From Candidatus Komeilibacteria bacterium RIFOXYD1_FULL_37_29 (lineage in GTDB: Bacteria > Patescibacteriota > Patescibacteriia > UBA1558 > GWA2-36-10): a stretch of 64,000 bases of DNA. The notes under the pieces were generated by a model. That model was given only the letters and a program-made list of their open reading frames with translations, searched no databases and was not told the origin of the DNA. Shown here one piece after another: positions 1 through 64,000 of this stretch. Made by a program: the position numbers and the translations under genes. The stretch covers positions 250,038 through 314,037 of the forward strand of contig MHKS01000005.1 of assembly GCA_001818495.1 (NCBI GenBank). The letters are read 5' to 3'. Numbering within the stretch: the first letter of the stretch is position 1; every line of letters begins with the position of its first letter.

Positions 1-1
1 A

Positions 2-3000
2 GCAACTATCTTTGCTGATAAAGTTTTTGCTCAAGAAGAATTTGGCATCAATGATTTAGCTGATGCTGGGATAGCCTTGGGCACCAGGTCGATTCAAGAG
101 ACCATTGCCGGAATTGTCAATGTATTTTTGGGATTTTTGGGGATACTGGCCACCTTGCTTATTTTGTACGCGGGCTATCTTTGGATGACATCTGCCGGTA
201 ATGCTGAAAAAGTAGCCAAAGCCAAATTATTAATAGCCAGTGCTGTTATTGGCTTGGTGATTATATTGTCGGCTTATGCTATTTCTAGATTTATATTGAG
301 TAGATTATATGAAGAGGCTGGACCAACTGGTCCGGGTGGTGATCCAGGACCTGGTCCGGGTGGATTACCCACTTGTGATGAGCCATTCAATTTAGAAGAT
401 CCTTTGGTCTGCTCTTTAAGTAGAGGTAGTGGACCAGTCGGCAGTGGTTTGACTATCCGCGGTTGGCATTTTGATACTGATAGTGATGGTAATCCTGGCG
501 TTGGTCGAGTAGAAATTGGTGGCGTGGTGGCTGAAGTAGTGGAGTGCGCCGGTTCAGCTATGTGGGATGATAGGCGAGTCAAGGTAAAAATTCCCGATGT
601 TTTAGATCCAGGAAATTATGAAGTTATTTTATATAATGATTTTGTACCAGGTTTAGCCAGTGTAGAAAATCCACATTTTGATTTTACGGTTCTGCCTGGA
701 GTAGCCTCTGTCAATATAGATTGTCTGGTGCCAGATGAAGAAGCTGTTTCAAACCTACCAATTAATGTTCAGATTTTAGGTAATGGTTTTACCGATACTC
801 AAGATAATGTATCTATGACCGCTTGGGTAGCGGGAGCAGAAACGCCAATTGATTTAGCTATTAATTCTTGGTCAGATTTGGAAATCAATGTGGCTGTGCC
901 AGTTGATGCTTTATCTAGTGATATAGTGGTTAGTGTGGGAGCTAGCTTTGACCAAGAATTTTTTAATGTTACTTGCGCTAATGATCCGGAGTGTTCTTCT
1001 GGCTGTTGTAGTGATAATTCTTGCGTTGATTTAGCGATTTGCCAAGGAGCTGATATCCCTGGAGCCAATGCCCCGGTCATACAATCCATATCTCCAGAAG
1101 ATGGAGAAGAAGGAAGTCTCGTTACTATTTTTGGTTATAATTTTGGTAATGACCCGGGGGCAGTTACTTTTGAAGGAGCCCCAGGAGATTTGCCATCGGT
1201 TTTAAGTGGTGGCGTTTGTATTGATGTTTGGACCAATGAATATATTGTGATGGGAGTACCAGCCGGAGCCAACGGAGTTTTAAATGTCGTAATTACTCAA
1301 GCAGCCGGGGCCGGAGGAGAAAGTAGCGATCCTTATCCTGGTTTTGATCGAAATGATATTGTCCGACCAGGTCTTTGTAGTCTTAGCACCGACGAGGGAC
1401 AATACGGCGATGTTTTAGCTATCAGTGGTATAAATTTTGCGGCGACTGACGAAGTTTATTTTGATACAGTCGTTAGTTATGATACCAATATAATTTCAGC
1501 CAACAATGCGACCGCTGAAGTGCCAAATGTAGTTGGTAATCTGGGTGTTAGTTTGCAAACAGTAGCTGATGTGGCTAGTAATTTTTTACCTTTTTCAGCC
1601 TTAGCGATTGGTGGGGGCGGACCAATTATTAGCGAGTTGTCTCCAGACAACGGACCGGTAGATTCTTATGTGACTATTATGGGTTCTAATTTTGGAGATA
1701 ACGTAGGTTTAGTTTTATTTGATCTAGACAATGACCCAGGCAATGGTAATGAAGTACCGGGTAGTTTTGATTTTCCGGTAGTTTGTGGTGATTATTGGTT
1801 TGACAATTATATTATTGTCAAAGTGCCGGCTGGTCCTTGGGTAATTGGTAATGATTATCCAATCAGAGTGCAAAGAAATCCCGACGGTGCTTTGAGTAAT
1901 GATTTTGATTTTACTATTACTGATGTTGAGCCGGGACCACAGATTTGTTCAGTCAGCCCAGACAATGGTCCAATAGGAAATTTGGTAACTATTTCGGGAG
2001 AAAATTTTGGACCAAATTTAGGTAACGTTTTATTTTATAATTCCGTACCAGCCGGAGCTATTGCTAATTGGAGCTCTAATCAGGTTTTTGGAGTAGAGAT
2101 TCCAGTCGGAGCAGTCACTGGCCCTTTGATAGTTAGAGATTCAGCCGGCAATGATAGCAACGGAGTAGCTTTTAGTGTTGGCGCTTGTAGCAATGACTTG
2201 CAATGCGGTGCGGATGTTTGTTGTCCTGGGGAAAATGGTAATTATTGTGCCGCATCCTGCGATATAGTTTTAAATGCTTGTGAATATACCTGGGAAGTTA
2301 GTACCCAAGCGGATCCTTTTGAACTTCATTATAACTATAGTTGTGTTAGTGGTCTTCAATCTCCAACTCCTTGGCCTGATGAGCATGAAGGCGTTGGTGC
2401 CGATGGATTTTTGGCTCCCCAATCATCTCTTGATGCTTTTATTGATACCAATATTTCCGCTTTATTTACTCGCAATGTGGAAGATGTAGATTTTAATACA
2501 AATAATGTAGAGGTGTGGGAGTGTGATGACGGCGCAGTATTTAATCCGGCTACTTGTACGGTTGAAATTTTTGACAATGATGGAATTTTGGAAATTATCA
2601 ATCACAATAGTGACCGAGAAGGTTTTACTTTTAATCCAGCTAATAATTTATTAGCCAATCATTGGTATCAAGTTCGTTTGGGAACATTTAATGCCGAAGT
2701 GGGGGCTGATAGCTGGACACCTGATCCAGTAAATGATGCTTGGCATTTTAAAACTAGGGACAGTGATGTAATGTGCGAGGTTTCTACAGTGGCTGTTACC
2801 CCACAGAGCCCACAGGCCAACATGTATCCTAGTCGAGAAAAGACTTTTACTGCTTCGCCTTTGGCTGATAATTGTAATATCTGCGGTGGAGATTATGATT
2901 GGCAGTGGTCTTTGGGTCCTGACCCAGCGCCGATAGCAGATTATGCTACTATTGTTGGGCCATTTATTAACATGAGTGTTAATCAGGGTTACACTAGGAT

Positions 3001-6000
3001 AGAAGGTGGTCCAATGTCCACACAGTTAGTCACTGATCCAAATCATATTACTTTAATAGCTGAGAATTCTAATTATGGAATATCCGGTGAGTCTTATCCA
3101 ATTATCTTGGCGCCAATTTTAAGAGTAGAAGATAATGTGCCATCTTGTAGTGACTCTTGTACCAATGTAGCAGTCTGGGCAGATTTTAATACAGTGTTGA
3201 GTGGACCATTAAATATAAATGATTTTGCTATCTATCAATGTCTGGATGCTGATTGTAGTGGCTGGGACATTGGTACAAATTATACTAATAATTTAGACTC
3301 TTACGAAGTGCCGGGTGATGGAGTATATCGGGTGGATATTTTGCACGATCCTTTACCAGCCAATGAAAACTATATTGTTATTATTGATGAAACAGTCACC
3401 AATGTTCATGGTTATCCATTGGGATTGGATTATACTTGGGATTTTGGTGTTAGTGATACTAATTGTAGCATCACGGGCGCAGATATTTTGCCAGATAATT
3501 ATACAGCCAACTCTTTAAGCAATATTAATTATCGGGGCTATGCTTTGGCCAATGCTGGCTCTTGCGGTACCCAAGCTATCCAATGTGAAAATTGTCTTTG
3601 GAATTGGAGCAGTAGTAATCCAGCTATCGCTACTATTTTACCAGGCGGAGCAGGAGAACGGACAGTGCCGGCTACGCCAATAGCCAATGGCAATACTAAT
3701 ATAAATTTGGAAATTGATGGTACTCTCTTGGGACTTGGCTCAGCCAACAACAGCACACCTTTGACAGTAGATGTAGCTGGAGCAGATGTAGATTTTACCG
3801 AATTATCCGTTGATAATTATTTCCCCAATTGTGGCGCTTGTACCAATTCTATTGCCGAAGTTTGGTTTAATTCCAATTTGCAATTAGCTACGGTTAATAA
3901 TAATAGCGTCAGAATTTTTGATATTACCGACGGAGTTTATGATAATTCTGGTGTAACAGTTATTGCTAATAGGCATGTGATTTTAGATCATGGGCTATTT
4001 GATTTAGGACATGATTATCGAATTGAAGTAACCGACACAGTTTTAAATAGTAGTAACGATAATATTTTAGGCGGTTGGCAATCGCCAGTGATTACTATTG
4101 AAAATGATGGTTGTCTAGCTGATGCAGCCTGGGTTGATCCAGTGGTGGCTACCGCTGGCGCCAGTGATGCTATAGCTTATCGGGCTGTCACTACGTATGA
4201 TTCTCCAACTTGCGGACCAGCGCCGGTTGATTGTGACAGCTGTACCTTTGATTGGTTAAACAACGCTTTGGGTAGTTTCAATCAAACTGATGTTCAGTAT
4301 CCTATTTTTATGACCTTGGCTAATGTCAATGATGGTGATAGTGCTGTGATGACTTTAAATGTTTGGGAAGGCGCCAACGTTTTGCCAGTCACTGACGGAA
4401 CATTAAATATAGATCTTAGTATTGATGGTGGTAATTCTTTAAATATTATAGATAGTTGGCCGGATTGTGACGGTGCTTGTGATAATTCTCAGGTGGGAGT
4501 CAGGTTTAATACAGCTATAGACGAAACTACTTTGGGCGGTCAATATTCTATCACCGATGTTACCATTGGGGCAGTAGTAACTAGTGGCTATACACTTACC
4601 GGAGGGGACAGAACTTTGATTATAGAACATTTACCTTTGGTTTTGGGTCATGATTATGCGGTGCTGGTTAGTCAGGGCATCGCCAATGTTGATGGTAATT
4701 CTTTGCCAGGGCCGTTTAGTTTTGATTTTACAGTTGGTGAGGCAGAATGTCAGATTACCTCAGTCAATGTTGAGCCGGCTAGTACTACAGCTGTAGCTAG
4801 CCAGGGCATTACTTATAATGTAGAAACTTTGGCCAATACTGTGGCTTGCGGTAATTTGCCAGTTTATTGTGATAGTTGTACTTACAGTTGGTCTGATTTA
4901 CCTGACTTGGGAGCTTTTAATAATGCTACTTTACAAAATCCAATTTTTACCACGTCTCCAGCAGTGGTTAATGGTGATATCATCACTATTGAAGCTGATG
5001 TAGTAGACCAAGGAACTTTGTTTGAAGACAGTGGACAAATAAATATAGTGATTGGTCCAGCAATAAATCCAACGGTTAACTTAATAGGATTTTTCCCGCC
5101 AGATGAAATCTTAATGTGTATCAATGCCGTCCCATATTTCGAATTTGATATTAGTAATGGTGATTTGGATAGGCAGAGTTTGATAGACCAGGCGATTTTC
5201 TTAGAGATAGATGGCACACCAGTTAGTTTTTCAGTGAGATTTTTAGAGTTAAATCCAGGCATTTTATCAGCTATTTACGAGCCAGCTAATGTTTTGGATA
5301 GGGGTACCATTTATTTTTTCGGTTTTATTAACTTAGGACAAGTCAGAGCCGAAGGTGGTGGGCCAGTGGGTGTCAATTTACCAGAACCTTTAAATAATCA
5401 TCTAGGTAATCTCGGCAGATTTTTAATGACCTTAGATGAGGAGTGTCCTATTCAGCATGTAGAAATTTATCCGGCAGCAGATTCTTTTACTTGTATAGAT
5501 AACAATGGTTGTGATGATGATGAGGGGGCTATGATCGGTAACCAGCATTTATACCAGAGTGTAGTCTATGATATTCAAAATAATATACTAGGACAAGCTC
5601 TTTCTACTTATGCTTGGTCCTCTAGTGATAATAATATAGTTGACCCAGAAAGTTTGAATGATCCGGAAATTTTAGGCACAGCTGGGGAAAATGGTATTGC
5701 CCATTTGAATTTAGAAGTTTTCCTAAATACTGATCCAGCTGATGTTTTTAATACTAATAATACAGTGGAGGTAAATACCTGTCAGAATCCTTGGCCAAAT
5801 TTGGCTACTTATCCCTGGAATGACAATACTTTGCCGGATATGAATTTCTCCACTTATTATTGTGAAGAATATGGAATACCAGGCGAAACGATTTTGCCAC
5901 ATATGGATATTCCAAATATTATAAATTCTCCAGATCCCAATGTCATTAGAGAATACATTACTACGATTGAATATCCAATGGCTTTAAATGGGGCTAGTTC

Positions 6001-9000
6001 TTATCTTGGTTCTTTGGCTTATAATGAAAAATCAAACGATGATTCTTGGGCCAAAAAGTTAGTAGCTTTATTTAAACCAGTCAGGGCTAACAGCCAAGGT
6101 AATCCGACAGTTGATATTATCGCTTTTAGAGTCATGAATAATTCAGAGCATCTTTCTATAATCGATTGGTATACCAAAAATGCTCCCAATCCAGAAGGTG
6201 GACAAACTATAACTATCAACGGTTACGAAGCCATGCAAGTCGGCGCTTCAATCTATATAGCGGCCACCAATATTGAAGGTGGAACAATTTATACCAATGT
6301 CTATATAATTGCTCATAATATTGGAGCCAATGCTACGACTTTAGAAATTTATAATCAGTTAGTTGAAAATTTCAAATTAAATGTTAATATTGGTACTACT
6401 TTGGCTGGTACCTGTAATGGTCAGACATCTTTATCGTGTTCTAGTGATTTTGACTGCCCAAATTATTGTGATAATTTTGCTGATAATAATCAGGCCGATT
6501 GTCTAGCCAGTGGCTCAAATTGGCTACCTGATAGTTGTGATGCCTCACTTCTAAAATTGCGTCGGGATACCAAGCGTCTCAGTGATTTGGTTAATATCAA
6601 TGAAGCTGTTTTAGCTTACGGAGAAATGCATAAAGCTTGTGCTAACAACAGCTTGATTTCTTGTCAAAATTCTTCCAATTGTCCGAGCGGGGCAGCTTGT
6701 GTGCCATATTATCCACCTTTAAATTCTGGAACGTATCTAAATGGATCTTCCAATACTCGCTGGCCGTCCTGGCAAGAAACTTTGTCCGGCACTTTGGGCT
6801 ATTCTTTGCCAGAAGATCCAATCAATTTATTTAATGGTTGTAATGATCCTTATAATCCTGAGACTTGTTGGGATGAACAGGCTTTGGAATTTATCTGTCC
6901 AGCCAATTCTTTGGTCTATATGTATAACATCGGGGGCATTGGACAGTCTTACTATTTGGGGGCAAAATTTGAATTTGATATGCAAAATCCTGCCCCGCCA
7001 GTTACTTTTGTTAATAATTTAAATAATCCAGTCACTATGGATTTGGATATCAATACTCCATATTGTGATGCTATTGTGTTAAATCCTCCGGGAGCTTCAG
7101 CTAGCCCCTATTGTGGTAACGGTGTGATTGATAATGATTACTGTACTGAGCCTGTTTATAATAATCAGGCCGCTTGTCTAGCCGCTGGTGCAGATTGGAT
7201 TGTCAGTGAAGAGTGTGATAACGAATTTTGGAGATTTGCTTGTTCAGAGTCTCCGCCAACTGCTAATCCAGCTATACCAACAGTCGGCAACCATGAATGG
7301 TGGAGAGAGCAGACCATTGGTTGTAATCCTCCTGGAACTATCAATAGTACCGGAGAATTGATTGAATGTACTTGGTATAGACCAAGTCCGCCAATTATTG
7401 CCTCTCAATGTGGCGGTTATTGCGGTGATGGAACTCGCCAGCCTTATTATGAAAGATGTGATGGAGGCTTACCAGCTGAACCTTATCATTGTGCTGAGGC
7501 CGGAGTAAACCCATATTGTGCCGATTGTCAGGTGCTTTGTAACAATGGCACAAATATTTATCCAGCTGCTTTATGTGGTGATGGTATTTGGTCACAACCA
7601 ACAGAACAATGTGATCCAACAGCCAACCCAAACGGTAATGCTGGTTGGGATTGTACGGATGGCGGTAACATTGGTTGTAGTAATAGTTGTCAAAGAACTT
7701 GTACAGTAGGTACTCCTTATCCAGGACTTTGTGGTGATGGTTCTTTTAATCCATTAAATGAAGAATGTGATTATTCTAACTACAGTGCACCACTACCAAT
7801 AAATTCTAGCGCCATAGCTAGTTACAGCTGTACTTTATTTTGTGAGATGAATGGTGAATTTTGTGGTGATGGTGTAGCTCAGTATGAATATCAAGAACTA
7901 TGTGATTGGAATGGAGGATCTTATACCAGTCCCACACCATTATTTTCTGATGAATTTCATCAATATGGTTGTCGGGAAAATGGTTTTTATACAGCTTTAA
8001 ATGGAGCAGACTATGGTGCTTGTACAGCTACTTTGGACGGTTGGTGCGGTGACGGTAATATTCAGGACGGTGTAACATTCCCAGATTATGGAGAAGAGTG
8101 TGATCCGGGAGCACCTTGGGATGAAATAGATCAAAACCCTCCACCACCACTGCCGGAAAATAGTAGTATCAACAATCAGTATTCTTGTGATATTGATTGT
8201 GTGGGCAGAATCGGTGGCTATTGTGGCGATAATGCGGCCAATGAACCATTTGAAATTTGTGACGGCTCAGATTATCCAACCAGGCCAATACCATTTTTCT
8301 CTGGACCAAACAATACTTATGCCTGTGATGCTGATTGTAGTGGTGGGGCAGTAGGTGGTGGCTGGTGTGGCGATGGTACCAAAAATAGCAATTATTACGA
8401 AGCCTGTGATTGGGGTATTGAGGGTGCTCAAGATGCAGACAATTATCCATGGCCCCGGGGAGCTAGCTTGAGTAATTTCTCCAGTGAAATGAATCAGTAT
8501 GTTTGTAGCTCCTGTGTAAATTTTGGTGGCTATTGCGGTAACGGTGTAGTGGATGGTGCTTGCACAGTCAATTGTACTGATTGCGATCAAAATAATAATA
8601 ATTGTCAGAGCTCAGTTGGCTGCACTGCCTTTCAGTGTACCTCCAAGAGTGGCACTTTCTTCCCTTATGAGCAGTGCGATAGCGGTTATGACCCGGCCTA
8701 TTTGGTCAATAAAAATGTCGATATTGTTTACATATTTGATACTTCTGGATCTATGAGTGGAGCGGCTGCCCAATTATGTCAATCTACTGCTACAGTAGTT
8801 AACACCTTAAATACTGAGCATCCAGATATAAATTATCGTATTACTATTTTCCCAATGGGCGATGGCGACGGTACAGATGGAGTGGGTTATGAACTGACAG
8901 CTACGGAAACTGATAATATTCAATATTTTTTTGAGTTAGAAAACGGAGAAGGTACTACAGAACCATGGTACGATGAAGTTTTCGATGCCTTGTATTCCAA

Positions 9001-10813
9001 TTGTCCGCAACTGGTCAATCCGGTTACGGGAGCCACTGTTGATCCAAAAATTAGATATCGTAGCTTATACGATGACGCTACCAACGATATTGATGACCCA
9101 GTTGATATCTATGCCGGTGATACAGTTAATGAATTTTGTCCAGCATATGATGCTACAGAGAATTGGGGTTATGATGTCAAGAGAATAGCCGAGGATTATA
9201 ATTGGCTAGAGGGTTATCATAGAATTATTGTACCGGTCAGCAATGAACACGCTGTTTGTGGAGGACAAGGGGGTGCCAGCGCCAACGAAAATTTTGTTGA
9301 GGTTGATGGAATTTATGATATTTTAGCTGAAGCAGTTAGAGCGGCTAAAATTGATCCATCTAATCCAGTCTTTATAAACCCAGTTTTATGGGGAGCTTCG
9401 GGTATTACGACCATTGGTAGCGCCATTGCTGATGCTACTGGTGGACAATTTACTAGCAATACAGCTGGCTGGGAAGTCCAAACCCTTCAAGTAATCAACT
9501 CTACTATTTGTGATGGCGTCGGCGGTGGTGCTGACGGCAATGATCCAGACGGTCATATGGATTGTGTTTTAGACGACACCTGGGTTCCAGCTGAACCGCC
9601 ACCAGCTCCACCTTGTCGTGTCGAAGGACAATCTTGTAGTTTTATTCCTTGTTGTGCTGGACCGGGACTATTTTGTAATGCTTCTCAAGTTTGTGAAGCG
9701 CCAGCTATACCGCCACCAATGATTACTAGTCCACTGACTGCTAGTGGAGCACCTAGTCAGCCATTTACTTATACTATCACCGCCACCAACAATCCCACTT
9801 CATATGGCGCGGCCAATTTACCAGCTGGTTTATCAATCAATACCACTACTGGCGTGATATCGGGCAGTACGGCTGTTTTGGGAACACGCCTAGTCACTAT
9901 CACGGCTACCAATGCTACTGCAACAGACAGCGAAACCCTCAATCTGACTATTGCCGCAGTCCCTGTTATTACTAGCCCCCTAGCTGCCACCGGAACAGCT
10001 AATCAGCCGTTTACTTATACTATTACCGCTACCAATAATCCTACTAGCTTTAACGCTGAGCCATTCTTACCTCAAGGATTATCTATAAATTTAGCCACCG
10101 GAGTAATTTCTGGTGCTACAGCGACTGTGGGGGTACACAATATTACTATTAGTGCCAGCAATAATATCGGTAGTGATTCAGAAACTTTGGTTATTACTAT
10201 TTTGGCGCCTATACCAGTTATTACTTCTCCTTTGACGGCTACTGTGCCAGTTGGCCAGGCTTTTACCTATACTATTACCGCTAGTGGTAACCCTACCAGT
10301 TTTAATGCCGTTGGTTTACCAGCCGGGCTATCTGTAAATACTACTAGTGGTGTAATATCAGGTACGCCAACCATCGCCGGAACCTACAATGTTACTATTA
10401 GCGCTACCAACGGCAGTGGCACCGGTTCAGCTACTTTGGTTTTGACTGTGACGTTAAGCGCGCCAGTCATTACTAGCGCCAATACAGCCACAGCCACACT
10501 AACCAGGTTTTTCGGTTATTTGATTACTGCTACCAACAGTCCAAGCACCTTTAATGCCGTTGGTTTACCAGCCGGACTATCTATTGATACTAATACTGGT
10601 GTAATATCAGGTATTCCGACAGCTACTGGTGTTTACAGTGTCACTATTAGTGCCACTAATGCCGCTGGTACTGGTACTAGCGTATTAACTATTACGGTTA
10701 ATAATTGTAGTGGTGCTAATCAAGCTTGTAGCGCTACTCAACTTTGTTGTTCAGGAACATCTTGTAGTGGTGGTACTTGTTCAATTGTTTCTGATCGAGA
10801 AAGCTCGTTCTAA
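2..10813 (+). CDS. Giant (>3578 aa) secreted/anchored multidomain surface protein. N-terminal T4SS-pilin-like (TrbC/VirB2, PF18895-type) double-TM anchor, Pro/Gly linker, IPT/TIG-like repeats, Cys-rich CGDG repeats, vWA domain, C-terminal tandem Ig-like (He_PIG-type) repeats. Truncated at the 5' edge of the window.
   Basis: The reading frame is open from nt 2 to the stop at 10813. The ORF-track start at 77 is a TTG. The segment 'VFAQEE...' at nt 20-40 looks like the end of a signal peptide, so the true start is upstream of the window. The N-terminus (LGTRSIQETIAGIVNVFLGFLGILATLLILYAGYLWMTSAGNAEKVAKAKLLIASAVIGLVIILSAYAI) matches the CPR pilin-like two-helix pattern. Repeated G..V.I.G.NFG motifs (TIG-like). 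A vWA MIDAS motif DIVYIFDTSGSMSG sits near nt 8715. Many CGDG...EECD Cys repeats at nt 7400-8700. Five or six roughly 95-aa repeats ITSPLTA.G..QPFTYTITATNNPTSFNA..LP.GLS at nt 9715-10690. Confidence 0.85.
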   Translation, partial: ATIFADKVFAQEEFGINDLADAGIALGTRSIQETIAGIVNVFLGFLGILATLLILYAGYLWMTSAGNAEKVAKAKLLIASAVIGLVIILSAYAISRFILSRLYEEAGPTGPGGDPGPGPGGLPTCDEPFNLEDPLVCSLSRGSGPVGSGLTIRGWHFDTDSDGNPGVGRVEIGGVVAEVVECAGSAMWDDRRVKVKIPDVLDPGNYEVILYNDFVPGLASVENPHFDFTVLPGVASVNIDCLVPDEEAVSNLPINVQILGNGFTDTQDNVSMTAWVAGAETPIDLAINSWSDLEINVAVPVDALSSDIVVSVGASFDQEFFNVTCANDPECSSGCCSDNSCVDLAICQGADIPGANAPVIQSISPEDGEEGSLVTIFGYNFGNDPGAVTFEGAPGDLPSVLSGGVCIDVWTNEYIVMGVPAGANGVLNVVITQAAGAGGESSDPYPGFDRNDIVRPGLCSLSTDEGQYGDVLAISGINFAATDEVYFDTVVSYDTNIISANNATAEVPNVVGNLGVSLQTVADVASNFLPFSALAIGGGGPIISELSPDNGPVDSYVTIMGSNFGDNVGLVLFDLDNDPGNGNEVPGSFDFPVVCGDYWFDNYIIVKVPAGPWVIGNDYPIRVQRNPDGALSNDFDFTITDVEPGPQICSVSPDNGPIGNLVTISGENFGPNLGNVLFYNSVPAGAIANWSSNQVFGVEIPVGAVTGPLIVRDSAGNDSNGVAFSVGACSNDLQCGADVCCPGENGNYCAASCDIVLNACEYTWEVSTQADPFELHYNYSCVSGLQSPTPWPDEHEGVGADGFLAPQSSLDAFIDTNISALFTRNVEDVDFNTNNVEVWECDDGAVFNPATCTVEIFDNDGILEIINHNSDREGFTFNPANNLLANHWYQVRLGTFNAEVGADSWTPDPVNDAWHFKTRDSDVMCEVSTVAVTPQSPQANMYPSREKTFTASPLADNCNICGGDYDWQWSLGPDPAPIADYATIVGPFINMSVNQGYTRIEGGPMSTQLVTDPNHITLIAENSNYGISGESYPIILAPILRVEDNVPSCSDSCTNVAVWADFNTVLSGPLNINDFAIYQCLDADCSGWDIGTNYTNNLDSYEVPGDGVYRVDILHDPLPANENYIVIIDETVTNVHGYPLGLDYTWDFGVSDTNCSITGADILPDNYTANSLSNINYRGYALANAGSCGTQAIQCENCLWNWSSSNPAIATILPGGAGERTVPATPIANGNTNINLEIDGTLLGLGSANNSTPLTVDVAGADVDFTELSVDNYFPNCGACTNSIAEVWFNSNLQLATVNNNSVRIFDITDGVYDNSGVTVIANRHVILDHGLFDLGHDYRIEVTDTVLNSSNDNILGGWQSPVITIENDGCLADAAWVDPVVATAGASDAIAYRAVTTYDSPTCGPAPVDCDSCTFDWLNNALGSFNQTDVQYPIFMTLANVNDGDSAVMTLNVWEGANVLPVTDGTLNIDLSIDGGNSLNIIDSWPDCDGACDNSQVGVRFNTAIDETTLGGQYSITDVTIGAVVTSGYTLTGGDRTLIIEHLPLVLGHDYAVLVSQGIANVDGNSLPGPFSFDFTVGEAECQITSVNVEPASTTAVASQGITYNVETLANTVACGNLPVYCDSCTYSWSDLPDLGAFNNATLQNPIFTTSPAVVNGDIITIEADVVDQGTLFEDSGQINIVIGPAINPTVNLIGFFPPDEILMCINAVPYFEFDISNGDLDRQSLIDQAIFLEIDGTPVSFSVRFLELNPGILSAIYEPANVLDRGTIYFFGFINLGQVRAEGGGPVGVNLPEPLNNHLGNLGRFLMTLDEECPIQHVEIYPAADSFTCIDNNGCDDDEGAMIGNQHLYQSVVYDIQNNILGQALSTYAWSSSDNNIVDPESLNDPEILGTAGENGIAHLNLEVFLNTDPADVFNTNNTVEVNTCQNPWPNLATYPWNDNTLPDMNFSTYYCEEYGIPGETILPHMDIPNIINSPDPNVIREYITTIEYPMALNGASSYLGSLAYNEKSNDDSWAKKLVALFKPVRANSQGNPTVDIIAFRVMNNSEHLSIIDWYTKNAPNPEGGQTITINGYEAMQVGASIYIAATNIEGGTIYTNVYIIAHNIGANATTLEIYNQLVENFKLNVNIGTTLAGTCNGQTSLSCSSDFDCPNYCDNFADNNQADCLASGSNWLPDSCDASLLKLRRDTKRLSDLVNINEAVLAYGEMHKACANNSLISCQNSSNCPSGAACVPYYPPLNSGTYLNGSSNTRWPSWQETLSGTLGYSLPEDPINLFNGCNDPYNPETCWDEQALEFICPANSLVYMYNIGGIGQSYYLGAKFEFDMQNPAPPVTFVNNLNNPVTMDLDINTPYCDAIVLNPPGASASPYCGNGVIDNDYCTEPVYNNQAACLAAGADWIVSEECDNEFWRFACSESPPTANPAIPTVGNHEWWREQTIGCNPPGTINSTGELIECTWYRPSPPIIASQCGGYCGDGTRQPYYERCDGGLPAEPYHCAEAGVNPYCADCQVLCNNGTNIYPAALCGDGIWSQPTEQCDPTANPNGNAGWDCTDGGNIGCSNSCQRTCTVGTPYPGLCGDGSFNPLNEECDYSNYSAPLPINSSAIASYSCTLFCEMNGEFCGDGVAQYEYQELCDWNGGSYTSPTPLFSDEFHQYGCRENGFYTALNGADYGACTATLDGWCGDGNIQDGVTFPDYGEECDPGAPWDEIDQNPPPPLPENSSINNQYSCDIDCVGRIGGYCGDNAANEPFEICDGSDYPTRPIPFFSGPNNTYACDADCSGGAVGGGWCGDGTKNSNYYEACDWGIEGAQDADNYPWPRGASLSNFSSEMNQYVCSSCVNFGGYCGNGVVDGACTVNCTDCDQNNNNCQSSVGCTAFQCTSKSGTFFPYEQCDSGYDPAYLVNKNVDIVYIFDTSGSMSGAAAQLCQSTATVVNTLNTEHPDINYRITIFPMGDGDGTDGVGYELTATETDNIQYFFELENGEGTTEPWYDEVFDALYSNCPQLVNPVTGATVDPKIRYRSLYDDATNDIDDPVDIYAGDTVNEFCPAYDATENWGYDVKRIAEDYNWLEGYHRIIVPVSNEHAVCGGQGGASANENFVEVDGIYDILAEAVRAAKIDPSNPVFINPVLWGASGITTIGSAIADATGGQFTSNTAGWEVQTLQVINSTICDGVGGGADGNDPDGHMDCVLDDTWVPAEPPPAPPCRVEGQSCSFIPCCAGPGLFCNASQVCEAPAIPPPMITSPLTASGAPSQPFTYTITATNNPTSYGAANLPAGLSINTTTGVISGSTAVLGTRLVTITATNATATDSETLNLTIAAVPVITSPLAATGTANQPFTYTITATNNPTSFNAEPFLPQGLSINLATGVISGATATVGVHNITISASNNIGSDSETLVITILAPIPVITSPLTATVPVGQAFTYTITASGNPTSFNAVGLPAGLSVNTTSGVISGTPTIAGTYNVTISATNGSGTGSATLVLTVTLSAPVITSANTATATLTRFFGYLITATNSPSTFNAVGLPAGLSIDTNTGVISGIPTATGVYSVTISATNAAGTGTSVLTITVNNCSGANQACSATQLCCSGTSCSGGTCSIVSDRESSF

Positions 10814-10834
10814 TATTAAGCTTTAATAATATTT

Positions 10835-11731
10835 ATGTTTGATGACTTAAAACAAGACAGTCCAATAAAATCAACTGCTCCCAATGGAGCGTCCAATACG
10901 AACAACTCGACAGTTCGTCAACCCCAAAGAGCGACTGGTATTGATGATATGTTTGATGATGTGGATCCGGTAGCTAGTGCAAGTAGCGGTGGACCAGTTG
11001 ATCCCAACAAACCTAGTGCTGTAAAGTCGGGTAAGATTAAGGTAGTTTCTCAAACCAACTTACCTACCAGCGCCCAGGCGGCTTCTCAGGTGGCTAGCTA
11101 TCCAGTTATACCACAGCCAGTTCGACCATCTAGCATGCCCACTATGTCACTAGATGATTCTATGGTTGTGACCGACGGAAGATCCAATGGCGTTATGAGA
11201 AAAATAATTATTACTTTTTTAGTCATTGTTCTTTTGGCCTTGGTCGGCGGGGGAGTTTATTATTTCTTTTTAAGAACTAATGGTTTGGACAATAACGCTC
11301 AGCCAAACGATAATGCCAATAATAATGTGGCTAATGAAAATAATAATCAAGTGGATGTATTTAATGAATCCGACCAAGAGCCGACAATCAATGAAGATGA
11401 ATTGGATGATGATTTTGATGGACTGAGCAATGGTTTAGAAAAGACCTATGGCACCAATCCTTTGGAAGTAGATAGTGATAATGACGGAGTTTTTGATCAA
11501 GATGAGGTCGAAACCCACAAGACTGATCCCTTAGCTGATGATAGTGATAGCGACGGACTTAGTGATTATCAGGAAATTATTATTTATAAGTCCGATCCCA
11601 ATGATCCCGATACAGATGGAGACACATTTTTAGACGGTGTGGAGGTGCTAAATGGTTATAATCCACTAGGTGCTGGTAAATTGGAAGAGGCTACTTCTAC
11701 TAGTAATTTAAATACTAACAATACTTTATAA
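10835..11731 (+). CDS. Single-pass membrane protein with an Asn-rich linker and thrombospondin type-3-like Ca-binding repeats
   Basis: TM helix IIITFLVIVLLALVGGGVYYFFL. Repeats DSDNDGVFDQDE, DDSDSDGLSDYQE and DPDTDGDTFLDG, all of D-x-D-x-DG-x-x-D-x-x-E type. Confidence 0.7.
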   Translation: MFDDLKQDSPIKSTAPNGASNTNNSTVRQPQRATGIDDMFDDVDPVASASSGGPVDPNKPSAVKSGKIKVVSQTNLPTSAQAASQVASYPVIPQPVRPSSMPTMSLDDSMVVTDGRSNGVMRKIIITFLVIVLLALVGGGVYYFFLRTNGLDNNAQPNDNANNNVANENNNQVDVFNESDQEPTINEDELDDDFDGLSNGLEKTYGTNPLEVDSDNDGVFDQDEVETHKTDPLADDSDSDGLSDYQEIIIYKSDPNDPDTDGDTFLDGVEVLNGYNPLGAGKLEEATSTSNLNTNNTL

Positions 11732-11735
11732 AATT

Positions 11736-12854
11736 ATGTTTAATGATCAGAATGTAAATAATCATTCGAGTGGCTTTGGTCGGGGCGATAATAACGGTTT
11801 TGGTAAAAAAAATAGCGCAGCTTTGGGCAATATTTTAGGTGTACAGAAAGAGGTGGTTAATGTCCATGCTATGCCATCCAAGTTTGTCACCACCACTCAG
11901 CGAACCGGCCATTTAACTACTGCTAGTGGAGCCAAAGGATCGGGGCGCAAATTATTATTAATTACTATTTCCTTGATTTTAGTAATCATTGTAGTAATTG
12001 GGGGAATTATGTATTTTGTTAATGGTGGAAAAGAAAAACTCAATTTTAGCCAACTATTTGGTCAAAATTTAGATTCTAATAATGTAGCCAATGAAAGTGT
12101 CAATCAGAATATAAATGACAACACAAACGACAACACCAATGAAGTAGTCAATGACAATACCAATCAGAATATAAACGACAACACCAACGACAACACCAAT
12201 GAAGTAGTCAATGACAATACCAATCAGAATATAAATGACAACACAAACGACAACACCAACGAAACTCCAAATTATCAGCCCGCTGTTGATACAGATGGAG
12301 ACGGTTTAACTACTGAAGAAGAATTGGTCTTTGGCACCAATCCGGATTTGGAGGACACCGATAAAGATGGTTATAAAGATGGACAAGAAATAACTAGTCT
12401 TTATAATCCTTTAGTACCAGCCCAAGATTTATTTTCTTCGGGCCTAGTTAAAAAATTTATTTCCTCCAATTATGGTTATACATTTTTTAGACCCAACACT
12501 TGGACAGCCAAGGTGGTCGGTACAGTTAGTAATATTATTATTTTGCCGGATTCTGAATCTGGTGAATCATTTAATATTGAAATAACGACTAATCCAGAAA
12601 ATAAAACACTTAGCCAGTTATTAGATGAAACGGGTAGTGTTTTTGTTGACGCTGAAAATTATAGTCTAGCTGGAGCACCGGCCTATCGTTCATTAGATGG
12701 CCGTAAAGTATCGGCTATCAGTAACGGTTTTTTATTCGTTATTTCTCACAATGTTAGTGGTTTAGGTGAAGTTAGTTTTGATAATATTTTTGAGATGATG
12801 TTAAAAAGTTTTACCTGGACGGAAATAGAGAGCCCCGATGTCAATGAATTATAA
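11736..12854 (+). CDS. Single-pass membrane protein with a tandem Asn/Asp/Thr repeat, TSP3-like repeats and a C-terminal globular domain
   Basis: TM helix LLLITISLILVIIVVIGGIMYFV. Three 20-aa peptide repeats NDNTNEVVNDNTNQNINDNT. TSP3-like motifs DTDGDGLTTEEE and DTDKDGYKDGQE. Same architecture as the upstream gene, which suggests paralogs. Confidence 0.7.
   Translation: MFNDQNVNNHSSGFGRGDNNGFGKKNSAALGNILGVQKEVVNVHAMPSKFVTTTQRTGHLTTASGAKGSGRKLLLITISLILVIIVVIGGIMYFVNGGKEKLNFSQLFGQNLDSNNVANESVNQNINDNTNDNTNEVVNDNTNQNINDNTNDNTNEVVNDNTNQNINDNTNDNTNETPNYQPAVDTDGDGLTTEEELVFGTNPDLEDTDKDGYKDGQEITSLYNPLVPAQDLFSSGLVKKFISSNYGYTFFRPNTWTAKVVGTVSNIIILPDSESGESFNIEITTNPENKTLSQLLDETGSVFVDAENYSLAGAPAYRSLDGRKVSAISNGFLFVISHNVSGLGEVSFDNIFEMMLKSFTWTEIESPDVNEL
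12110..12265. repeat. Intragenic 60-bp tandem repeat of about 2.6 copies (caatcagaatataaaYgacaacacMaacgacaacaccaatgaagtagtcaatgacaatac)
   Basis: A near-identical 60-bp unit is repeated in frame inside CDS 11736..12854. Confidence 0.8.
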
Positions 12855-13260
12855 GTTATTAAATTTGAATAAAGCCGGTCAGGTGGCTGATTTTTCTTGG
12901 TTGGGTAATCTGGAAAAGATAGTGAGAAATAAGTTTAAATTAAAAAAACAAATATCCATTGCTCTAATTGGAGAAAGGGAAATTAAAAATTTAAATCGTT
13001 TTTATCGGAAGAAAAATAAAATTACGGATGTCCTATCTTTTGGGGTAGCCAATGATTATATTTTAGGGGAAGTATTAATCTGTACCGATCAGGCGCGTCG
13101 GCAGGCTAAAACAAAAAAACAGACTTATCGAGCTGAATTACAGCTTCTGACAATTCATGGAATTTTACATCTTTTGGGTTATGATCATGAAAAGAGTATC
13201 AAAGAGCAAGTTCGTCAGGAGACCACGGAGAACAAAATATTAGTTGATTTAAATACATAA
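12838..13260 (+). CDS. ybeY: Endoribonuclease YbeY (rRNA maturation factor)
   Basis: Carries the diagnostic H-x-x-x-H-x-x-x-x-x-H metal site HGILHLLGYDHE. Size 140 aa. Overlaps the upstream gene by 17 nt. Confidence 0.85.
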   Translation: MSMNYKLLNLNKAGQVADFSWLGNLEKIVRNKFKLKKQISIALIGEREIKNLNRFYRKKNKITDVLSFGVANDYILGEVLICTDQARRQAKTKKQTYRAELQLLTIHGILHLLGYDHEKSIKEQVRQETTENKILVDLNT

Positions 13261-13262
13261 TA

Positions 13263-13604
13263 ATGAATTGGAATTTTTATAGAAATTTTAGATTTGCTTT
13301 TCGGGGCCTTAAAAATGTTTTTTATACAGAAAAAACTTTTCGTTTGCATACCTTGATTGCTCTTTTAGTCATTGCCTATTCTTGGTATCAGGGACTGGAA
13401 AAGATTTATTGGGTAGTAGTTTTGATGATTATTGCACTGGTTATGTCTTTGGAAATTTTTAATTCAGCCATTGAGAGACTAGTAGACATGTTGGCTCCGC
13501 GTACCCACAATTTTGCCAAAGAAATCAAAGATCTTTTGGCCGCTATGGTGCTTTTGGTCTCACTTTTTGCCGCGGCCATCGGTTTTATTGTATTTCTATG
13601 GTAG
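13263..13604 (+). CDS. dgkA: Diacylglycerol/undecaprenol kinase family membrane protein (DgkA-like)
   Basis: 113 aa with three hydrophobic helices and the DgkA-type motif EIFNSAIERLVDM. Confidence 0.6.
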   Translation: MNWNFYRNFRFAFRGLKNVFYTEKTFRLHTLIALLVIAYSWYQGLEKIYWVVVLMIIALVMSLEIFNSAIERLVDMLAPRTHNFAKEIKDLLAAMVLLVSLFAAAIGFIVFLW

Positions 13605-13699
13605 TTTATAAATAATTTGTATATTGAGAGTAAAAAAGGGTCTAATCAATTTGGCAAATATAGATAATTTAGTTATAATTAATAATCATAAGACATAAA

Positions 13700-14950
13700 A
13701 TGGTCAGTAACAGGGACATCATTACCGGTTTGGATATCGGCACTAACGCGATTAGGATAGTCATGGGGCAAAGAATGCCCGAGGGCCGTCTTAAGATTAT
13801 TGGTGCGGCTGACACTCCCTCGGAAGGGATTATTAGGGGTAGTATAAATTCTATCGAAGAGGCTGTTTCAGTCATATCCGAGACTATAGAAAAATGTGAA
13901 CGCATGACCGGCATGCGGATTGATAAGATTGTGGTGGGTATTTCTGGTTCACACATTAAAACTATTAGTAGTAAAGGTGTGGTAGCGGTGGCCAAGGCCA
14001 ATGAACAGGTAGAAGACTCAGATGTCGAGAGAGCTTTGGAGGTGGCAGAAAATACCACCACTTTGCCAAATTATGAGATACTACATGTTTTGCCAATTAG
14101 TTACAATTTGGATGATCAAAAGAACATTCGCGAGCCCCAAGGGATGAGTGGCGTGCGTTTGGAAGTAGAAACTCAAGTAGTGCTGGCTTTGTCTTCGCAG
14201 GTCAAAAATATGACCAAAGTTATTTATCGAACGGGAGTAGATATTGAGTTTATAGTTTTTTCTATTTTAGCTACAGCCGAAGCAGTTTTGACTGTCAAGC
14301 AAAAAGAATTGGGTGTGGCTGTAGTCAATATTGGTTCAGCCACCACTTCTTTGGCTGTTTTTGAAGAAGGCAATATTTTACACACCGCAGTTTTACCCGT
14401 TGGTGCTGGACATATCACCAACGATTTAGCGATTGGTCTGAAAACATCAGTGGAAGTAGCCGAGTCTGTCAAGATAGACCACGGTCAAGCCATTGATGAT
14501 GGAATTTCCAAAAGAGATGAAGTGGATTTACACAAATATTCCGAGGAAGAAAAGAAGGGTTCTTATGTTTATAAAAAAGACATTGTTGATATTGCTCAGG
14601 CCAGACTCGAAGAAATATTTTCTTTGGTTAAAGACGAGCTTAAAGCCATTGATCGCGATGGTAAATTGCCGGGCGGTATAATACTGACTGGTGGCGGAGC
14701 CAAGATGCCAATGATCGTTGATCTAGCTAAAGATGTTTTAGAACTGCCAGTTTTTTTGGGCATGCCAGTTGACAGCCATTTTCCCATTGATAAATTAAAC
14801 GATACAGAATATACTACAGCTCTCGGCTTGGTGCTGTGGGCCAATAAAAATATGGAAGGTGGCCGAGGTATCTTGGGTAATATATCCGCAATTTCCCAAA
14901 GTACCGATAGAATGAAACGTTGGTTCAAATCACTTTGGCCATCATCTTAA
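13700..14950 (+). CDS. ftsA: Cell division protein FtsA
   Basis: Actin-fold N-terminus ITGLDIGTNAIRIV. 416 aa. Lies immediately upstream of ftsZ. Confidence 0.85.
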   Translation: MVSNRDIITGLDIGTNAIRIVMGQRMPEGRLKIIGAADTPSEGIIRGSINSIEEAVSVISETIEKCERMTGMRIDKIVVGISGSHIKTISSKGVVAVAKANEQVEDSDVERALEVAENTTTLPNYEILHVLPISYNLDDQKNIREPQGMSGVRLEVETQVVLALSSQVKNMTKVIYRTGVDIEFIVFSILATAEAVLTVKQKELGVAVVNIGSATTSLAVFEEGNILHTAVLPVGAGHITNDLAIGLKTSVEVAESVKIDHGQAIDDGISKRDEVDLHKYSEEEKKGSYVYKKDIVDIAQARLEEIFSLVKDELKAIDRDGKLPGGIILTGGGAKMPMIVDLAKDVLELPVFLGMPVDSHFPIDKLNDTEYTTALGLVLWANKNMEGGRGILGNISAISQSTDRMKRWFKSLWPSS

Positions 14951-14977
14951 AAATTATATTTATTTAAATTTAAAATA

Positions 14978-16159
14978 ATGGTAAAAAAGAATATCAAAGA
15001 AGTTATGCCGCCGATAGAGACTTTTGCTAATATCAAAGTAATTGGTGTTGGTGGTTCTGGTGGATCAGCTGTCAATCGTATGGTTGCTTCCAAAATTAGA
15101 GGAGTTGATTTTATTGCTGTAAATACCGATGCCCAGGCTTTACATAGTTCTATTGCTCCTCGCAAAATTCATATTGGTAAAACTACCACCAAAGGATTGG
15201 GGGCTGGCATGGATCCAGATTTGGGCCTAAAGAGTGCCGAAGAAAATGAGCAGGATATCATGGAACATATTGCTGGAGCCGATATGGTGTTTATTACTTG
15301 CGGTTTGGGAGGGGGAACTGGTACTGGGGCGGCACCACTAATTGCTGATTTGGCTAGAGAAGCTGGAGCACTGACTGTCGCGGTAGTGACCAAACCATTT
15401 ACTTTTGAAGGGGTCCAAAGAAAAGCCATTGCTGAAAGAGGACTAGAAAGACTGATTGATAAAGTCGATACTATTATTACCATTCCCAATGATCGCTTAC
15501 TGCAAATTATTGATAAAAAAACTTCATTGCTTGAAGCTTTCTCTATTGTTGATGAGGTTTTAAAACAGGGTGTCCAGGGAATTTCGGAGGTCATTACTGT
15601 TCCGGGACTGGTCAATGTAGACTTTGCCGATGTCAAAGCGATTATGAGTTCAGCCGGTAGCGCTTTGATGGGCATTGGTACAGCTAGTGGTGAAAACAGA
15701 GCTCGGGATGCTGCTAAAGCTGCTATTGATAGTCCGCTTTTGGAGCTATCAATAAATGGCGCCACTGGTGTGCTATTTACTATTTCTGGTGCTAGCGATT
15801 TGACTATGTATGAGGTCAATGAAGCAGCCGAGGTGATTACTGGTAGCTGTGATCCAGAAGCAAAAATAATTTTTGGTACAGTGATTGATGAGGCCTTGGG
15901 TGATAAAGTAAAGGTAACGGTTATTGCCACCGGCTTTAAGGGCAATGATAATATGACTGTAAAGTCCAATGTTTCTTCTAGCCACAGTATGAGTCATCCG
16001 GAAAATTTTGCCAAAAAATCTGAAGAAAGAAAAATGAAGCAGGCTTTTGAAAAAGAAAGAGATGATAGAGTAGAAGAAGTAGTGGATGTGCCAAAAACTC
16101 AAAAAGAAGAAGAACTTGATATACCGGCATTTTTACGAAAAAAACTAAGGAACAGATAA
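14978..16159 (+). CDS. ftsZ: Cell division GTPase FtsZ
   Basis: Tubulin signature GLGGGTGTGAAP. N-terminal IKVIGVGGSGGSAVNRM. Charged C-terminal tail ending DIPAFLRKK. Confidence 0.95.
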   Translation: MVKKNIKEVMPPIETFANIKVIGVGGSGGSAVNRMVASKIRGVDFIAVNTDAQALHSSIAPRKIHIGKTTTKGLGAGMDPDLGLKSAEENEQDIMEHIAGADMVFITCGLGGGTGTGAAPLIADLAREAGALTVAVVTKPFTFEGVQRKAIAERGLERLIDKVDTIITIPNDRLLQIIDKKTSLLEAFSIVDEVLKQGVQGISEVITVPGLVNVDFADVKAIMSSAGSALMGIGTASGENRARDAAKAAIDSPLLELSINGATGVLFTISGASDLTMYEVNEAAEVITGSCDPEAKIIFGTVIDEALGDKVKVTVIATGFKGNDNMTVKSNVSSSHSMSHPENFAKKSEERKMKQAFEKERDDRVEEVVDVPKTQKEEELDIPAFLRKKLRNR

Positions 16160-16168
16160 AATGAATCC

Positions 16169-16230
16169 CGTTAGAAATTCAAATTGTATTACTAATGGGA
16201 TAATATAAACAAGTATAAATTTCTAACGGG
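16169..16230 (+). promoter_or_regulatory. Inverted repeat (12-bp arms CCCGTTAGAAAT / ATTTCTAACGGG, 38-nt spacer) between ftsZ and nrdR, abutting the nrdR start codon
   Basis: A perfect 12-bp inverted repeat is read directly. The 5' arm is the motif that recurs at 16985 and 63606. Confidence 0.5.
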
Positions 16231-16704
16231 ATGAACTGTCCGGTTTGTGCTAATAAAGATACTAAAGTAGTAGACTCTCGTCTGGGTGGCGAGGGTTTTA
16301 GTATTCGCCGTCGTCGTTTATGTGCCAAATGTAGTTTTCGTTTTTCTACAGTGGAAAAGATGGAAATCTTGGATTTGACCGTGATCAAACGCGATGGTCG
16401 TCGGGAAAATTATAATAAAGAAAAATTAATCAGAGGTCTTAGAACATCTTTAGAAAAAAGACAGTATTTGGAGGATGATTTTTATAAATTGATCAACGAG
16501 ATTGAAAAAGATATTCAAAAAGACGCTAAAAACGAGATAACTTCTAAAAAAATTGGTGAAATAGTCATGAAGCAGCTGAAATCTTTTGATCAGGTGGCTT
16601 ATATCCGCTATGCTTCAGTTTATCGGTCTTTTAAAGATGTCCAGACATTTCAAAAAGAACTCAATCAACTACTGAGAAAAAAGAAAATCAGGCCTCGCTT
16701 GTAG
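16231..16704 (+). CDS. nrdR: Transcriptional repressor NrdR (zinc ribbon + ATP-cone)
   Basis: MNCPVCANKDTKVVDSRLGGEGFSIRRRRLCAKCSFRFSTVE is the canonical NrdR N-terminus with a CxxC...CxxC ribbon. 157 aa. Confidence 0.95.
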   Translation: MNCPVCANKDTKVVDSRLGGEGFSIRRRRLCAKCSFRFSTVEKMEILDLTVIKRDGRRENYNKEKLIRGLRTSLEKRQYLEDDFYKLINEIEKDIQKDAKNEITSKKIGEIVMKQLKSFDQVAYIRYASVYRSFKDVQTFQKELNQLLRKKKIRPRL

Positions 16705-16764
16705 GCTACGGTCGAGGGAAAATAGTTATCCACTTGTGGGCTATTTTTTTTCATGTTAAGATCA

Positions 16765-16955
16765 TATTACTTTGACAATTCAATCAGGGAAGTGAGGTGT
16801 GAATCCTCTACAGTCCTAGCTACGGTAAGCTCCATGCAAGTATTATGGGGACAAGTCCGATACCTGAGATATTTGCTTTCTCCTAAGGAGAGAAGAGCTA
16901 AATTTATTAACCAATAACTTTAACTCTGCTTTTCTTAGGGCAGAGATTTTTTGTA
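16765..16955 (+). ncRNA. Cobalamin (B12) riboswitch aptamer with a downstream intrinsic terminator as expression platform
   Basis: Core GGGAAGTGAGGTGTGAATCCTCTACAGTCC...GCTACGGTAAG at 16787-16830 matches the conserved cobalamin-riboswitch core GGGAA..GGTG.GAATCC..C.G.C...GC.AC.GTAAG (compare E. coli btuB GGGAATCCAGTGCGAATCTGGAGCTGACGCGCAGCGGTAAGG). A B12-box-like AAGTCCGATACCTG lies at 16852-16866. A terminator hairpin CTCTGC-ttttcttagg-GCAGAG plus a T-run lies at 16925-16953. Confidence 0.75.
16925..16955 (+). terminator. Intrinsic terminator (riboswitch expression platform)
   Basis: Stem CTCTGC/GCAGAG with a 10-nt loop, followed by ATTTTTTG. Confidence 0.7.
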
Positions 16956-17037
16956 TATAATTTATAATTTAAAATATTATGAACCCCGTTAGAAATTCAT
17001 AAAATATAGCGGGGGAATAAAGAGTAAATATAATATT

Positions 17038-18837
17038 ATGAAAGTTACTAAAATTTTTAACGGGGCGAAAAAAATTATTCTTATTATTTTGGCCATAATT
17101 ACTTTGGTTATTCCCAGTTTGATTTTGGCAGACAATAATACCACCATTAGTTATTTAAAAGGACAAAATCAAAATGCCTGGATTAGTCAGGCTCTTACGG
17201 CTGCTTCAGTAGAAGAAGTGGATATTTCCTATCTAGACTATCAAACTACTGACTTGATGACAGCTGCTAAAAATATTTTGGTTTTAGCCGCTGTAAAATC
17301 TCCGGAAACAGTCAAAATAAATCAGCTAGTAGAAGTTATAGTTACTAGCAAAAATAATGGCCAATTTGGTTCAGTAGATTTATTAAATGATGATTTTTGG
17401 GCTATTTTAGCTTTGGCCTCAGTCAAGCATTTAGATAATACTCAAGATGTTAAAAATTTTATTTTAGAGCACCAAAACAGCGACGGTGGTTGGAGTTGGG
17501 CCAAAAATGGCGCCTCTGATAGCAACGACACAGCCGCCGCTATTATGGCTTTACTTGATTGGGGACTTACTAGCTCATCAACCGAGATCACCAGAGCTTT
17601 GGGTTATTTAAAGAGCGTTCAAAATGATGATGGTGGTTTTGCTTATGATATAGGTAGTCTATCTGATGGAGCTTCGACCGCTTGGATTATGGCGTCTTTA
17701 AATAAAGCAGAGATTAGCGCTAGTAGTTGGCAAAAAAATAATAATAACCCCGTAGCTTTTTTAGAAAATCTTAGACAAGATGACGGGTCATTTTTGTGGA
17801 TGCCGTCTGATGACCACGGTTCTAGTATGGTCACAGCTTATGCTTTATTAGCCCTAAGTGGCCAGAGCTATCCAGTAAATTATATAGACATAGGTACAGA
17901 AGACGAAGAACCGATTTCTGGTCATAGTTTGCGGATTGAAGGGCCAGAGGGCACTATTTGTTTGGCTAGTGGCTTACAGGCCCAAACAGTTTTGGATTTA
18001 TTGGAATTGGGCGCTGAGGTCTGTGATTTTGAATATGTGCTTCAAGACAGCTCTTATGGTACTTATGTTTCGGCTATTGGTGGCTTGAGTGGTCAGGGGA
18101 TGAATGGCTGGCAATATTTTGTCGATTGGCAACCGGCTATGGTAGCGGCTCCTGATTATATTTTAGAGGGTCATCAGGGTGTCTTGTGGGCTTATGGTGG
18201 TTGGCCTTTTTATCCGGTCAGAGTAGAAATAAATAATACCCGTTTTCAAACCGGAGATACTTTGCTAGCTAGTTTCAATTATTATGATGGAGAAAAGTGG
18301 CTACCGCTTGCCAGTCAAGCTGTGATTTTTGGTAGCGATACCTATCAAACAGATAATTTGGGTAAATTTATTTTTACTTTAAACACGGACGGCATTTGGC
18401 CGCTATTTTCTCAACAGTCCGATCAGTATGTTAGAAGTAATCGGGAGTATATTATTGTTGGTAGTGGAGTGTCTAAAGTAGTGGACTTATCAGTCAAAAT
18501 AGAATCTGGTAGTGGTGGAGTAGGTGATAATACTATTGCTTTTAGTATTGATAAATCTAGCATTGATTTTGGTACCTTAAAACCCGGCCAAGCAGCTGAC
18601 ACTATTGTTTCGCTGGTTAATACCGGCAATGTGGATATTCATATTGAAGCCAGTGTCTTGGGTGATCAGCTTTTTCAAAATTTTACTAGCTTAGATCAGA
18701 ATTTATGGGAAGATTATAATATAGCTTTGTCTAGCAGTGCTTCTCGTCCAGTCAATGTCGGATTGTCTGTCCCTACTACTTTTAATACCCCTGGTCAAAA
18801 GGCCGGTCAATTGATTTTTTGGGCCACTAGTCAATAA
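17038..18837 (+). CDS. Secreted/lipid-anchored transcobalamin-like cobalamin-binding protein. N-terminal alpha/alpha-toroid (prenyltransferase/squalene-cyclase-type) repeats, a DUF4430 (transcobalamin beta-domain-like) module, and C-terminal beta-rich domains.
   Basis: N-terminal signal/TM KKIILIILAIITLVIPSLILA. Repeats SDGGWSW, NDDGGFAY and QDDGSFLW typical of prenyltransferase-like alpha6/alpha6 barrels. The segment TVLDLLELGAEVCDFEYVLQDSSYGTYVSAIGGLSGQGMNGWQYFVDWQPAMVAAPDYILEGHQGVLWAYGGW aligns well by eye with the transcobalamin C-terminal beta-domain (recalled human TCII ...LLDVL...SWGPYITSVQGL...TYWELLSGGEPLSQGAGSYVVRNGENLEVRW). Preceded by a B12 riboswitch. Confidence 0.75.
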   Translation: MKVTKIFNGAKKIILIILAIITLVIPSLILADNNTTISYLKGQNQNAWISQALTAASVEEVDISYLDYQTTDLMTAAKNILVLAAVKSPETVKINQLVEVIVTSKNNGQFGSVDLLNDDFWAILALASVKHLDNTQDVKNFILEHQNSDGGWSWAKNGASDSNDTAAAIMALLDWGLTSSSTEITRALGYLKSVQNDDGGFAYDIGSLSDGASTAWIMASLNKAEISASSWQKNNNNPVAFLENLRQDDGSFLWMPSDDHGSSMVTAYALLALSGQSYPVNYIDIGTEDEEPISGHSLRIEGPEGTICLASGLQAQTVLDLLELGAEVCDFEYVLQDSSYGTYVSAIGGLSGQGMNGWQYFVDWQPAMVAAPDYILEGHQGVLWAYGGWPFYPVRVEINNTRFQTGDTLLASFNYYDGEKWLPLASQAVIFGSDTYQTDNLGKFIFTLNTDGIWPLFSQQSDQYVRSNREYIIVGSGVSKVVDLSVKIESGSGGVGDNTIAFSIDKSSIDFGTLKPGQAADTIVSLVNTGNVDIHIEASVLGDQLFQNFTSLDQNLWEDYNIALSSSASRPVNVGLSVPTTFNTPGQKAGQLIFWATSQ

Positions 18838-18839
18838 AT

Positions 18840-19406
18840 ATGCTAAAAATTTTCTCAGTTCTATTAGTCGTGTTGTTTGGACTACCTCTCACAGTCCAAG
18901 CCGTTGGTTTGTCTGTTTCGCCGTCTTCTCTGGATATTTTTTATCCGGATGTTTTAACACAAAAAATAAAAATACAAAATATTTCTAGTGAGCCTATAAA
19001 AATCTATGTGCGGGCTGATGATTTTTCAAAAGAGATTAGCTTAGAACCGTCGGAGTTTAATTTGTTACCCCAAGAGATTGCTCTGGTAAATATTTCAGCT
19101 GATTTTAAGCATTTATCAGCCGGTGTTAGAAAAACCAATATTTCTGTTTTGTCCCAAGCTCTAGATAAAAAGAGTTTCAATGCTATCTCTGGTATCAAGG
19201 TGCCAGTCAGTATTTATGTTACGGAAAGTTATTTCAAGTGGTCAGGACCAGCTGTCTTTGTCGTAGTGTTTTTGGGCTTGGGAGTTATTTTTATGCTTTG
19301 GTATTTATTGGTTTATATTTTCCGGCTTAAACCCAAGAAAAATAAATTAGCGGGTTTTAACTTTTTGTTACATCATAAGCGGAAAAAGTGGTATAAATGG
19401 TGGTAA
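18840..19406 (+). CDS. Hypothetical bitopic protein (signal peptide, beta-rich domain, C-terminal TM anchor with a basic tail). Probably co-transcribed with the B12-binding protein.
   Basis: Start is 3 nt after the upstream stop. N-terminal signal MLKIFSVLLVVLFGLPLTVQA. C-terminal TM VVVFLGLGVIFMLWYLLVYIF followed by RLKPKKNK. Confidence 0.5.
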   Translation: MLKIFSVLLVVLFGLPLTVQAVGLSVSPSSLDIFYPDVLTQKIKIQNISSEPIKIYVRADDFSKEISLEPSEFNLLPQEIALVNISADFKHLSAGVRKTNISVLSQALDKKSFNAISGIKVPVSIYVTESYFKWSGPAVFVVVFLGLGVIFMLWYLLVYIFRLKPKKNKLAGFNFLLHHKRKKWYKWW

Positions 19407-19426
19407 TTTGTTATGATATTTGGAGT

Positions 19427-19596
19427 AGGGAGAGGTAGCAGATCCCGCGTAGCGGGACCCCGCTTTGCGGGGGTGGTTTAGAAATAGTAAGTTGATAATT
19501 TCATTTAGTTTTGGAGAGGTGGCAGCTCCCGCGCAGCGGGACCCCGCTTTGCGGGGGTGGTTTAGAAATAGTAAGTTGATAATTTCATTTAGTTTT
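19427..19596. repeat. Two tandem copies of a roughly 84-bp unit, each beginning with the first 9 nt of the adjacent tRNA (GGAGAGGTG) and containing GC-rich hairpins (CCCGCgcaGCGGG; CCCCGCtttGCGGGG)
   Basis: Copy A is about 19430-19512 and copy B 19513-19596. They are roughly 92% identical and directly abut the 5' end of tRNA-Ser. Confidence 0.8.
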
Positions 19597-19686
19597 GGAG
19601 AGGTGCTAGAGTGGTTGAATAGGGTGCTCTCGAAAAGCACTAGTCCTGAAAGGGACTCGGGGGTTCAAATCCCTCCCTCTCCGCCA
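19597..19686 (+). tRNA. tRNA-Ser (anticodon CGA), type II with a long variable arm, 3' CCA encoded
   Basis: GGAGAGGTG...acceptor, with the pairing CCTCTCC-G-CCA at the 3' end. D-loop AGAGTGGTTGAA. Anticodon loop CTCGAAA. Long extra arm. T-arm GGTTCAAATCC. Confidence 0.85.
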
Positions 19687-20035
19687 TCCTTCGCTAAAGC
19701 TACGGAATGACTAGCCATATGTTATATTATACTTACATTTTATTAAGCTCAAAATCTCATATTTTTTATTTTGGTTCAACGAATAATTTAAAAAATAGAT
19801 TGGAGCTGCATAATAGCGGCAAGGTAACATCAACTAAATCGCATATACCTTGGAAATTAGTTTGGTATTGTGTATTTGAAACGGAAAAACAGGCAAGAGA
19901 TTTTGAGCTTTATTTAAAAACAGGGTCAGGAAAATCTTTTGCTTATAAAAGACTTATTTCCGTGGCTTTAGAGAAGGATTTCAGGGAAGGGAGAATAGGT
20001 AGTCCGAAGCGGAAGCCTTAGCTTTTGCGAAGGAT
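19687..20035. mobile_element. 349-bp GIY-YIG mini-element inserted at the 3' end of tRNA-Ser. It is bounded by 16-bp imperfect terminal inverted repeats (TCCTTCGCTAAAGCTA / TAGCTTTTGCGAAGGA) and flanked by a 16-bp direct repeat of the tRNA 3' end (CCCTCCCTCTCCGCCA at 19671-19686; ACCTCCCTCTCCGCCA at 20036-20051).
   Basis: Repeats are read directly. TIR match is 15/16 and DR match 15/16. The only gene inside is the GIY-YIG ORF. Confidence 0.6.
19707..20021 (+). CDS. GIY-YIG nuclease-domain protein (YhbQ/Slx1-like, UPF0213 family)
   Basis: YYTYILLSSKSHIFYFGSTNNLKNRLELHN...TK...PWKLVWYCVFETEKQARDFELYLK matches the GIY-YIG core (GIY / YIG / R / E / N). Confidence 0.8.
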   Translation: MTSHMLYYTYILLSSKSHIFYFGSTNNLKNRLELHNSGKVTSTKSHIPWKLVWYCVFETEKQARDFELYLKTGSGKSFAYKRLISVALEKDFREGRIGSPKRKP

Positions 20036-20190
20036 ACCTCCCTCTCCGCCAGATTACCAAGTTTGAACCCAAGCAAAATAAGGGTTTTGTGCTATTGAAA
20101 AGCCGGTGTCCGAATAAGGTGCTGATTTTTTAAAATCCTTATCAAATGAGTAAATTTTTGGTAAAATAGAGTTAATAAGAATAGAATTAT

Positions 20191-22020
20191 ATGTCTAAAA
20201 AAATTGATTACGACAACTGGTCAAAAGATGAGATAATCAAGGAGATTAGGCGAATCAAAGAAACTACATACGGACTTGTGTGGCATCGCGACTTACCTGA
20301 GGAAAAAATTGATATTCTTATAAACCCAGATGCTCGGACTCCAAATGAAATGTTCCCTAACGAAATGGCGGGCAAGCCATTTCCAGTTTTGAAAGAGGCA
20401 AAAACAAAAACAATTGAGACTGATAAAAATAAGCCGACAAATATTTTGATTGAGGGTGATAATTATCATTCTCTTGCCGTTTTGAATTTTACTCATCAAG
20501 AAGCAATTGATTTGATTTACATTGATCCGCCTTACAATACTGGCCACAACGATTTTGTTTACAATGATAAAATTAAAAGCGGTTATGTTGTTAAAGATGA
20601 TCCATTTAGGCATAGTAAATGGATTTCTTTCATGGAAAAAAGGTTAAAACTCGCAAAAAATTTATTGAAATCGTCGGGTGTTATTTTTATTAGTATTGAC
20701 GACAATGAATTTGCTCCATTAAAAATGCTGTGTGACGAGATTTTTGATGAAAGTAATTTCATCTCTATGTTGTCAATTGAAAATAATCCTAAGGGACGGA
20801 AAAACTCCGATTTTATATCTATTTGTAATGATTATTGTCTTATATACGCTAAAGACAAAGGTAAAAGTTATTTTGTTGAAAATATTCCCAAACAAGCTGA
20901 CGACTTAACGATTGATGATAATGGAGACTATGTACACAATAGCGGCAAACGGGTCCTTGTTGGAGAAAATAAATTTAATCCGCTTGTAGAAGATTTTGAA
21001 TCAGCTAAGCATTATAGTGTTTATTACAATCAGACTGATAATAAAATTAAAATAGAGGTGGAAAAAAATATTCACGAGGCAAACAAAGATTTATTAAAAA
21101 ACGGATATAAAAGATACTATTCTTATTTTGGAGACAGATTTGTCTTGAATACTTATACAAAATCAAAAATCATAGAGCTTTTCGAAGATGAGGCTCTCGA
21201 ATTCAAAAATGGGAGTATATATGAAAAAAATTTCAGCACAACAATTAGACTAAAAAGTCTTGTTATCAATAAAAAATATGAGGCAGTAATAAATAATGAA
21301 AAAGCAGAATATCAAATAGATGTTAAAACGACTTCAGCGAAGACTGAATTAAAGGATATTTTCAACACTGACCAAATTCCATTTGATAACCCCAAGAATA
21401 TTGGTTTGATAAAATTATTGGTAACATTATTTGAAAATAAATCAATAACTATTTTAGATTTTTTTGCAGGATCGGGAACGACCGGGCATGCAGTCCTTGG
21501 TCAAAATAAAGAAGATGGAGGAAATCGACAATTTATTCTGTGCACGAATAATGAAAATAATATATGCACTGATATCTGCTATCCCCGTCTTGGAAAAGTT
21601 ATAAAGGGATATAAAAATTCAAGAAATGAAAAAATTGATGGTTTGGGTGGAAACCTGAGATATTTTACTGCTTATGACTTTGTAGAAGCTAAGGAAACAG
21701 ATAGAAACAAAAGAAAACTAGTAAACCAATCAACAGAAATGCTTTGCATTAAGGAAAATGCTTTTGAGCTTGTGCAAGAAGTTGAAGATTATAAAATCTT
21801 CAAGAATCATGATAAATATTTGGGAATTATTTTTCATGAAGATTCTATATCGGACTATGTCAAAGCAATAAAAAAGATAAAAGGACACTTTAATACTTAT
21901 ACATTTTCAATGACGGATGATCCTCACAAAGAGGAATTTACTGATGTTGCGGACAAAGTAACTCTTTGTGCAATTCCAGAAATGATTTTGAAAGTATATC
22001 ATGAGATTTTCAAGGAATAA
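20191..22020 (+). CDS. mod: Type III restriction-modification system, Mod subunit (N6-adenine DNA methyltransferase)
   Basis: Motif IV DPPY within LIYIDPPYNTGHNDFVYND. Motif I FFAGSGTTGHAV. 609 aa. Overlaps res by 20 nt. Confidence 0.85.
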   Translation: MSKKIDYDNWSKDEIIKEIRRIKETTYGLVWHRDLPEEKIDILINPDARTPNEMFPNEMAGKPFPVLKEAKTKTIETDKNKPTNILIEGDNYHSLAVLNFTHQEAIDLIYIDPPYNTGHNDFVYNDKIKSGYVVKDDPFRHSKWISFMEKRLKLAKNLLKSSGVIFISIDDNEFAPLKMLCDEIFDESNFISMLSIENNPKGRKNSDFISICNDYCLIYAKDKGKSYFVENIPKQADDLTIDDNGDYVHNSGKRVLVGENKFNPLVEDFESAKHYSVYYNQTDNKIKIEVEKNIHEANKDLLKNGYKRYYSYFGDRFVLNTYTKSKIIELFEDEALEFKNGSIYEKNFSTTIRLKSLVINKKYEAVINNEKAEYQIDVKTTSAKTELKDIFNTDQIPFDNPKNIGLIKLLVTLFENKSITILDFFAGSGTTGHAVLGQNKEDGGNRQFILCTNNENNICTDICYPRLGKVIKGYKNSRNEKIDGLGGNLRYFTAYDFVEAKETDRNKRKLVNQSTEMLCIKENAFELVQEVEDYKIFKNHDKYLGIIFHEDSISDYVKAIKKIKGHFNTYTFSMTDDPHKEEFTDVADKVTLCAIPEMILKVYHEIFKE

Positions 22021-24262
22021 TTATATGTCATGGATTAATTTTAAAAATTATCAAGAAACTGCAATCGATGAAATACGCGACAAGATTAATGCCCTGCTCA
22101 AAAAAGAGGGTAATAGACTTTGCGTATTCAAAGCTCCGACTGGTTCGGGGAAAACTTTAATGATGGCGGAATGGATGATGAGGTTTTGTGACCCATATTC
22201 GCGAATTGATGGGAAAACTTTTTCTTTTGTATGGATAGCAGTAAATAAATTACATGATCAAAGCCATGACAGTTTAAAAAAGTTTTATGAGCTCAAAGGA
22301 GCGGGGCTTCGTTGTTCATATTTTCACGAACTTGAGGATAGAAAAATAAAACAGAACGAGATTTTATTTTTGAATTGGGCAAGTATCAATAATGAAGACA
22401 AGATTATTGTTCGCGCGAATGAAAGAGATAATAATCTCTCAACAATAATTGATCGGACCAAAGATGCCAGTCGGACAATTATTTTGATTATCGACGAAAG
22501 CCACCATACCGCAAAAAGTAAAAATTCAAAGGCTTTAATAAAAAATATTGACCCTAAAATTACGATCGAGGTTTCTGCTACACCAGAAATTTTTGATTTT
22601 GATGAGCGGGTAACCATTGATATTGAGGATGTACGAAGCGAGGAAATGATAAAGAAAGAAATTGTAGTGAACCCTGGCTTCAAAAATTACACAGTTGATC
22701 CAAAAAAGAACGATCAAACAGCAGACGAATTAATCTTGAAGTCTGCTTTGCAAAAAAGGATTGATTTGCGAAAAAAATTAGAAAAAGATGGTTCAAATGT
22801 CAATCCCTTATTACTTATTCAATTACCGGATACAAAAAAAGGAGTTCCTGATAAAAAAGAGGAGATTGAAACACTTCTTGCTAAATTTGGCTATACAACA
22901 AAAAATGGAAAGTTGGCTGTCTATCTTTCTGAAAAAGATAACAAAATAAATCTTGCTAATATTGAGAAAAATGAAAACGAAGTGGAGGTAATGATGTTCA
23001 AGCAAGCGATTGCACTTGGTTGGGATTGTCCAAGAGCTACAATTCTTGTGCTTTTCCGTCAATGGAAAGATGAAACGATAACATTCTCAATCCAAACATT
23101 GGGAAGAATCATGCGTATGCCTGAGCAAAAACATTATAAAGATCAAGAGTTGAATATTGCTTATCTTTATACTAGTTTACAAGACATTAATACTCGTATT
23201 TTGAAAGGTGCTTCGTCGGGAATAAAATCTCTTACGAGTTATCGCAATGAGAAATATAAAAATATTGACCTAATTTCATATCACTCAAAACGATTCCGTG
23301 AGGAAACTCGTTTGTCTTCTGATTTTGTGAAAATTTTTATCGAAGCCGCTAAAAAAACAAATTTAAAAGATGTTTCGCTAAAAGTCGGGATTGTGAAAAC
23401 AACAATGATCAAAGATGGACGCGTGGAAAATGCGGATAAAGAAATAACAAAGATTGAAAGTGATACTTTTTCTATACCCAAAACAGAGACGGAGCTGCAA
23501 TATACTTTTGATATGTTTGTGCTTGATAATCTTGATCCGTTTGAACATGAAGCCCGTTCTATAAAACGCATAAACGATTCAATTTATACTTTCTTTGGCG
23601 CACGACGCAAAGAAGATGAATGGCCTAAAATACAAGCCACGATACTTTCGTATGAAAAGAATCGCCAAGCTGTAATTGATGCTATTAATCTAGCAAAAGA
23701 TTTATATAAAACCGAAGTTGGAAAAGGCAAAAAAGAACTGATACAAAATGATGAGCCGTGGAATGTGCCAGAAGCTATTAATTTTGATCCGTCATTTGTA
23801 GAGCAAAATTATAAAAAATCTATAATGCAACCATATTACGCTCGTTCTCGGGATGGAGAAAACGGACGATTGTTTGAGGACAGTGAAATTGAAAATGATT
23901 TTATTAAATACCTAGAAAAAGCACAGAAAGTTGTTTGGTGGTTCAGAAATGGGAAACAAGACGGATCATTTTTTGCTGTCCCGCACATTGAACACGGACA
24001 AGAAAAGCCGTTTTATGTTGATTTTATAGTTATGATGAAAAATGGAACTGTTGGGCTTTTTGATACAAAATCAGGATATACTGCCGAACTAGCAAAATCT
24101 CGCTCTGATGGACTTGTAAAATATATTAATGAGCAGAAAAAGAAAAAAATTACTGGCGGAATTGTGAGATACGAAAAGAAAAGTTGGCTATATTTTACTA
24201 ACAAAGAATATAAATATAATCCGAATGATATAAAGGATTGGGAATTTTTGGATTTGAATTAA
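22001..24262 (+). CDS. res: Type III restriction enzyme, Res subunit (SF2 helicase-nuclease)
   Basis: Walker A FKAPTGSGKT. DEAH box IIDESHH. 753 aa. Translationally coupled to mod. Confidence 0.85.
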   Translation: MRFSRNNYMSWINFKNYQETAIDEIRDKINALLKKEGNRLCVFKAPTGSGKTLMMAEWMMRFCDPYSRIDGKTFSFVWIAVNKLHDQSHDSLKKFYELKGAGLRCSYFHELEDRKIKQNEILFLNWASINNEDKIIVRANERDNNLSTIIDRTKDASRTIILIIDESHHTAKSKNSKALIKNIDPKITIEVSATPEIFDFDERVTIDIEDVRSEEMIKKEIVVNPGFKNYTVDPKKNDQTADELILKSALQKRIDLRKKLEKDGSNVNPLLLIQLPDTKKGVPDKKEEIETLLAKFGYTTKNGKLAVYLSEKDNKINLANIEKNENEVEVMMFKQAIALGWDCPRATILVLFRQWKDETITFSIQTLGRIMRMPEQKHYKDQELNIAYLYTSLQDINTRILKGASSGIKSLTSYRNEKYKNIDLISYHSKRFREETRLSSDFVKIFIEAAKKTNLKDVSLKVGIVKTTMIKDGRVENADKEITKIESDTFSIPKTETELQYTFDMFVLDNLDPFEHEARSIKRINDSIYTFFGARRKEDEWPKIQATILSYEKNRQAVIDAINLAKDLYKTEVGKGKKELIQNDEPWNVPEAINFDPSFVEQNYKKSIMQPYYARSRDGENGRLFEDSEIENDFIKYLEKAQKVVWWFRNGKQDGSFFAVPHIEHGQEKPFYVDFIVMMKNGTVGLFDTKSGYTAELAKSRSDGLVKYINEQKKKKITGGIVRYEKKSWLYFTNKEYKYNPNDIKDWEFLDLN

Positions 24263-24265
24263 ATT

Positions 24266-25450
24266 ATGGCATTAGAATCAGAAAAATTGGAAGAAAAAAT
24301 AGTTGATAATTATTTTACTGATACTCTATATAGTAGTCGGGAATTTAAGGGTGGAGTAGGTAAATTTTTTACAATAGTATCTCAGGATGAAAATGATATC
24401 CCAAATGTAGTTGATGTTGAGCATTCGTATCCTATACGCAATAAAATAAAGACAACGCTGACATTTATCAAAAAAGAAAACGAAATTACAGCCATTTCCT
24501 TTAAGCGTTTTAAATATTATAAAAAAGAACATTGGGTTGAACAACCAGAAGAACAGATTACTTTTTCATACAGTCTTTTTAAAAAAATTATTGGGTATTT
24601 ACAGTTACTATCAGAATTAAATTTGTCGGCTATTAGTGAGCGAAGAATTGCTTTAGCCGATGACACATTACCGAATATTGACGATGAAACAAAAAAGAAG
24701 ATTAAAACATTGCTTTTACGCAAAGATGGGCAAAAAATTATTGAGGAATTAATAAATAGCGGAATAATTACATCAACCGATATTGTAAATATCGGGTATC
24801 GAAAAAAACAACTTGATGTTTTTGAGAAGCTCCTGACACAACCCGATTATTTTGCAACCTATATAACTGAAAGTAAAATTACAGATACTCGTCATGAGTC
24901 TGTTTGGCAACATTTCTTCCATTCTAATGATTGGATTTTTGGATATGGACTAGATTATCGCTTTCTTGGCATCCTGCAAAAAGAAGCTCATATTTCAAAT
25001 ACAGACGTCGCAGGAAAAGGGGCTGTTATAAATGATTTTCTACTCGGGTGCAATAAATTCACCGTTTTGGTTGAATTAAAAAAACACGACACACCATTAT
25101 TTGGAAAAGACAAAAACCGGTCAAACTCTTGGACACTTTCAGATGATTTAATATCTGGTCTATCTCAAATATTAGAGCAAAAAGCTAGTTGGCAGGTTTC
25201 GGCCGAGACAAATGCAAGTGGAAATTTTGACGATAAGGGTAATTTGATAAAACAAAAAACTATCGATCCAAAAAGTATCTTAGTTATCGGATCAACAAAG
25301 CAATTTGATGGTGATGATAAAGAAAATCAAATTAAAGCAAAAACCTTTGAACTTTTTAGACGAGATTCAAGAAATATAGAAATTCTTACTTATGACGAAC
25401 TGTATGAGAGAGCGAAGTTTATTGTTGAACATAAACAGAAAGACAACTAG
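24266..25450 (+). CDS. Putative defense-associated PD-(D/E)xK nuclease, Shedu (SduA/DUF4263)-like
   Basis: 394 aa. Core AVINDFLLGCNKFTVLVELKK gives D...ELK, a PD-(D/E)xK signature. C-terminal KSILVIGST...IEILTYDELYERA resembles DUF4263 ends. Immediately downstream of Type III R-M. Confidence 0.4.
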   Translation: MALESEKLEEKIVDNYFTDTLYSSREFKGGVGKFFTIVSQDENDIPNVVDVEHSYPIRNKIKTTLTFIKKENEITAISFKRFKYYKKEHWVEQPEEQITFSYSLFKKIIGYLQLLSELNLSAISERRIALADDTLPNIDDETKKKIKTLLLRKDGQKIIEELINSGIITSTDIVNIGYRKKQLDVFEKLLTQPDYFATYITESKITDTRHESVWQHFFHSNDWIFGYGLDYRFLGILQKEAHISNTDVAGKGAVINDFLLGCNKFTVLVELKKHDTPLFGKDKNRSNSWTLSDDLISGLSQILEQKASWQVSAETNASGNFDDKGNLIKQKTIDPKSILVIGSTKQFDGDDKENQIKAKTFELFRRDSRNIEILTYDELYERAKFIVEHKQKDN

Positions 25451-25793
25451 GTTTAAATAGAATAATCCACCTCATTTTTGCTCTTATCTGATTTTAGCTT
25501 CGGTGTCTCAAACCATTCTGGATGAACCTTGAACATAGCCCTTAATTCGCGTATACTTTTATCAATATCCTTAAATTTGAACCACTTTTTTGGTTCAAAC
25601 TTCGGGACATCGCCACCGCCACTCGATTCGCATTTTGCTTCGCAAAAAGCTCACTCGTGATCTACGGTGCTAAAGCACCTTCGACCATTCTAATTCTAGA
25701 ATCGAGTGTATTGAGCGAGCGTAGCGAGTCGAAAGGCACGCGCTATCGTGCTAGCATAAGTGTATTAAAAAATTTCTATATAGTTATTAAAAT

Positions 25794-26387
25794 ATGGATC
25801 AACAAACAATCAATACATACAACAGGATGTCACAAGAGTATGATGATGAAACAGCTGATTTTTGGGAGCGATTTCCTCGAACATTTCTTGATAAATTTAT
25901 TAAGCTATCCGGTAATAAAATACTTGATGTTGGGAGCGGACCAGGTAGAGATGGTTTGATACTTCAACAGGCCGGTAAAAATGTTGTCTGTGTGGATGCT
26001 TCTGCAGCAATGGTGAAATTGTCTTCAGACAGAGGTTTAAACTCTATAGTAGCCAGTTTCGACAATTTACCATTTGAAAATAATTCATTTGACGGCGTAT
26101 GGTCATATACTGCTCTTTTACATATTCCCAAAAAATCTATCGATACCCCTCTTCAAGAGATTTTTCGTATTATCAAACCTTCAGGTATTTTTGCTCTTGG
26201 TCTGATTGAAGGGGACACAGAAGGATACAAAGAAAGCTCTGAAGTGACTATGCCTCGTTGGTTTAGTTTCTATCAGAAAGACGAAGTTGAAAATTTATGC
26301 CAAAAGCACGGATTTGAGCTGGTTTACTTTGAGACTTTTAAACCAGGGTCCAAGCCCTATTTGAATTTTATTTTTCGAAAAATATAA
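25794..26387 (+). CDS. Class I SAM-dependent methyltransferase (Methyltransf_11-like)
   Basis: Motif I KILDVGSGPGRDGL. Acidic motif II VVCVDAS. 197 aa. Confidence 0.75.
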   Translation: MDQQTINTYNRMSQEYDDETADFWERFPRTFLDKFIKLSGNKILDVGSGPGRDGLILQQAGKNVVCVDASAAMVKLSSDRGLNSIVASFDNLPFENNSFDGVWSYTALLHIPKKSIDTPLQEIFRIIKPSGIFALGLIEGDTEGYKESSEVTMPRWFSFYQKDEVENLCQKHGFELVYFETFKPGSKPYLNFIFRKI

Positions 26388-26416
26388 TACTACTAGAACA
26401 TTTTTATCTATCTCAA

Positions 26417-26665
26417 TTTTCACTGTCTTTTCAGGCAGTTTTTTGGTATAATCAAAGCATTAATTAATAAAAATATTATGATTGACGAAGAAATAAAGCA
26501 AATTATTCAGGAAAATAAGGACACTTTGGCTAATATTGATAAAAGGATTGGTCGGATTGAGAAAAATTTTATTTGGAGTTCAATTTTTGGTTTTATAAAG
26601 ATTGTTATTATTGTAGCACCGATTGTTTTTGGTATTATTTATTTTACGCCATTTTTGAAAGATTT
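26417..26665. repeat. Left copy of a roughly 250-bp direct repeat (about 95% identical to 33399..33648). It carries an extended -10 promoter (TTTTGGTATAAT) and the 5' part of a small membrane-protein gene.
   Basis: Direct sequence comparison. Shared sequence runs from TTTTCACTGTCTTTTCAGGCAGTTTTTTGGTATAATCAAAG through ...TTTACGCCATTTTT. Confidence 0.9.
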
Positions 26666-26690
26666 AAATAAATTGGGTATTATTACATAA
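26478..26690 (+). CDS. Small membrane protein (70 aa). A truncated paralog/duplicate of 33461..33811.
   Basis: MIDEEIKQIIQENKDTLANIDKRIGRIEKNFIWSSIFGFIKIVII... is near-identical to the N-terminus of the 33461 ORF. It diverges where the DNA repeat ends. Confidence 0.6.
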   Translation: MIDEEIKQIIQENKDTLANIDKRIGRIEKNFIWSSIFGFIKIVIIVAPIVFGIIYFTPFLKDLNKLGIIT

Positions 26691-26707
26691 TTAAGAAATG
26701 GTAGTAT

Positions 26708-28426
26708 ATGAAAAAGTCAAAAGTCATATTAGGGATTACTGCCTTTAATCATGATTCTTCGGCGTGCTTAATTTATCAAGGTAGAGTAATTGCATTTTGT
26801 GAGGAGGAAAGATTCAATGGCATAAAACATACCGGAGATTTTCCGATAAAATCAATTTTATTTTGTTTAGAAAAAGCTGGTTTGTCATTAAATGATGTGA
26901 CTGATGTAGCTTTTTATTTTAATATTAAAAAATGTTTATTGAGTTATATAAAGAACAATAATCCACTCTATTATATTATTCATCCATCTTTATTTAAGAG
27001 GAAAAGATTTTATTATGAAATTATTTGGTTATTTAGTTTTATAAACAAAATTAATTCAATTAAAAAACTCCTTAATAATTATAAGATAAAGATTACTTAT
27101 GTAGATCATCATATGGCGCACGCTTGGTATGGGTATTTTTCTTCAAATTTTAAAAATTGCACGGTAGTTTCTAATGACAGCGTAGGCGAGAGTGTGAGTA
27201 GTTTAGCCGTAAAGATACAGAGAGAAGATAAAAAAATTATTTTTGGTAAGACATTCAGTCAAACAGACCCTCACTCTATTGGGTATTTGTATGGTGCTAT
27301 AACTGAATTTTTAGGATTCAAAAGAGGTCAAGACGAAGGAAAGGTTATGGCTATGGCGGCTTTAGGGAAAGATAAATATGTAAAATATTTTGATGACTTG
27401 ATTAGATATTTACCTAATGGGGAATTTAGAATAAGTAAGGAGTTGATTTCCTTACGTAATTTTCAGCCAAAATCACAAAGATTAAGCAATGATTTTTTAA
27501 AAAAATTTGGATATTATCGTCAACCCCAAGAACCATTTATCCAAAAGCATTATGATATTGCTTATGCAATACAAGGGGTAACGGAAAAAATTTTATATCA
27601 CCAATTAAAATATATTAATGATGATAATATAGTCATTACTGGTGGTATTGCTCAAAATAGTGTAGCCAACGGGAAACTCAACAATTTTTTTTATAAAAGA
27701 AATATATTTATTCCTCCGATTCCTAATGATGCCGGGTGTGGTATTGGCGCGGCGCTTTCTTTATATTATAAGTATTATGAAGATTTACCAGAGTTTGTGG
27801 ATACTGCGTTTTTAGGCCCAGAATTTTCTGATCATAAAATCATTAAAACATTAGAAAATAATAAAATAAATTTTAAAATTATAAAAAATCAGACGGAATT
27901 CATTATTAATGAGCTTTTGAAAAATAAGATTATCGCTATATATAGAAATGAGATGGAGTGTGGTCCTAGGGCATTAGGTAATAGGAGTATAATAGCCAAT
28001 CCAATTGATCCGGCGATGAAGAATTACATCAATGAAAAAATAAAACACCGTGAATTTTTTCAGCCATACGGCGGGTTGATTATTGATAAAAATGTTAAAG
28101 AAGTATTTGATTATAAGAATAAAAATATTTCCGGACCATATATGTCTTTTGTTTATCCAATTAAAGATAAATGGTTAAAAATGTTTCCATCTTTGGTTCA
28201 TTTTGATAAAACTTCTAGAATTCAAATAATAAAGAAGGAACAAAATTTTTTATATAGTCTCTTGGAAGAATTTTATAAAAAAACAGGTGTCCCCGTAATT
28301 ATAAATACTTCCCTTAATTTAAGAGGGCAGCCTATGGCAAGAAGCCATCAAGATGCTTTAAACACATTTTATAATTCGGGGATTCATTATATTTTATTTA
28401 ATAACAGTATTCTAGTTTCAAAATGA
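26708..28426 (+). CDS. NodU/CmcH-family carbamoyltransferase
   Basis: N-terminal KVILGITAFNHDSSACLIYQGRVIAFCEEERFNGIKHTGDFP matches the carbamoyltransferase N-domain (compare TobZ/NodU ...LG...HD.AAAL..DG.I.AA.EEERF.R.KH). A DHHMAHAWYGYF metal-binding motif is present. 572 aa. Confidence 0.85.
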   Translation: MKKSKVILGITAFNHDSSACLIYQGRVIAFCEEERFNGIKHTGDFPIKSILFCLEKAGLSLNDVTDVAFYFNIKKCLLSYIKNNNPLYYIIHPSLFKRKRFYYEIIWLFSFINKINSIKKLLNNYKIKITYVDHHMAHAWYGYFSSNFKNCTVVSNDSVGESVSSLAVKIQREDKKIIFGKTFSQTDPHSIGYLYGAITEFLGFKRGQDEGKVMAMAALGKDKYVKYFDDLIRYLPNGEFRISKELISLRNFQPKSQRLSNDFLKKFGYYRQPQEPFIQKHYDIAYAIQGVTEKILYHQLKYINDDNIVITGGIAQNSVANGKLNNFFYKRNIFIPPIPNDAGCGIGAALSLYYKYYEDLPEFVDTAFLGPEFSDHKIIKTLENNKINFKIIKNQTEFIINELLKNKIIAIYRNEMECGPRALGNRSIIANPIDPAMKNYINEKIKHREFFQPYGGLIIDKNVKEVFDYKNKNISGPYMSFVYPIKDKWLKMFPSLVHFDKTSRIQIIKKEQNFLYSLLEEFYKKTGVPVIINTSLNLRGQPMARSHQDALNTFYNSGIHYILFNNSILVSK

Positions 28427-29247
28427 TTAAAGATTTTCAAAAGATAGAGTTTTTAAAATCACTTTACAGTGATAAAGACTTAATATCGTTTCGTGGCAAT
28501 TTTTTAAAAAATAATTCCAACCGTAAATTCTCATTAAGATCTTTTATTATTAAACTTTTGCCGATGCTAAAGGATAAAAAAATATTAGACATTGGTTGCG
28601 GAGACGGGTCATTCCTCAATAAATTACATACGGTATATCCTCAAAATAAATATTTTGGTTTGGATGTAGTAGATAATGCTAAATGCCATAAATTGAAATT
28701 TCTTGACTACAAAATTTATGATGGTAAATCCAGGGTTTATTATACGGAAAAATTTGATGTGATATTTTGTATGCACACTGTTTATCATATCGAAGATTTA
28801 TTCACTTTTTTTACAACGATGAAAGACTATTTAAAGCCCCATGGCATTATTATCATTACTACGAAGTCTAAATTGACTTTTCCTAAAATAGAATCAATCT
28901 TTTTAAAGATTGTCGGTAAGCTTGACTTAAAAAAATATTTAAAAATTAGCAAACACAGAGAGGAATCAAAATTTTGTTTGGAGAACGGATTAAACAGATT
29001 AAAAAAACACTTCGCTAGGCGGTCATTTAGTATAAATGAGTATGTTTTAGAAACGCAGGTTTTTGTTAATGACAAAAAAGATCTTTTGAAATATGTTTTT
29101 TCTACAAATAGATATAATATTTTGAAAGATACTTTAAACAAAAAAATTGTTGAAAAATATACAAAACTTTGGTTTGAAGAAATTGATAAAGATCAGATAT
29201 TCATTGATAAATATACGGAGGCTGTTTATTTAATAAAAAAATTATGA
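28423..29247 (+). CDS. SAM-dependent methyltransferase
   Basis: Motif I KILDIGCGDGSFLNKL. D-x motif KYFGLDVVD. Start overlaps the upstream stop by 4 nt. Confidence 0.7.
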   Translation: MIKDFQKIEFLKSLYSDKDLISFRGNFLKNNSNRKFSLRSFIIKLLPMLKDKKILDIGCGDGSFLNKLHTVYPQNKYFGLDVVDNAKCHKLKFLDYKIYDGKSRVYYTEKFDVIFCMHTVYHIEDLFTFFTTMKDYLKPHGIIIITTKSKLTFPKIESIFLKIVGKLDLKKYLKISKHREESKFCLENGLNRLKKHFARRSFSINEYVLETQVFVNDKKDLLKYVFSTNRYNILKDTLNKKIVEKYTKLWFEEIDKDQIFIDKYTEAVYLIKKL

Positions 29248-30311
29248 AAATAGGTTATAGTTGCTGGGGATTTTTGGGTAACGGAATAAAGGATACACCG
29301 GATGGCGGGAGGAGTCACCGGTTGACTTTATTGAAAGAATTAATCCGTCAAGGAGTTGAAATAGTAATGTTGCAAAAGAATAGAGACCTCATTGAAGGCA
29401 ATCAAAGTTTTTCACGAAAGAATTTAATATTTAGTGGTGAGTTACCGGAAATAGATGCTCTATTTGTAGAATATAGATGGAAGATAGTAGGAAGGAATTA
29501 TAAGGTGAGAAAAAATAATCCAGCCTATACTCCGGATTTCGATAGACAGAGTGAATTAATTAATTTTTATAATAATAGAAATATTCCTATTATTATTTGG
29601 GATAAAGATCAGAAACTTGGTAAGAATGAAATAAAAGGCATTAAAAATTTGATTGTATTTGAACCTGCTTTAAAGCCAAGGTTTAATAGAAAAAGTTTAT
29701 TGTTTCCGATGGACAATCATAGAACAAAAATTGTCCTCAAATTGATAGGTAAGTATAAAAAAAATATTAAGAGCTCCAAGTTGTGTTACATTGGAAATCA
29801 ATATGAGAGAGATGGTAGTTTTAAAGAGTTTATTAATAAGCCAGCCAGTATGCTCGATACCAAAACACCAGTATTTGGTAATTGGAACAAATATCCAGAA
29901 AAGTATAAGCAAAATATGCAAAAATTTTCCAATGTTGAATTTAAAGGTAGGGTGCAGTTTAATAAAGTTAATAATATTTATAAAAAATCTTTTTCTACAG
30001 TTCTTATCGCGCCACGGAGATATTATATCACGGGTCATTTTACACAAAGATTATTTGAGGCAATGTGGGGCTTATGCATTCCTTTTACCCCGCAGCAATA
30101 TCATGGATGGCAGGGTTTAATAATAAAAGATTTTATAATTAGATCTGGCAAAGATTTAATAAATAAGATAAAAAAATTAGAAACAACGCCCGATTCAGAT
30201 ATAAGGAGAATGTTTGATAGACAGTTTGAGAAACTTAATTTATTTAATGCCAGTAAACAAGCCAGTATAATTATAAACGAAATCAATAATCATAATGGTA
30301 GACTCGGGTAA
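29244..30311 (+). CDS. T4 beta-glucosyl-HMC-transferase-like (BGT-family GT-B) putative DNA glycosyltransferase
   Basis: Comparison with the recalled T4 BGT sequence shows collinear matches. MKIGYSCWGFLGNG vs MKIAIINMGNNVIN. RLTLLKELIRQGVEIVMLQKN vs IYLFKVISEMGLNVDIISLKN. CYIGNQYERDGSF vs IYGGSFRSGQRE. TKTPVFGNWNKYP vs TKAPVFTGKIP. FTQRLFEAM vs ITLRVWETM. 355 aa versus 351 aa for T4 BGT. Confidence 0.55.
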   Translation: MKIGYSCWGFLGNGIKDTPDGGRSHRLTLLKELIRQGVEIVMLQKNRDLIEGNQSFSRKNLIFSGELPEIDALFVEYRWKIVGRNYKVRKNNPAYTPDFDRQSELINFYNNRNIPIIIWDKDQKLGKNEIKGIKNLIVFEPALKPRFNRKSLLFPMDNHRTKIVLKLIGKYKKNIKSSKLCYIGNQYERDGSFKEFINKPASMLDTKTPVFGNWNKYPEKYKQNMQKFSNVEFKGRVQFNKVNNIYKKSFSTVLIAPRRYYITGHFTQRLFEAMWGLCIPFTPQQYHGWQGLIIKDFIIRSGKDLINKIKKLETTPDSDIRRMFDRQFEKLNLFNASKQASIIINEINNHNGRLG

Positions 30312-31074
30312 TAAAAATAAATCTTTAGAAATTGTAATTGATTCTAAACACTATATTAAAAAAAGATATTCTGATATCCAACGTTTTTTTTGTGAATTAA
30401 AATATCTTAAATATTTTAAAGATGAAGATATCAATGTTCCTTTTATATATAAATTTGATAAAATCCAAAAAACAATAATAATAGATAAAATAAAGGGGAA
30501 AATCGGCGATTCATTAAATAATAGAGACACAAAACTATGCATTGATGTGCTTGTCAAAATAATTTTTATTTTTGGTTTGGAAAAGAAAAATAATAATGAA
30601 ATTGATAGGTATATTTCAAAAGTCAGGTCAAATATAATATGGTGGTGTGAAAATAATAATTATATAGTAGAAAAAGAAAAATTAAATATTTTACTTCAAA
30701 AGTTAAGAAAAGTGTGTTATATATCTTTATTCAAAGATGCCAAACCATCTAATTGGATTTTTCAAAAAGATAAAATATACGCAATAGACTTTGATTATGT
30801 AAAAAAATCATTTTTTTTAGCAGATTTAGCACAACTTTTAAGTTATATTTCATTAAGGAAAAAAATAAGTTATATTTTCTTTGTAAATTATTATCTAAAG
30901 CAAATATTCCCAAAAATGAAGGATTATGATAAATTTTATATACCTTTTAAATTAGCGCTTGTTAATTCCAACATTGCTTCTGAACTTCACAGAGAGAATT
31001 TAGGAGCCTATGTAAAAAGGGGTTTTGCCAAACAAAACAGGTTTATTTTGAGTGAATTTAAGATAATATTATAA
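30295..31074 (+). CDS. Atypical protein-kinase-like (Kdo/WaaP/RIO-type) small-molecule kinase
   Basis: Catalytic-loop-like FKDAKPSNWIF (D-x-K-P-x-N) and a metal-binding IYAIDFDYV (DFD) motif. 259 aa. Confidence 0.4.
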   Translation: MVDSGNKNKSLEIVIDSKHYIKKRYSDIQRFFCELKYLKYFKDEDINVPFIYKFDKIQKTIIIDKIKGKIGDSLNNRDTKLCIDVLVKIIFIFGLEKKNNNEIDRYISKVRSNIIWWCENNNYIVEKEKLNILLQKLRKVCYISLFKDAKPSNWIFQKDKIYAIDFDYVKKSFFLADLAQLLSYISLRKKISYIFFVNYYLKQIFPKMKDYDKFYIPFKLALVNSNIASELHRENLGAYVKRGFAKQNRFILSEFKIIL

Positions 31075-31955
31075 TGTCAATATCAATAACCGCCAAATCA
31101 GCTAATGAAGCATTCATTAAAATAGCTGATAAATTGTATAATAATCCGGAATATGTTTCTAGTCCTCGAAGCTGGGAAACAAGGGAGTTATTAGGGGCTT
31201 TTATTGTTATCAACAATCCCTATGATCGTTTTATAAATAATGTTCATAGGAAGATTTCTTTAAAGTATCTTATTGGTGAATGGTTATGGTATGAGCGAGG
31301 ATCCAATTCTTTAAATGAAATTAATTATTATGCAAAATTTTGGAGCAGTATTTCGGATGATAAAATAACTGCCAATTCAGCTTATGGTCATAGAATTTTA
31401 GGGATCAATAAGTTCGTGATTATTAATCAATGGAAGTGGGCCAAACGGCAAATAATAAAAGATAAGGAAACAAGGAGAGCCATCATTTTTATTGGATTGC
31501 CAAGTGATATGAAAAACGAAACGAAAGATTTTCCTTGCACTATGTCACTCCAGTTTTTAATAAGAAATAATGAGTTACATTTAATTTGCAATATGAGGAG
31601 CAATGATTTAGTATTGGGTTTTACTTATGATGTAGCTACCTTTACTTTATATCAAGAAAAAATGTTGTTGGAGTTGAAAAAATATTATCCAAAATTAAAG
31701 ATAGGTAAATATTTTCATATGGTAGGCAGTTTACACGTATATAAGAAAAACTATGAGATGATAAAAAAAGTGATAAATGATCAGGACAATAATTTGAAAA
31801 TTACCATGCCTCGCATGGGTGATTTAAAAGAAATAAAAAAACTCCAGTATAACGAGAGTATTATAAGAGAAAATAAAAATAAAAAGTTTAAAAAAATTGA
31901 AGATAGATTCTGTATCTGGTGTCAGAATATTTTATTAAATAAAATTAAATACTAA
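31074..31955 (+). CDS. Thymidylate-synthase-family pyrimidine-nucleotide C5 (hydroxy)methylase with predicted dCMP specificity (deoxycytidylate hydroxymethylase-like)
   Basis: Collinear with E. coli ThyA. KYLIGEWLWYERG vs RSIIHELLWFLQG. The YG loop is conserved. RRAII vs RRIIV. FPCTMSLQFLIRNNELHLICNMRSNDLVLGFTYDVATF vs [38 protein letters not shown]. The catalytic Cys is present. The Asn that reads O4/N3 of dUMP (E. coli N177) is Asp here, as in T4 dCMP hydroxymethylase (Asp179). Confidence 0.7.
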   Translation: MSISITAKSANEAFIKIADKLYNNPEYVSSPRSWETRELLGAFIVINNPYDRFINNVHRKISLKYLIGEWLWYERGSNSLNEINYYAKFWSSISDDKITANSAYGHRILGINKFVIINQWKWAKRQIIKDKETRRAIIFIGLPSDMKNETKDFPCTMSLQFLIRNNELHLICNMRSNDLVLGFTYDVATFTLYQEKMLLELKKYYPKLKIGKYFHMVGSLHVYKKNYEMIKKVINDQDNNLKITMPRMGDLKEIKKLQYNESIIRENKNKKFKKIEDRFCIWCQNILLNKIKY

Positions 31956-31956
31956 A

Positions 31957-32628
31957 ATGAAAGGCATAATTATAGACGGAGTTGTTTCTTCTGGTAAAAC
32001 GTCTATCTTAAAACATCTTCATCGTCTGATTTCAGAACAAAACCCTACTTCAACCAAGTTTTTTATTAGTGAACACTATACTGAGAGAATGTTGGAGCAT
32101 TTGAAAGATAAAGGTGAATTAGACGGTAGCCATATAAAAGCCCACGTTGATCAGTTAATCCATACTTTAGCTTCTTTTCAGTCTATGTTGGATAATTCTA
32201 AGTTTCGTGATAACCCGAAAGGAGCAGATTTGTTTGTTACTTTAGAAAGATTTATTCTAACCCATTTGTCCTCAGTGGACATAGGAGATAAATATAGTCT
32301 TGATGAAGTCAAAGCTCATTTTGAAATTTTAAACAAGCTAGGAGTAAAACAAGTAGCTTTAATAATTCCCGAATCAAGACTAAAAGAAAATATCATGTCG
32401 ACTCTGCAATATCGAAATGACGCCTGGTTGGATTATTTGTATTCTAGGGGTGGAGAAAAAGAAATTATAGAATATTATATCAATTGGCAGAATAATTTTT
32501 TAGAGTATATCAACAAATTTAAAGATATAATAGATACCTTAGTCATCGAAGTAAAAGATCAAGACTATCTTCAATATAGTAATACTATTTTTAATAGTTG
32601 TATTAAATCAGATATTCTCTCAAAATAA
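31957..32628 (+). CDS. P-loop nucleoside/deoxynucleoside monophosphate kinase-like protein
   Basis: N-terminal Walker A MKGIIIDGVVSSGKTSILKHL. 223 aa. The position after the ThyA-like gene mirrors phage dNMP kinases. Confidence 0.45.
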   Translation: MKGIIIDGVVSSGKTSILKHLHRLISEQNPTSTKFFISEHYTERMLEHLKDKGELDGSHIKAHVDQLIHTLASFQSMLDNSKFRDNPKGADLFVTLERFILTHLSSVDIGDKYSLDEVKAHFEILNKLGVKQVALIIPESRLKENIMSTLQYRNDAWLDYLYSRGGEKEIIEYYINWQNNFLEYINKFKDIIDTLVIEVKDQDYLQYSNTIFNSCIKSDILSK

Positions 32629-33114
32629 ATGTTTTTTAATTTTATGTTTTTTATACTTTACCCCGGCTAAATCAAAGAGTTTTTTAGAAACGATAAAATT
32701 ATTCGCATCTTTGTCTGATCTATCATCTTGATAGATTATATTTTTTATGCCGCTTTGGATAATAATTTTTGCACACTCATTGCAGGGGAAGAGTAAACAG
32801 TAAAGTTTTGCATTTTCGGCTGATTGATTAGTATTTAAAATGGCATTTACTTCAGCGTGAACAACATACGGATATTTTGTATTTAAGATATTTTTTTTGT
32901 TATGCCCGTAATTATTACTCCAAGAAAAATGCCCTTCCTTAATACCTCTAGGCCAACCGTTGTAGCCAACTCCTAAAACAACATTATTTTTATCAACCAC
33001 GACAGCTCCGGTTTGAGTTGATGGGTCTTTTGATCTCTGAGCTATAACTTGAGCCATTAGCATAAATGTTTCATCCCACGATAAATAGTTTTTTCTAGCT
33101 TTTATATTATCCAT
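32620..33114 (-). CDS. Deoxycytidylate (dCMP) deaminase
   Basis: Zinc site HAEVNAI and PCNECAKII (cytidine/deoxycytidylate deaminase signature). 164 aa. Convergent with the kinase gene. Confidence 0.85.
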   Translation of the reverse strand: MDNIKARKNYLSWDETFMLMAQVIAQRSKDPSTQTGAVVVDKNNVVLGVGYNGWPRGIKEGHFSWSNNYGHNKKNILNTKYPYVVHAEVNAILNTNQSAENAKLYCLLFPCNECAKIIIQSGIKNIIYQDDRSDKDANNFIVSKKLFDLAGVKYKKHKIKKHLF

Positions 33115-33398
33115 TTTTGTAGGTTAGATCACTTTATAAGAATATAATACCCCATACTTATCTTAAAAGTCAAAGATTATAACTATTATTTTTATGTCGA
33201 AACTAGTCAACAAACTAAAACCGAGAAAAATTTTTGGTTGTCAGAAAGAAGCTTGAATAATATAGGCAAGAAAGAGAGTTTTATTATAATGCTCGGAGGA
33301 GATATGTGAAATATTATGAACCAAACATTTAATTCGCAATGATTACTGGTTGTTCTATATAAAAAGATAGAGCCGTTAGTGTTAGTTGACGATTTCTG

Positions 33399-33648
33399 TT
33401 TTTCACTGTCTTTTCAGGCAGTTTTTTGGTATAATCAAAGCATTAATTAATAAAAATATTATGATTGACGAAGAAATAAAGCAAATTATTCAGGAAAATA
33501 AGGAAACTTTAGCTAATATTGATAAAAGAATTGGTCGGATTGAGAAAAATTTTATTTGGAGTTCAATTTTTGGTTTTGTAAAGATTGTTATTATTTTAGG
33601 GCCGATTATTTTTGGTATTATTTATTTTACGCCATTTTTAAAAGATTT
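33399..33648. repeat. Right copy of the roughly 250-bp direct repeat (see 26417..26665), including promoter TTTTGGTATAAT
   Basis: Direct comparison. Confidence 0.9.
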
Positions 33649-33811
33649 TATTCGTATTTATGAACCATTTTTCAAGAATCTACCGATTACTTTACAAAAT
33701 TTAAACAATCCTTCTTCGGACTCAAATATTCCAACTGGCGCTCAGGCTGGGTTAGAAAATTTTTGTGATCCACAAGTTCGCGAGGCCATGATCGATAGTC
33801 TTTGTAAATAA
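33461..33811 (+). CDS. Small membrane protein (117 aa). The full-length version of the duplicated gene.
   Basis: Starts MIDEEIKQIIQENKETLANIDKRIGRIEKNFIW... 12 nt after an A-rich stretch downstream of TGGTATAAT. The ORF track begins earlier at 33386, but the ATG at 33461 matches the paralog. Confidence 0.55.
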   Translation: MIDEEIKQIIQENKETLANIDKRIGRIEKNFIWSSIFGFVKIVIILGPIIFGIIYFTPFLKDFIRIYEPFFKNLPITLQNLNNPSSDSNIPTGAQAGLENFCDPQVREAMIDSLCK

Positions 33812-33817
33812 AAAATC

Positions 33818-34903
33818 ATGGAAGAATTACGCAGTAAAATAAAAACTTTATTTTTGGAGATTTCTAAATCTTTGAAAATTTTTGATTTAGAAAATAAAAA
33901 AAGTAAATTGGGAGAACTCAAAAACGAAATGACCAGACCAGACTTTTGGAATGACCAAGAACGAGCCAAAAATATTAGCTGGCAAGCCAGTGTTTTGGAG
34001 AAGGGTATCAATGACTGGCAGAATATAGCCAAGGAAGTAGCCGAGCTTAATGATTTGTCTCAAGATCAGCAGGCTGAGGAGTTATTAAAAGAATTGGAAA
34101 ATAAGTATAATATTCTTTATAATCAATTTACATCTTTGGCCGTTCAACTTTTTCTGCAAGGAAAATATGACGAGCTAGCCGCTATCATCACTGTCAATGC
34201 TGGAGCCGGAGGAGTAGATGCTCAAGACTGGGCGCAAATGATCGAAAGAATGTATTTACGACTAGCTGAGAAAAATAATTGGCAGGTCCATTTGATGTCG
34301 CGTTCAGTCGGCTCGGAAGCAGGGATTAAAAGTGTGATTTTTAAAGTCCAAGGTCCTTATGCTTATGGCTATTTAAAAAACGAAGCTGGAGTACATCGTT
34401 TGGTCCGTTTGTCGCCTTATGATGCTGATCACGCCCGGCATACTTCTTTTGCTATGTTAGAAGTTTTGCCGGAGATAATCAATCCGGAGATAGATATCAA
34501 AGAAGAAGATATCAAAGTTGATACTTTTCGGTCTTCTGGTAATGGCGGTCAGTCGGTCAATACTACTGATTCGGCTGTGCGGGTGACACATCTACCAACG
34601 GGAATTTCCGCTGGCTGTCAAAACGAGAGATCACAGATACAAAATAAAAAGCAAGCTCTCAGTCATCTCTACGCCAAATTGCAAAAATATTATGAGGCCG
34701 AGCAAGAAGACGAAAGAAAAATGATAAAGGGAGAATATACCGAAGCGGCTTGGGGCAATCAAATTCGCTCTTATGTTATTCATCCGTATAAAATGGTCAA
34801 AGACCATCGGACAAATTTTCAGTCCAAAGATCCAGACAGGGTCTTAGGTGGAGATTTAATGCCATTTATTAAGGCCAATTTGGAAAAAAATGTAGTGGCC
34901 TAA
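33818..34903 (+). CDS. prfB: Peptide chain release factor 2
   Basis: GGQ motif in SGNGGQSVNTTDSAVRVTHLPTGI. RF2-type SPF-like region. Single intact frame, no frameshift site needed. Confidence 0.85.
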   Translation: MEELRSKIKTLFLEISKSLKIFDLENKKSKLGELKNEMTRPDFWNDQERAKNISWQASVLEKGINDWQNIAKEVAELNDLSQDQQAEELLKELENKYNILYNQFTSLAVQLFLQGKYDELAAIITVNAGAGGVDAQDWAQMIERMYLRLAEKNNWQVHLMSRSVGSEAGIKSVIFKVQGPYAYGYLKNEAGVHRLVRLSPYDADHARHTSFAMLEVLPEIINPEIDIKEEDIKVDTFRSSGNGGQSVNTTDSAVRVTHLPTGISAGCQNERSQIQNKKQALSHLYAKLQKYYEAEQEDERKMIKGEYTEAAWGNQIRSYVIHPYKMVKDHRTNFQSKDPDRVLGGDLMPFIKANLEKNVVA

Positions 34904-34928
34904 ACAATTTTGTGCTATAATAGACTAT

Positions 34929-36407
34929 ATGTTTGAGCATTTGGGTCCAGCACCAGAAGTAGGAATGTATAGACCAGGACCAAAATACAAATTGTATTTG
35001 AGTCTGCTTTTTTTGGCTATCTTAGGATTTATTTTCTCGGCTGCTATTAGCCGTGGGCCCAGCTCTCGGGCTATGGAGCCGGAGATTTTATCATCCGAGG
35101 TGTTAGTTGACAGTAGTGATAAAAAAATTGTTTCTAGCGCCAAAAATTTTCCGATTTTTGATTTTGTAGTCGAGGTTGATAATGCCAATACCTCTCTTTA
35201 TAAGCTAAATATTTTAGTAGAAGGTATTTATGATTTGAATTTACTCAAAGATTTAAAGTTGTTTCATGAAAATGTCCAACTCGGTCAAATAGAGCAAATA
35301 GACAGCACTGGTAAAATATATTTTGATTTAAAAGAGTACCAGCTACCAGTGGGTCAGAATAGGTTTTCTTTATTTTTTAGCAGTGGCGATAGTCTCAAAG
35401 ACAGTCCAGTTTTAAAGTTTAGTATTCCCACCAAAGATGACATCTTTCTTATTAGCTCTGGTCAAGTTTTTAGACCACGGGCTGATTTTCCTGTTAGTAG
35501 CGGGCTCATTTCTATTTCTGATCAGGGGCAAATCATGGCTTCTAACAGTTATATTATTGATGATTTTATTGTTGATTCAGAGGTGCCTCAACCGGTTTCA
35601 TCTTTTGAGCTTAGGTCTATTGGTGAAAAAGCTGATTTAAAACAAATAATATTATCCTATCAAAATTTAAGTGACGGGGCTGATACAAAGGCAGATTTCT
35701 TTTTATCTTTAGAGGGAGCACCCATTGCTCAAGCGTCATCTCAAGATGGCCAGATTATTTTTGATATTAAAAAAGGTATACTGCTAGAAGAGTTGTCTAG
35801 AAAAATATTTGAGTTGCACACCTTTGCTTTACCAGAGGGAAGCTATCAGTTTTCTTTAGACAATGTTTCTGCTCAAGGTGTCTGGTCCGGAGCTGACATT
35901 GCACTGCCAGCGCCAATTGCTTTAAGCCAAGTGGAAGCTAGAGCCTATTTTATGCAGTTTCAAGCCAAGGAGTTGGATCAGCGATTAACAGAGGGTTGGA
36001 ATAAAATTTATAATTTACAAATTAGCGCCAGAGGGGCTAAGACACTTTATTTAAATAAATTTACTTGGAGTATTGCCCCACAAAATTTGGATATAACCGC
36101 TTTGGAAATTTGGTACAGTGGTCAGCCCTATATTGCCGATATCATCTTTGAAGACGGCCAAGTAATTGTTAAAACAGACGGTCAAGATCCTTTGCCGATT
36201 GGTCAAGAGCCAACTGAATTATTACTTTTAGCCAAGGTAGAAAATATCAAAAACAAAGCCAAAATAGAGGCCTTTATTTTACCAGATGATAGTCCACTTG
36301 ATCAGGAAAATATTTTTGGCCATATTATCTGGTCAGATGGGCAAGATTTTTATAACGGTTATAAAATGCCATATTTACCGCTTCAGCCGAGTATCTTAAA
36401 CAATTAA
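34929..36407 (+). CDS. Hypothetical membrane-anchored extracytoplasmic protein
   Basis: N-terminal TM LYLSLLFLAILGFIFSAAI followed by a roughly 440-aa beta-rich ectodomain. No recognisable motif. Confidence 0.4.
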   Translation: MFEHLGPAPEVGMYRPGPKYKLYLSLLFLAILGFIFSAAISRGPSSRAMEPEILSSEVLVDSSDKKIVSSAKNFPIFDFVVEVDNANTSLYKLNILVEGIYDLNLLKDLKLFHENVQLGQIEQIDSTGKIYFDLKEYQLPVGQNRFSLFFSSGDSLKDSPVLKFSIPTKDDIFLISSGQVFRPRADFPVSSGLISISDQGQIMASNSYIIDDFIVDSEVPQPVSSFELRSIGEKADLKQIILSYQNLSDGADTKADFFLSLEGAPIAQASSQDGQIIFDIKKGILLEELSRKIFELHTFALPEGSYQFSLDNVSAQGVWSGADIALPAPIALSQVEARAYFMQFQAKELDQRLTEGWNKIYNLQISARGAKTLYLNKFTWSIAPQNLDITALEIWYSGQPYIADIIFEDGQVIVKTDGQDPLPIGQEPTELLLLAKVENIKNKAKIEAFILPDDSPLDQENIFGHIIWSDGQDFYNGYKMPYLPLQPSILNN

Positions 36408-36485
36408 ATCCTGCCTTAGAGCAGGATTTTTTGACAAAGATGTTTTTCTTTGTTTAAATATAGCCAAGAAAAGTAAAAAGCGGTT

Positions 36486-37799
36486 TTGATGAGCAAAAGC
36501 AAAATATTTTTGTTGGTTAGTTTTATTTTTTTAGCTGGTAATTTTTTTTGGTTGTTATATTTTGAAGATAGGGGAAACCATAATTTTAATTATGGTTCTT
36601 TTTATAGTTTCACCGCCCAGGTAGTCAGAGTTGATAAAAAAATTAATGGTTATAATATTGTGGTCCGTCCCGAAGGACTGGCCGATTTTTTCGGTCAGAT
36701 TTTGTTGTATACGCCACTTTACCCGGAGTATTATTATGGCGATATTTTGCAAATCTCCGGCAAGATTTATCAGCCGGAAAAACTAGCTGGCGACGATGGT
36801 CAGGTTTTTGCTTATGATAAATATCTCGCCAAAGATAATATTTTTGGCACCAGCTTCCGGCCGATTTTAAAAAAAATTGGTCAGTCAAAAAATCTGACTT
36901 TTTATGTTTATCAGGCCAGGCATTATTTTTGGCAAAACCTCAATGATTATTTGAGAGAGCCAGCTTCGGCTTTGGCCAAGGCCATGTTTTTGTCTCCTCA
37001 GCGGGAAATCAGCCCAGAGCTTTGGGATGTTTTTGCCAAAGTCGGCGTCAGTCATATGATCTCTATTTCCGGTTCGCATATGGTGATTATTATTTGGTTG
37101 TTGCAGTCTTTTTTGATTGCCGTGGGGTTTAGCAGAAAATCAGCTTGGTGGTGGCTGGTGATTTTTTTGTTGTTTTATTTATATTTGATTGGTTTTATCA
37201 GTCCGGCGGTACGCTCGGCCGCCATGGCTATCATTTTATTGTCCGGGCCATTTGTGGGTCGTCAGACTGATTCAGTTTATAGTCTGTTTTTGGTGGCCGA
37301 TATTTTGGTAGCTTTAAATCCTTTTATTATTTTATATGATATTGGTTTTCAGTTGTCTTTTTTGGCGGTTTTGGGATTGGTGTATTATGCTAGATTTTTT
37401 AATAAAATTTTGATTTTTATTCCTAGTAAATTCAAATTGCGCGAAGTCTTGGCCATGACTTTGGCCTCACAAGTGTTTACTTGGCCAATTACTGTTTATA
37501 ATTTTGGTATATTTTCCATTGTGGCTCCTTTGGCCAATTTTTTGATTCTGCCACTACTTCCAGCAGTTTTAGTTTTGTCCATGGCTTTAAGTGTCTGTGG
37601 CTTTTGGCCGTTTTTAGCCGAGCTTATCTCCTGGTCATTATTTTTGCTTTTAAAAATCATTGTCTTGATCAGTCAGCTGTTATCGCAAGTGTCTTATGCT
37701 TCTGTTTATATCAAAGGTTTTGATATTTGGTCTTTGTTTTTGTCTTTATTTTTTATAGGTGTTATTACTTGGATTTTAAAGCCACGGTCTTATGAATAA
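36486..37799 (+). CDS. comEC: ComEC/Rec2 competence channel, membrane (competence) domain
   Basis: Polytopic. Conserved VGVSHMISISGSHMVII (ComEC H-x-x-SG-x-H motif). N-terminal OB-like region. Confidence 0.75.
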   Translation: MMSKSKIFLLVSFIFLAGNFFWLLYFEDRGNHNFNYGSFYSFTAQVVRVDKKINGYNIVVRPEGLADFFGQILLYTPLYPEYYYGDILQISGKIYQPEKLAGDDGQVFAYDKYLAKDNIFGTSFRPILKKIGQSKNLTFYVYQARHYFWQNLNDYLREPASALAKAMFLSPQREISPELWDVFAKVGVSHMISISGSHMVIIIWLLQSFLIAVGFSRKSAWWWLVIFLLFYLYLIGFISPAVRSAAMAIILLSGPFVGRQTDSVYSLFLVADILVALNPFIILYDIGFQLSFLAVLGLVYYARFFNKILIFIPSKFKLREVLAMTLASQVFTWPITVYNFGIFSIVAPLANFLILPLLPAVLVLSMALSVCGFWPFLAELISWSLFLLLKIIVLISQLLSQVSYASVYIKGFDIWSLFLSLFFIGVITWILKPRSYE

Positions 37800-38586
37800 A
37801 ATAATATTATTAATACTGGTTATTGGTGGAATTTTATTTTTTTCTTTATATTACGAAAAAAAACAACTTGAGATATATTTTTTAGATGTTGGCCAAGGCG
37901 ATGCTATTTTAATTCGTAGCCCCCAGGGACAAAATATACTGATTGATGGCGGTCCAGACAACCAATTGCTCTCCGAGCTTGGCCAAGTCCTGCCTTGGTG
38001 GGAAAGGCAAATTGATTATGTGATCGTTAGCCATTATCATGATGATCATTTGACCGGACTGATAGAATTGTTAAATAAGTACAAGATTAAAAATGTTTTA
38101 GTGACCGCTCATCAACCTGATGATTTTTTATATCAGGTTTGGGCAGATAAATTGTTAGCAAAAAATATTAAGCCAACAGTAGTTAAAGCCGGTGATAGTT
38201 TTGTTGCCTCTGATGGTCTCTCCTGGCAAGTTATTTTAGCTGACTCAGAGCATGAGGATTATAATGAGAATTCTTTGGTTATTAGACTGACTTATCATAA
38301 TAAAAGTTTTTTATTGACCGGAGATTTGGGCAAAGTCGGGGAGGATAAAATTTTATCTGCTGGCTTAGCCATTGATGCTGATTATCTCAAAGTCGGCCAT
38401 CACGGCAGCAAGTATTCTTCTTCGGCCGAGTTTTTAGAAGTAGTCAGTCCAGAGATTTGTATTATACAATCGGGAAAAGATAATAAGTTTGGTCATCCGC
38501 ATCTGGAGACACTCAAAAGATTGTCAGCGGTGGGTTGTCAGATTATGAACACCCAAGATTTGGGCACAATTAGCTTTAATTTTTAG
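37792..38586 (+). CDS. comEC: ComEC C-terminal metallo-beta-lactamase domain, encoded as a separate ORF overlapping the previous one by 8 nt
   Basis: HYHDDHLTGL (HxHxDH), DYLKVGHHGSKYSS, N-terminal TM. Confidence 0.75.
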   Translation: MNKIILLILVIGGILFFSLYYEKKQLEIYFLDVGQGDAILIRSPQGQNILIDGGPDNQLLSELGQVLPWWERQIDYVIVSHYHDDHLTGLIELLNKYKIKNVLVTAHQPDDFLYQVWADKLLAKNIKPTVVKAGDSFVASDGLSWQVILADSEHEDYNENSLVIRLTYHNKSFLLTGDLGKVGEDKILSAGLAIDADYLKVGHHGSKYSSSAEFLEVVSPEICIIQSGKDNKFGHPHLETLKRLSAVGCQIMNTQDLGTISFNF

Positions 38587-38599
38587 GGTTGTTATATTT

Positions 38600-38697
38600 A
38601 TTTTTTGGTATTATAATTTAACAAAGTCCACATATAGTATGTGGATTGTCGTACATATCAACCGATGCTTTATAAGCATCAGCAAGGAGTTTCTATT
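38600..38697 (+). promoter_or_regulatory. Promoter and leader of the small ORF. Extended -10 (TTTTTTGGTATTATAAT), then palindrome CCACATATAGTATGTGG, hairpin GATGCTTTATAAGCATC, and a strong SD (AAGGAG).
   Basis: Read directly. The -10 resembles the TGGTATAAT promoters at 26447 and 33431. Confidence 0.5.
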
Positions 38698-38799
38698 ATG
38701 AAACGCTTGAATCCACTTCGTATGAAGTGGCAAGAAGGTTTAGGCGGCAACAAGATCGAGAAGAACAAGGTCGTATCTGACCCGACAGACGGCCGCTAA
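38698..38799 (+). CDS. Orphan 33-aa ORF (MKRLNPLRMKWQEGLGGNKIEKNKVVSDPTDGR), GC-rich, with a perfect SD and its own terminator
   Basis: AAGGAG lies 8 nt upstream of the ATG. The codon usage is G/C-rich, unlike the neighbours. Followed by a terminator at 38822-38862. Confidence 0.45.
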   Translation: MKRLNPLRMKWQEGLGGNKIEKNKVVSDPTDGR

Positions 38800-38821
38800 C
38801 CAAGAAGGTCGCCGGTTCGCA

Positions 38822-38862
38822 GGGGGTCCAAAGTGTAGTCTTTGGCCCCCTTATTTATTTTC
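38822..38862 (+). terminator. Intrinsic terminator
   Basis: GGGGGTCCAAAG-tgtagt-CTTTGGCCCCC followed by TTATTTATTTTCTT. Confidence 0.75.
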
Positions 38863-38921
38863 TTGATTTTTGTATAGATTTGACCTATAATAAAGGCACT
38901 AAATCATTAAATTTTTGCTTT

Positions 38922-39308
38922 ATGGCCAGTGATAAGAAAATTAAAATTTTACTCATCGAAGACGAGGAAATGCTCGCCAATATGTACGAGGTCAAGTTTA
39001 AAAACGAAGGTTTTGACTTGGAAAAAGCTTTAGATGGAGCTGAGGGTTTGGCTAAAGCCAAGGCCAATGTGCCAGATTTTATATTGTTGGATATTATTAT
39101 GCCAAAAATGGACGGCTTTTCAGTCTTGAAAGCTCTCAAAGATGATCCAGCTACCAAAAATGTGCCAGTTATTTTACTGACCAATCTTGGTCAGGAAGAA
39201 GATGTTGAAAAGGGTAAAGAATTGGGAGCAGTTGGTTATTTGGTTAAGGCCAATATTACTCCTTCCGAAGTAGTGGCCGAAGTAAAGAAAAAGCTTGGCA
39301 AAAAATAA
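38922..39308 (+). CDS. Single-domain response regulator (CheY-like receiver)
   Basis: KILLIEDEE...DFILLDIIMPKMDGF...VPVILLTN contains the phosphoacceptor Asp and the conserved Thr/Lys. Confidence 0.8.
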   Translation: MASDKKIKILLIEDEEMLANMYEVKFKNEGFDLEKALDGAEGLAKAKANVPDFILLDIIMPKMDGFSVLKALKDDPATKNVPVILLTNLGQEEDVEKGKELGAVGYLVKANITPSEVVAEVKKKLGKK

Positions 39309-39381
39309 AATTTTTGTTAGTATATAGCCACCGCACCTCGCTTCGGCGGGGTGAGTTTAAATAATTAATAGTTTACGGAGT

Positions 39382-39960
39382 ATGAATTTTAAAGAGGAAA
39401 AAACATTTGTGATGATCAAGCCGGACGGTGTCCGCAAGAATCTGATTGGCGAAATTATTGCTCGTTTTGAACAACGCGATTTAAAAATAGTAGCTTTGGA
39501 AATGTTTCAGCCAACTGTTGCCCAGATTGATGAGCATTATCCCAAGGATAAGGCTTGGATCGCTCGCTTGGGTCAAAAAACTTTAAGTACTTATGAAAAA
39601 TACGGAGTTGATCCGATTAAAGAGCTGGGTACTGACAATGATTTTGAAATTGGTCAGATGGTCCGCAAGTGGTTGGTTGATTATATGACCTCTGCTCCTT
39701 TGGTTAGAATGGTGGTCCAAGGTATTCATGCGGTTGATATGGTTCGTAAAATTTGCGGTGTCACTATTCCCAATATGGCTGACATGGGTACTATTCGTGG
39801 TGATTTTTCCTCTGATTCTCCTTCAGTAGCTAATAGTGAAAAAAGAGCAGTAATGAATTTGATCCATGCGTCTGAAACTCCGCAAGAAGCTGAACACGAA
39901 ATGAAACATTGGTTTGGAAGCAGAAAGGTTATATTCAATTACGAGCGTTACCAAGATTAA
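39382..39960 (+). CDS. ndk: Nucleoside diphosphate kinase
   Basis: TFVMIKPDGV and the NxxHASD-like region NLIHASE. 192 aa. Confidence 0.85.
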   Translation: MNFKEEKTFVMIKPDGVRKNLIGEIIARFEQRDLKIVALEMFQPTVAQIDEHYPKDKAWIARLGQKTLSTYEKYGVDPIKELGTDNDFEIGQMVRKWLVDYMTSAPLVRMVVQGIHAVDMVRKICGVTIPNMADMGTIRGDFSSDSPSVANSEKRAVMNLIHASETPQEAEHEMKHWFGSRKVIFNYERYQD

Positions 39961-39967
39961 AAATTAA

Positions 39968-39999
39968 AAAGAGCTAGGTTTAGCTCTTTTTTTGTTTTA
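39968..39999 (+). terminator. Intrinsic terminator after ndk
   Basis: AAAAAGAGCTAggtTTAGCTCTTTTTTTG. Confidence 0.7.
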
Positions 40000-40362
40000 G
40001 TTTGCTAGGATATTTTTCCGGTGTTATAATGGCTTTGTAGCCTCTTCTTTTAAAAATATGTAACTCTACAACAATTGCTATCGGTGTTTTATATTAGCTT
40101 AGACCTTGGTCTTATGTTTGCGAACACCACCCTTTTAAATAGGGGTTATACATATAGGAAAGAATGCTACTTAGTCAATTTTATCAGTAACCAATCAAAC
40201 ATGCTGACATGTGACTAGCAAAAAGGTGTTTTATAAGTTTTGCACTATACAAACGCCTTTTTGTTTTGGTTTAAAAAATATTTTTGTCAATAAAAAAATC
40301 CAGTTGCCCTTAGTTGCTATATAAACATTAATTAGCAGGAGCCACTGGATTAAATAATAAAA

Positions 40363-40554
40363 TTATTTTGAAGTTTGTTTTTTCTTTAATTTGTTGAGAG
40401 TCTTTAAACAAGAAGTGCAAATAGTCATTCTAGCACCACCCAATTTTTTGGATTGCAAGTTGATTTTCATGGTTCGGCGGCTGGCCATATTGGAATGGCT
40501 GCGTGAATTACCACTTACTTTCCCTCGGTTACAGATATCACATACTTTGGCCAT
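40363..40554 (-). CDS. rpmB: 50S ribosomal protein L28
   Basis: MAKVCDICNRGKVSGNSRSHSNMASRRTMKINLQ is the L28 family signature. Confidence 0.85.
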   Translation of the reverse strand: MAKVCDICNRGKVSGNSRSHSNMASRRTMKINLQSKKLGGARMTICTSCLKTLNKLKKKQTSK

Positions 40555-40638
40555 ATGCTTGAATTTCTAATTAATTAAGCTATAATTATTAATACGACGT
40601 AGAATAATTTAGCATAAAAGTAACTTTTTGTCAAAGCT

Positions 40639-41268
40639 ATGTTAATATCAACTTTGTTTTCCGAGCCATCTCTATTTTTAATTGTTATATTGTCTATTAT
40701 TTATGCCTTAACGGTTCATGAGTTTTCTCATGCTCTAGCCGCCACTTATTTGGGGGATAATACAGCCAAATATAGCGGTCGGCTAAATTTAAATCCCTTA
40801 TCTCATCTGGAGATCTTTGGTACTTTGATGTTACTTTTTGCCGGCTTTGGCTGGGGTAAACCAGTGCCGGTCAATCCTTTTAATCTTCGTTTTAAACGAT
40901 GGGGGGAGGCCATAGTTTCTTTGGCTGGTCCGGTTTCAAATTTTATATCGGCGGCCATTTTTGTTGCTTTGGCTAGTTTACTGGTCAGATTTATGCCAGC
41001 TGGTAGTTTATTGTTTGATTTCTTGTTTTATTTGATTTTTATCAATTTTGTTTTAGGAGTTTTTAATCTTATTCCTATTCCGCCACTAGATGGCTCCAAG
41101 GTTCTTTTTGCCATATTGCCCGCCAATTTTGAAGGTTTTAAGCGTAGTTTTTCTGTTAATGGACCATGGGTACTGCTCGGTTTGATATTTTTGGATAATT
41201 TTGTTGGTGTCAACATTTTTGGTCATATTTTTCAGTTTTTCATAAATATAATATATTTGCTATTCTAA
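40639..41268 (+). CDS. Site-2 protease family (peptidase M50) membrane metalloprotease
   Basis: HExxH as TVHEFSHALAA. Polytopic. Confidence 0.7.
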   Translation: MLISTLFSEPSLFLIVILSIIYALTVHEFSHALAATYLGDNTAKYSGRLNLNPLSHLEIFGTLMLLFAGFGWGKPVPVNPFNLRFKRWGEAIVSLAGPVSNFISAAIFVALASLLVRFMPAGSLLFDFLFYLIFINFVLGVFNLIPIPPLDGSKVLFAILPANFEGFKRSFSVNGPWVLLGLIFLDNFVGVNIFGHIFQFFINIIYLLF

Positions 41269-41452
41269 AATTTATTCAAATCTTAGCTAAAGACCAGATT
41301 TGCCAAGATTATTTTGGCAAATTTTTATTTAAATAGTAGACAATCCTTGACTTTGTTAATTTTTTATGCTATTTTATTGGGGACTTTTCTTTGGAAACAA
41401 TGGGTTGTTTTTGGAGAAAAATTAGTCGCATTTTTATTTTTTTTAATACAAT

Positions 41453-41890
41453 ATGCCAACAGTCAATCAATTATTGAGACATCCTAGAAGAAAACAGAAA
41501 GCCAAGAGTTCTACACCGGCTTTACATACTGTTTTAAATAGCTTAAGAAGAAGAAAAAGAGAGCTTCCCGAAGGTGCTCCTTTTAAGCGTGGTGTTTGCA
41601 TTAAGGTAACTACCAGCACCCCCAAAAAACCGAACTCTGCTCTTCGTAAAATTGCTAGGGTTAGATTATCGAACGGTATGGAAGTAACTGCTTATATTCC
41701 CGGCGAAGGTCACAACTTACAAGAGCACAGCATTGTGTTAATTCGTGGTGGTAGGGTCAAAGATTTACCTGGTGTCCGTTATCATATTGTCCGTGGTGTT
41801 TATGACACCCAAGGTGTGGCTAGTAGAAAACAGGGCCGATCTTTGTATGGTACTAAAAAGGAAAAAGCTGCCAAAAAAAAAGTAAAATAA
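41453..41890 (+). CDS. rpsL: 30S ribosomal protein S12 (with a roughly 20-aa internal insertion)
   Basis: PTVNQLLR..., [58 protein letters not shown]. Confidence 0.95.
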
Positions 41891-41914
41891 TATTTCAATA
41901 AACCTAATCAAATT

Positions 41915-42379
41915 ATGAGAGGAAAAAGAAGTCCCAAGAGAGATATTTTGCCAGATCCTAAATTTCAAAGGATTGACATTGCTAAGTTGATCAACAAAGT
42001 AATGACCAGAGGTAAAAAAACTACCGCCCAAAAAGTTGTTTATGAGGCCTTTGAGTATATTTCTGAGAAAACCAAACAGGATCCGATTGGTATCTATGAC
42101 GCGGCTATTAGAAATGTTTCCCCCAGTCTAGAAGTAAAAGGTAAAAGAATTGGTGGCGCCAATTATCAGGTGCCGATTGTAGTGACTGGTGAAAGAAAAC
42201 TTATTTTAGCTTACCGTTGGATTTTGGAAGCGGCGCGCAGTCGCAAAGGTTCGGCTATGTATAAAAGATTGGGTGATGAGTTGATATCAGCGTCTACCGG
42301 AGAAGGAACAGCTATGAAAAAGCGTGAAGATGTCCAGAAAATGGCTGAATCAAACAAAGCCTTTGCTCACTTTGCTTAA
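41915..42379 (+). CDS. rpsG: 30S ribosomal protein S7
   Basis: MRGKRSPKRDILPDPKF... is the S7 signature. Confidence 0.95.
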   Translation: MRGKRSPKRDILPDPKFQRIDIAKLINKVMTRGKKTTAQKVVYEAFEYISEKTKQDPIGIYDAAIRNVSPSLEVKGKRIGGANYQVPIVVTGERKLILAYRWILEAARSRKGSAMYKRLGDELISASTGEGTAMKKREDVQKMAESNKAFAHFA

Positions 42380-42463
42380 ATTAAAAATTTTTAAATAAAA
42401 GGCAGACATTGTCTGCATTTTATTTTTAACCCATAAACCAATCCATTAAATCAAAACAATATT

Positions 42464-44560
42464 ATGGCCAGACAACCATTGGAAAAAGTAAGAAATATCG
42501 GAATTATCGCTCACATTGATGCTGGAAAGACCACAGTCACCGAGCGTATACTTTTTTATACTGGTAAAAAACATAAGATTGGAGAAGTGCACGAAGGTAA
42601 GGCTGAAATGGACTGGATGGAGCAGGAAAAAGAGCGCGGTATTACCATTACCTCGGCCGCTACGACTTGTTTTTGGCCATTACCAGATTGGTTGGGAGGC
42701 GACAAAGCCAACGTCAATATTATTGATACTCCTGGTCACGTGGACTTTACAGTGGAAGTAGAAAGATCATTGCGTGTGCTAGATGGCGGTGTCATTGTCT
42801 TTGACGGTGTAGCTGGTGTGGAACCACAATCAGAAACTGTTTGGCGTCAAGCTGATAAATATCATGTTCCTAGACTGGCCTTTATCAACAAGATGGACAG
42901 AATGGGAGCGGATTTTTATTTTGATATGAAGACCATCTATGAGAGATTGACCAAGCACGCTCATCCAGTACAGTTACCGATTGGAGCCGCTGAAACTTTT
43001 GTTGGTATAGTCAATTTATTGGAACGGGAAGCCTGGTATTATTTGGATGAAGATGGCAAACAATATGAAAAAAGAGATATTCCAGCCGATATGAAAGATA
43101 AGGTAGAGCAGTATCGCTCTCAGCTGATTGAAGCCGTGGTAGAGCACGATGACGTCTTGATGGAAAAATATCTAGCTGGCGAAGAATTAGCTATAAATGA
43201 TATTAAAAAAGTTTTACGTAAAGCTGTTATTAGTAATAAAATAGTGCCGATATTTTGCGGCTCAGCTTTGAAAAACAAAGGAGTCCAATTCTTATTGGAT
43301 GCTATTGTTTCTTATTTGCCGTCACCACTTGATGTACCACCAATTGAAGGTACTGAGCCAAGAAATGAAGAAAATAAAATCAAAGTAAAAATTGGAGATA
43401 ATGAGCCATTTGTTGGCCTAGCTTTTAAAGTAGCTACCGATCCTTATGTCGGACGACTCACTTATGTGCGTGTTTATGCCGGTACCCTAAAATCCGGATC
43501 TTATGTCTATAATGCTAACACCGAAAAGAAAGAAAGAATCGGTCGTATTTTGAGAATGCACGCCAATGCTCGAGAAGAAGTACAGGAAATTTTTAGTGGA
43601 GATATAGTGGCTGTAGTGGGACTAAAAGATACTACCACTGGTCATTCTTTGTGTGATCCAGATCATCCAGTAGTTTTGGAAAGTATGGATTTTCCTGATC
43701 CAGTAATTTTTGTGGCTGTCGAGCCAAAGACCAAAGCTGACCAAGAAAAGATGGGTATGGCCTTAGCCAAATTGACCGAAGAAGATCCTACCTTTACTGT
43801 TAGGTCAGATGAAGAAACCAATCAAACTGTTCTTGGTGGTATGGGAGAATTACATTTGGATATCATTGTCGATCGTATGAAACGAGAGTTTTCTGTTGAG
43901 GCCAATGTCGGTGCTCCACAGGTAGCCTATAAAGAAACTATTATGGGTACGGCTGAAGCGGAAGGAAAATATATCAAACAATCCGGTGGTCGCGGTCAAT
44001 ACGGACATTGTTGGCTTCGTTTAGAGCCACAAGAACGCGGTAAGGGCTTTGAATTTATTGATGAAATTAAAGGTGGAGCTATTCCTCGAGAATATATTCC
44101 AGCTATTCAAAAAGGTGTTAAGGAAACTATGGACAATGGTATTTTGGCTGGTTATCAAATTCAGGATATCAAGGTAGCTGTCTATGATGGATCTTTCCAT
44201 GATGTTGATTCATCTGAAGCTGCTTTTAAAGTAGCTGGCTCTATGGCTTTTAAAGCTGCTTTTAGGTTGGCTAAGCCGGTTATTTTGGAGCCGATTATGA
44301 AAGTAGAAGCTGTTACTCCGGAACAATACATGGGTGATGTAATTGGTGATTTAAATTCCAAGAGAGGACAAGTATCAGAAATGAGTGATCGGGCTGGTGT
44401 CAAAGTAATTGCTGCTGAAGTGCCTTTATCAGAAATGTTTGGTTATGCTACGGCCCTTCGCTCAATGACTCAAGGCAGAGCTAGTTATAGTATGGAATTT
44501 TCCAAATATCAGGAAGTGCCTCGTAGTGTTGCTGAAGCCATCATCAGTAAAAAAGCTTAA
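42464..44560 (+). CDS. fusA: Elongation factor G
   Basis: [22 protein letters not shown]. 698 aa. Confidence 0.95.
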
Positions 44561-44574
44561 TGATTATAATTTTA

Positions 44575-44608
44575 TCCCGCCGCGTTTGACGCGGCGGGAT
44601 TTTTTTAA
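44575..44608. terminator. Bidirectional intrinsic terminator (CCCGCCGCGTTTGACGCGGCGGG flanked by A/T runs)
   Basis: Hairpin read directly. There is a T-run on the + strand and an A-run/T-rich context for the convergent minus-strand gene. Confidence 0.75.
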
Positions 44609-44670
44609 TTTTAAGAAGCGCCTCAGTGGAGACGCTTCTTTTTACAGGGAGGGAGGGGGAGCAACACAGG

Positions 44671-45114
44671 TTATTCTGTGATATCGTCGACAAGCTTGTG
44701 GTAGCCGACACTGATATGATCCTGATTTGGCAGGTTCCACCAGAAAGCCAGGCCGTAGCGGCCGACTTCGATTAGAGCTTTGTCTATGAGTTCAGGGAAC
44801 TCCATGCGCAGATACAGCTTCATTAAGCTGCGGAGTAGAAAGAGCCGATCTTCCAGCGGAGAAACAAAGTCGTTGTAGAATTCGTTGCTCTCATCTGATT
44901 TGCACGGCAGTTTTTTATGTCTCCTTTTGAGATCTTTGAGTGCCCATTCAGTTTCCTGAATCAGGCGATAGAACTTCTTGATCAGCGGGCTAGCAGTACC
45001 CACTACGACTTGATGGGGACCGATTTTTATGTTCGGCCACAACATTGATTTTTTCAAATCAACTGCCTTTACCTCTTCAATGAGTTCTAGTGCCAGATCT
45101 TTTTCTGCTGTCAA
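44671..45114 (-). CDS. Hypothetical 147-aa protein, visibly G+C-richer than its surroundings (foreign-looking)
   Basis: Long ORF on the minus strand, convergent with fusA. Its composition departs from the flanking AT-rich DNA. No recognisable motif. Confidence 0.45.
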   Translation of the reverse strand: MTAEKDLALELIEEVKAVDLKKSMLWPNIKIGPHQVVVGTASPLIKKFYRLIQETEWALKDLKRRHKKLPCKSDESNEFYNDFVSPLEDRLFLLRSLMKLYLRMEFPELIDKALIEVGRYGLAFWWNLPNQDHISVGYHKLVDDITE

Positions 45115-45461
45115 AATATCCTCCTTGTGAGTGATTGTTAATTCTCTTCCAGTGAGAAGAAATGGAGGCGAAGAGCTAGGGTTTTGACCGTGGTCACCGC
45201 TAACCAGATAAATATACCGAAGTAATCAAGCTAAAGCCCAATTAAATCTGGCTAAGCTTATCTGTTTCGCTGCTCCAATTCTCCTCACTGGAAAAAGTAA
45301 TTGTAAATAACTTTTATAATGATAAATCATAGCATATATTTAAATTATTGTCAATAGTTACTGCTCTTGTTTTTGTTTGACAAAATAAAGCTTTTTGCTA
45401 TAAAATACCAACACTTTCCCCATTGAATGGGGTGCAGTAATTTACCTAAAAGCGTAATAAT

Positions 45462-45836
45462 ATGCCAAATTATAAGCAAATGGAAAGGGTGTTAGATTTA
45501 GCCGCTAAGACTGGCGATAAAGTGATTGTTTTATCAGATCATCATGATCCTTATGTTTTGATGACTATCAAGGAATATGAGGCTCTATTACACGGTCCGT
45601 CTTCAGTCAAAAATTTATCAGAAGATGAATTGCTTAGTAAAATTAACCGCGATATAGCCATTTGGAAAGCCTCCCAGGAGAGTTTAAGTGACTATAGTTT
45701 AGAGGATTTTAAGGTGGATAGCATTAGAAAAGATGAAAAAAAGCCTGAAATATCTAAGAAAAATGCCGATAAGCCTATTGTTGATAAGTCAGTTAATCCA
45801 GAGGAAGATAGGTATTATATTGAGCCAGTAGATTAA
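45462..45836 (+). CDS. Hypothetical protein with a Phd/YefM-antitoxin-like N-terminal region and a Lys/Glu-rich tail
   Basis: ERVLDLAAKTGDKVIVLSDHHDPYVLMTIKEYEALL resembles the Phd/YefM fold pattern (..pV.I.......vlmsieeYe.L). Confidence 0.35.
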   Translation: MPNYKQMERVLDLAAKTGDKVIVLSDHHDPYVLMTIKEYEALLHGPSSVKNLSEDELLSKINRDIAIWKASQESLSDYSLEDFKVDSIRKDEKKPEISKKNADKPIVDKSVNPEEDRYYIEPVD

Positions 45837-46031
45837 AATATTGGCTAATATTAGATAAAAGATTTGATAAATCAAAGCGGGTCCCTTAGGGGCTTGTCAA
45901 ATTTTTAAAACAGTGCTATAATCTGTTTGTTTTAAAAAAACAATATATAGATAATTAATAAATAATTTTTAAGATAGCTGGTTTACAAACCCCTGTATTT
46001 AAGGAGGGCTATCACGAAGGAGAAAAATAAA

Positions 46032-47219
46032 ATGGCAAATGTTTTCAAACGTGAAAAGCCGCACGTAAATATTGGCACCATTGGTCATGTAGACCATGGT
46101 AAAACTACTCTCACTGCAGCTATTTTAAAAGTATTATCCGCCGCCGGTGGTGTAGCTCAACAGAAGGACGTTGATCAAATTGATAATGCTCCAGAAGAAA
46201 GAGAACGTGGTATTACTATTGCTACATCTCATGTTGAGTATGAATCAGATAAGAGACACTATGCACACGTTGACTGTCCCGGTCATGCTGACTATGTCAA
46301 AAACATGATTACTGGTGCAGCTCAAATGGATGGTGCTATTTTAGTGGTATCCGCCGCTGATGGTCCAATGCCTCAAACCAGAGAACACATTCTATTAGCT
46401 CGTCAGGTTGGCGTGCCTTATATTGTTGTTTTCTTAAACAAAATGGATCAAGTAGACGATCCAGAATTGGTTGATCTAGTAGAAGAAGAAATCAGAGATT
46501 TACTTAAAAAATACGAATTCCCTGGAGACAAAACTCCAATTATTCGTGGTAGTGCTTTAAAAGCTTTGGAAAATCCAATTGGCGAATATGCCAAACCTAT
46601 TTTAGATCTTATTAAAGCCGTTGATGAATATATTCCTGAACCAAAACGTGATACTGATAAACCATTTTTGATGCCGATTGAAGACATCTTCTCAATTGAA
46701 GGTCGTGGTACTGTAGTAACCGGCCGTATTGACAGAGGTATTGTCAAACTAAACGATGAAGTAGCCTTAGTTGGTATCCATGACACTACTAAAACAGTAG
46801 TGACTGGTATTGAGATGTTTAACAAACAATTGGACGAAGGTAGAGCTGGTGATAATGCTGGACTACTTTTACGCGGTACTAAGAAAGAAGAAGTTGAGCG
46901 CGGTCAAGTTTTGGCCAAGCCAGGTTCTATTACTCCTCATACCGAATTTGAAGCTGAAACTTATGTTTTAAGCAAAGAAGAAGGTGGTCGTCATACCCCA
47001 TTTTTCAAAGGTTATAAACCACAGTTCTATATCCGTACTACAGATATTACTGGTGAAGTAGAACTTCCAGAAGGTACTGAGATGGTTATGCCAGGGGACA
47101 CCATCAATTTAAAAATTAAATTGATTGCTCCAGTCGCCCTTGAAGAGAAATCCAAGTTTGCTATCCGCGAAGGCGGACGCACTGTTGGTGCTGGTGTAGT
47201 AACCAAGATTATCAAATAA
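46032..47219 (+). CDS. tuf: Elongation factor Tu
   Basis: [26 protein letters not shown]. 395 aa. Confidence 0.97.
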
Positions 47220-47231
47220 ATTTACATTTAC

Positions 47232-47262
47232 CCAGCCGCGTCAAACGCGGCTGGGTAAAGGG
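47232..47262 (+). terminator. Intrinsic terminator after tuf (CCCAGCCGCGTCAAACGCGGCTGGG)
   Basis: Hairpin read directly. Its core is the reverse complement of the fusA terminator core. Confidence 0.6.
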
Positions 47263-47300
47263 GTTTAAATAATTTAAGTAAATTAACAATTCACAATTTC

Positions 47301-47630
47301 ATGCCAGTCAAAGCTAAAGAAGATACTCAGTCAAGAATTCGTATCAAGATTAGAGCCTATGATCACAAAATCATTGATCAGTCTACCAAGACTATCATTG
47401 AGACTGTTGATCGTAGTGGAGCTAAGATTATCGGACCCATTCCGCTGCCTACCGAAAAAAAGAAATTCACGGTTCTTCGTTCAACTTTTGTTCACAAAGA
47501 TGCCCGTGATCAGTATGAAATGAGAGTTCACAAAAGACTTTTGGATATTATTGATCCTACTCCGCAAACTGTTGATGCTTTACAGAGCCTCAATTTACCA
47601 GCCGGTGTAGATTTGGAAATAAAAATGTAA
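47301..47630 (+). CDS. rpsJ: 30S ribosomal protein S10
   Basis: [40 protein letters not shown]. Confidence 0.95.
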
Positions 47631-47959
47631 TCATTGCTTGTTCATTGGGTAATTAAAAATTCTTTGTTTGTTTAGACAACCCCAATCCCATAATCTATCT
47701 AGATTATTTGCTTGGGAAGTGTATAGATAGATAAAGTTTTGTAAGAAGGATAAAAATAGTAAAATTGTTTAAACACTACTGCTAATCAGGCAGTAGCCAT
47801 AAAGCGAAAAAATTAGCCCGAGGCTAATAGTCGCGATTTTATCCTTAAAAGTATTTTGTCAGTATTTTTGAAGATAGAATCGCGATTTTTTTCACCTACA
47901 TAAATTTATATAAAAAAGGTGATCCCGCTCTGCGGGGTAAAAGAGTAGATTTAAATTAT

Positions 47960-48736
47960 ATGGCCAAGTTTATCTTAGGAAGAAAATTGAATATGACCCA
48001 AAAGTTTTTGGCAGACGGTCGTTTGGTCCCAGTTACAGTAGTAGAAGCTGGTCCTTGTACAGTTGTTCAAGTAAAGAGCAAAGATAAGGAAAAATACACT
48101 TCTATTCAGGTGGGATTTGCCCAAAAACCCCAGGTCAATAAACCACTGGCAGGTCATCTAAAAGGATTGGAAAATTTTAGATACTTGAAAGAATTTAGAT
48201 TAGATAATATTGAGAATTTCACCAAAGGGAAAGTTTTTGATGTTACTAGTTTTTCAGCTGGTGATAATTTGAAAATTACCGCTACATCCAAAGGAAAGGG
48301 TTTTCAAGGCGTGGTAAAAAGACACGGTTTTCACGGTTCTCCAGCTAGTCATGGTCACAAAGACCAGCTTAGAATGTCTGGTTCTGTCGGAGCAACCGAC
48401 CCAGCTAGAGTTTTTAAAGGCACTCGCATGGGTGGACGCATGGGTTCAGATACAGTGACTGTTAACAATCTGGAATTAATCGAAGTAGATGTAGCTAAAA
48501 ATTTGCTTTATATTAAAGGAGCTGTGCCCGGTTCTAGAAATGCTTTGGTAACTATTTGGTCCGATGGTGGTCAAATTGTTTTTGTAGAAAAGCCAAAGGA
48601 AGTGGTAAAAACAGAAGTTGTTAAAGAAGCAGTGGCTGCCAAACCAGCCGGAGAAGTAAAAACCGAACTAGCTGTTGAGCCAAAAGAGCTTGAAAAAAAA
48701 GCAGTCAAACAAGAAGAAAATAAGGAAGAGAAATAA
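47960..48736 (+). CDS. rplC: 50S ribosomal protein L3 (with a Lys/Glu-rich C-terminal extension)
   Basis: GKGFQGVVKRHGF, L3 core. Confidence 0.95.
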   Translation: MAKFILGRKLNMTQKFLADGRLVPVTVVEAGPCTVVQVKSKDKEKYTSIQVGFAQKPQVNKPLAGHLKGLENFRYLKEFRLDNIENFTKGKVFDVTSFSAGDNLKITATSKGKGFQGVVKRHGFHGSPASHGHKDQLRMSGSVGATDPARVFKGTRMGGRMGSDTVTVNNLELIEVDVAKNLLYIKGAVPGSRNALVTIWSDGGQIVFVEKPKEVVKTEVVKEAVAAKPAGEVKTELAVEPKELEKKAVKQEENKEEK

Positions 48737-48741
48737 ATTAT

Positions 48742-49377
48742 ATGGCAGAGATTAAAGTAAAATTATATGATTTTCAGGGTAAGGAGCTAGGAGAAGAAAT
48801 TCTAGATTCCAAACTTTTTGGTGTAGCCGTTGATCCCCAGATTATCCAGGAAATAGTTGTTTCCCAAAGAAAAAATGCTCGGGAAGTATTGGCTCATACC
48901 AAAGGAAGATCAGAAGTTCGCGGTGGTGGTAAAAAACCATGGAAGCAAAAAGGAACCGGTCGGGCTCGTCATGGTTCTATCCGTTCTCCACTTTGGATTG
49001 GTGGTGGTATTACTTTTGGTCCAACTAGAGAAAGAAATTTTTCTGTCAAAGTTAATAAAAAAGTCAAAAAGAAAGCCATGGCCATGGTCTTATCTGATAA
49101 AGTAGCTAATAGTAAATTAGTTTTAGTAGAATCATACAATCTTCCAGAAGCCAAAACCAAGCTTTTACAAACTGCTTTTACAAAATTACCAAATAAGAAT
49201 AAATCAACTTTGGTAGTTACTAAGAGTGCTGAGGAAAATATTGTCCGAGCTTCAAAAAATTTACCAAAAGTGCATACTATCAATTATGGTAGTTTGAATT
49301 TGGTAGATTTGATGAAAAATGAATATTTGGTTCTTAATAAGGAATTACTTAAAAAAGTAAGCGAACATTATTTATAA
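48742..49377 (+). CDS. rplD: 50S ribosomal protein L4
   Basis: Operon position plus the L4 pattern (RGGGKKPWKQKGTGRAR). Confidence 0.93.
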   Translation: MAEIKVKLYDFQGKELGEEILDSKLFGVAVDPQIIQEIVVSQRKNAREVLAHTKGRSEVRGGGKKPWKQKGTGRARHGSIRSPLWIGGGITFGPTRERNFSVKVNKKVKKKAMAMVLSDKVANSKLVLVESYNLPEAKTKLLQTAFTKLPNKNKSTLVVTKSAEENIVRASKNLPKVHTINYGSLNLVDLMKNEYLVLNKELLKKVSEHYL

Positions 49378-49381
49378 ACAT

Positions 49382-49861
49382 ATGGGTTTGTTCAGTAAAA
49401 AAAATAAAGAAGTAGCTAAGGACACGGTTAGTCAAACCGCTAAAGATTCTGTGTCTAGTCAGGCCAGTAGCCAGCTTAAGGTAGTTGATAAAAAAGTTAA
49501 GGCTTTGAAAAACAGTCAACCCAAAAGTAAAAAAGTTACTGATAAAAAAGATGGCCATAAGTTCGGTGGACAAAATGCCCAAGCGCATCGATTTTTACTT
49601 AGACCAGTTATTTCTGAAAAGGCCACCATTAGTGTCAGCGACGGAAAATATACTTTTGAAGTATCTGGCGATTCTAATAAAGTAGCTATTAAAAAAGCGA
49701 TTGAAGAAATATATGGAGTCAGGCCAATCGGAGTAAATATTATCAACCAATGCGGTAAAAATGTTCGTTTTGGTAGAAAATTTGGACAAACCAAAAATGT
49801 TAAAAAAGCCATTGTTACTCTGAAAAAGGGTGATAGTATAAAACTATACGAGGGTATTTAA
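49382..49861 (+). CDS. rplW: 50S ribosomal protein L23 (with a roughly 65-aa Lys-rich N-terminal extension)
   Basis: Core ...RFLLRPVISEKAT... Operon position. Confidence 0.85.
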   Translation: MGLFSKKNKEVAKDTVSQTAKDSVSSQASSQLKVVDKKVKALKNSQPKSKKVTDKKDGHKFGGQNAQAHRFLLRPVISEKATISVSDGKYTFEVSGDSNKVAIKKAIEEIYGVRPIGVNIINQCGKNVRFGRKFGQTKNVKKAIVTLKKGDSIKLYEGI

Positions 49862-49872
49862 TATAGATCTAT

Positions 49873-50721
49873 ATGCCAATTAAAGTTTACAAACCAACCA
49901 CACCAGCTCGCCGTAAAACCAGCGTTTTGATAAATAAAAATTTATCTAAAAAACGTCCGGAGAAATCTTTGGTTATTATTAGAAAAGAACAAGCTGGTCG
50001 TAACAACCAAGGCCGTATTTCTGTCAGACACAAGGGTGGTGGAGAAAAAAGATATATCAGATTGATTGACTTTAAACAATCTAAATTTGATATGCCCGCT
50101 AAAGTAACAGCCGTAGAGTATGACCCAAATAGAAACGCTGATATTGCTTTAGTTGTTTATCCAGACGGTGTAAAGAGTTATATTGTTGCCGCCGAAGGAA
50201 TGGCTGTTGGTCACGAAGTATTGTCTTCCGAGAAAAAAATTGATATTAAAGTTGGCAATCGTTTAGTTTTAAAAAATATTCCTACCGGTACGATTGTTTA
50301 TAATGTAGAAATGGTTCCGGGTAAAGGCGGTCAATTGGCTCGCAGTGCTGGAAATGGTTTAGTGTTGATGGCTATTTATGATGGTAAAGCTCAACTAAAG
50401 ATGCCAAGTGGAGAAATCAGAGTTGTCCCAGAAAATTGTATGGCTTCTATTGGTATGCCTAGCAATTCTGAACACAGAAATATCCGTTATGGTAAAGCTG
50501 GCCGGAAGCGTCATATGGGTATCAGACCAACTGTTCGTGGTAAAGTTATGAACCCGGTCGATCACCCTCATGGTGGTGGAGAAGGTCATAATCCGATTGG
50601 TATGAAACATCCTAAGACCTACAAAGGTAAACCGGCTTATGGTGTCAAAACTAGAAAGAGAAATAAGAGGAGTGATCGGATGATTATCAAACGTCGTTTA
50701 TCTAGAACGGGTAGAAAATAA
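49873..50721 (+). CDS. rplB: 50S ribosomal protein L2
   Basis: [24 protein letters not shown]. Confidence 0.97.
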
Positions 50722-50741
50722 TTGGTAAATATTTATAAATT

Positions 50742-51026
50742 ATGTCAAGAAGTTTAAAAAAAGGTCCGTTTACAGATCCAAAGTTGCTCAAAAAAGTAGC
50801 CGGTCTAAAACCAGAAAGCGGTTCAGTGATCAAAACTTGGTCACGTTCTTCAGTTATTACACCGGAGATGGTTGGTTTTACTTTTGGAGTGCATAATGGT
50901 CGGATTCATTCCAACGTTTATGTAGTGGAAAACATGGTTGGACATCGTTTGGGAGAATTTGCTCCAACCAGAAAATTTGTTGTTCACGGTGGTAAAATGG
51001 CCAAGAGTCAAACCCAGGAAAGTTAA
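50742..51026 (+). CDS. rpsS: 30S ribosomal protein S19
   Basis: [12 protein letters not shown]...[11 protein letters not shown]. Confidence 0.95.
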
Positions 51027-51049
51027 TTTAGGTAAATTATTTATATTGT

Positions 51050-51571
51050 ATGGTTGAATCAAAAGCACAATTGAAAAATCTTCGCATCTCCTACAAGAAA
51101 GTCGGTTTGGTAGCCGGCGCTATTCGTGGTTTGGATGTCAGTGTTGCTTTGGCTAAACTTCAGATTGTTTTTAAAAAATCTTCTCCAGAAATTGAGAAAT
51201 TGCTTAAATCAGCTGTCGCCAATGCTATTGATAGATACAGTGTTAAAGAAGAGGACTTGAAGATTAAGAGCATTATAGTTAATAAAGCCATGGATCTAAA
51301 GCGTTGGAAACCAGCGGCTTTTGGTCGGGCCCATCCTTTCCGCAAGGCTTCTTGTCATGTAGCCATTATTTTGCAAACCAAAGAAGGAGTCAAAGTTGTG
51401 GCTAAAGAAAAGGTTAAAAAAGTCATAGACACGGTTGATTTGACCAAAACTGATAAGAAATTGGGTTCTCGGGTTGATAGCAAAAAAGTCAATAGTAATA
51501 TAAGCAAGAAAACAGTTAAGGAATCTACGACTGGTGCAGCCAAAGATAAATCTAAAGTAAAAAAGGGTTAA
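51050..51571 (+). CDS. rplV: 50S ribosomal protein L22 (with a Lys-rich C-terminal extension)
   Basis: L22 core plus operon position. Confidence 0.9.
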   Translation: MVESKAQLKNLRISYKKVGLVAGAIRGLDVSVALAKLQIVFKKSSPEIEKLLKSAVANAIDRYSVKEEDLKIKSIIVNKAMDLKRWKPAAFGRAHPFRKASCHVAIILQTKEGVKVVAKEKVKKVIDTVDLTKTDKKLGSRVDSKKVNSNISKKTVKESTTGAAKDKSKVKKG

Positions 51572-51575
51572 TTAT

Positions 51576-52367
51576 ATGGGAAAAAAGGTAAATCCAAGAG
51601 TATTTAGATTAGGCTTGAGTGAGAAATGGAGATCTCGCTGGTATTCTGGTAGGGATTTTTCTAAATTTTTACAACAAGATGTTTGTCTCAGAAGGGGTCT
51701 AAATCATGAATTAAAAGAAGCCGGTATTGATCGGATTGAGATTGAAAGAAATAGAGGCGAAATTATTGTCAATATTTTGGCTGCCAAACCAGGTATTATC
51801 ATCGGTCGTGGTGGTAGTGGTATTGAAGATCTAAAGAAAAAGATTAAAAGTAAATATTTAGACAAGGATATTAAGTTGAGTGTTAATATTAGAGAAGTCG
51901 CCATTCCTAATCAATCAGCCAATATCATTGTTGATGCGGTCAGAGTTGATTTGGAAAAGCGTATTCCTTTTAGACGAGTACTGAAGCAAAATGTAGATAA
52001 GGTTATGAAAGCTGGCGCTAAGGGAGTAAAGATTTTGGTTGCCGGTCGTTTAAACGGAGTAGATATTGCCCGTCGTGAAAAAATCGTCCAAGGTAAAATT
52101 CCTCTACAAACTTTAAGATCAAATATTGATTATAGTCGTGGCGTTGCTCAGACTATGTATGGAGTGATTGGTATTAAAGTGTGGGTTTATAAGGGAGAAT
52201 ATTTTACTAAAAAAGAAGAAAAAGAAGCTACCAAGAAACTGGCTCCGGTTAAAAGCGCCAAGCTATTTTCCGGCGATGATATGAAGCGAAGACCAATAGA
52301 AAAACCTAGCACCAGTCGACGTGAAACCGGCACTCGTGTTCATCCTAGAGCAAAAACCAAGAAATAA
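51576..52367 (+). CDS. rpsC: 30S ribosomal protein S3
   Basis: MGKKVNPRVFRLG..., KH domain. Confidence 0.95.
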   Translation: MGKKVNPRVFRLGLSEKWRSRWYSGRDFSKFLQQDVCLRRGLNHELKEAGIDRIEIERNRGEIIVNILAAKPGIIIGRGGSGIEDLKKKIKSKYLDKDIKLSVNIREVAIPNQSANIIVDAVRVDLEKRIPFRRVLKQNVDKVMKAGAKGVKILVAGRLNGVDIARREKIVQGKIPLQTLRSNIDYSRGVAQTMYGVIGIKVWVYKGEYFTKKEEKEATKKLAPVKSAKLFSGDDMKRRPIEKPSTSRRETGTRVHPRAKTKK

Positions 52368-52397
52368 TATTTCAAATAATTTCCACATAATAAATAT

Positions 52398-52814
52398 ATG
52401 TTAGCACCAAAGAAAGTAAAACATAGAAAATGGCATAGAGGAGATCAAATAAAAGGTAAGGCTACCCGTATGAATAGGGTGAGCTTTGGCGACTATGGTT
52501 TGAAAAGTTTACAGACCGGTTGGATTACTGCTCGTCAAATTGAATCTGCTCGTCGAGCTGTGGTTGGACATATGCAACGCGGTGGGGAAATGTTTATTCG
52601 TATTTTTCCAGATAAGCCTATTACCGCCAAAGGTAGCGAGATGCCGATGGGTAAAGGTAAAGGAGCTGTTGATCATTATGTAGCGACAGTTAAGCCAGGC
52701 ACCATTATGTTGGAAATTGGTGGAGTAGATGCAGAAACCGCTAAGCGTTCTTTACAATTAGCCGGTTACAAATTGCCAGTCAAAACAAAATTGGTCAGCA
52801 AGGAATTATTATAA
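52398..52814 (+). CDS. rplP: 50S ribosomal protein L16
   Basis: MLAPKKVKHRK.., RMNRVSFGDYGLK. Confidence 0.95.
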   Translation: MLAPKKVKHRKWHRGDQIKGKATRMNRVSFGDYGLKSLQTGWITARQIESARRAVVGHMQRGGEMFIRIFPDKPITAKGSEMPMGKGKGAVDHYVATVKPGTIMLEIGGVDAETAKRSLQLAGYKLPVKTKLVSKELL

Positions 52815-52819
52815 AATAT

Positions 52820-53035
52820 ATGAAAATTTCAGAATTAAGAAAATTAGATATAGAAAAGCTAAACGACACATTGGCAGAATTGCGTAATAAAAATCGTGAG
52901 CTTAGGTTTTCTATTACTAATAATCAATTGAAGAATGTCAGACAGGCCCGAGTAGTTAAAAAGGAGATTGCTAAAATTTTGACAGCTTTAAATGAAAAAA
53001 GAACAGTGGCTGAAGATTTGAAACAAGAAAAATAA
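52820..53035 (+). CDS. rpmC: 50S ribosomal protein L29
   Basis: LRKLDIEKLNDTLAELRNKNRELRF. Confidence 0.9.
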   Translation: MKISELRKLDIEKLNDTLAELRNKNRELRFSITNNQLKNVRQARVVKKEIAKILTALNEKRTVAEDLKQEK

Positions 53036-53046
53036 TTTGAAATAAG

Positions 53047-53295
53047 ATGGAAAAGACATTAATAAAAAAGAAATTAGAGGGTCAGGTAGTCAGCGATAAG
53101 ATGGATAAAACCGTTGTAGTTTTGGTGACGACCATAAAAACCCACCCTAAGTATGGTAAACAATTCAAGGCATCTAAAAAATACAAAGCTCATGATGAAA
53201 AAAATGAGTATAAAGTAGGTGACCAAGTATTGCTCCAGGCCTGTCGTCCACTATCTAAAGATAAAAGATGGCGAGTAATTAAAAAAGTAAAGTAA
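53047..53295 (+). CDS. rpsQ: 30S ribosomal protein S17
   Basis: [16 protein letters not shown]..., operon position. Confidence 0.9.
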
Positions 53296-53305
53296 ACATA
53301 CAGAT

Positions 53306-53677
53306 ATGATTCAACACATGTCACTATTAAAAGTCGCAGATAATTCTGGTGCAAAATTGGTAAAATGCATTAGGGTTTTAGGTGGCTATAAAAAAAGATA
53401 TGCTCGTGTTGGCGATTTGATTACGGTAGCTGTCAGAAGCGCCCAGCCTCATAGTGCTGTTAAAAAAGGTCAGGTACTACATGCGGTCATTGTCAGACAA
53501 AGAAAAGAAATTCGTAGAATCAACGGTACTTATATTCGTTTTGACGATAACGCTGTGGTCATTGTGGATAAGAAAAATAAAGAGTTAAAAGGTACTCGTA
53601 TTTTTGGGCCAGTCGCTCGCGAGCTTCGAGCCGCCGGCTATACCAAGCTTATTTCATTAGCCCCAGAAGTTTTATAA
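53306..53677 (+). CDS. rplN: 50S ribosomal protein L14
   Basis: [17 protein letters not shown]... Confidence 0.97.
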
Positions 53678-53681
53678 ACAT

Positions 53682-54008
53682 ATGAACATCAAGATAAAAG
53701 TAAATGATAAAGTACAAGTGCTGTCCGGCAAGGATAAGGGTAAAACTGGTAAAGTTTTACAGATTTTGCCTGGCCTAAACAAAGCAGTGGTTGAAGGTAT
53801 CAATACTATGTACAAGCACATTAAGTCACGTAAAAAAGGGGAGAAGGGCCAAAGAGTTCAATTTAATGGTCCAGTGATTGGCAGTAACTTGATGTTGGTT
53901 TGTCCAAAATGCAACAAACCTAGTCGCTTGGGAGTGAAGATTTCCGAAATGGCCAATAAAAAAACCAAAGTAAGATTTTGTAAAAAATGTAAGGAAGTAA
54001 TTGATTAG
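53682..54008 (+). CDS. rplX: 50S ribosomal protein L24, with a Cys4 zinc-ribbon-like C-terminal region
   Basis: KIKVNDKVQVLSGKDKGKTGKV (KOW). The C-terminus has CPKCNKP...CKKCKE. Confidence 0.9.
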   Translation: MNIKIKVNDKVQVLSGKDKGKTGKVLQILPGLNKAVVEGINTMYKHIKSRKKGEKGQRVQFNGPVIGSNLMLVCPKCNKPSRLGVKISEMANKKTKVRFCKKCKEVID

Positions 54009-54040
54009 GTTTTACTAGATGTAGTTAAATATATAAAAAT

Positions 54041-54592
54041 ATGAGCAGATTAGCAGACAAATATAAAAAAGATTTAAAGCCTCAATTGGCCAAAACTTTG
54101 GGTTTAAAAAATCTAATGGCCGCTCCCAAAGTAGAAAAAGTGGTACTTAATATTGGTATTGGAAAAGCCACCCAAGACAAACAATGGATTGATTTGGCTA
54201 CTTCTATTTTAGGTCGGATTACCGGTCAAAAAGCCGTTACTACTAAATCTAGAAAATCAATTTCTAATTTTAAAGTACGTAAAGGTATGGTAGTGGGAGC
54301 CAAAGTAACCTTACGCGGTGAGAAGATGTATGATTTTTTGGATAGATTGGTCAATGTCACTATTCCACGATTGCGAGATTTTTTTGGCTTAGATCTTAAA
54401 AAGGGCTTTGACAAGCACGGAAATTATACTATTGGTTTTAAAGAACACATTGTTTTTCCGGAGATTGGTATGGACGATTTGGATAAAATACATGGGTTAG
54501 AACTCACCGTAGTTACTTCTGCTAAAAATGATCAAGATACTTTAGAATTGCTCAAGGTCTTGGGATTTCCTTTTAAAAAAAGTAAAAAATAA
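54041..54592 (+). CDS. rplE: 50S ribosomal protein L5
   Basis: L5 core plus operon position. Confidence 0.93.
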
Positions 54593-54609
54593 TTGTAAAA
54601 ATTCTTAAT

Positions 54610-54795
54610 ATGGCAACATCAGCACAAATTGCAAAATCAAACAGAACACCAAAGTATTCAACACGAATTACCCGTCGTTGTTGGCGATGTGGCAGACACC
54701 GTTCTTATATGAGAAGATTCGACCTTTGTCGCATTTGTTTTAGGGAGTTAGCTGATAAAGGCGAAATTCCGGGAATTAAAAAATCAAGTTGGTAA
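54610..54795 (+). CDS. rpsN: 30S ribosomal protein S14, type Z (zinc-binding, 61 aa)
   Basis: [23 protein letters not shown]. Confidence 0.93.
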
Positions 54796-54815
54796 TTAAT
54801 TATAATTAAAATATC

Positions 54816-55205
54816 ATGACAGATCCTATTGCAGACATGTTAACAAGAATAAGGAATGCCGCAGCCGTTAAAAAGGTGGAGGTAGTTTTGCCTTATTCAA
54901 AGTTAAAGTTTAATATAGCCAAGATTTTGGAAAAAGAAAGTTATATATCCAAAGTAGAAAAGATCAAGACTGGAAAGTTTGATGAACTTAAAATTGAATT
55001 GAAATACACCAGTCATGGTCCAGCCATTAGGCATATTAAGAGAATTTCTAAACCTGGTCAGAGAATTTATTCTGCTGGAAAAGAATTGCCCCGTGTTTTA
55101 AACGGCTATGGCTTGGCTATCCTTTCTACTTCCAAAGGAATTATGACTAATAAGGAAGCAAAAAGTCAGAATATAGGTGGAGAATTAGTTTGTGAAATTT
55201 GGTAA
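54816..55205 (+). CDS. rpsH: 30S ribosomal protein S8
   Basis: MTDPIADMLTRIRNA... Confidence 0.97.
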   Translation: MTDPIADMLTRIRNAAAVKKVEVVLPYSKLKFNIAKILEKESYISKVEKIKTGKFDELKIELKYTSHGPAIRHIKRISKPGQRIYSAGKELPRVLNGYGLAILSTSKGIMTNKEAKSQNIGGELVCEIW

Positions 55206-55214
55206 TAAAAAATT

Positions 55215-55769
55215 ATGTCAAGAGTTGGAAAAAAACCAATAGAAATACCCAAAGGCGTTGAAGTAAAAATAAACGCCGAAAAAATGGGTTATCAAGTAGG
55301 CATTAAAGGACCGAAAGGATCTTTGAATGTTGCTTTACCACAGGGAGTGGTTGTTGAACAAAAAGATAATCAGCTTGTTTTAAGTGTACAGAATTCTGAA
55401 GATGGGCATGAAAAGGCTCTCTGGGGTCTATCTAGATCATTGATCAACAATGCTGTTTTAGGAGTGACTGGTGGATTTTCTAAAGAATTAGAAATCAACG
55501 GTGTCGGTTTTAAAGTGGCTTTGCAAGGAAAGAAATTGGTATTAAATGTTGGATTTTCTCATCCAGTAGAATATGCTTTACCCGATGGTATCGTGGCGGT
55601 TGTAGAAAAAAATAACATTAAAATATCAGGTATTGATAAGCAGCTATTGGGCCAGGTCACCGCTGAAATCAGGGCTATTAAAAAACCAGAGCCATATAAA
55701 GGTAAAGGTATTAAATATATTGACGAACATATTCGCAGAAAAGCTGGTAAAGTTGTCAAAGCTGCCTAA
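55215..55769 (+). CDS. rplF: 50S ribosomal protein L6
   Basis: MSRVGKKPIEIPKGVEV... Confidence 0.97.
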   Translation: MSRVGKKPIEIPKGVEVKINAEKMGYQVGIKGPKGSLNVALPQGVVVEQKDNQLVLSVQNSEDGHEKALWGLSRSLINNAVLGVTGGFSKELEINGVGFKVALQGKKLVLNVGFSHPVEYALPDGIVAVVEKNNIKISGIDKQLLGQVTAEIRAIKKPEPYKGKGIKYIDEHIRRKAGKVVKAA

Positions 55770-55789
55770 GTCCATTAATATAAAATATT

Positions 55790-56146
55790 ATGAAGGATAA
55801 AAATAAAGTAAAACTAAGCAATATTATCAGACGACAGCGTCGAACCAGGGCTAAAATTAGTGGTACTGCTGTTCGGCCGAGAGTTTCTGTTTTCAAGAGT
55901 TTGATGCATACTAGCGTTCAAGCGATTGATGATGTAGCCAGAAAGACTTTGGCTGCTATGACTGATAAAACTCTTAAAGTTAAGGGTACCAAATCAGACA
56001 AAGCAGCTGCTTTGGGCGAGGAGTTTGGTAAAAAATTGAAAACTCTTAAGATTGAGGCCATCATTTTTGATAAAGGAGCTTATAAATACCACGGCCGAGT
56101 AAAAGCTTTAGCCGACGGCATTAGAAAAGCAGGTATAAATTTTTAA
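55790..56146 (+). CDS. rplR: 50S ribosomal protein L18
   Basis: L18 core plus operon position. Confidence 0.9.
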   Translation: MKDKNKVKLSNIIRRQRRTRAKISGTAVRPRVSVFKSLMHTSVQAIDDVARKTLAAMTDKTLKVKGTKSDKAAALGEEFGKKLKTLKIEAIIFDKGAYKYHGRVKALADGIRKAGINF

Positions 56147-56150
56147 TATT

Positions 56151-56888
56151 ATGGAAGAAAAAAATATAAAAGAAATTGAGCCTAAGGTTTTGGAACAAAG
56201 TAGCGATGATTTACAAGTCATTGATGATTTGGTCAAAACCCCCGCTGATCAAAAAGTTTTTACCAAAGTAAAGGTTAACTTTAGACGGGCTCCTATTAAG
56301 AGACGACAGTCAGATAAACCAAAAGATGATTTTGAACAAAAAGTTTTGGATTTAGCTAGAGTTACTCGTGTGATGGCCGGTGGTAAGAGAATGAAATTTA
56401 GAGCCACTATGGTTATTGGTGATAAAAAAGGTAAAGTTGGTATCGGCATTGCTAAAGGTATGGATGTTTCTATGGCTATTTCTAAAGCAGTGTCTAAAGC
56501 CAGGAAAAATTTGGTGGAAGTACCGATTATTGATGGTACAGTACCTCATCAGGTACGGATCAATGATCATTCAGCTAAACTGATGATTCGTCCAGCTCGT
56601 TCTGGTAGTGGTATCAAAGCTGGTGGTGTAATGCGTATTGTTTTTGAGTTAGCTGGAATCAAGGACGTAGTAGCCAAAATTTTGGGTACCAGTAATAAAG
56701 TAAACAACGCCAAAGCTACTGTTAAGGCTTTAAATTCTTTTATTCCTCAGGCTGTTGAAGCAGCTCGAGCTAGTAAAAAAGCGCCAGCTCAGCCAGCCAC
56801 TTATAGTGCTCATAATCAAAATAGGGGAGCTTTTGTTAGAAAAGATAAACCCACCGGTCACAAAAAAGACCGAGGAGAAAGTAAATAA
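56151..56888 (+). CDS. rpsE: 30S ribosomal protein S5 (with an N-terminal extension)
   Basis: VTRVMAGGKRMKFRATMVIGDKKGKVGIGIAKG. Confidence 0.95.
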   Translation: MEEKNIKEIEPKVLEQSSDDLQVIDDLVKTPADQKVFTKVKVNFRRAPIKRRQSDKPKDDFEQKVLDLARVTRVMAGGKRMKFRATMVIGDKKGKVGIGIAKGMDVSMAISKAVSKARKNLVEVPIIDGTVPHQVRINDHSAKLMIRPARSGSGIKAGGVMRIVFELAGIKDVVAKILGTSNKVNNAKATVKALNSFIPQAVEAARASKKAPAQPATYSAHNQNRGAFVRKDKPTGHKKDRGESK

Positions 56889-56890
56889 AT

Positions 56891-57412
56891 ATGTTGAATC
56901 TACACAGTCTAAAAAAATCAAAAGGAACCAAAAGAAAGAGAGAAAGATTGGGACGCGGTAATGCTACTGGCAGTGGAAATTATTCTACTCGTGGTATGAA
57001 GGGTCAGCGCGCTCGTTCTGGCGGTAAATCTGGTTTGGCTTTACGCAGTATCAGAAGCTATCTTTTGGCTGTACCAAAAGTTAGGGGTTTTAAATCTCTA
57101 AGTATTCCTCGATCAGTTGTTAATGTGGGTGATTTGGAAAAGAATTTCTCTAGCGGTGAGAAAGTTAATATTAGAGCAATGCTTAAGGCCGGATTAATTA
57201 TGACCATTTCTGGCGGCGTTAAAGTATTGTCTTTGGGTAAAATTAGTAAAAATTTAATTGTTGAGGCCAATGCTTTTTCAGCTGAAGCTAAAGGAAAGAT
57301 TGAAGCAGCTGGTGGTAAGGCTATTGTAGTTTACGGTAGTAAGCGGGCCAAAGAATTATCGGCCAAAGCTGGTCAAAAAGATGATCAGGCCACAGCAGAA
57401 ATTAAGGCTTAA
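56891..57412 (+). CDS. rplO: 50S ribosomal protein L15 (directly follows rpsE, with no L30 gene between)
   Basis: MLNLHSLKKSKGTKRKRERLGRGNATGSG... Confidence 0.93.
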   Translation: MLNLHSLKKSKGTKRKRERLGRGNATGSGNYSTRGMKGQRARSGGKSGLALRSIRSYLLAVPKVRGFKSLSIPRSVVNVGDLEKNFSSGEKVNIRAMLKAGLIMTISGGVKVLSLGKISKNLIVEANAFSAEAKGKIEAAGGKAIVVYGSKRAKELSAKAGQKDDQATAEIKA

Positions 57413-57429
57413 GAAATAAATAAAAATTT

Positions 57430-58707
57430 ATGTTAGCCAAACTACAACAAATTTTCAAGGCTAAGGATATTAGAAACAATATTCTCTTTGTTTTGGCTCT
57501 CTTGATAGTATTTAGAATAGCCGCTCATATTCCAGTACCAGGAGTTAATGTCATGGATTTGCAGGCATATTTTTCTGGCAATCAGGTTTTAGGATTGTTG
57601 GATTTATTTTCCGGCGGGGCCATGCAAAATTTTTCTATTGTAATGTTGGGAGTTGGTCCTTATATCACTGCTTCCATTATTTTTCAATTATTGGTCATGA
57701 TTGTCCCAAAACTAGAAGCTATGTCTAAAGAGGGAGAATACGGTCGTCAAAAAATCAATCAATATACTAGAATCGCTACTGTGCCCTTGGCCATAATCCA
57801 GGGTTACAGCTTTCTTAAACTTTTATCCAATCAGACTAATGGTCAGTTATTAGCCAATATTACTTCTATGCAACTTATTGCCACTTTACTGATAGTGACC
57901 GCCGGTACTATATTTTTGATGTGGATTGGAGAACTTATTAGCGAACGTCATATTGGAAATGGTGTATCACTTATTATCTTTGCTGGTATTGTCAGCGGTT
58001 TGCCCCAGTCAATTAGAAATACTTTTATATCAGTGGATAATACTATGGTATTAAATTTGGTAATATTTGCCGTGATTGCTTTAATTACCATTGCCGCCAT
58101 TGTGCTTATTACTGAAGGTACTAGAAATATCCCAGTTTCTTATGCTCGGCATGTGGTGGGACAGAAAAATCTGGGTGGAGTCAAAACTCATTTACCACTT
58201 CGTGTTAATCAAGCCGGAGTAATTCCAATTATCTTTGCTATTTCAGTGATTATTTTTCCACCAATGGTAGCCCAGTTTTTTATCCGTTCGCAAGTAAATT
58301 GGATTGCTGATTCTTCCCAATGGATTATTGATATTTTTGCCAATCAAACTTTTTATGCTATTTTTTATTTTTTAATGGTAGTATTTTTTACCTATTTTTA
58401 CACTTCCGTCATTTTCAAACCAACAGAAATAGCTGAAAATCTTCAAAAACAAGGAGGCTTTATTCCAGGCATTAGACCAGGTAAAAATACTTCGGATTAT
58501 TTAAATTTTACTATGAACCGAGTGGTTTTTGCTGGAGCAGTATTTTTGGGTCTCGTCGCCATATTACCGCTTATCGTTGGTCCGGTGACTGGTATTGCTA
58601 CTATCAATATTGGTGGTACTAGTCTGCTCATTACCGTAGCCGTGGTTATTGAAACAGTCAAACAAATTGATGCCCAATTAGTTATGAGAGACTACGAAGG
58701 ATTTTAA
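57430..58707 (+). CDS. secY: Preprotein translocase subunit SecY
   Basis: 10-TM pattern, ...GEGYGRQKINQYTR..., operon position. Confidence 0.95.
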   Translation: MLAKLQQIFKAKDIRNNILFVLALLIVFRIAAHIPVPGVNVMDLQAYFSGNQVLGLLDLFSGGAMQNFSIVMLGVGPYITASIIFQLLVMIVPKLEAMSKEGEYGRQKINQYTRIATVPLAIIQGYSFLKLLSNQTNGQLLANITSMQLIATLLIVTAGTIFLMWIGELISERHIGNGVSLIIFAGIVSGLPQSIRNTFISVDNTMVLNLVIFAVIALITIAAIVLITEGTRNIPVSYARHVVGQKNLGGVKTHLPLRVNQAGVIPIIFAISVIIFPPMVAQFFIRSQVNWIADSSQWIIDIFANQTFYAIFYFLMVVFFTYFYTSVIFKPTEIAENLQKQGGFIPGIRPGKNTSDYLNFTMNRVVFAGAVFLGLVAILPLIVGPVTGIATINIGGTSLLITVAVVIETVKQIDAQLVMRDYEGF

Positions 58708-58814
58708 TTTTTACATTTATTTTTAATCAAAACCCCTTCCAAAATATCTCTGGCGGGGGTTTTGATTTTAAGTAGTTAATTTGCTATAATCTTATTGACA
58801 ATATAAGGAATAAT

Positions 58815-59465
58815 ATGGCACAACAAATGAAAAGAATAGTACTTTTAGGGCCACAAGCTTCTGGCAAAAGTACTCAATCTAAAGTCATTACGGATTTTTT
58901 AAAAATACCCCTGGTTTCAGCTAGTCATAGTTTACGTAAGATGATAGGGCGTGGTACTGTTTTGGGTAAAAAAATCAAAGAACTGATGGACCAAGGGTCC
59001 TTGGTGCCAGATGATCAGATGATCAGTTTGATTTTGGGAGAGTTGGGCAGTGAATATTGTCTGAATGGTTATTTATTAGATGGTTTTCCTAGAAATATAC
59101 GTCAAGCTCAAGTTTTGGATAGCAGTTGTGGGGTAGATAAGGTTTTTAATATTGAAATATCTGATGAAGAGGCTATTAAGCGCATGGCTGGTAGGCGGAT
59201 GTGTTCCAATGGTCATGTTTTTCATATTAAGTTTAAGCCTTCTGGCAAAGGGGATATTTGTGATATCTGTGACCAAGAGCTTTATCAGCGTGAAGATGAT
59301 AAGGAAGAAATAGTTAAAAAAAGATTGGGTATTTATCGAAGAGACACTTCCAAGTTATTGGATTATTATGATAAGCAAAATAAATTAGTCAGTTTTGATG
59401 GGGAAAAAGATATTAGTGAAGTTTCAGAGGATATTTTAAATTATTTAAAAGCCAATGTTGGATAA
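58815..59465 (+). CDS. adk: Adenylate kinase (zinc-lid form)
   Basis: LLGPQASGKSTQ P-loop. Lid CSNGHVFHIKF...CDICD. Confidence 0.93.
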   Translation: MAQQMKRIVLLGPQASGKSTQSKVITDFLKIPLVSASHSLRKMIGRGTVLGKKIKELMDQGSLVPDDQMISLILGELGSEYCLNGYLLDGFPRNIRQAQVLDSSCGVDKVFNIEISDEEAIKRMAGRRMCSNGHVFHIKFKPSGKGDICDICDQELYQREDDKEEIVKKRLGIYRRDTSKLLDYYDKQNKLVSFDGEKDISEVSEDILNYLKANVG

Positions 59466-60201
59466 AAAAACTCCCGAGGAAATCAAAATTTTAAGAGAAG
59501 GCGGTAAAAAACTAGGTCAGATTTTGCGTCAGCTTGTTGAAGAGACAGTAGTGGGAAATACCGGTCGAAAATTAAATGACCGGGCGGAAAAATTAATCAA
59601 ACAAGCTGGTGGTGTTCCATCTTTTAAGAATTATCAAGGTTTTCCAGCGGCTTTATGTGTATCGATAAATGATGTGGTAGTGCATGGCATACCGACCGAT
59701 GAATCTTTTCAAGAAGGTGATCTAGTAGGGCTTGATTTGGGTATGCAATACAAAGGCCTTTATACCGATACAGCTATTACCGTAGGGGTTGGTCGGATCA
59801 GTTCAGCCGCTGAAAAGCTTCTTTTTGCTACTAAAAAGTCTTTAGATTTAGCCATTTCTCAACTTAAAGTCGGTGGCTATATTTCTGATATTGGTCAAAC
59901 TATTGAGCAATTTATCAAGCCTTATGGCTATGGGATAGTCAGAGATTTAGCTGGTCATGGTGTTGGTCGGCAGGTGCACGAAAATCCTAGTATCCCCAAT
60001 TATTACATTGGCCGAAATTCAGTAAAAATATTTGATGGTATGGTCATTGCTATTGAGCCAATGTTGATTATAAATAACAATTGGAGAATAAAGATCAAAA
60101 ATAATAAATGGGATGTTGTTTCTCAAGACGGCAGTTTAACCGCTCATTTTGAACATTCGGTCGCTATTACTCAGGATGGGCCAATTATTTTGACAGAATA
60201 A
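59455..60201 (+). CDS. map: Methionine aminopeptidase type I
   Basis: Pita-bread fold motifs VVHGIP, GHGVGR, FTIEP-like. Confidence 0.9.
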   Translation: MLDKKTPEEIKILREGGKKLGQILRQLVEETVVGNTGRKLNDRAEKLIKQAGGVPSFKNYQGFPAALCVSINDVVVHGIPTDESFQEGDLVGLDLGMQYKGLYTDTAITVGVGRISSAAEKLLFATKKSLDLAISQLKVGGYISDIGQTIEQFIKPYGYGIVRDLAGHGVGRQVHENPSIPNYYIGRNSVKIFDGMVIAIEPMLIINNNWRIKIKNNKWDVVSQDGSLTAHFEHSVAITQDGPIILTE

Positions 60202-60207
60202 ATAATC

Positions 60208-60594
60208 ATGACGAAGAAAAAATTTTTAGGCATTGATTTTGGAGATAAAAGAGTCGGTTTGGCTTTGGCAGAGGACAAAGGACCGGCTCTGCCTTTTAAA
60301 GTGATTCCCAATGATTCCAAATTAGTGGCTTCTTTACAAGAGATTATCAAGCAAGAAAATATCACCGCTGTAGTGGTAGGCTTACCACATAGTTTTTCTG
60401 GCCAAGAAAATGAGCGAATGTTTTTGACTAAAAAATTTGTCGAAATATTACAGCATAATTTGAGTATAGAAGTCTATACTATTGATGAACAATTTACTTC
60501 TAAGCTTTATGAGAAAATGGGTGTGACTAAAGATTTAGACAAACATGCCGCTACCGCTATTTTAGATACTTATTTGATTAAAAATGATTTTTAA
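60208..60594 (+). CDS. ruvX: Putative pre-16S rRNA nuclease / Holliday-junction resolvase-like YqgF (RuvX)
   Basis: KFLGIDFGDKRVGLALAE..., RNase H-like. 128 aa. Confidence 0.8.
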   Translation: MTKKKFLGIDFGDKRVGLALAEDKGPALPFKVIPNDSKLVASLQEIIKQENITAVVVGLPHSFSGQENERMFLTKKFVEILQHNLSIEVYTIDEQFTSKLYEKMGVTKDLDKHAATAILDTYLIKNDF

Positions 60595-61654
60595 TATTCC
60601 CAAATTTATTTTTGTTTTTATCTTGGCTCTAGTTTTATCTGGGGTCTTGGTAAAATTGGTCATGATTTTAGCGCGCCGTTTAAAGATTTTAGATTATCCC
60701 AATACTGATCGAAAGATTCATCAAAAACCCATACCGCTTTTAGGGGGCTTGGCTATCTACGGAGCTTTCTTACTAACGGTGTTTATTTTATGGCAACAGA
60801 AGCTACTACTAGATGGCCGAGTAGATTTGTCTATCATTGTCTGGTTTTTGCTAGCAGGCCTGGTTTTAATGATTAATGGCTATTTGGATGATAAATACTC
60901 CTTAGCCCCTAAAATAAGCATTGGGGGGCCTATTTTGGCCTCTCTGATAGTGATTGTCGGGGGTTTAAAGATTGCGTACATTACTAATCCGAGTGGTGGG
61001 GTATTATATCTAGATGGTTTGTTTAATTGGGATTTTATTGGGTTGGCTATTACATTTTTGTGGCTGATGGGGATTACTTATACTACCAAACTTTTAGATG
61101 GTATTGACGGCCTGACTTCCAGTATTGGACTGATTGCTAGCTTGGTTATCTTTGGCGTTAGTATGAGTTGGGATGTAGCTGGCTCAAGTACTTCTCTTTT
61201 ATCTTTAGCTTTGGCTGGTTCTATTCTTGGTTTTTTGATTTTTAATTGGCATCCCGCTAAGATATTTTTGGGAGAAGCTGGTAGTACATTTATTGGTTTT
61301 GCTCTCGGTGTTTTATCGATTATTTCTGGTTCTAAAATAGCTACAGCTCTTTTAGTTATGGGGCTACCGGTTTTGGATATTTTTTGGGTAATTATAAAAA
61401 GAATTAAGCGCGGTCAGGTTTTTTGGCATAGCGATCAGGAACACTTACATTTTCGACTGTTAAAAAGCGGGTTTTCCCAAAAACAGATTGTTTTATTTCT
61501 CAGCGCCGTTTCTTTGTCATTTGGAATAATTTCCATATTCTTTACTACTAAAATTAAAATCAGTGCTTTACTTATTGTAATAATTTTAATGATTATATTA
61601 AGTAGTTGGATAAATTATCGTTTAAGAGAACAAGATGAAAAAACAAAAATTTAA
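60584..61654 (+). CDS. Glycosyltransferase family 4 polyprenyl-phosphate sugar-1-phosphate transferase (MraY/WecA family)
   Basis: YLDDKYSL (DDxxD). Cytoplasmic loop IHQKPIPLLGGLAIYGAF. Ten or more TM segments. Confidence 0.75.
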   Translation: MIFNIPKFIFVFILALVLSGVLVKLVMILARRLKILDYPNTDRKIHQKPIPLLGGLAIYGAFLLTVFILWQQKLLLDGRVDLSIIVWFLLAGLVLMINGYLDDKYSLAPKISIGGPILASLIVIVGGLKIAYITNPSGGVLYLDGLFNWDFIGLAITFLWLMGITYTTKLLDGIDGLTSSIGLIASLVIFGVSMSWDVAGSSTSLLSLALAGSILGFLIFNWHPAKIFLGEAGSTFIGFALGVLSIISGSKIATALLVMGLPVLDIFWVIIKRIKRGQVFWHSDQEHLHFRLLKSGFSQKQIVLFLSAVSLSFGIISIFFTTKIKISALLIVIILMIILSSWINYRLREQDEKTKI

Positions 61655-62099
61655 ATTAGTTATCTTGATAGCCGTCTTGGGCCTATTGACTATTGCTTAT
61701 TACAGTTTTGCTTATTTTAATAATAAGCCAACGGTGACTATCAATGGCCATGTCTTTGAGGTTGATGTGGCCGAAGAGGCTGATGATATAGAAAGAGGTT
61801 TGTCTGGGCGTAAAGATTTGGCTGATGACCAGGCTATGCTTTTTATTTTTCCTAGGAAGCAGGAATTAGCTTTTTGGATGCATGGCATGAATTTTAATGT
61901 TGATCTTTTATGGATAGATGGTAATAAGGTATTAGATTATGAAAAAAATATGCCAGCTCCAGGTGATAATACAGCCATTAGAGATTTGCCTAGATTTTTT
62001 CCGTCTCAGCCAGTTGATAAGGTTTTGGAAATAAAAGCCGGGCTGATTGATTTATTGGGTATAAAAATAGGGGACTCAGTTGATATAAATATTGACTAG
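61635..62099 (+). CDS. DUF192-domain secreted protein
   Basis: N-terminal signal. DUF192 pattern VDVAEEADDIERGLSGRKDL...AMLFIF...AFWMHGMNFNVDLLWID...LEIKAG. Confidence 0.65.
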   Translation: MKKQKFKLVILIAVLGLLTIAYYSFAYFNNKPTVTINGHVFEVDVAEEADDIERGLSGRKDLADDQAMLFIFPRKQELAFWMHGMNFNVDLLWIDGNKVLDYEKNMPAPGDNTAIRDLPRFFPSQPVDKVLEIKAGLIDLLGIKIGDSVDINID

Positions 62100-62448
62100 T
62101 GTTAATTTATCAGGTAAGAGGTTTAAATATATGACAGCAGAGCGTTGGCAGGAGATAAAATTTCATATTAAGGAAAATTTTGGCATAGAAGACGAGTATG
62201 AAGAAGATTTAGATCCGGGGTTGGCTGAAGTTATACAATTTACCGGACCGCGGGGAAAAATGTTGGCCCGTTTTGTTACTCGGCCAAAATTATTGGATAA
62301 AAAGACTAGTTTTTCCAATCGAGTTGGCTCAAATGTCAAGGTGGATTATGTTTATTCGCCTGATGAGACAGCCTCTCATGTGGAAATGTATAGTTGGTCA
62401 GAACAGAAAGATGATTGGGTAAAACTGGATTCGGAGTCTTTATTGTAA
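62092..62448 (+). CDS. Hypothetical protein
   Basis: ORF only. Translationally coupled to neighbours. Confidence 0.4.
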   Translation: MTSVNLSGKRFKYMTAERWQEIKFHIKENFGIEDEYEEDLDPGLAEVIQFTGPRGKMLARFVTRPKLLDKKTSFSNRVGSNVKVDYVYSPDETASHVEMYSWSEQKDDWVKLDSESLL

Positions 62449-62461
62449 GTATTTAATAAGT

Positions 62462-62872
62462 ATGCAACAGACAAAACGTGTTTTAATGTTGATCCTAGCT
62501 TTTGCGGGGCTTGGTTTAGTGGCTGTATTTTTTACTCATGAAGCAGCTAAGCCGAGTGAATTAGTTTCTATGGAAAATTATGTTATTCATGTCGAACCGT
62601 GGATTAGTCAAGCCCACCGCGATCAATCTCTGGCCAATATAACAGTCGTAAGAGATAATTTTTTAAATTTTAAAGGTTCTGATCATTCTATGGGGGCAAC
62701 CCATCTAGCTCTATTTTTAGCTTTTGATGCTTGGCAGAGATTTTTAATAACTGGTGATAATAATAATATAAATCAGTCCCTCAAACATTTTTCTGTAGCC
62801 AAGGATTTGTTACCGGAACTGAGAGTAGAAATAGAAAATTTGGAAAATTTATTAAGACAAAAAAATGCTTAA
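62462..62872 (+). CDS. Hypothetical protein with an N-terminal signal/TM
   Basis: ORF only. Confidence 0.4.
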   Translation: MQQTKRVLMLILAFAGLGLVAVFFTHEAAKPSELVSMENYVIHVEPWISQAHRDQSLANITVVRDNFLNFKGSDHSMGATHLALFLAFDAWQRFLITGDNNNINQSLKHFSVAKDLLPELRVEIENLENLLRQKNA

Positions 62873-63590
62873 ATACTTAACAATTTTTATCAGCTCACTG
62901 TTACTGCTAGCTGGATTTTGGTCTTTATTTTATAGTCAAAAAAATATACATTATTGGTTAGTGGCCATAGCGGTGGCGGTGATTTTATTGTCTGGGCGTA
63001 TTTTATCCCGAAATAGATTTTTTCGTTTTAAGATATTGTGGCTCAATCTTATTTTTGTTTACATATCTCAGTTATTATTTCTTTTACTCTTGATTTCTGA
63101 AGAATGGCGATATCTTTTATCTCTGGTTTTGTCTTTATTATGGATGTTGATTTGGTGGCTCTTGGCCAAGTATTTTGAAAATATAGATAATATAGAAAAT
63201 AGCAATTATTTGGTAGTTAATAAGTTTTTTTATTATTTAGCTTTTTGGTTTTTAGCCACTAGTTTGTATTCCTTAGTTATTTTTATACACTTTCCCTTGC
63301 TTTATGCTTATTTGATCTGTATTGTTTTTACATTTTTTTGGTTAGTTGATATTGTCCGATATCAGGATAATTTTAGTTGGGTTAATCTAATTTTTTCCCT
63401 ATTTATTTTAAGCCAAATTTTGGTGGCAGTTTATTTATTGCCAGTTAGTTTTTATGTGGCTGGTACTATTGCAACTTTATGGTTTTTCTTTATAATAGAT
63501 AATACGGCCAATACTTTGAGGTCTTTTAAGCTATACTTAGGCCTATTTTTATTGATAACGATACTTTTATTAACTACTTCTATAATATAA
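62865..63590 (+). CDS. Hypothetical polytopic membrane protein
   Basis: Six or more hydrophobic helices. Confidence 0.45.
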   Translation: MLKYLTIFISSLLLLAGFWSLFYSQKNIHYWLVAIAVAVILLSGRILSRNRFFRFKILWLNLIFVYISQLLFLLLLISEEWRYLLSLVLSLLWMLIWWLLAKYFENIDNIENSNYLVVNKFFYYLAFWFLATSLYSLVIFIHFPLLYAYLICIVFTFFWLVDIVRYQDNFSWVNLIFSLFILSQILVAVYLLPVSFYVAGTIATLWFFFIIDNTANTLRSFKLYLGLFLLITILLLTTSII

Positions 63591-63655
63591 TAAAATATAC
63601 GTGCTCGGTTAGAAATTTGTGGTAATAACCGGGCTAACAATTAATTTGATACTTT

Positions 63656-64000
63656 ATGCTTGATAATAAAATTTCTAATAGGACAGAAGATAGACACAAA
63701 CATTTTGAAAGGCCCACTACACAGCGGCCACCGTCCATGTTTAACCTGACTTTATGGGCTATTTTTGTCAGTCTAGCGGCTGGTTTTGGGGGTTATTTAT
63801 TGGCCAATTATATACTGCCGAGCAGTAATACCAATTATTTTAGCGTCGATAATTTAGGTCGAAATATCAATGTTGATATTGATCAACCTATGGTAGATAT
63901 TGGTAATCAACATCAAAAAAGCATAGCGGGAGTTTATAAAAAAGTAGCTACGGCTACTAGTATTGGCCAGACTATTTTTTCCCAAGAAGATTTTTTGGGA
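63656..64000 (+). CDS. Hypothetical protein, 3'-truncated by the window end (N-terminal TM after a roughly 30-aa cytoplasmic segment)
   Basis: ATG at 63656 and open to the window end. MLDNKISNRTEDRHKHFERP...LWAIFVSLAAGFGGYLLANYIL. Confidence 0.4.
   Translation, partial: MLDNKISNRTEDRHKHFERPTTQRPPSMFNLTLWAIFVSLAAGFGGYLLANYILPSSNTNYFSVDNLGRNINVDIDQPMVDIGNQHQKSIAGVYKKVATATSIGQTIFSQEDFLG

What the first reader, a model, noticed from the sequence alone, without database searches (positions are those of the whole stretch)
26708..33114. Candidate T4-like 5-hydroxymethylcytosine glycosylation/hypermodification system in a cellular (CPR-like) chromosome
The cassette combines the following, and the set parallels the T-even phage hmC pathway (gp42, gp1, cd, bgt):
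(a) a ThyA-family enzyme with the dCMP-specific Asp.
(b) a P-loop dNMP-kinase-like protein.
(c) a dCMP deaminase.
(d) a T4 beta-glucosyl-HMC-transferase-like GT-B protein.
It also has a NodU/CmcH carbamoyltransferase, a SAM methyltransferase and a small Kdo/RIO-like kinase. These could further decorate the sugar or base, for example a carbamoylated or methylated glucosyl-hmC. Nothing like this is expected in a minimal episymbiont genome. It could render host DNA resistant to restriction (note the adjacent R-M/Shedu island), or it could be a remnant of a CPR phage.
Basis: partly seen in the sequence, partly recalled or inferred. Interest (0 to 1): 0.9.

Follow-up and report, generated by a model that had tools for sequence, protein, structure and literature searches.

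The report
Phage-style cytosine hypermodification cassette in bacterium
A small symbiotic (CPR) bacterium carries an intact, mobile seven-gene cassette that looks built to make 5-hydroxymethyl-deoxycytidine and hang a decorated sugar on it, as some phages do to their DNA; the same gene set recurs in about 300 bacterial species, including culturable Streptomyces, so it can be tested whether cells modify their own DNA this way.

Summary
All seven genes are at the stated coordinates and intact. The ThyA homolog has the catalytic Cys, Asp at the N177 and L143 positions (cytosine, hydroxymethyl), and keeps Ser167/Arg126 (deoxyribo type) and Asp169 (not a 5-hydroxy-dCMP synthase). The 355-aa protein is a GT-B glycosyltransferase; its best solved-structure match is T4 beta-glucosyltransferase. 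Its family occurs in 31 uncultivated phage contigs, next to a ThyA homolog in 27 and near a TMK-like kinase in 26, inside replication modules. The P-loop protein has an NMP-kinase fold.

The window is a Komeilibacteria chromosome, not a phage. The cassette has low GC, is flanked by a 249-nt direct repeat, and is under purifying selection (dN/dS 0.09-0.18). The core ThyA, carbamoyltransferase, GT, P-loop kinase, methyltransferase and APH-like kinase recurs in CPR, Rickettsiales and Bdellovibrionales and in 65-74 of 74 actinomycete-type loci.

Best reading (confidence 0.5): a phage-type 5hmdC glycosylation pathway with carbamoyl/methyl/phosphate tailoring, acting on DNA. That the cell's own chromosome is the target is inferred, not shown. 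The main rival is a soluble modified-nucleotide product. I found no published description of the cellular version.

The parts
26417..26665 (.). Left copy of the 249-nt direct repeat bounding the cassette. It holds a hairpin, an extended -10-like TGGTATAAT and the 5' part of a small membrane-protein gene.
   Evidence: the repeat finder family D1: 96% identity, spacing 6983 nt. Alignment; hairpin.
26478..26690 (+). Truncated duplicate (70 aa) of the small TM-protein gene. It ends 18 nt before the carbamoyltransferase start, so its promoter could drive the operon (inferred).
   Evidence: ORF list; alignment with the intact copy.
26708..28426 (+). NodU/TobZ-family O-carbamoyltransferase (572 aa).
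   Evidence: Carbam_trans_C 3.6e-54 and Carbam_trans_N 1.2e-41; phrog_1601 1.7e-112; PDB 7xb6 9e-66, GdmN, NovN, TobZ. Present in 71 of 74 actinomycete-type loci.
28423..29247 (+). Class I SAM-dependent methyltransferase (274 aa, motif ILDIGCGDG); substrate unknown.
   Evidence: Methyltransf_23 3.6e-16; best PDB hit phosphoethanolamine N-MTase 2.5e-9; conserved in cassette homologs.
29244..30311 (+). GT-B glycosyltransferase of an uncharacterised family (355 aa), T4 beta-glucosyltransferase-like by fold. Candidate 5-hydroxymethylcytosine glycosyltransferase.
   Evidence: AF2 pLDDT 92.9. Foldseek PDB top hit T4 BGT 1qkj, 3e-11. hhalign to T4 BGT E 1.9e-4, with R189/R269/E272 aligned to BGT R195/R269/E272. 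258 homologs. 31 phage loci, 27 with ThyA nearby. Invariant residues shared with the phage members.
30295..31074 (+). Protein-kinase-like (APH/Bud32-like) small-molecule kinase (259 aa; motifs DAKPSN and IDFDY). Fused to the GT in some homologs.
   Evidence: Weak Bud32 (2.1e-6) and APH (0.0035) hits. Homologs carry PF01636. GT-kinase fusions P0010 and P0014.
31074..31955 (+). ThyA-family pyrimidine hydroxymethylase (293 aa), predicted dCMP to 5-hydroxymethyl-dCMP.
   Evidence: PDB MilA 1.5e-30, T4 gp42 1.3e-17. Residues E58, R126, R127, L143D, C146, H147T, S167, D169, N177D, read.
31957..32628 (+). P-loop protein with NMP-kinase fold (223 aa; Walker A GVVSSGKTS; ERF motif). Candidate 5hm-dCMP kinase.
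   Evidence: AF2 pLDDT 85.8. Foldseek hits adenylate and dTMP kinases, E about 1e-5. Family of 31 proteins, one named thymidylate kinase by JGI. Analogous TMK-like kinases lie within 4 kb of the GT in 26 of 31 phage loci.
32620..33114 (-). dCMP deaminase (164 aa), convergent, overlapping the 3' end of the P-loop gene by 9 nt.
   Evidence: dCMP_cyt_deam_1 2.4e-23; phrog_174 6.7e-39. Present in CPR cassette copies and in 18 of 31 phage GT loci.
33400..33648 (.). Right copy of the 249-nt direct repeat.
33461..33811 (+). Intact small TM-protein gene (116 aa) whose 5' part was duplicated by the insertion. It marks the target site and is not part of the pathway.
   Evidence: Every assembly holding this exact protein with enough upstream DNA also carries the cassette.
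39382..39960 (+). Chromosomal nucleoside diphosphate kinase. It lies outside the cassette and could supply the diphosphate-to-triphosphate step (inferred).
   Evidence: PF00334 NDK 7.7e-36.

Best explanation
The cassette is an intact, horizontally acquired operon encoding a phage-type pathway that makes 5-hydroxymethyl-deoxycytidine nucleotides and decorates the hydroxymethyl group, most likely in DNA. None of the steps below has been assayed; each is inferred on the basis given.

1. The ThyA homolog converts dCMP plus methylene-tetrahydrofolate to 5-hm-dCMP. This rests on active-site residues.
2. The NMP-kinase-fold P-loop protein makes the diphosphate. The chromosomal NDK makes the triphosphate, and the cell's polymerase incorporates it. 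In E. coli, expressing a phage ThyA homolog with its dNMP kinase is enough to put the modified C into cellular and plasmid DNA (published result).
3. The BGT-like GT-B enzyme transfers a sugar from a nucleotide sugar onto the 5-hydroxymethyl group. This rests on fold, conserved UDP-site residues and phage gene context.
4. The APH-like kinase, which is fused to the GT in some homologs, the O-carbamoyltransferase and the methyltransferase tailor that sugar. Alternatively, the carbamoyltransferase caps unglycosylated hmC as 5-carbamoyloxymethyl-C, or the kinase makes the sugar-1-phosphate for the donor. Other variants add a sulfotransferase, PAPS synthesis genes or a UDP-glucose dehydrogenase.
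5. The dCMP deaminase balances the dCMP and dUMP pools.

There is no dCTPase, so replacement of C would be partial. The product would be nuclease- and restriction-resistant DNA. In this cell the only DNA available is its own chromosome.
For: ThyA residues:
- Cys nucleophile; L143D (hydroxymethyl rather than methyl); N177D (cytosine); D169 retained (not a 5hodCMP synthase); S167 and R126 retained (deoxyribo type, unlike MilA A176/K133), read.

GT:
- High-confidence GT-B model with T4 BGT as top PDB hit. Phage GTs, including BGT-like and SP-15 proteins, appear among the BFVD hits.
- hhalign aligns family invariants R189, R269 and E272 with BGT R195, R269 and E272.
- 27 of 31 viral loci with a GT homolog have a ThyA homolog within 10 kb, against 1 of 73 control viral loci chosen by carbamoyltransferase (Fisher p = 1.3e-19).
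- 26 of 31 have a TMK-like kinase within 4 kb of the GT, and about 21 of those directly abut it.
- These loci lie in replication modules with DnaB, Pol III alpha, a gp32-like SSB, TK, a PRA-PH-dCMP-deaminase fusion and UDP-sugar enzymes.
- Phage and cellular GTs share nearly all invariant residues in both domains, which argues for the same acceptor chemistry.

Other points:
- Three unrelated P-loop kinase families (CPR, actinomycete, phage) occupy the same neighbourhood, and the CPR one has an NMP-kinase fold.
- The architecture matches the published RB69, DLP3 and RL38J1 cytosine-glycosylation clusters: ThyA homolog, TMK-like nucleotide kinase, GT-B and APH-like sugar kinase.
- It also matches the ThyA plus carbamoyltransferase plus dCMP deaminase signature of C-modified phage DNA.
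- There is no MilB/BcmB-type N-glycosidase and no exporter in the cassette.
- The operon is intact, with dN/dS 0.09-0.18 for all seven genes against an 84%-identical copy in a different genomic context.
Against: - No chemistry has been measured, so the acceptor (DNA or free nucleotide) is inferred.
- No dCTPase or MazG is in the cassette, unlike T4 and many phage loci.
- The carbamoyltransferase, methyltransferase and APH-like kinase are absent from the phage GT loci, so the cellular system is not simply the phage one.
- The window's carbamoyltransferase is no closer to the only ThyA-linked viral carbamoyltransferase recovered (26% identity) than to unrelated cyanophage-type ones (31-36%).
- In actinomycetes the core sits in a larger cluster with regulators and sugar-phosphate enzymes that looks like a biosynthetic gene cluster.
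- 36 Streptomyces ThyA homologs have Gly at the S167 position, and two loci have MilA-like Lys/Ala or Lys/Gly, which may permit ribonucleotides.
- To my knowledge, pre-replicative hypermodification of a cellular chromosome has no precedent.
- The margin of T4 BGT over other GT-B folds is small, and the hhalign probability is only 48%.
Confidence: 0.5

Rival explanations
1. The pathway stops at a soluble product. 5-hm-dCMP or 5-hm-CMP is glycosylated, carbamoylated, methylated and phosphorylated as a free nucleotide or nucleoside. The product would act as an antimetabolite, a natural product or an anti-phage nucleotide poison rather than being built into DNA.
For: - The only characterised cellular ThyA-type cytosine hydroxymethylases, MilA and BcmA, serve nucleoside antibiotic pathways, and MilA is the best PDB match.
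- The actinomycete version is a 9-15-gene cluster with LuxR/HATPase regulators, two APH-type kinases, HAD and histidine phosphatases, a NUDIX hydrolase and a nucleotidyltransferase, typical of secondary metabolism.
- Some ThyA homologs carry Gly/Ala at S167 and Lys at R126, the ribo type.
- The published 5hmC carbamoyltransferase also works on free 5hmdCTP and 5hmCTP.
- The window copy lies in a defence island with Type III R-M and Shedu.
Against: - No MilB/BcmB-like N-glycosidase, no exporter and no resistance gene is in the cassette.
- The window and CPR ThyA homologs carry the deoxyribo signature.
- An NMP-kinase-type protein is retained through three non-orthologous replacements, which points toward di- and triphosphates.
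- The GT shares its acceptor-domain invariants with phage GTs embedded in replication modules.
- No PADLOC defence model matches specifically; only generic methyltransferase and deaminase-domain matches were found.
- The defence-island context is not conserved in other genomes.
Confidence: 0.27
2. The enzymes modify RNA (tRNA or rRNA cytidines) or the ribonucleotide pool rather than DNA.
For: - The MetaGPA carbamoyltransferase showed activity on 5hmC-containing RNA and on 5hmCTP.
- The kinase has faint Bud32/KEOPS similarity.
- MilA-type enzymes act on CMP.
Against: - The ThyA homolog has Ser167 and Arg126, the deoxyribo determinants.
- A dCMP deaminase is part of the module.
- Phage relatives sit with DNA replication genes.
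- ThyA-family enzymes act on mononucleotides, and random incorporation into RNA would not give site-specific modification.
Confidence: 0.06
3. The genes are unrelated neighbours: an ordinary thymidylate synthase, dCMP deaminase and thymidylate kinase (dTTP supply) lying next to glycan-tailing enzymes (GT, carbamoyl-, methyl-transferase, sugar kinase) that act on a cell-surface sugar.
For: - NodU-type carbamoyltransferases, methyltransferases and sulfotransferases classically decorate oligosaccharides.
- TS, dCMP deaminase and TMK together would be a coherent dTTP pathway.
- The GT carries a weak CgeB-like Pfam label in homologs.
Against: - The ThyA homolog lacks Asn177, Leu143 and His147 and scores far below all TS equivalog cut-offs.
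- ThyA, carbamoyltransferase and GT are syntenic in 71 of 74 actinomycete-type loci and in the CPR, Rickettsiales and Bdellovibrionales cassettes.
- GT and ThyA are also linked in phages that have no glycan genes.
- The ORFs overlap as one operon.
Confidence: 0.05
4. The cassette is a decaying, non-functional remnant of a CPR phage genome.
For: - GC is 27-30% against 33-45% in the flanks.
- Direct repeats flank the cassette.
- The components have phage relatives.
Against: - All seven ORFs are full length.
- dN/dS is 0.09-0.18 against a diverged copy.
- The same unit is kept in different chromosomal contexts and phyla.
- The 64-kb window has no phage structural, integrase or replication genes.
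Confidence: 0.03

Closest known systems
T-even phage hmC glucosylation pathway (gp42 dCMP hydroxymethylase, gp1 dNMP kinase, gp56 dCTPase, Cd dCMP deaminase, alpha/beta-glucosyltransferases)
   Same: - A ThyA-family enzyme with Cys, Asp177-equivalent, Asp143-equivalent and an NMRSND motif identical to gp42.
- An NMP-kinase-fold protein, a dCMP deaminase and a GT-B enzyme whose best structural match is T4 BGT.
- The GT gene lies next to the hydroxymethylase gene, as b-gt does next to gene 42 in T4.
   Different: - It resides in a cellular chromosome.
- It has no dCTPase.
- The GT has no sequence-level membership in the BGT family (no Pfam hit; hhalign covers the C-terminal domain only, probability 48%).
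- The kinase is unrelated in sequence to gp1.
- It has three extra core enzymes: carbamoyltransferase, methyltransferase and APH-like kinase.
- The ThyA homolog is only 27% identical to gp42 and is closer to MilA.
5-carbamoyloxymethylcytosine (5cmdC) pathway of uncultivated phages (Yang et al. 2021, eLife, PMC8670742)
   Same: A NodU/TobZ-type carbamoyltransferase co-occurs with a ThyA(Asp177) homolog and a dCMP deaminase, the combination that paper found only on cytosine-modified contigs.
   Different: - No PRA-PH pyrophosphatase is present.
- A GT, a methyltransferase and two kinases are additionally conserved.
- Orthology of the carbamoyltransferase with the characterised enzyme is not shown: the only ThyA-linked viral relative recovered is 26% identical.
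- The host is a cell, not a phage.
Arabinosyl/hexosyl-5-hydroxycytosine clusters of RB69, DLP3 and RL38J1 (Lee et al. 2026, NAR, PMC13326640)
   Same: The cluster logic is the same: a ThyA homolog (best PDB hit also MilA), a TMK-like 'nucleotide kinase', GT-B transferases, an APH-like sugar kinase, and in some variants phosphatases and NDP-sugar enzymes.
   Different: - The diagnostic D169N of 5hodCMP synthases is absent here (Asp retained), so the base should be 5-hydroxymethyl-C, not 5-hydroxy-C.
- The GT family is different; tblastn found no hit in 50,697 phage records.
- The APH-like kinase is fused or adjacent to the GT rather than to a nucleotidyltransferase.
MilA/BcmA hydroxymethyl-CMP pathways (mildiomycin, bacimethrin)
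   Same: MilA is the closest solved relative of the ThyA homolog (1.5e-30). These are cellular gene clusters, and the bacimethrin pathway also includes a methyltransferase and a kinase (recalled from the literature, not checked here).
   Different: - MilA and BcmA have Ala176/Lys133 (ribo type), whereas the window enzyme has Ser/Arg.
- No MilB/BcmB N-glycosidase releases the free base.
- The GT family is linked to phage DNA replication modules.

Membership tests
ThyA-family dCMP hydroxymethylase (T4 gp42 type) | Catalytic Cys146 equivalent plus Asp in place of Asn177 (cytosine specificity) | tested here: met
   The motifs DFPCT and FTYDV align to T4 gp42 and MilA. The column check across 108 homologs is.
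ThyA-family dCMP hydroxymethylase (T4 gp42 type) | Acidic residue in place of Leu143 (water access, giving hydroxymethyl rather than methyl) | tested here: met
   Asp at the position three residues before the Cys. The criterion comes from the paper read.
ThyA-family dCMP hydroxymethylase (T4 gp42 type) | Deoxyribose-type pocket: Ser167 and Arg126' (MilA and BcmA have Ala and Lys) | tested here: met
   MRSND and ETRRA are present.
ThyA-family dCMP hydroxymethylase (T4 gp42 type) | Enzymatic conversion of dCMP to 5hm-dCMP | not testable with these tools
   Needs an enzyme assay.
Canonical thymidylate synthase | Asn177, Leu143 and His147, and a score above the TS equivalog cut-offs | tested here: not met
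   The residues are D, D and T. The best NCBIfam TS score is 62.7 bits against a cut-off of 327.
5-hydroxy-dCMP synthase (RB69 gp48 type) | D169N substitution | tested here: not met
   Asp is retained in MRSND.
CMP hydroxymethylase (MilA/BcmA) | Ala176 and Lys133 (ribose preference), with a partner MilB/BcmB N-glycosidase | tested here: not met
   Ser and Arg are present instead. None of the seven proteins hits a nucleoside deoxyribosyltransferase or hydrolase family.
T4 beta-glucosyltransferase family | Sequence membership in Pfam's T4 beta-glucosyltransferase model or a significant sequence match to BGT | tested here: not met
   No Pfam hit of any kind and no PDB sequence hit. hhalign covers only the C-terminal domain, with probability 47.8% and E 1.9e-4.
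T4 beta-glucosyltransferase family | GT-B fold with BGT as nearest structure, and UDP-binding Arg/Arg/Glu conserved | tested here: met
   Foldseek top hit 1qkj at 3e-11, TM 0.61. R189, R269 and E272 align with BGT R195, R269 and E272 and are invariant in 22 cellular and 28 phage members. The roles of the BGT residues are from my own knowledge.
T4 beta-glucosyltransferase family | Transfers a sugar to 5-hmC in DNA | not testable with these tools
   Supported only by gene context in phages.
T4-type complete hmC replacement system | dCTPase/dUTPase (gp56 or MazG/PRA-PH) to exclude dCTP | tested here: not met
   No such domain occurs in the seven proteins. It is present in phage relatives, for example the L022 PRA-PH-deaminase fusion.
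T4-type complete hmC replacement system | dNMP kinase accepting hm-dCMP | tested here: inconclusive
   The fold is NMP kinase, but there is no sequence homology to gp1 or to the phage TMK-like kinases. Substrate is unknown.
5cmdC system (Yang 2021) | Co-occurrence of Carbam_trans_N/C, ThyA(Asp177) and dCMP deaminase | tested here: met
5cmdC system (Yang 2021) | Carbamoyltransferase orthologous to the characterised 5hmC carbamoyltransferase | tested here: inconclusive
Of 73 viral carbamoyltransferase relatives, only one (26% identity) is ThyA-linked.
Known anti-phage defence systems (PADLOC) | A specific match of cassette proteins to a defence-system model | tested here: not met
   Only generic methyltransferase (mad2 domain) and deaminase-domain matches were found.

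The most novel reading that the evidence does not exclude
A free-living or episymbiotic cell, namely this Komeilibacteria bacterium and by extension other CPR bacteria, Rickettsiales, Bdellovibrionales and a few hundred actinomycete species, uses a phage-style, nucleotide-pool route to replace part of the cytosine in its own chromosome. The replacement would be a glycosylated, carbamoylated, methylated and phosphorylated (in some variants sulfated) 5-hydroxymethylcytosine. That would be the first cellular pre-replicative DNA hypermodification and a new family of DNA glycosyltransferases. It could serve self/non-self discrimination in organisms that scavenge or attack foreign DNA.
Probability: 0.3. 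Interest if true: 0.95.

Novelty: new variant of a known kind. Interest (0 to 1): 0.75.

Why it matters
- Hypermodified pyrimidines made through ThyA homologs are known only from phage DNA and from two nucleoside-antibiotic pathways. A conserved, selection-maintained cellular cassette with the phage logic plus its own tailoring enzymes would be one of two things. It could be the first case of a cell hypermodifying its own DNA through the nucleotide pool, or it could be a new class of modified-nucleotide metabolites.
- The 355-aa GT defines an uncharacterised, widespread family: 31 phage contigs, including jumbo phages, and 312 bacterial species. It is a strong candidate new DNA hmC glycosyltransferase. 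Such enzymes are useful reagents for 5hmC mapping, as T4 BGT is.
- The same core occurs in culturable Streptomyces, Kitasatospora and Micromonospora strains, so the question can be settled with routine nucleoside LC-MS.
- For CPR biology it bears on how minimal episymbionts protect their DNA.

Tried and rejected
- Sequence-family searches for the GT and the P-loop protein (Pfam, PHROGs, NCBIfam, PADLOC, PDB sequences) gave nothing usable. The P-loop 'hits' to de novo TIM barrels are low-complexity artefacts.
- tblastn of the GT against 50,697 deposited phage genomes found no match, so no cultured phage with known chemistry carries this GT.
- I tried to link the carbamoyltransferase to DNA modification through viral relatives. 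The 73 IMG/VR relatives are 26-47% identical (most 31-36%), but only one has ThyA nearby. Most look like cyanophage/pelagiphage-type auxiliary genes. The carbamoyltransferase's role therefore rests on its synteny in cellular loci.
- Isoelectric point as a proxy for DNA binding was inconclusive. GT homologs range from pI 5 to 10, and the window's proteins are basic mainly because the DNA is AT-rich.
- The search for an empty-site allele failed. The exact-pattern metagenome scan found nothing, and every assembly encoding the exact TM protein with enough upstream DNA carries the cassette.
- Promoter-like sites are not enriched over shuffles in this AT-rich DNA.
- I looked for a conserved nuclease or helicase partner, as in an R-M-like or Dpd-like arrangement, in 74 actinomycete-type loci. 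None is conserved.
- Literature searches for a cellular version found nothing. The identity of PDB 7xb6 could not be traced.
- Rejected readings: ordinary TS, CMP hydroxymethylase, 5hodCMP synthase and dUMP hydroxymethylase (all by residues), and prophage remnant.

Full report
**Observation.** The region 26708-33114 holds seven intact ORFs.
- Six are on the + strand with overlapping or abutting boundaries, which indicates one operon: 28423/28426, 29244/29247, 30295/30311, 31074/31074, 31955/31957.
- The seventh is a convergent dCMP deaminase gene overlapping the last + strand gene by 9 nt.

Family assignments:
- Carbamoyltransferase: Carbam_trans_N/C at 1e-41 and 4e-54, PHROG 'Nol-like carbamoyltransferase' at 1.7e-112, and PDB relatives GdmN, NovN and TobZ.
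- Methyltransferase: class I SAM-dependent.
- dCMP deaminase: 2.4e-23.
- ThyA homolog: passes Pfam's Thymidylat_synt threshold but is far below every NCBIfam TS equivalog cut-off (62.7 bits against 327).
- The 355-aa and 223-aa proteins have no family hit in Pfam, PHROGs, NCBIfam, PADLOC or PDB sequences.
- The 259-aa protein is only faintly Bud32/APH-like but shows the DxKPxN catalytic loop and a DFD motif.

**What the replicon is.** The 355-aa and 223-aa proteins are identical to proteins of 'Candidatus Komeilibacteria bacterium RIFOXYC1_FULL_37_11'.
- Upstream of the cassette lie YbeY, DgkA, FtsA, FtsZ and NrdR. Downstream lie prfB, ComEC, NDK, S12/S7, EF-G and EF-Tu. The window contains no phage structural, integrase or replication genes.
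- Between tRNA-Ser (19597-19686) and prfB lies a low-GC island with a Type III R-M system, Shedu SduA (PADLOC 1.7e-154), a methyltransferase and the cassette.
- Cassette GC is 27-30%, against 33-45% in the flanks.
- A 249-nt direct repeat (96% identity, 6983 nt apart) bounds the cassette. It duplicates a hairpin, an extended -10-like promoter and the first ~62 codons of a small membrane-protein gene. That is the footprint expected from single-crossover integration of a circular intermediate (inference).
- A JGI contig (L117) carries an 84%-identical copy of exactly these seven genes in unrelated flanks.
- dN/dS between the two copies is 0.09-0.18 for every gene.
- The cassette is therefore mobile, functional and under selection, not a decaying phage remnant.

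**The ThyA homolog.** Its best solved relatives are MilA CMP hydroxymethylase (1.5e-30) and T4 dCMP hydroxymethylase (1.3e-17), ahead of thymidylate synthases. I read the active-site positions against published determinants.

| E. coli ThyA position | Here | Meaning | Source |
|---|---|---|---|
| Asn177 | Asp | cytosine substrate | |
| Leu143 | Asp | hydroxymethyl, not methyl | |
| Asp169 | Asp retained | not a 5-hydroxy-dCMP synthase (those have D169N) | |
| Ser167, Arg126' | both retained | deoxyribo type; CMP-preferring MilA/BcmA have Ala and Lys | |

- The window enzyme reads E-R-R-D-C-T-R-S-N-D-D at E58, R126, R127, L143, C146, H147, R166, S167, C168, D169 and N177.
- It shares NMRSND with T4 gp42.
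- The prediction is a dCMP 5-hydroxymethylase.

**The glycosyltransferase.**
- An alignment of 22 homologs gave an AF2 model with pLDDT 92.9.
- Foldseek against the PDB ranks T4 beta-glucosyltransferase first (E 3e-11, TM 0.61), followed closely by other GT-B enzymes. T4 alpha-GT also appears.
- In BFVD the best hits are uncharacterised phage proteins and a 351-residue entry the length of T4 BGT. A 'DNA beta-glucosyltransferase' and the phage SP-15 GT rank 7th and 10th.
- hhalign of the family profile against T4 BGT aligns the C-terminal domain (E 1.9e-4, probability 48%). It places the family-invariant R189, R269 and E272 on BGT R195, R269 and E272, which I recall as UDP-binding residues (the residue roles are from my own knowledge).

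The family is not confined to cells.
- 31 IMG/VR contigs, up to 416 kb, encode a relative.
- 27 of those 31 have a ThyA homolog of the same Asp/Asp/Ser type within 10 kb. Three of the four exceptions are truncated by contig ends.
- 18 also have a dCMP deaminase.
- As a control, only 1 of 73 viral loci chosen for a carbamoyltransferase relative has ThyA nearby. Fisher p = 1.3e-19.
- A TMK-like P-loop kinase lies within 4 kb of the GT in 26 of 31 loci and directly abuts it in about 21.
- Two loci annotated in detail place the GT inside replication and nucleotide-metabolism modules:
  - L022: DnaB, UDP-glucose dehydrogenase, SDR epimerase, UDG-family protein, P-loop kinase, radical-SAM protein, GT, ThyA, PRA-PH-dCMP-deaminase fusion, Pol III alpha, gp32-like SSB.
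  - L010: Pol III alpha, GT, P-loop kinase, ThyA, SDR, cupin, TK, DHH, dCMP deaminase.
- The 28 non-redundant phage GTs keep almost all residues that are invariant in cellular members, in both the acceptor (N-terminal) and donor (C-terminal) domains. That argues for the same acceptor chemistry.
- In T4 itself, b-gt is the immediate neighbour of gene 42.
Activity remains untested.

**The kinases.**
- The 223-aa P-loop protein belongs to a small family of 31 proteins, one of which JGI names thymidylate kinase.
- Its AF2 model (pLDDT 85.8) matches adenylate and dTMP kinases. It carries an ERF motif where TMKs have DRY (sequence inspection; my own knowledge).
- It is not sequence-homologous to the phage TMK-like kinases or to the 167-aa P-loop protein of the actinomycete clusters. 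All three occupy the same neighbourhood, which is non-orthologous displacement of one function.
- The APH-like kinase is fused to the GT in at least two homologs (P0010 with 58% identity, P0014 with 42% identity to the window kinase), so the two act together.

**Distribution in cells.**
- The genome scan found GT relatives in 312 species genomes. They include Paceibacterota, Saccharibacteria, Woesebacteria, Rickettsiales, Amoebophilaceae, Bdellovibrionales, Acidimicrobiia, Solirubrobacterales and Anaerolineae, plus many Streptomyces, Kitasatospora, Micromonospora and relatives.
- CPR, Rickettsiales and Bdellovibrionales loci carry the same genes as the window, in shuffled order. Optional additions are a sulfotransferase (L121, L122), CysN/CysC PAPS synthesis (L197) or UDP-glucose dehydrogenase (L123, L197).
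- Gene presence in the 74 actinomycete-type loci:

| Gene | Loci (of 74) |
|---|---|
| GT | 74 |
| ThyA | 71 |
| Carbamoyltransferase | 71 |
| P-loop protein | 68 |
| Methyltransferase | 66 |
| APH-type kinase | 65 |
| SDR epimerase | 65 |

- These loci often add a second APH kinase, a histidine phosphatase, a HAD phosphatase, a NUDIX hydrolase and a nucleotidyltransferase.
- The six-gene core is therefore the same from CPR to actinomycetes.
- The carbamoyltransferase, methyltransferase and APH-like kinase are specific to the cellular version. HMMs for the methyltransferase and the kinase, and tblastn with all three proteins, find none of them in the phage GT loci.
- No nuclease or helicase partner is conserved.
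- The R-M/Shedu neighbourhood of the window is not reproduced elsewhere.

**Mechanism.** I propose five steps, as in phage systems; none has been assayed and each is inferred on the basis given.
1. dCMP is converted to 5hm-dCMP by the ThyA homolog (rests on active-site residues).
2. The NMP-kinase-fold protein makes 5hm-dCDP. The chromosomal NDK (39382-39960) makes the triphosphate, which is then incorporated.
3. The GT glycosylates the 5-hydroxymethyl group (rests on fold and gene context).
4. The carbamoyltransferase, methyltransferase, APH-like kinase and, in variants, a sulfotransferase tailor the sugar.
5. The dCMP deaminase adjusts the nucleotide pool.

- Published work supports step 2. 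Co-expressing a phage ThyA homolog with its dNMP kinase in E. coli suffices to place the modified cytosine in cellular and plasmid DNA.
- The published RB69, DLP3 and RL38J1 clusters share the architecture ThyA homolog, TMK-like nucleotide kinase, GT-B and APH-like sugar kinase.
- The carbamoyl, methyl and sulfate set is the classical repertoire for decorating sugars, as in Nod factors and aminoglycosides (my own knowledge).
- Alternatively, the carbamoyltransferase may cap hmC directly, as the MetaGPA enzyme does on ssDNA and on 5hmdCTP.
- The kinase may instead make the sugar-1-phosphate for the donor, as proposed for RB69. These points are unresolved.
- Without a dCTPase, replacement of C would be partial.

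**Rivals.**
- The serious rival is a soluble modified-nucleotide or nucleoside product, such as a natural product or an anti-phage antimetabolite.
  - In its favour: the two known cellular cytosine hydroxymethylases (MilA, BcmA) serve antibiotic pathways; the actinomycete locus looks like a biosynthetic gene cluster; some ThyA homologs have Gly/Ala at S167 and Lys at R126; and the carbamoyltransferase precedent also acts on free triphosphates.
  - Against it: there is no N-glycosidase, exporter or resistance gene; the CPR enzymes carry the deoxyribo signature; an NMP-kinase function persists through three replacements; and the GT shares its acceptor domain with replication-module phage GTs.
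- RNA modification, coincidental adjacency of dTTP-synthesis genes with glycan-tailoring genes, and a dead phage remnant are each contradicted by residue, synteny or selection data.

**Novelty.**
- The components and the logic are known from phages: T4, the 5cmdC system and the arabinosyl-5hoC systems.
- New here are the GT family, the fixed association with carbamoyltransferase, methyltransferase and APH-like kinase, and above all the cellular residence and breadth.
- Seven full-text searches aimed at a cellular version, out of ten in all, found no description of one. This is absence in that library, not proof of absence.
- I rate it a new variant of a known kind.
- There is roughly a 0.3 chance that it represents the first cellular pre-replicative DNA hypermodification.

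**Limits.**
- No chemistry can be measured here.
- The acceptor, the sugar, the order of tailoring steps and whether the operon is expressed all remain inferences.
- The BGT resemblance is at fold and motif level, not family membership.

Noticed in passing
window 26417-26665 and 33400-33648: A 249-nt direct repeat (96% identity) flanks the cassette exactly. It duplicates a hairpin, a TGGTATAAT promoter-like element and the 5' part of a small TM-protein gene. This leaves a truncated 70-aa copy upstream (26478-26690) and the intact 116-aa gene downstream (33461-33811). It looks like the scar of a single-crossover insertion of a roughly 7-kb circular intermediate.
   Followed up: yes
L117 1-6940 (JGI 3300033064 contig): This is an 84%-identical copy of the same seven genes in unrelated flanks. 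It is bounded by its own 40-nt direct repeat (12-51 and 6882-6921), which also looks like a promoter. Several other contigs carrying GT homologs are also about 6.8-7.0 kb long, so assemblies may break at such repeats.
   Followed up: partly
window 19597-26387: A low-GC defence island lies next to tRNA-Ser(CGA). It holds a Type III R-M system (mod 20191-22020, res 22001-24262), Shedu SduA (24266-25450) and a stand-alone class I SAM methyltransferase (25794-26387) just outside the repeat. No integrase was seen.
   Followed up: partly
window 77-10813: A single giant ORF of 3578 aa (TTG start) is followed by two proteins with bacterial TSP3 repeats (10835-11731, 11736-12854). They are probably large surface or adhesion proteins of the episymbiont.
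   Followed up: no
P0010 and P0014 (homologs of window 29244-31074): The GT and the APH-like kinase are fused into single proteins of about 600 aa in some metagenomic homologs. In the window the two genes overlap by 17 nt.
   Followed up: yes
L002 (Streptomyces nigrescens CP114202, 7.06 Mb), locus coordinates 4784-18343: Actinomycetes carry the same six-gene core inside a larger cluster. The extra genes are a HAD phosphatase, a 623-aa unknown protein, a histidine phosphatase, a second APH kinase, an SDR epimerase, an SAHH-like dehydrogenase, a NUDIX hydrolase and a nucleotidyltransferase, next to HATPase/LuxR regulators. S. tanashiensis JCM 4086 has two copies (L095, L115).
   Followed up: partly
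L008 (IMGVR_UViG_2818991273_000001) and L104 (Salinispora cortesiana): The GT-linked ThyA homologs in these two loci carry MilA-like ribo-type residues (Lys at R126, with Ala or Gly at S167). 36 Streptomyces homologs have Gly at S167. Sugar specificity (CMP or dCMP) may therefore differ within the family.
   Followed up: partly
L197 (Rickettsiales MAG CALXXG010000190) 195-8932; L121 and L122 11819-12975: Cassette variants add a UDP-glucose dehydrogenase, a sulfotransferase or CysN/CysC-type PAPS synthesis genes. This suggests uronic-acid or sulfated sugar versions of the product.
   Followed up: partly
window 37792-38586: A metallo-beta-lactamase-fold protein lies just after ComEC. In the precomputed annotation of an identical contig it also carries a weak Anti-Pycsar Apyc1 hit.
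   Followed up: no
CAKLQA020000002.1 / OV298652.1 (Acinetobacter phage MD-2021a): This deposited phage genome has a NodU-family carbamoyltransferase and a ThyA homolog about 1.6 kb apart. It is a possible cultured or assembled example of the 5cmdC type.
   Followed up: no

What the first reader, a model, noticed from the sequence alone, without database searches (positions are those of the whole stretch)
26708..29247. Carbamoyltransferase plus methyltransferase at the head of the modification cassette. Possible secondary decoration of a DNA-linked sugar or base.
The NodU/CmcH/TobZ-type enzyme (high-confidence motif match) normally O-carbamoylates hydroxyls of sugars or antibiotics using carbamoyl phosphate. 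Paired with a SAM methyltransferase and placed in one operon with BGT-like and dCMP-HMase-like genes, it suggests a carbamoylated and/or methylated glucosyl-hmC (or carbamoyloxymethyl-C). This would be an undescribed DNA hypermodification chemistry.
Basis: inference. Interest (0 to 1): 0.6.

Follow-up and report, generated by a model that had tools for sequence, protein, structure and literature searches.

The report
Mobile hydroxymethyl-cytosine sugar-decoration cassette in a bacterium
A tiny uncultured bacterium carries a mobile seven-gene set that resembles phage T4's kit for making sugar-coated hydroxymethyl-cytosine, plus enzymes that could add carbamoyl, methyl and phosphate groups. The same core set turns up in hundreds of bacterial species but not together in viruses, and whether its product ends up in DNA is not yet known.

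Summary
ORF 26708-28426 is a full two-domain O-carbamoyltransferase, and ORF 28423-29247 is a class I SAM methyltransferase. They head a stop/start-overlapping operon that continues with four more genes:
- a T4 beta-glucosyltransferase-family GT-B enzyme;
- an APH/choline-kinase-fold kinase;
- a thymidylate-synthase homologue with the full dCMP-hydroxymethylase signature;
- a small P-loop kinase.

A convergent dCMP deaminase follows.

The window is a chromosome of a CPR bacterium (Candidatus Komeilibacteria), not a phage. The seven genes form a discrete low-GC insertion of about 6.7 kb, bracketed by a 249-nt direct repeat, in an island that also holds a type III R-M system and Shedu.

Among the best 80 of 306 species loci holding the glycosyltransferase, 76 also carry a carbamoyltransferase and 76 a hydroxymethylase. 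Most are actinomycetes, plus CPR lineages. Metagenomic phage contigs carry only glycosyltransferase plus hydroxymethylase, in DNA-replication modules.

5-carbamoyloxymethylcytosine was already described in 2021. This carbamoyltransferase is not that enzyme type: it is 22% identical to it and resembles small-molecule O-carbamoyltransferases instead.

Best reading: the carbamoyltransferase and methyltransferase tailor the sugar of a glycosyl-5-hydroxymethyl-deoxycytidine. Whether the product ends up in DNA (about 0.5) or stays a soluble nucleoside or nucleotide (about 0.3) is unresolved.

The parts
26417..26665 (.). Left copy of a 249-nt direct repeat that brackets the cassette. It holds a terminator-like hairpin and a duplicated 5' part of a small membrane-protein gene (ORF 26478-26690).
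   Evidence: It is 96% identical to 33400-33648, with a spacing of 6983 nt. The hairpin lies at 26422-26439. Assemblies of the same strain break at this repeat.
26708..28426 (+). O-carbamoyltransferase of the NodU/CmcH/TobZ type: a Kae1-like N-terminal domain plus a YrdC-like C-terminal domain. It is predicted to use carbamoyl phosphate and ATP.
   Evidence: Pfam E 1.2e-41 and 3.6e-54; PHROG 1601 at 1.7e-112; PDB 7xb6 at 9e-66, GdmN, NovN and TobZ. Catalytic residues are invariant in its clade. It is only 22% identical to the validated 5hmC carbamoyltransferase. It scores 129 bits on the NodU equivalog model, whose cut-off is 1000.
28423..29247 (+). Class I SAM-dependent methyltransferase of the small-molecule O-/N-methyltransferase type.
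   Evidence: Pfam Methyltransf_23/31/11/12/25 at E 4e-16 to 6e-9. PDB hits are phosphoethanolamine N-methyltransferase and UbiG. It is conserved directly after the carbamoyltransferase in the CPR-type cassettes.
29244..30311 (+). GT-B glycosyltransferase of the T4 DNA beta-glucosyltransferase kind. It belongs to a new subfamily marked by the motif 'DTPDGGRSHR'.
   Evidence: It has no Pfam hit. A family profile hits only T4 BGT in the whole PDB (E 2.5e-8), with R269 and E272 aligned to BGT R269 and E272. The AF2 model has pLDDT 94, and its top Foldseek PDB hit is T4 BGT (E 2.4e-10, TM about 0.6). The N-terminal (acceptor) domain is better conserved than the donor domain across viral and bacterial members.
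30295..31074 (+). Small-molecule (hydroxyl) kinase with the APH/choline-kinase/Bud32 fold. The catalytic loop 'DAKPSN' and the Mg motif 'DFD' are present.
   Evidence: Weak Pfam APH and NCBIfam Bud32 hits. Conserved motifs are seen in 16 homologues. The AF2 model has pLDDT 91, and its best PDB matches are aminoglycoside phosphotransferases, amicoumacin kinase, choline kinase and Bud32.
31074..31955 (+). Thymidylate-synthase homologue, predicted to be a dCMP C5-hydroxymethylase (5hm-dCMP synthase).
   Evidence: Best PDB hits are MilA (1.5e-30) and T4 dCMP hydroxymethylase (1.3e-17), ahead of any canonical TS. Signature in E. coli numbering: C146, L143D, N177D, D169 retained, R126 and S167. The residues are interpreted with PMC13326640 and PMC5175136.
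31957..32628 (+). Small P-loop kinase (Walker A 'GVVSSGKTS'), inferred to be a nucleotide kinase. Its exact substrate is unknown.
   Evidence: It has no significant Pfam, PHROG or PADLOC hit. It is conserved in CPR-type cassettes at 27-45% identity. It gives only weak PDB profile hits to uridine-kinase-like and NRK P-loops.
32620..33114 (-). dCMP deaminase with the zinc motifs HAE and PCxxC. It is convergent with the operon and lies inside the repeat bracket.
   Evidence: Pfam dCMP_cyt_deam_1 at E 2.4e-23; PHROG 174 at 6.7e-39. A dCMP deaminase is adjacent to the cassette in the CPR loci L001/L002, L003, L005, L038 and L203.
33400..33648 (.). Right copy of the 249-nt direct repeat. It overlaps the 5' part of the intact ORF 33386-33811.
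   Evidence: The same hairpin is found at 33405-33422.

Best explanation
The carbamoyltransferase and the methyltransferase are the first two genes of a self-contained, horizontally mobile seven-gene cassette in the chromosome of a CPR bacterium. The cassette builds a decorated glycosyl-5-hydroxymethyl-deoxycytidine.

Proposed steps:
1. The thymidylate-synthase homologue converts dCMP to 5-hydroxymethyl-dCMP. This rests on active-site residues (sequence-level evidence).
2. The dCMP deaminase balances or feeds the pyrimidine pool, as T4 cd does (inferred).
3. The P-loop kinase raises 5hm-dCMP to the diphosphate. The host NDK (39382-39960) and the host polymerase then place it in DNA (inferred).
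4. The BGT-family enzyme glycosylates the 5-CH2OH group (inferred from homology and from its viral relatives).
5. The carbamoyltransferase (carbamoyl phosphate plus ATP), the SAM methyltransferase and the APH-fold kinase decorate hydroxyls of that sugar. Relatives also carry a sulfotransferase. Decoration could occur on the acceptor or on the NDP-sugar donor (inferred).

My confidence that the two genes are tailoring enzymes of an hmC-glycoside pathway is about 0.8. My confidence that the product ends up in DNA is about 0.5. That DNA could be the cell's own, or any DNA replicating in the cell, which would fit the cassette's place in a defence island.
For: Operon and insertion:
- The genes have overlapping stops and starts.
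- The seven genes are bracketed by a 249-nt direct repeat and have the lowest GC in the window, 27-30% against 36-42% in the flanks.
- A second copy of the unit (L203) is 84% identical in nucleotide sequence, sits in a different genomic context and has its own flanking repeat.

Hydroxymethylase:
- The signature is L143D, C146, D169, N177D, R126 and S167, which reads as dCMP substrate, hydroxymethyl product, deoxy type.

Glycosyltransferase:
- T4 BGT is its only PDB sequence hit and its top fold hit.
- 23 of 27 related metagenomic viral loci pair it with the same hydroxymethylase type.
- In the two viral loci examined in detail (L018, L020) it lies directly after a phage family-B DNA polymerase and a thymidylate-kinase-like gene.
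- The acceptor-binding N-domain is the better-conserved half between viral and bacterial members.

Linkage:
- Among the best 80 of 306 species loci, 76 carry a carbamoyltransferase, 76 a TS-like gene, 67 a methyltransferase, 66 an APH-type kinase and 69 a small P-loop kinase.
- CPR cassettes, actinomycete clusters and phage loci each carry a small P-loop kinase in this position. The three kinase families share only the Walker A region, so the same role appears to have been filled independently.

Why the carbamoyltransferase probably acts on a sugar:
- The 5-CH2OH group can take only one substituent, and the glycosyltransferase and carbamoyltransferase almost always co-occur.
- The carbamoyltransferase resembles TobZ, NovN and GdmN rather than the 5hmC enzyme.

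Setting:
- Type III R-M and Shedu lie directly upstream.
Against:
- The cassette has no dCTPase to exclude dCTP and no nuclease or reader partner.
- The carbamoyltransferase, methyltransferase and kinase most resemble enzymes that act on free small molecules.
- Relatives add HAD, histidine-phosphatase and NUDIX genes, which fit dephosphorylation to a free nucleoside.
- One Agrobacterium version is followed by an ABC exporter.
- The P-loop protein cannot be assigned to a dNMP-kinase family.
- Several carriers have complete assembled chromosomes. By inference, this argues against massive constitutive hypermodification of their DNA.
- The BGT match is remote: E 2.5e-8, C-terminal domain only, and no hit to any Pfam family, including the T4 glucosyltransferase one.
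Confidence: 0.5

Rival explanations
1. The cassette makes a soluble, secreted or intracellular nucleoside or nucleotide natural product: an antibiotic or an antiviral nucleotide analogue. 5hm-dCMP is made, then glycosylated, carbamoylated, methylated and phosphorylated or dephosphorylated as a free small molecule. It is never polymerised into DNA.
For: - The carbamoyltransferase is closest to antibiotic-tailoring O-carbamoyltransferases: GdmN, NovN, TobZ and 7xb6.
- The kinase has the aminoglycoside/amicoumacin/choline-kinase fold.
- The methyltransferase is of the small-molecule type.
- The closest solved relative of the TS homologue is MilA, from mildiomycin biosynthesis.
- Actinomycete versions add a second APH, His_Phos, HAD, NUDIX, an epimerase and CTP_transf_3, as a biosynthetic gene cluster would.
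- Some CPR versions begin with a HAD phosphatase.
- The Agrobacterium version is followed by ABC_tran plus two ABC-2 membrane genes.
- Most carriers are antibiotic-producing actinomycetes.
Against: - The hydroxymethylase has the deoxy signature (R126, S167). The ribo signature (K, A) is the one found in MilA and BcmA, the only hydroxymethylases known from nucleoside antibiotics.
- The glycosyltransferase belongs to the BGT kind, and its acceptor domain is shared with phage replication-module enzymes.
- No transporter or pathway regulator is conserved across the 80 loci. An ABC ATPase appears in only 4 of 80.
- A dCMP deaminase and a small P-loop kinase fit dNTP supply.
- The cassette occurs in genomes under 1 Mb, inside a defence island.
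- I know of no natural product with this scaffold (from memory, plus searches).
Confidence: 0.3
2. The carbamoyltransferase acts directly on the 5-hydroxymethyl group and makes 5-carbamoyloxymethyl-cytosine, as in Yang et al. 2021. The glycosyltransferase serves another acceptor or a different subset of residues.
For: - A carbamoyltransferase paired with an Asp177 thymidylate-synthase homologue is exactly the association that led to the discovery of 5cmC.
- That enzyme accepted ssDNA, RNA and 5hm-dCTP.
- At the position equivalent to TobZ W408, the window enzyme has Ile, as the validated enzyme does.
Against: - The window enzyme is only 22% identical (57 bits, E 7e-13) to the validated enzyme, against 175-226 bits to small-molecule carbamoyltransferases.
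- At the positions equivalent to TobZ G421 and R423, the cassette clade keeps G and R ('LGNRS'), where the validated enzyme has C and T ('LCNTT').
- The glycosyltransferase co-occurs in 76 of 80 loci and would compete for the same hydroxyl.
- The viral carbamoyltransferases nearest to this clade have no TS neighbour (1 of 80).
Confidence: 0.07
3. The carbamoyltransferase, methyltransferase, glycosyltransferase and kinase modify a cell-envelope glycan or glycolipid, in the manner of Nod-factor or LPS decoration. Their position next to nucleotide-metabolism genes is coincidental.
For: - NodU/NolO-type carbamoyltransferases, sulfotransferases and O-methyltransferases are classic glycan decorators.
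- The phage 'Nol-like' carbamoyltransferases (PHROG 1601) are filed as auxiliary metabolic genes.
- Some glycosyltransferase homologues carry the CgeB-like Pfam domain PF13524.
Against: - The genes are tightly linked to a cytosine-specific hydroxymethylase in 76 of 80 loci across phyla.
- The unit moves as one block together with a dCMP deaminase.
- No membrane, flippase or polyprenyl-phosphate genes are present.
- The only sequence relative of the glycosyltransferase in the PDB is a DNA glucosyltransferase.
Confidence: 0.03

Closest known systems
Phage T4 glucosyl-hydroxymethylcytosine pathway (gp42 dCMP hydroxymethylase, gp1 dNMP kinase, cd dCMP deaminase, beta-glucosyltransferase)
   Same: - The cassette holds the same four functional roles: a TS-homologue hydroxymethylase with L143D and N177D, a small P-loop kinase, a dCMP deaminase, and a GT-B enzyme whose only solved sequence relative is BGT.
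- Both use a pre-replicative logic that starts at the mononucleotide.
   Different: - This cassette is encoded by cellular chromosomes, not a virus.
- It has no dCTPase and no alpha-glucosyltransferase.
- The kinase is not recognisably gp1-like.
- The glycosyltransferase is a distant subfamily with no Pfam hit, including none to the T4 glucosyltransferase family.
- It carries three extra tailoring enzymes: a carbamoyltransferase, a methyltransferase and an APH-fold kinase.
5-hydroxymethylcytosine carbamoyltransferase / 5-carbamoyloxymethylcytosine (Yang et al., eLife 2021, PMC8670742)
   Same: - Both have the Carbam_trans_N plus Carbam_trans_C architecture.
- Both are genetically paired with an Asp177 TS homologue.
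- The carbamoyl phosphate plus ATP chemistry is expected to be the same.
   Different: - The two enzymes are only 22% identical.
- The motif 'GPRALGNRS' here reads 'GPRALCNTT' in the validated enzyme.
- The enzyme here is paired with a glycosyltransferase that should occupy the same hydroxyl.
- It sits in a bacterial chromosome rather than a phage contig.
Small-molecule O-carbamoyltransferases TobZ, NovN, GdmN and NodU
   Same: - These are the best sequence matches (E 1e-50 to 1e-66).
- The two-domain architecture is complete and all catalytic motifs are present.
- Their usual acceptors are sugar or polyketide hydroxyls.
   Different: - The window enzyme is not an equivalog of any of them. It scores 129 bits on the NodU model against a cut-off of 1000.
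- Its genomic partners are nucleotide-modifying enzymes, not aminoglycoside, ansamycin or Nod-factor genes.
MilA/BcmA CMP hydroxymethylases of mildiomycin and bacimethrin biosynthesis
   Same: - MilA is the closest solved relative of the TS homologue (E 1.5e-30).
- Both are cytosine-specific (Asp at position 177) and have Asp at position 143.
- Both are cellular genes that sit in multi-gene clusters.
   Different: - MilA and BcmA carry Lys133 and Ala176, which confer the ribo preference. The window protein has Arg and Ser, as in dCMP and dUMP enzymes.
- No MilB/BcmB-type N-glycosidase lies inside the cassette.
Arabinosyl-5-hydroxycytosine pathway of phages RB69 and DLP3 (Lee et al., NAR 2026, PMC13326640)
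   Same: Both combine a TS homologue, a dNMP kinase, NDP-sugar genes and DNA glycosyltransferases into one hypermodification cluster.
   Different: - 5hodCMP synthases carry D169N. The window enzyme and all 98 homologues examined keep D169.
- The glycosyltransferases are unrelated at the sequence level: there is no tblastn hit in cultured phages.

Membership tests
NodU/CmcH/TobZ-type O-carbamoyltransferase (Pfam PF02543 + PF16861) | Two-domain architecture: a Kae1/TsaD-like N-terminal domain and a YrdC-like C-terminal domain, both full length | tested here: met
   Carbam_trans_N covers profile 2-346/346 (E 1.2e-41) and Carbam_trans_C covers 3-168/170 (E 3.6e-54).
NodU/CmcH/TobZ-type O-carbamoyltransferase (Pfam PF02543 + PF16861) | Metal-binding HxxxH plus two Asp residues, and the carbamoyl-phosphate/ATP motifs (GPRALGxRS, KxRE, NTSxN) | tested here: met
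   H134, H138, D157, D341, G419-R426, K446/R448/E449 and N533-N537 are invariant in a 20-sequence alignment. They align to 7xb6.
NodU/CmcH/TobZ-type O-carbamoyltransferase (Pfam PF02543 + PF16861) | O-carbamoylation of a hydroxyl using carbamoyl phosphate and ATP | not testable with these tools
   This needs an enzyme assay.
NodU (NCBIfam NF041651 equivalog) | Score above the curated equivalog cut-off | tested here: not met
   129 bits against a cut-off of 1000.
5hmC carbamoyltransferase (Yang et al. 2021) | Close sequence relationship to the validated enzyme | tested here: not met
   22% identity, 57 bits, E 7e-13. Small-molecule carbamoyltransferases score 175-226 bits.
5hmC carbamoyltransferase (Yang et al. 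2021) | Residues at the differentially conserved positions (TobZ W408, G421, R423) match the validated enzyme (I, C, T) | tested here: not met
   The window has I411, G424 and R426, so only the first position agrees. The mapping relies on the W(+13)G(+2)R spacing seen in 7xb6.
5hmC carbamoyltransferase (Yang et al. 2021) | Genomic pairing with an Asp177 thymidylate-synthase homologue | tested here: met
   Both lie in the same operon, and the TS-like gene carries N177D.
dCMP hydroxymethylase (T4 gp42 type 5hm-dCMP synthase) | Thymidylate-synthase fold with the catalytic Cys146 | tested here: met
   Pfam Thymidylat_synt at E 5e-22. C146 lies in 'DFPCT'.
dCMP hydroxymethylase (T4 gp42 type 5hm-dCMP synthase) | N177D (cytosine substrate) and L143D/E (water access, giving a hydroxymethyl product) | tested here: met
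   Both positions are Asp. The criteria come from PMC13326640 and PMC8670742.
dCMP hydroxymethylase (T4 gp42 type 5hm-dCMP synthase) | Deoxyribose preference: Arg126 and Ser167 rather than Lys and Ala | tested here: met
   R126 and S167 are present. The criterion comes from PMC5175136.
dCMP hydroxymethylase (T4 gp42 type 5hm-dCMP synthase) | Conversion of dCMP plus CH2-THF to 5hm-dCMP | not testable with these tools
   This needs an enzyme assay.
5-hydroxy-dCMP synthase (RB69 gp48 type) | D169N substitution | tested here: not met
   D169 is retained in the window and in all 6 + 23 + 75 homologues examined.
T4 DNA beta-glucosyltransferase family | GT-B fold with BGT as the nearest solved structure | tested here: met
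   The model has pLDDT 94 and pTM 0.91. The top Foldseek hits are 1qkj, 1c3j and 1j39 (E 2e-10 to 9e-10, TM about 0.6). Other GT-B enzymes follow closely.
T4 DNA beta-glucosyltransferase family | Sequence homology to BGT, including the UDP-binding Arg and Glu (BGT R269, E272) | tested here: met
   The family profile hits only BGT in the PDB (E 2.5e-8, C-terminal domain). 'TQRxxE' aligns to 'TLRVWE'.
T4 DNA beta-glucosyltransferase family | Match to the Pfam family for T4 glucosyltransferases | tested here: not met
   The protein has no Pfam hit at E <= 0.01.
T4 DNA beta-glucosyltransferase family | Catalytic base equivalent to BGT Asp100 | tested here: inconclusive
   The invariant E76 in 'LFVEYRW' resembles BGT 'LFTDIRL' (BGT sequence recalled from memory). 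No residue-level structural alignment was available.
T4 DNA beta-glucosyltransferase family | Acceptor is 5hmC in duplex DNA | not testable with these tools
   There is only indirect support: viral relatives sit in DNA-polymerase/hydroxymethylase modules, and the N-domain is conserved.
DNA methyltransferases (N6/N4 or C5) | Match to DNA methyltransferase families or motifs | tested here: not met
   Only generic class I small-molecule methyltransferase families match.
Known anti-phage defence systems (PADLOC-DB v2) | Any cassette protein matches a defence-system model | tested here: not met
   None of the five cassette proteins scanned (carbamoyltransferase, glycosyltransferase, both kinases, hydroxymethylase) gave a hit. 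The neighbouring type III R-M and SduA (E 2e-154) do hit.

The most novel reading that the evidence does not exclude
Cells, not only viruses, hypermodify DNA pre-replicatively. CPR bacteria, and many actinomycetes that carry the larger version of the cluster, would incorporate 5-hydroxymethyl-dC and build a carbamoylated, methylated and phosphorylated (in relatives also sulfated) glycosyl-hmC on their own DNA, or on any DNA replicating in the cell. This would act as a mobile, self-contained protection or anti-phage module. It would be the first cellular hmC-glycan DNA hypermodification, and the first carbamoylated sugar found on DNA.
Probability: 0.2. Interest if true: 0.9.

Novelty: new variant of a known kind. 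Interest (0 to 1): 0.62.

Why it matters
Pre-replicative cytosine hypermodification (hydroxymethylase, kinase and DNA glycosyltransferase) is regarded as a phage invention for escaping restriction. Here the same core is fused to three sugar-type tailoring enzymes. It travels as a compact mobile unit in cellular genomes, including very small CPR genomes. A larger version is present in at least some 300 bacterial species.

If the product is in DNA, this extends hypermodified DNA to cells and adds new chemistry: carbamoyl, methyl, phosphate or sulfate groups on a DNA-linked sugar. That would matter for restriction and defence biology, for sequencing artefacts, and for enzyme tools aimed at 5hmC.

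If the product is soluble, it would be a widespread and uncharacterised family of deoxycytidine-derived metabolites or antiviral nucleotides.

Either way, the question can be tested in cultivable carriers such as Streptomyces tanashiensis JCM 4086, Kitasatospora phosalacinea NRRL B-16228 and Micromonospora sp. WMMD729.

Tried and rejected
- **Agrocin-434 lead.** From memory, agrocin 434 is a disubstituted cytidine nucleoside encoded on an Agrobacterium K84 plasmid. The Agrobacterium glycosyltransferase P0172 has no tblastn hit in 72,556 PLSDB plasmids, so the lead is unsupported.
- **Cultured phages.** The window glycosyltransferase and two viral glycosyltransferases have no tblastn hit in 50,697 phage records. 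A single-sequence carbamoyltransferase scan of IMG/VR found nothing.
- **PADLOC.** No cassette protein matches a known defence model.
- **P-loop protein.** phmmer gave only spurious hits to de novo designed proteins. A family profile gave weak uridine-kinase/NRK hits. hhalign against the actinomycete and viral P-loop families aligned only the Walker A region. I could not show that it is a dNMP kinase.
- **Isoelectric points as a proxy for DNA binding.** All cassette proteins but one are basic (pI 9.4-10), but the genome is AT-rich. The actinomycete values are distorted by over-long ORF calls. I discarded this as uninformative.
- **Empty insertion site.** Every contig encoding the identical PrfB shows the filled site or breaks at the repeat.
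- **Circular element.** The roughly 7-kb contigs have no terminal overlap.
- **Literature.** Searches for a described bacterial cluster found only the 2021 phage 5cmC paper and phage glycosylation papers. The library holds open-access papers only, so absence is not proof.
- **BFVD fold search.** It returned generic phage GT-B proteins and did not discriminate.

Full report
**1. Observation**

The first is a complete two-domain O-carbamoyltransferase.
- It matches Pfam Carbam_trans_N (E 1.2e-41) and Carbam_trans_C (E 3.6e-54), both full length.
- It matches PHROG 1601 at E 1.7e-112.
- Its solved relatives are 7xb6 (9e-66), GdmN, NovN and TobZ.
- The metal ligands and the motifs GPRALGNRS, KxRE and NTSxN are invariant in its clade.
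- It is not a NodU equivalog: it scores 129 bits against a cut-off of 1000.

The second is a class I SAM methyltransferase with motif I. It resembles small-molecule N-/O-methyltransferases and no DNA methyltransferase.

**2. Setting**

The window is a bacterial chromosome. It encodes YbeY, FtsA, FtsZ, NrdR, PrfB, ComEC, NDK and a ribosomal-protein operon. It also encodes a 3578-aa surface protein with a T4SS-pilin N-terminus. The glycosyltransferase of the cassette is 100% identical to a protein of Candidatus Komeilibacteria bacterium RIFOXYC1_FULL_37_11, a CPR/Patescibacteria lineage.

Between tRNA-Ser (19597-19686) and prfB lies a low-GC island. It holds a GIY-YIG ORF, a type III R-M system (Mod and Res), Shedu SduA (PADLOC E 2e-154), a stand-alone methyltransferase, and then the cassette.

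A 249-nt direct repeat (26417-26665 and 33400-33648, 96% identical) brackets exactly seven genes. The dCMP deaminase lies inside the bracket and the upstream methyltransferase 25794-26387 lies outside it. This stretch has the lowest GC in the window, 27-30%.

A second copy of the unit comes from another metagenome (L203, 6940 nt).
- It is 84% identical to window 26651-33105 only.
- It has different flanks.
- It has its own 37-nt flanking repeat.

The cassette therefore moves as a block. It contains no integrase or transposase, and how it inserts is unexplained.

**3. Anatomy of the cassette**

After the carbamoyltransferase and methyltransferase come five genes.

(a) 29244-30311 has no Pfam hit.
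- A 46-sequence family profile hits only T4 DNA beta-glucosyltransferase in the whole PDB (E 2.5e-8). The family's R269 and E272 align to BGT R269 and E272.
- The AlphaFold model (pLDDT 94) is a GT-B fold. T4 BGT is the top Foldseek hit, closely followed by other GT-B enzymes.

(b) 30295-31074 is an active-looking kinase with the catalytic loop DAKPSN and the Mg motif DFD. Its model (pLDDT 91) best matches aminoglycoside phosphotransferases, amicoumacin kinase, choline kinase and Bud32. This is a small-molecule hydroxyl-kinase fold.

(c) 31074-31955 is a thymidylate-synthase homologue.
- Its best solved relatives are MilA (1.5e-30) and T4 dCMP hydroxymethylase (1.3e-17), ahead of every canonical TS.
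- Aligned to E. coli ThyA, it has E58, W80, Y94, R126, R127, L143D, C146, H147T, R166, S167, C168N, D169, N177D, H207 and Y209.
- By published criteria, N177D means a cytosine substrate, L143D/E means a hydroxymethyl product, and D169N would mean a 5-hydroxy-dCMP synthase (PMC13326640; PMC8670742). R126 and S167 mean deoxyribose, whereas MilA and BcmA have K and A (PMC5175136).
- The prediction is therefore a 5hm-dCMP synthase.
The named residues fell at the expected numbers, which supports the numbering.

(d) 31957-32628 is a small P-loop protein that is conserved in CPR-type cassettes. I could not assign it beyond 'nucleoside/nucleotide-kinase-like'.

(e) 32620-33114 (minus strand) is a dCMP deaminase with intact zinc motifs.

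**4. Comparative evidence**

CPR-type cassettes with the same genes occur in Paceibacterota, Woesebacteria, Saccharibacteria and unassigned contigs.
- Some carry an extra sulfotransferase or a leading HAD phosphatase.
- One sits on an 819-kb contig.
- Saccharibacteria L038 has the same seven genes.

A scan of one genome per species found 306 species with the glycosyltransferase.
- The best 80 are mostly Streptomyces, Kitasatospora, Micromonospora and other actinomycetes.
- The clade closest to the window is made of CPR, Rickettsiales, Amoebophilaceae and Bdellovibrionales MAGs.
- Within 10 kb of the glycosyltransferase, 76 of 80 loci have a carbamoyltransferase and 76 of 80 the hydroxymethylase. 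A methyltransferase is present in 67, an APH-type kinase in 66 and a small P-loop kinase in 69.
- An epimerase is present in 66, a histidine phosphatase in 50 and a second APH in 50.
- No transporter or regulator is conserved.
- All homologous hydroxymethylases keep D143, C146, D169 and D177.

In IMG/VR, 27 viral loci carry a relative of the glycosyltransferase.
- 23 of them have the hydroxymethylase within 10 kb, and none has a carbamoyltransferase, methyltransferase or APH kinase.
- In the two viral loci I examined in detail (L018, L020), the glycosyltransferase follows a phage family-B DNA polymerase and a thymidylate-kinase-like gene, next to NDP-sugar epimerases.

The N-terminal (acceptor) half of the glycosyltransferase is better conserved than the donor half. 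Median identity to the window is 35% against 24% for viral members, and 45% against 31% for genomic members. About 28 N-domain positions are at least 90% conserved across both sets.

Conversely, the 80 viral carbamoyltransferases nearest to the cassette clade are at most 35% identical, and they essentially never have a TS neighbour (1 of 80).

In the collections I searched, the combination of hydroxymethylase, BGT-like glycosyltransferase and carbamoyltransferase is therefore a cellular feature.

**5. Mechanism**

What sequence evidence shows:
- The enzyme classes are as described above.
- The hydroxymethylase carries a deoxy-cytosine, hydroxymethyl signature.
- The genes are linked across phyla, and the cassette moves as a unit.

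What I infer:
- dCMP is converted to 5hm-dCMP.
- The P-loop kinase and the host NDK (39382-39960) raise it to the triphosphate, and it is incorporated into DNA.
- The BGT-like enzyme glycosylates the 5-CH2OH group.
- The carbamoyltransferase, methyltransferase and APH-fold kinase decorate the sugar, either after transfer or on the NDP-sugar donor. Relatives add a sulfotransferase.

I place the carbamoyl group on the sugar rather than on the base for three reasons. The single 5-CH2OH group cannot carry both a glycosyl and a carbamoyl group. The glycosyltransferase and carbamoyltransferase co-occur in 76 of 80 loci. And the carbamoyltransferase resembles sugar or antibiotic O-carbamoyltransferases rather than the validated 5hmC enzyme.

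On that last point, identity to the 5hmC enzyme is 22%. At the positions that Yang et al. flagged (TobZ W408, G421, R423), the window has I, G and R, and the validated enzyme has I, C and T.

Three unrelated small P-loop kinase families fill the same position in CPR cassettes, actinomycete clusters and phage loci. I read this as independent filling of a gp1-like role, and as modest support for a route through the dNTP pool.

**6. The main uncertainty**

Nothing here shows that DNA is the acceptor.
- The carbamoyltransferase, methyltransferase and kinase look like small-molecule tailoring enzymes.
- Relatives carry HAD, His_Phos and NUDIX genes.
- One Agrobacterium locus has an adjacent ABC exporter and lies beside genes that resemble an agrocinopine (acc-like) uptake and catabolism region.
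- There is no dCTPase and no nuclease partner.

A soluble deoxycytidine-derived metabolite or antiviral nucleotide is therefore a serious rival (about 0.3). Arguments against it:
- the deoxy signature, whereas MilA and BcmA, the only hydroxymethylases known from nucleoside antibiotics, use the ribo signature;
- the BGT-kind glycosyltransferase, which shares its acceptor domain with phage replication-module enzymes;
- the lack of a conserved transporter or regulator;
- the occurrence in sub-megabase genomes inside a defence island.

**7. Comparison with what is known, and novelty**

5-carbamoyloxymethylcytosine and its carbamoyltransferase were described in 2021 (PMC8670742).

T4-type hmC glucosylation, RB69-type 5hoC arabinosylation and the MilA/BcmA pathways are the nearest known systems. 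None of them combines a dCMP hydroxymethylase, a BGT-kind glycosyltransferase, a canonical O-carbamoyltransferase, a methyltransferase and an APH-fold kinase. None is a mobile cassette in cellular genomes.

I found no description of such a cluster in the open-access library. This does not prove that none exists. I rate it a new variant of a known kind.

**8. Verdict**

A specialist would be surprised by a widespread cellular hmC-glycosylation and carbamoylation cluster, and the question can be tested directly in cultivable actinomycetes. Against that, the key claim (DNA as the target) is unproven and a conventional metabolite explanation remains open. Interest: 0.62.

Noticed in passing
window 26417-26665 and 33400-33648; L203 12-48 and 6882-6918: The cassette is flanked by a 249-nt duplication of target sequence: a terminator-like hairpin plus the 5' part of a small membrane-protein gene. 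An 84%-identical copy in another genome has a different 37-nt flanking repeat. The unit contains no integrase or transposase, so how it inserts is unexplained. Many metagenomic contigs carrying the cassette are about 7 kb long, probably because assemblies break at such repeats.
   Followed up: partly
window 19597-20051: The last 18 nt of tRNA-Ser(CGA) (19669-19686) are repeated at 20034-20051 (17 of 18 bases). The repeat brackets a lone GIY-YIG ORF (19707-20021), which looks like a small insertion into the tRNA 3' end.
   Followed up: no
window 19429-19596: Two tandem 84-nt copies (96% identical) lie directly upstream of the tRNA-Ser. Each contains GC-rich hairpin-like segments. There is no Rfam match.
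   Followed up: partly
window 20191-25450: A type III restriction-modification pair (Mod 609 aa, Res 753 aa) and a Shedu SduA gene (PADLOC E 2e-154) lie directly upstream of the cassette. Together they form a tRNA-adjacent defence island.
   Followed up: partly
window 25794-26387: A stand-alone class I methyltransferase (197 aa, with a weak PADLOC 'mad2' hit) lies just outside the left repeat. Weakly similar methyltransferases (24-27% identity) lie near the cassettes in L003 and L005, so it may be a loosely associated eighth component.
   Followed up: partly
window 16745-16885 and 17038-18837: A cobalamin riboswitch (Rfam RF00174, 34.4 bits) lies upstream of a 599-aa protein. That protein has prenyltransferase-like alpha-alpha toroid and DUF4430 domains and may be a B12-binding or uptake protein.
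   Followed up: no
window 77-10813: A giant 3578-aa ORF has an N-terminal T4SS-pilin domain and Ig-like repeats (He_PIG, Big_5). Two TSP3-repeat proteins follow it. This is typical of CPR surface or attachment machinery.
   Followed up: no
L001/L003/L005 (about 14.3-15.5 kb); L053, L051, L055, L084, L105: Many relatives of the cassette carry a Sulfotransfer_3 gene (about 380 aa) between the kinase and the hydroxymethylase. The window's cassette lacks it. A sulfated variant of the product is therefore likely in those organisms.
   Followed up: partly
L008 (Agrobacterium tumefaciens QSNR01000020.1): The Agrobacterium version of the cluster is followed by an ABC ATPase and two ABC-2 membrane genes. 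It is embedded among DeoR, SBP_bac_5, permease and GDPD genes that resemble an agrocinopine (acc-like) uptake and catabolism region.
   Followed up: partly
L095 and L114 (Streptomyces tanashiensis JCM 4086): One strain carries two separate loci with the glycosyltransferase on different contigs.
   Followed up: no
L204 170-577: In the genome that holds the 84%-identical cassette copy, a weak nucleoside 2-deoxyribosyltransferase-like ORF (135 aa) lies upstream, outside the region of homology. MilB/BcmB-type hmCMP N-glycosidases belong to that superfamily, so the ORF could matter for the soluble-product rival.
   Followed up: no

Follow-up and report, generated by a model that had tools for sequence, protein, structure and literature searches.

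The 64,000-nt stretch of DNA analysed here (the window) encodes a glycosyltransferase (GT) that profile comparisons identify as a member of an uncharacterised family, distantly but specifically homologous to the DNA beta-glucosyltransferase (BGT) of phage T4. Its gene lies in an operon together with a T4 gp42-type dCMP 5-hydroxymethylase (Table 1), and relatives of the GT were found in 328 bacterial species and on 38 uncultured viral contigs, nearly always beside a hydroxymethylase of this type. The explanation that we favour overall, as the more probable one, is that these proteins form a new BGT-like family glycosylating 5-hydroxymethylcytosine (hmC), within the operon pathway proposed below.

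The open reading frame had been put forward, from the letters of the DNA alone, as a full-length counterpart of T4 BGT, and is present exactly as proposed. The T4 BGT reference used for comparison (351 aa) is 100% identical to the annotated b-gt of the T4-like phage RB55. Single-sequence searches proved too insensitive for this protein and profiles were therefore needed: pairwise BLASTP of the window GT against T4 BGT was not significant (E 0.092), and phmmer of the window GT against the PDB returned nothing relevant. A family HMM built from 30 members and searched against 177,635 distinct PDB sequences (E<=10) identified T4 BGT as its sole match (E 2.2e-8, 36.7 bits, query 154-335 aligned with BGT 159-335). 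In the reverse direction, 19 BGT-family proteins were made into an HMM. With the HMMER filters off it gave the window GT, out of 231 window ORFs, 38.1 bits (E 1.2e-11), the runner-up reaching E 0.69, and when the same HMM was applied to 15,660 ORFs from the window and 129 loci, all 44 of its 44 matches belonged to the family of the window GT. Alignment of the two families with hhalign gave a probability of 97.9% and an E of 4.4e-13 over 308 columns, pairing query residues 11-354 with T4 residues 8-351. These three comparisons establish the homology as genuine, specific and distant, and the last of them bears out the full-length collinearity of the original prediction. The similarity in size that it had noted (355 versus 351 aa) also holds, the window GT showing a two-domain GT-B fold of ~350 aa that is structurally superposable on T4 BGT (PF09198, CAZy GT63, PDB 1BGT/1C3J/1JG6), at ~16-23% identity.

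A search for PF09198, suggested at the outset as a check, gave no match to the window GT in a default Pfam-A hmmscan (E<=0.1), which reported just a sub-threshold PF00534 (Glycos_transf_1; 13.5 bits against a cutoff of 26.4, E 0.055). The missing PF09198 match may be an artefact of the speed filters, since our own BGT HMM likewise missed the GT by default and gave it 38 bits with --max. PHROGs, NCBIfam and PADLOC assigned no family to the protein; the operon is not a catalogued defence system.

The distribution of invariant residues indicates that the GT family keeps the NDP-sugar-binding C-terminal domain of BGT. Residues G184, R189, G212, T267, R269 and E272 are invariant in the GT family and correspond to BGT G188, R191, G214, T267, R269 and E272. 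In crystal structures of BGT with UDP, R191 and R269 contact the UDP phosphates and E272 contacts the ribose. Two of the sequence blocks on which the original prediction was founded contain these shared invariants and were correctly matched, namely IGNQYER / YGGSFR (G184~G188, R189~R191) and FTQRLFEAM / ITLRVWETM (T267, R269, E272). The TKTPVF / TKAPVF block is ~22 residues off-register, the homologous pairing being window F233-G235-R236-V237 with T4 F234-G236-K237-I238, and window G212 with T4 G214. The N-terminal MKI..G..N and helix blocks do not count as independent evidence, because hhalign of the N-terminal domain alone gave a non-significant result (E 0.045, probability 1%).

The N-terminal, acceptor domain of the GT family differs from that of BGT in having no recognisable sequence similarity to it. 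For the BGT-family invariants N70, G73, G74, T99, D100 and Q137, hhalign gave no aligned counterparts in the GT family, whose acceptor domain carries an extremely conserved set of its own (SxWGF, DTPDGGR, QxNRD, ExRW, DxxRQ and WDKD), with six invariant arginines; this set is also kept in the phage members. The invariant W119-D120-K121-D122 lies after strand beta4, which is topologically equivalent to the corresponding strand in BGT, making the WD120-x-D122 loop a candidate counterpart of the catalytic Asp100 of BGT. This assignment is a matter of topology, because full-length hhalign leaves D120 unaligned with D100, which it places opposite window N111/R112, not opposite an acidic residue. 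Net charge and pI, taken as a proxy for DNA binding, did not discriminate between the families (pI 4.9-9.4 in genuine BGTs and 5.1-10.0 in the GT family).

Table 1. Features of the window discussed in the text, with the evidence for each assignment.
Feature	Position	Strand	Evidence or remark
BGT-like GT-B glycosyltransferase, 355 aa	29244..30311	+	ATG start
NodU/CmcH/TobZ-type O-carbamoyltransferase, 572 aa	26708..28426	+	PF02543 E 1e-41, PF16861 E 4e-54
SAM-dependent methyltransferase, 274 aa	28423..29247	+	Methyltransf_23/31/11, E 4e-16 and weaker
Protein-kinase-like / APH-like small-molecule kinase, 259 aa	30295..31074	+	weak Pfam APH and NCBIfam Bud32 matches
dCMP 5-hydroxymethylase (thymidylate-synthase superfamily, T4 gp42 type)	31074..31955	+	PF00303 E 5e-22
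Tmk-like P-loop nucleotide kinase, 223 aa	31957..32628	+	AF2 pLDDT 94.4; profile and Foldseek
dCMP deaminase, 164 aa	32620..33114	-	PF00383 E 2e-23; PHROG dCMP deaminase E 7e-39; convergent with the operon
Second SAM methyltransferase, 197 aa	25794..26387	+	Methyltransf_11 E 2e-18; loosely associated
Low-GC defence island after tRNA-Ser (Type III R-M, Shedu)	19597..25450	+	context
tRNA-Ser(cga)	19597-19686		
N6/N4 DNA methylase	20191-22020		
Type III Res	22001-24262		
Shedu SduA	24266-25450		PADLOC E 1.7e-154

The operon comprises, in order, the carbamoyltransferase, methyltransferase, GT, APH-like kinase, hydroxymethylase and Tmk-like kinase genes, which overlap or abut, and this order is kept across CPR, Rickettsiales and Bdellovibrionales. 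Carriers of the operon include Saccharibacteria, Woesebacteria, Paceibacterota, Rickettsiales and Bdellovibrionales; cultured examples are Kitasatospora phosalacinea NRRL B-16228 and Streptomyces tanashiensis JCM 4086. Of 80 bacterial loci, 77 encode the carbamoyltransferase (PHROG 'Nol-like carbamoyltransferase', E 2e-112) at most 8 kb from the GT. The methyltransferase gene, which overlaps each of its neighbours by 4 nt, has orthologues between the carbamoyltransferase and GT genes in loci L004, L047, L048 and L051. The APH-like kinase gene overlaps that of the GT by 17 nt; it comes after the GT in the same four loci as well as in L053 and L055, and is fused to the GT C-terminus in three relatives of 592-618 aa (P0006, P0010 and P0014). 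For the 223-aa P-loop protein, a single-sequence PDB search returned spurious matches to de novo designs only, and its identity was resolved by profile and structure: the best PDB match of its family profile is a thymidylate kinase (E 0.0028), and the top Foldseek matches in the PDB are adenylate, thymidylate, deoxynucleoside and uridine-cytidine kinases, mostly Tmk (E 1e-6 to 5e-4, TM about 0.5-0.57). Homologues of this kinase are found in the same operon in L048/L052, L051, L053, L055 and L065. A deaminase gene directly follows the hydroxymethylase gene on the same strand in L047, L048 and L051, and many viral loci have a deaminase within 8 kb. Whether the second methyltransferase belongs to the operon is uncertain; homologues lie near it on the opposite strand in L047 and L048.

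The hydroxymethylase, a thymidylate synthase (TS) homologue, scores far under the ThyA equivalog cutoffs, and a PDB search ranks the CMP hydroxymethylase MilA (1.5e-30) ahead of T4 dCMP hydroxymethylase (1.3e-17) and ThyA (1e-13). In E. coli ThyA numbering it has L143D, the catalytic C146, H147T, S167, D169 and N177D, as in T4 gp42, and its R-D-C-T-S-D-D signature is identical to that of the T4 enzyme. The Asp at N177 is associated with cytosine, and Ser167 and Arg126 with deoxyribose (PMC5175136, PMC13326640); Arg and Ser at the positions of MilA K133 and A176, the pair found in the window enzyme, mark the deoxyribo type (PMC5175136). Asp occupies position 169 both in the window enzyme and in all the GT-linked TS homologues that were examined, where RB69/DLP3-type enzymes have Asn, and the window protein is therefore not a 5-hydroxy-dCMP synthase (PMC13326640). 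Gly replaces Ser at position 167 in 35 of the 75 bacterial hydroxymethylases, which could admit ribonucleotides, and one locus from the viral catalogue (L011) carries the MilA-type K/A ribo signature. A canonical ThyA turned up just once, in L007, at a distance of 9 kb and on the opposite strand.

Of the 80 bacterial loci, 75 have a TS-like gene no more than 8 kb from the GT, in every case (75/75) with the gp42 Asp/Thr/Asp signature, and 19 of 24 non-redundant viral clusters have a hydroxymethylase with the T4 gp42 signature within that distance. A gp42-type dCMP hydroxymethylase is likewise the genomic partner of BGT in T4, which lacks the kinase, carbamoyltransferase and methyltransferase genes accompanying the window GT. 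Because of this tight linkage, an hmC-directed role is the best reading of the family, and we consider it likely that the window GT is an hmC-directed, BGT-like O-glycosyltransferase. The original prediction is thus supported in its link to hmC; its premise that BGT-type enzymes are restricted to phages fails for a family that resides on the chromosomes of so many bacterial species besides uncultured phages. In the viral contigs the GT is encoded within PolIII replication modules, with NDP-sugar epimerases (9), an RGP-type UDP-arabinose mutase (3) or a UDP-galactopyranose mutase (2) among its neighbours, and UDP-glucose-dehydrogenase-like genes adjoin it in L049 and L053; this genomic company argues for use of a UDP-sugar by the GT. 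A tblastn search of 50,697 GenBank phage records (E<=1) returned no match for the window GT, nor for two viral members of its family, which is therefore without a cultured-phage anchor.

In the pathway that we propose, the gp42-type enzyme would, as its active-site signature suggests, convert dCMP to 5-hydroxymethyl-dCMP; the Tmk-like kinase, followed by the NDK whose gene is at 39.4 kb, would phosphorylate this to the triphosphate for incorporation into DNA. The GT would move a sugar from a UDP-sugar to the 5-CH2OH of hmC in the manner of BGT, the GT-linked kinase may phosphorylate that sugar or make a sugar-1-phosphate donor, and the carbamoyltransferase and methyltransferase, together with a sulfotransferase in sister genomes, would add further decoration. 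The predicted product of the operon is 5-hydroxymethyl-deoxycytidylate, probably decorated with sugar, carbamate, methyl and phosphate; neither such a bacterial cluster nor a natural product to match it came up in literature searches. Several observations count against this explanation as a whole: the Gly167 hydroxymethylases, the low identity of the carbamoyltransferase to its characterised relative (see below), the default PF09198 miss, the dissimilarity of the N-terminal domain and the absence of the family from GenBank phages. That the acceptor is hmC already in DNA, and not a free nucleotide, is a proposition to which we give slightly less than an even chance. The trio of Tmk-like kinase, GT and TS homologue, a core known from phage cytosine-glycosylation clusters, speaks for it, as does the conservation of the acceptor-domain invariants in phage members; the operon has no dCTPase and no phage genes nearby, and the Streptomyces and Agrobacterium versions look like nucleoside natural-product clusters, all of which count against it.

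The phage clusters in question are those of RB69, DLP3 and RL38J1, the core of which consists of a Tmk-like kinase, a GT and a TS homologue (Lee et al., NAR 2026, PMC13326640, Table 1). They resemble the window operon in the side-by-side placement of these genes, the GT being a base-proximal GT-B enzyme, and in the sugar-nucleotide genes nearby (APH-like sugar kinase, mutases and epimerases). In contrast to the window enzyme, which retains D169 and the gp42 hydroxymethylase signature, their TS homologues carry D169N and make 5-hydroxy-dCMP (PMC13326640); moreover, their GTs are not detectably related by tblastn and the clusters are phage-encoded. A second parallel is the 5hmC carbamoyltransferase pathway uncovered by MetaGPA, in which a NodU/TobZ-family enzyme accompanies a TS-family cytosine hydroxymethylase and a dCMP deaminase (Yang et al., eLife 2021, PMC8670742), the same three kinds of gene that co-occur in the window. 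The window carbamoyltransferase belongs to the same superfamily (PF02543, PF16861) as the characterised 5hmC carbamoyltransferase, with 22% identity (E 7e-13). That pathway is phage-borne, has no GT and places the carbamoyl directly on the hydroxymethyl group, whereas the window operon is chromosomal, and the carbamoyl is here more likely to be placed on the sugar because the GT would compete for the same hydroxyl.

Glycosylation of the same 5-hydroxymethyl group could also take place on a free nucleotide or nucleoside, the operon then being a biosynthetic cluster whose product, a decorated 5-hydroxymethyl-(deoxy)cytidine, would be an antimetabolite or antibiotic; we regard this as possible but rather unlikely. 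The mildiomycin and bacimethrin clusters (CMP hydroxymethylases MilA and BcmA) offer a precedent, since MilA is a bacterial, non-phage TS homologue that makes hydroxymethylcytosine for a small molecule and is the closest solved relative of the window hydroxymethylase. The actinomycete (Streptomyces) version of the cluster includes a GerE/LuxR regulator, HAD and His phosphatases, two APH kinases, an NDP-sugar epimerase, a NUDIX protein and a cytidylyltransferase, and the Agrobacterium version ends with an ABC-2 exporter; carbamoyl, methyl and sulfo tailoring, with CysNC alongside in L053 and the sulfotransferase of the sister genomes, is a typical natural-product pattern. The ribo signature of L011 fits this reading too, and the six invariant acceptor-domain arginines could hold a mononucleotide phosphate. 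However, the window hydroxymethylase has the deoxy-type Arg/Ser where MilA and BcmA have the ribo-type Lys133/Ala176 (PMC5175136), and the mildiomycin and bacimethrin clusters contain an N-glycosidase (MilB/BcmB) and neither a BGT-like GT nor a carbamoyltransferase. A Tmk-like NMP kinase would be expected where a polymerase substrate is made and not where a nucleoside is secreted; exporter and phosphatase genes are missing from the CPR-type operons, L051 being an exception in that a HAD hydrolase lies upstream of the kinase; and in the phage members, which belong to replication modules, the acceptor-site residues are unchanged.

An ordinary cell-envelope or polysaccharide GT (GT4/CgeB-like), with the TS-like neighbour a chance housekeeping gene, is a very improbable alternative. 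The sub-threshold Glycos_transf_1 match, the weak precomputed PF13524 matches of relatives, some under the source name 'CgeB family', and NodU-, NodS- and NodH-like partners that recall oligosaccharide decoration all point in that direction, but equally weak PF13524 matches are carried by genuine BGTs, and the family profile finds T4 BGT in the PDB and no GT4, GT1 or other GT-B chain. The neighbouring TS homologue, moreover, is never of the ThyA type in the bacterial loci, and its co-occurrence with the GT extends to phage replication modules. The remaining alternative, a bona fide T4-type BGT (PF09198, GT63) on a prophage or mis-binned phage contig, accords with the length, C-terminal motifs and nearby gp42-like hydroxymethylase and dCMP deaminase, but is effectively refuted at this locus by the missing PF09198 and GenBank phage matches, the unaligned N-domain invariants and the cellular surroundings of the gene; the annotation of a Candidatus Komeilibacteria genome contains the identical protein.

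These surroundings overturn the phage setting implied by the original prediction: the GT gene belongs to a CPR (Komeilibacteria) chromosome, with ftsZ on one side of it and prfA on the other, and lies in a low-GC island next to Type III R-M and Shedu. The 64,000 nt of the window contain ftsA, ftsZ, nrdR, prfA, comEC, ndk, rpsL, rpsG, fusA, tuf and rplC; phage structural genes were not found there. The same GT sequence lies on a 549-kb contig, and the possibility that this is a mis-binned huge phage was rejected on account of the ftsA/ftsZ, prfA, comEC and str-operon genes and the lack of phage structural genes.

To our knowledge, T4 BGT has long been seen as an evolutionary orphan, the representative of a tiny GT family confined to T-even-like phages. 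A large sister family, sharing its donor-binding domain but not its acceptor domain, now joins it. This family bears on the origin of DNA O-glycosyltransferases, a question raised in PMC13326640, and offers candidates for 5hmC labelling and sequencing chemistry whose sugar specificities would be new. The conserved five-gene bacterial cluster defined here (hydroxymethylase, GT, carbamoyltransferase, methyltransferase and kinase) would yield deoxycytidine-derived natural products of a new family or else the first hmC hypermodification in cells. A bolder proposal, which we consider doubtful, is that CPR and other obligate symbiont or predator carriers place hmC in their own chromosomal DNA by a phage-like pathway and convert it into a hypermodified base carrying sugar, phosphate, carbamoyl, methyl and in some cases sulfate groups. 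If true, such a pyrimidine hypermodification, cellular and non-viral, would be the first of its kind and, sitting in a defence island, would act as a self-marking or anti-nuclease system. No att-like repeat of the tRNA-Ser 3' end delimiting this island was found; its composition is distinct, with a GC content of 27-34% over 20-33 kb versus about 38-40% in the flanks.

The open reading frame from which the original prediction set out is real, and its product (hereafter GT; see table below) showed little overt similarity to T4 DNA beta-glucosyltransferase (BGT). The proposed check against PF09198 gave no match in a hmmscan search of Pfam, where the sole match was a sub-threshold one to Glycos_transf_1 (E 0.055), and a phmmer search of the PDB with GT returned nothing relevant. 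Pairwise BLASTP against T4 BGT, using a reference sequence that matches the annotated b-gt gene of T4-like phage RB55 at 100% identity, yielded E 0.092, and tblastn with GT against 50,697 GenBank phages gave no match at E≤1. A large protein database contained 258 GT homologues. We compared profiles built from alignments of 30 GT homologues (A1) and of 19 BGT-family proteins (A3). The A1 HMM, searched against 177,635 distinct PDB sequences, matched T4 DNA beta-glucosyltransferase alone at E≤10 (E 2.2e-8; query 154-335 against BGT 159-335) and none of the many GT4, GT1, GT5 and GT20 structures in the PDB. With hhalign, A1 matched the single T4 BGT sequence at 87.5% probability (E 3.6e-6) and A3 at 97.9% (E 4.4e-13) over 308 columns, pairing query 11-354 with T4 8-351. 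The A3 HMM, searched against 15,660 ORFs from the window and 129 fetched loci, gave 44 matches at E≤0.1, all 44 in the GT family. The window ORF was absent from this list because of the HMMER speed filters: with --max it scored 38.1 bits (E 1.2e-11 among 231 window ORFs; runner-up E 0.69). These filters may also account for the lack of a PF09198 match.

The signal resides in the C-terminal, donor-binding domain of GT, the N-terminal 160 residues alone giving a non-significant match to BGT (E 0.045). These profile comparisons identify GT as a BGT homologue through its donor domain, with a resemblance that is specific and beyond chance, and GT has a GT-B fold. By sequence, GT is not a GT4 member. 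GT is homologous to BGT and would work like it, yet its acceptor domain is different; for this reason, and given the lack of a profile match, it falls outside PF09198/GT63 as curated. Among the blocks adduced for full-length collinearity, IGNQYER~YGGSFR (with G184~G188 and R189~R191) and FTQRLFEAM~ITLRVWETM (with T267, R269 and E272) are correctly paired, and the residues in brackets are invariant in the GT and BGT families alike. Alignment of the helix block by hhalign is weak, and agreement in the N-terminal MKI is trivial. The TKTPVF~TKAPVF resemblance is spurious, with the two segments about 22 residues out of step; T4 F234-G236-K237-I238 is homologous to window F233-G235-R236-V237. W119-D120-K121-D122, following the strand at 116-119, may correspond to BGT T99-D100, a placement made by topology because hhalign does not align the two. 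As a side observation, default HMMER acceleration or bias filters lost a 38-bit match (E 1e-11) to an AT-rich, Lys/Asn-rich protein, and remote matches of low-GC CPR proteins may systematically escape default Pfam scans.

Features of the GT operon and its surroundings in the window
Feature	Coordinates	Strand	Remarks
tRNA-Ser(cga)	19597-19686		Low-GC island directly behind
Type III R-M pair (N6/N4 DNA methylase, Type III restriction helicase)	20191-24262		
Shedu SduA	24266-25450		Full-length; PADLOC E 1.7e-154
NodU/TobZ-type carbamoyltransferase	26708-28426	+	First ORF of run
SAM methyltransferase	28423-29247	+	4-nt overlap with upstream neighbour
GT	29244..30311	+	ATG start, 355 aa; third gene in tight same-strand run; 4-nt overlap upstream
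Protein-kinase/APH-like kinase	30295-31074	+	17-nt overlap with GT
Thymidylate-synthase homologue	31074-31955	+	1-nt overlap with kinase gene
P-loop protein	31957-32628	+	Last ORF of run
dCMP deaminase	32620-33114	-	Convergent to operon

The GT locus is not in a phage. The window includes ftsA, ftsZ, nrdR, prfA, comEC, ndk, rpsL, rpsG, fusA, tuf and rplC, the GT protein sequence is also present on a 549-kb contig, and Candidatus Komeilibacteria bacterium RIFOXYC1_FULL_37_11 has an annotated protein identical to GT. GC content around GT is 27-34%, against ~38-40% in the flanks, and this low-GC stretch, which starts after a tRNA-Ser gene and includes the Type III R-M pair and Shedu SduA, is a defence or accessory island; no repeat of the tRNA-Ser 3' end was found at its far border. 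The observation behind the original prediction stands, and the prediction of a BGT relative in a 5-hydroxymethylcytosine (hmC) pathway was right in spirit, erring on PF09198 membership, phage origin and the register of one motif.

The best solved relatives of the thymidylate-synthase (TS) homologue are MilA CMP hydroxymethylase (1.5e-30), T4 dCMP hydroxymethylase (gp42; 1.3e-17) and ThyA (~1e-13). Its signature in E. coli ThyA numbering (L143D, C146, H147T, S167, D169, N177D) is identical to that of gp42. Asp at 177 denotes cytosine and Arg/Ser, as opposed to Lys/Ala, deoxyribose (PMC5175136), and retention of D169 excludes a 5-hydroxy-dCMP synthase (PMC13326640); read by these published residue rules, the TS homologue is a predicted dCMP hydroxymethylase. 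The AF2 model of the P-loop protein (pLDDT 94.4) matched nucleotide and nucleoside kinases in Foldseek, mostly thymidylate kinases (E 1e-6 to 5e-4), and a thymidylate kinase was also the best PDB match of its family profile (E 0.0028). In NCBIfam and PADLOC the dCMP deaminase best matches the deaminase domain of anti-phage dCTP deaminases (E 1e-23 and 4e-29), with the NCBIfam score well under cut-off (84 vs 400 bits), and the enzyme could be a nucleotide-pool editor instead of a housekeeping ComEB.

With one genome scanned for each species, GT relatives were identified in 328 bacterial species, the majority Actinomycetota, with other carriers including Paceibacterota, Saccharibacteria, Woesebacteria, Rickettsiales, Amoebophilaceae, Bdellovibrionales, Anaerolineae and Solirubrobacterales. 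Among the best 80 bacterial loci, a carbamoyltransferase lay within 8 kb of GT in 77, a TS homologue in 75, and a methyltransferase and an APH-type kinase in ~72 each; the TS homologues carried the exact gp42 signature in 40 cases, differed solely by Gly167 in 34, and had K126/G167 in one. Gene order is conserved in the symbiont-type operon: P-loop, carbamoyltransferase, methyltransferase, GT, kinase, hydroxymethylase and deaminase in Saccharibacteria (L051), and the same plus a sulfotransferase in Woesebacteria (L048/L052, L047), with no P-loop kinase homologue found in L047. In Rickettsiales (L053) a UDP-Glc-dehydrogenase-like gene, GT, kinase, hydroxymethylase and P-loop precede carbamoyltransferase, methyltransferase and CysNC, and Bdellovibrionales (L055) carry GT, kinase, hydroxymethylase and P-loop. 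If Actinomycetota and a small number of other MAGs (Anaerolineae) are set aside, the operon's closest carriers (L050-L055, L065) are obligate symbionts, parasites or predators (CPR phyla, Rickettsiales, Amoebophilaceae, Bdellovibrionales), a striking pattern of host-dependent lifestyles. Short UDP-glucose/GDP-mannose-dehydrogenase-like genes adjoin GT in two lineages (L053 135-1004; L049 9241-10011), and in the Rickettsiales MAG a CysN/CysC fusion (PAPS synthesis) lies behind the operon (L053 7625-8929); these genes hint at a uronic-acid donor and real sulfation.

The actinomycete version, as in Streptomyces nigrescens CP114202 (L002 1-17056), comprises about 14 genes, adding a GerE/LuxR regulator, HAD and His phosphatases, a second APH, an NDP-sugar epimerase, an AdoHcyase-like dehydrogenase, NUDIX and cytidylyltransferase genes, as well as a 167-aa protein and a 623-aa one without assigned function. 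The Agrobacterium tumefaciens version (L006) ends in an ABC-2 exporter. Both versions look like nucleoside natural-product clusters; a speculative candidate product is agrocin 434, described as a disubstituted cytidine nucleoside.

IMG/VR contained 38 loci with a GT relative (25-36% identity), forming 24 clusters at 70% identity. A hydroxymethylase with the gp42 signature lay within 8 kb of the viral GT in 19 of these clusters, often within 1-5 kb, and a dCMP deaminase was nearby in many; carbamoyltransferase, methyltransferase and kinase were absent from all. Other neighbours were DNA polymerase III alpha (12/23 loci), NDP-sugar epimerases/dehydratases (9), thymidine kinase (4), RGP-type UDP-arabinopyranose mutase (3), UDP-galactopyranose mutase (2) and dUTPase_2 (2), together with helicases and NusG, and a metagenomic 96-kb phage-like contig (L008) has the same arrangement. 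The picture is of a DNA-hypermodification module within a replication module. Viral members retain the acceptor-domain invariants S6, WGF, R47, ExRW, DxxRQ, D120 and D122. A conserved ~180-aa ORF lies directly upstream of viral GTs (for example L017 7465-7998, L018 7456-7995, L036 7468-7998, L008 5261-5806), with a faint Metallophos_2 match in L008. One viral contig (L044) carries tandem GT paralogues (6600-7745 and 7989-9140); the upstream one lacks most of the acceptor-domain invariants, having lost them, and may be a second-sugar transferase.

Linkage of GT to gp42-type hydroxymethylases is near-obligate in two very different genomic settings. The family also has UDP-sugar-tailoring neighbours and a Rosetta-stone fusion to the kinase (three relatives, 592-618 aa), and GT is probably an hmC-directed glycosyltransferase. 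With a UDP-sugar as donor, it would glycosylate hmC at the 5-hydroxymethyl group, and the sugar would then be phosphorylated, carbamoylated and methylated. The acceptor may be hmC in DNA, the slightly likelier of two readings: the trio of kinase, GT and TS homologue has its counterpart in the phage clusters of PMC13326640, the Tmk-like kinase and NDK (39382-39960) could supply hm-dCTP, and phage members have the same acceptor site. A free nucleotide acceptor leading to a small-molecule product is a somewhat less likely reading, consistent with the resemblance of the actinomycete and Agrobacterium versions to natural-product clusters, with the hydroxymethylase having MilA as its nearest solved relative, with the absence of a dCTPase and with a tailoring set typical of natural products.

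Three known systems differ from this operon. The MetaGPA 5hmC-carbamoyl system (PMC8670742) shows 22% identity in its carbamoyltransferase and lacks GT; the RB69/DLP3 5-hydroxycytosine system has D169N where the window TS homologue retains D169; and the mildiomycin and bacimethrin pathways have the ribo signature and an N-glycosidase. A literature search for the GT family or cluster found no published description. GT represents a new, widespread BGT-like family, and its operon a conserved, putative bacterial hmC-decoration cluster. Elsewhere in the window, a 3578-aa ORF (77-10813) combines an N-terminal T4SS-pilin-like segment with multiple Ig-like (He_PIG, Big_5) domains and is followed by two TSP3-repeat proteins (10835-12854); the ORF probably encodes a giant CPR protein located at the surface or associated with pili.
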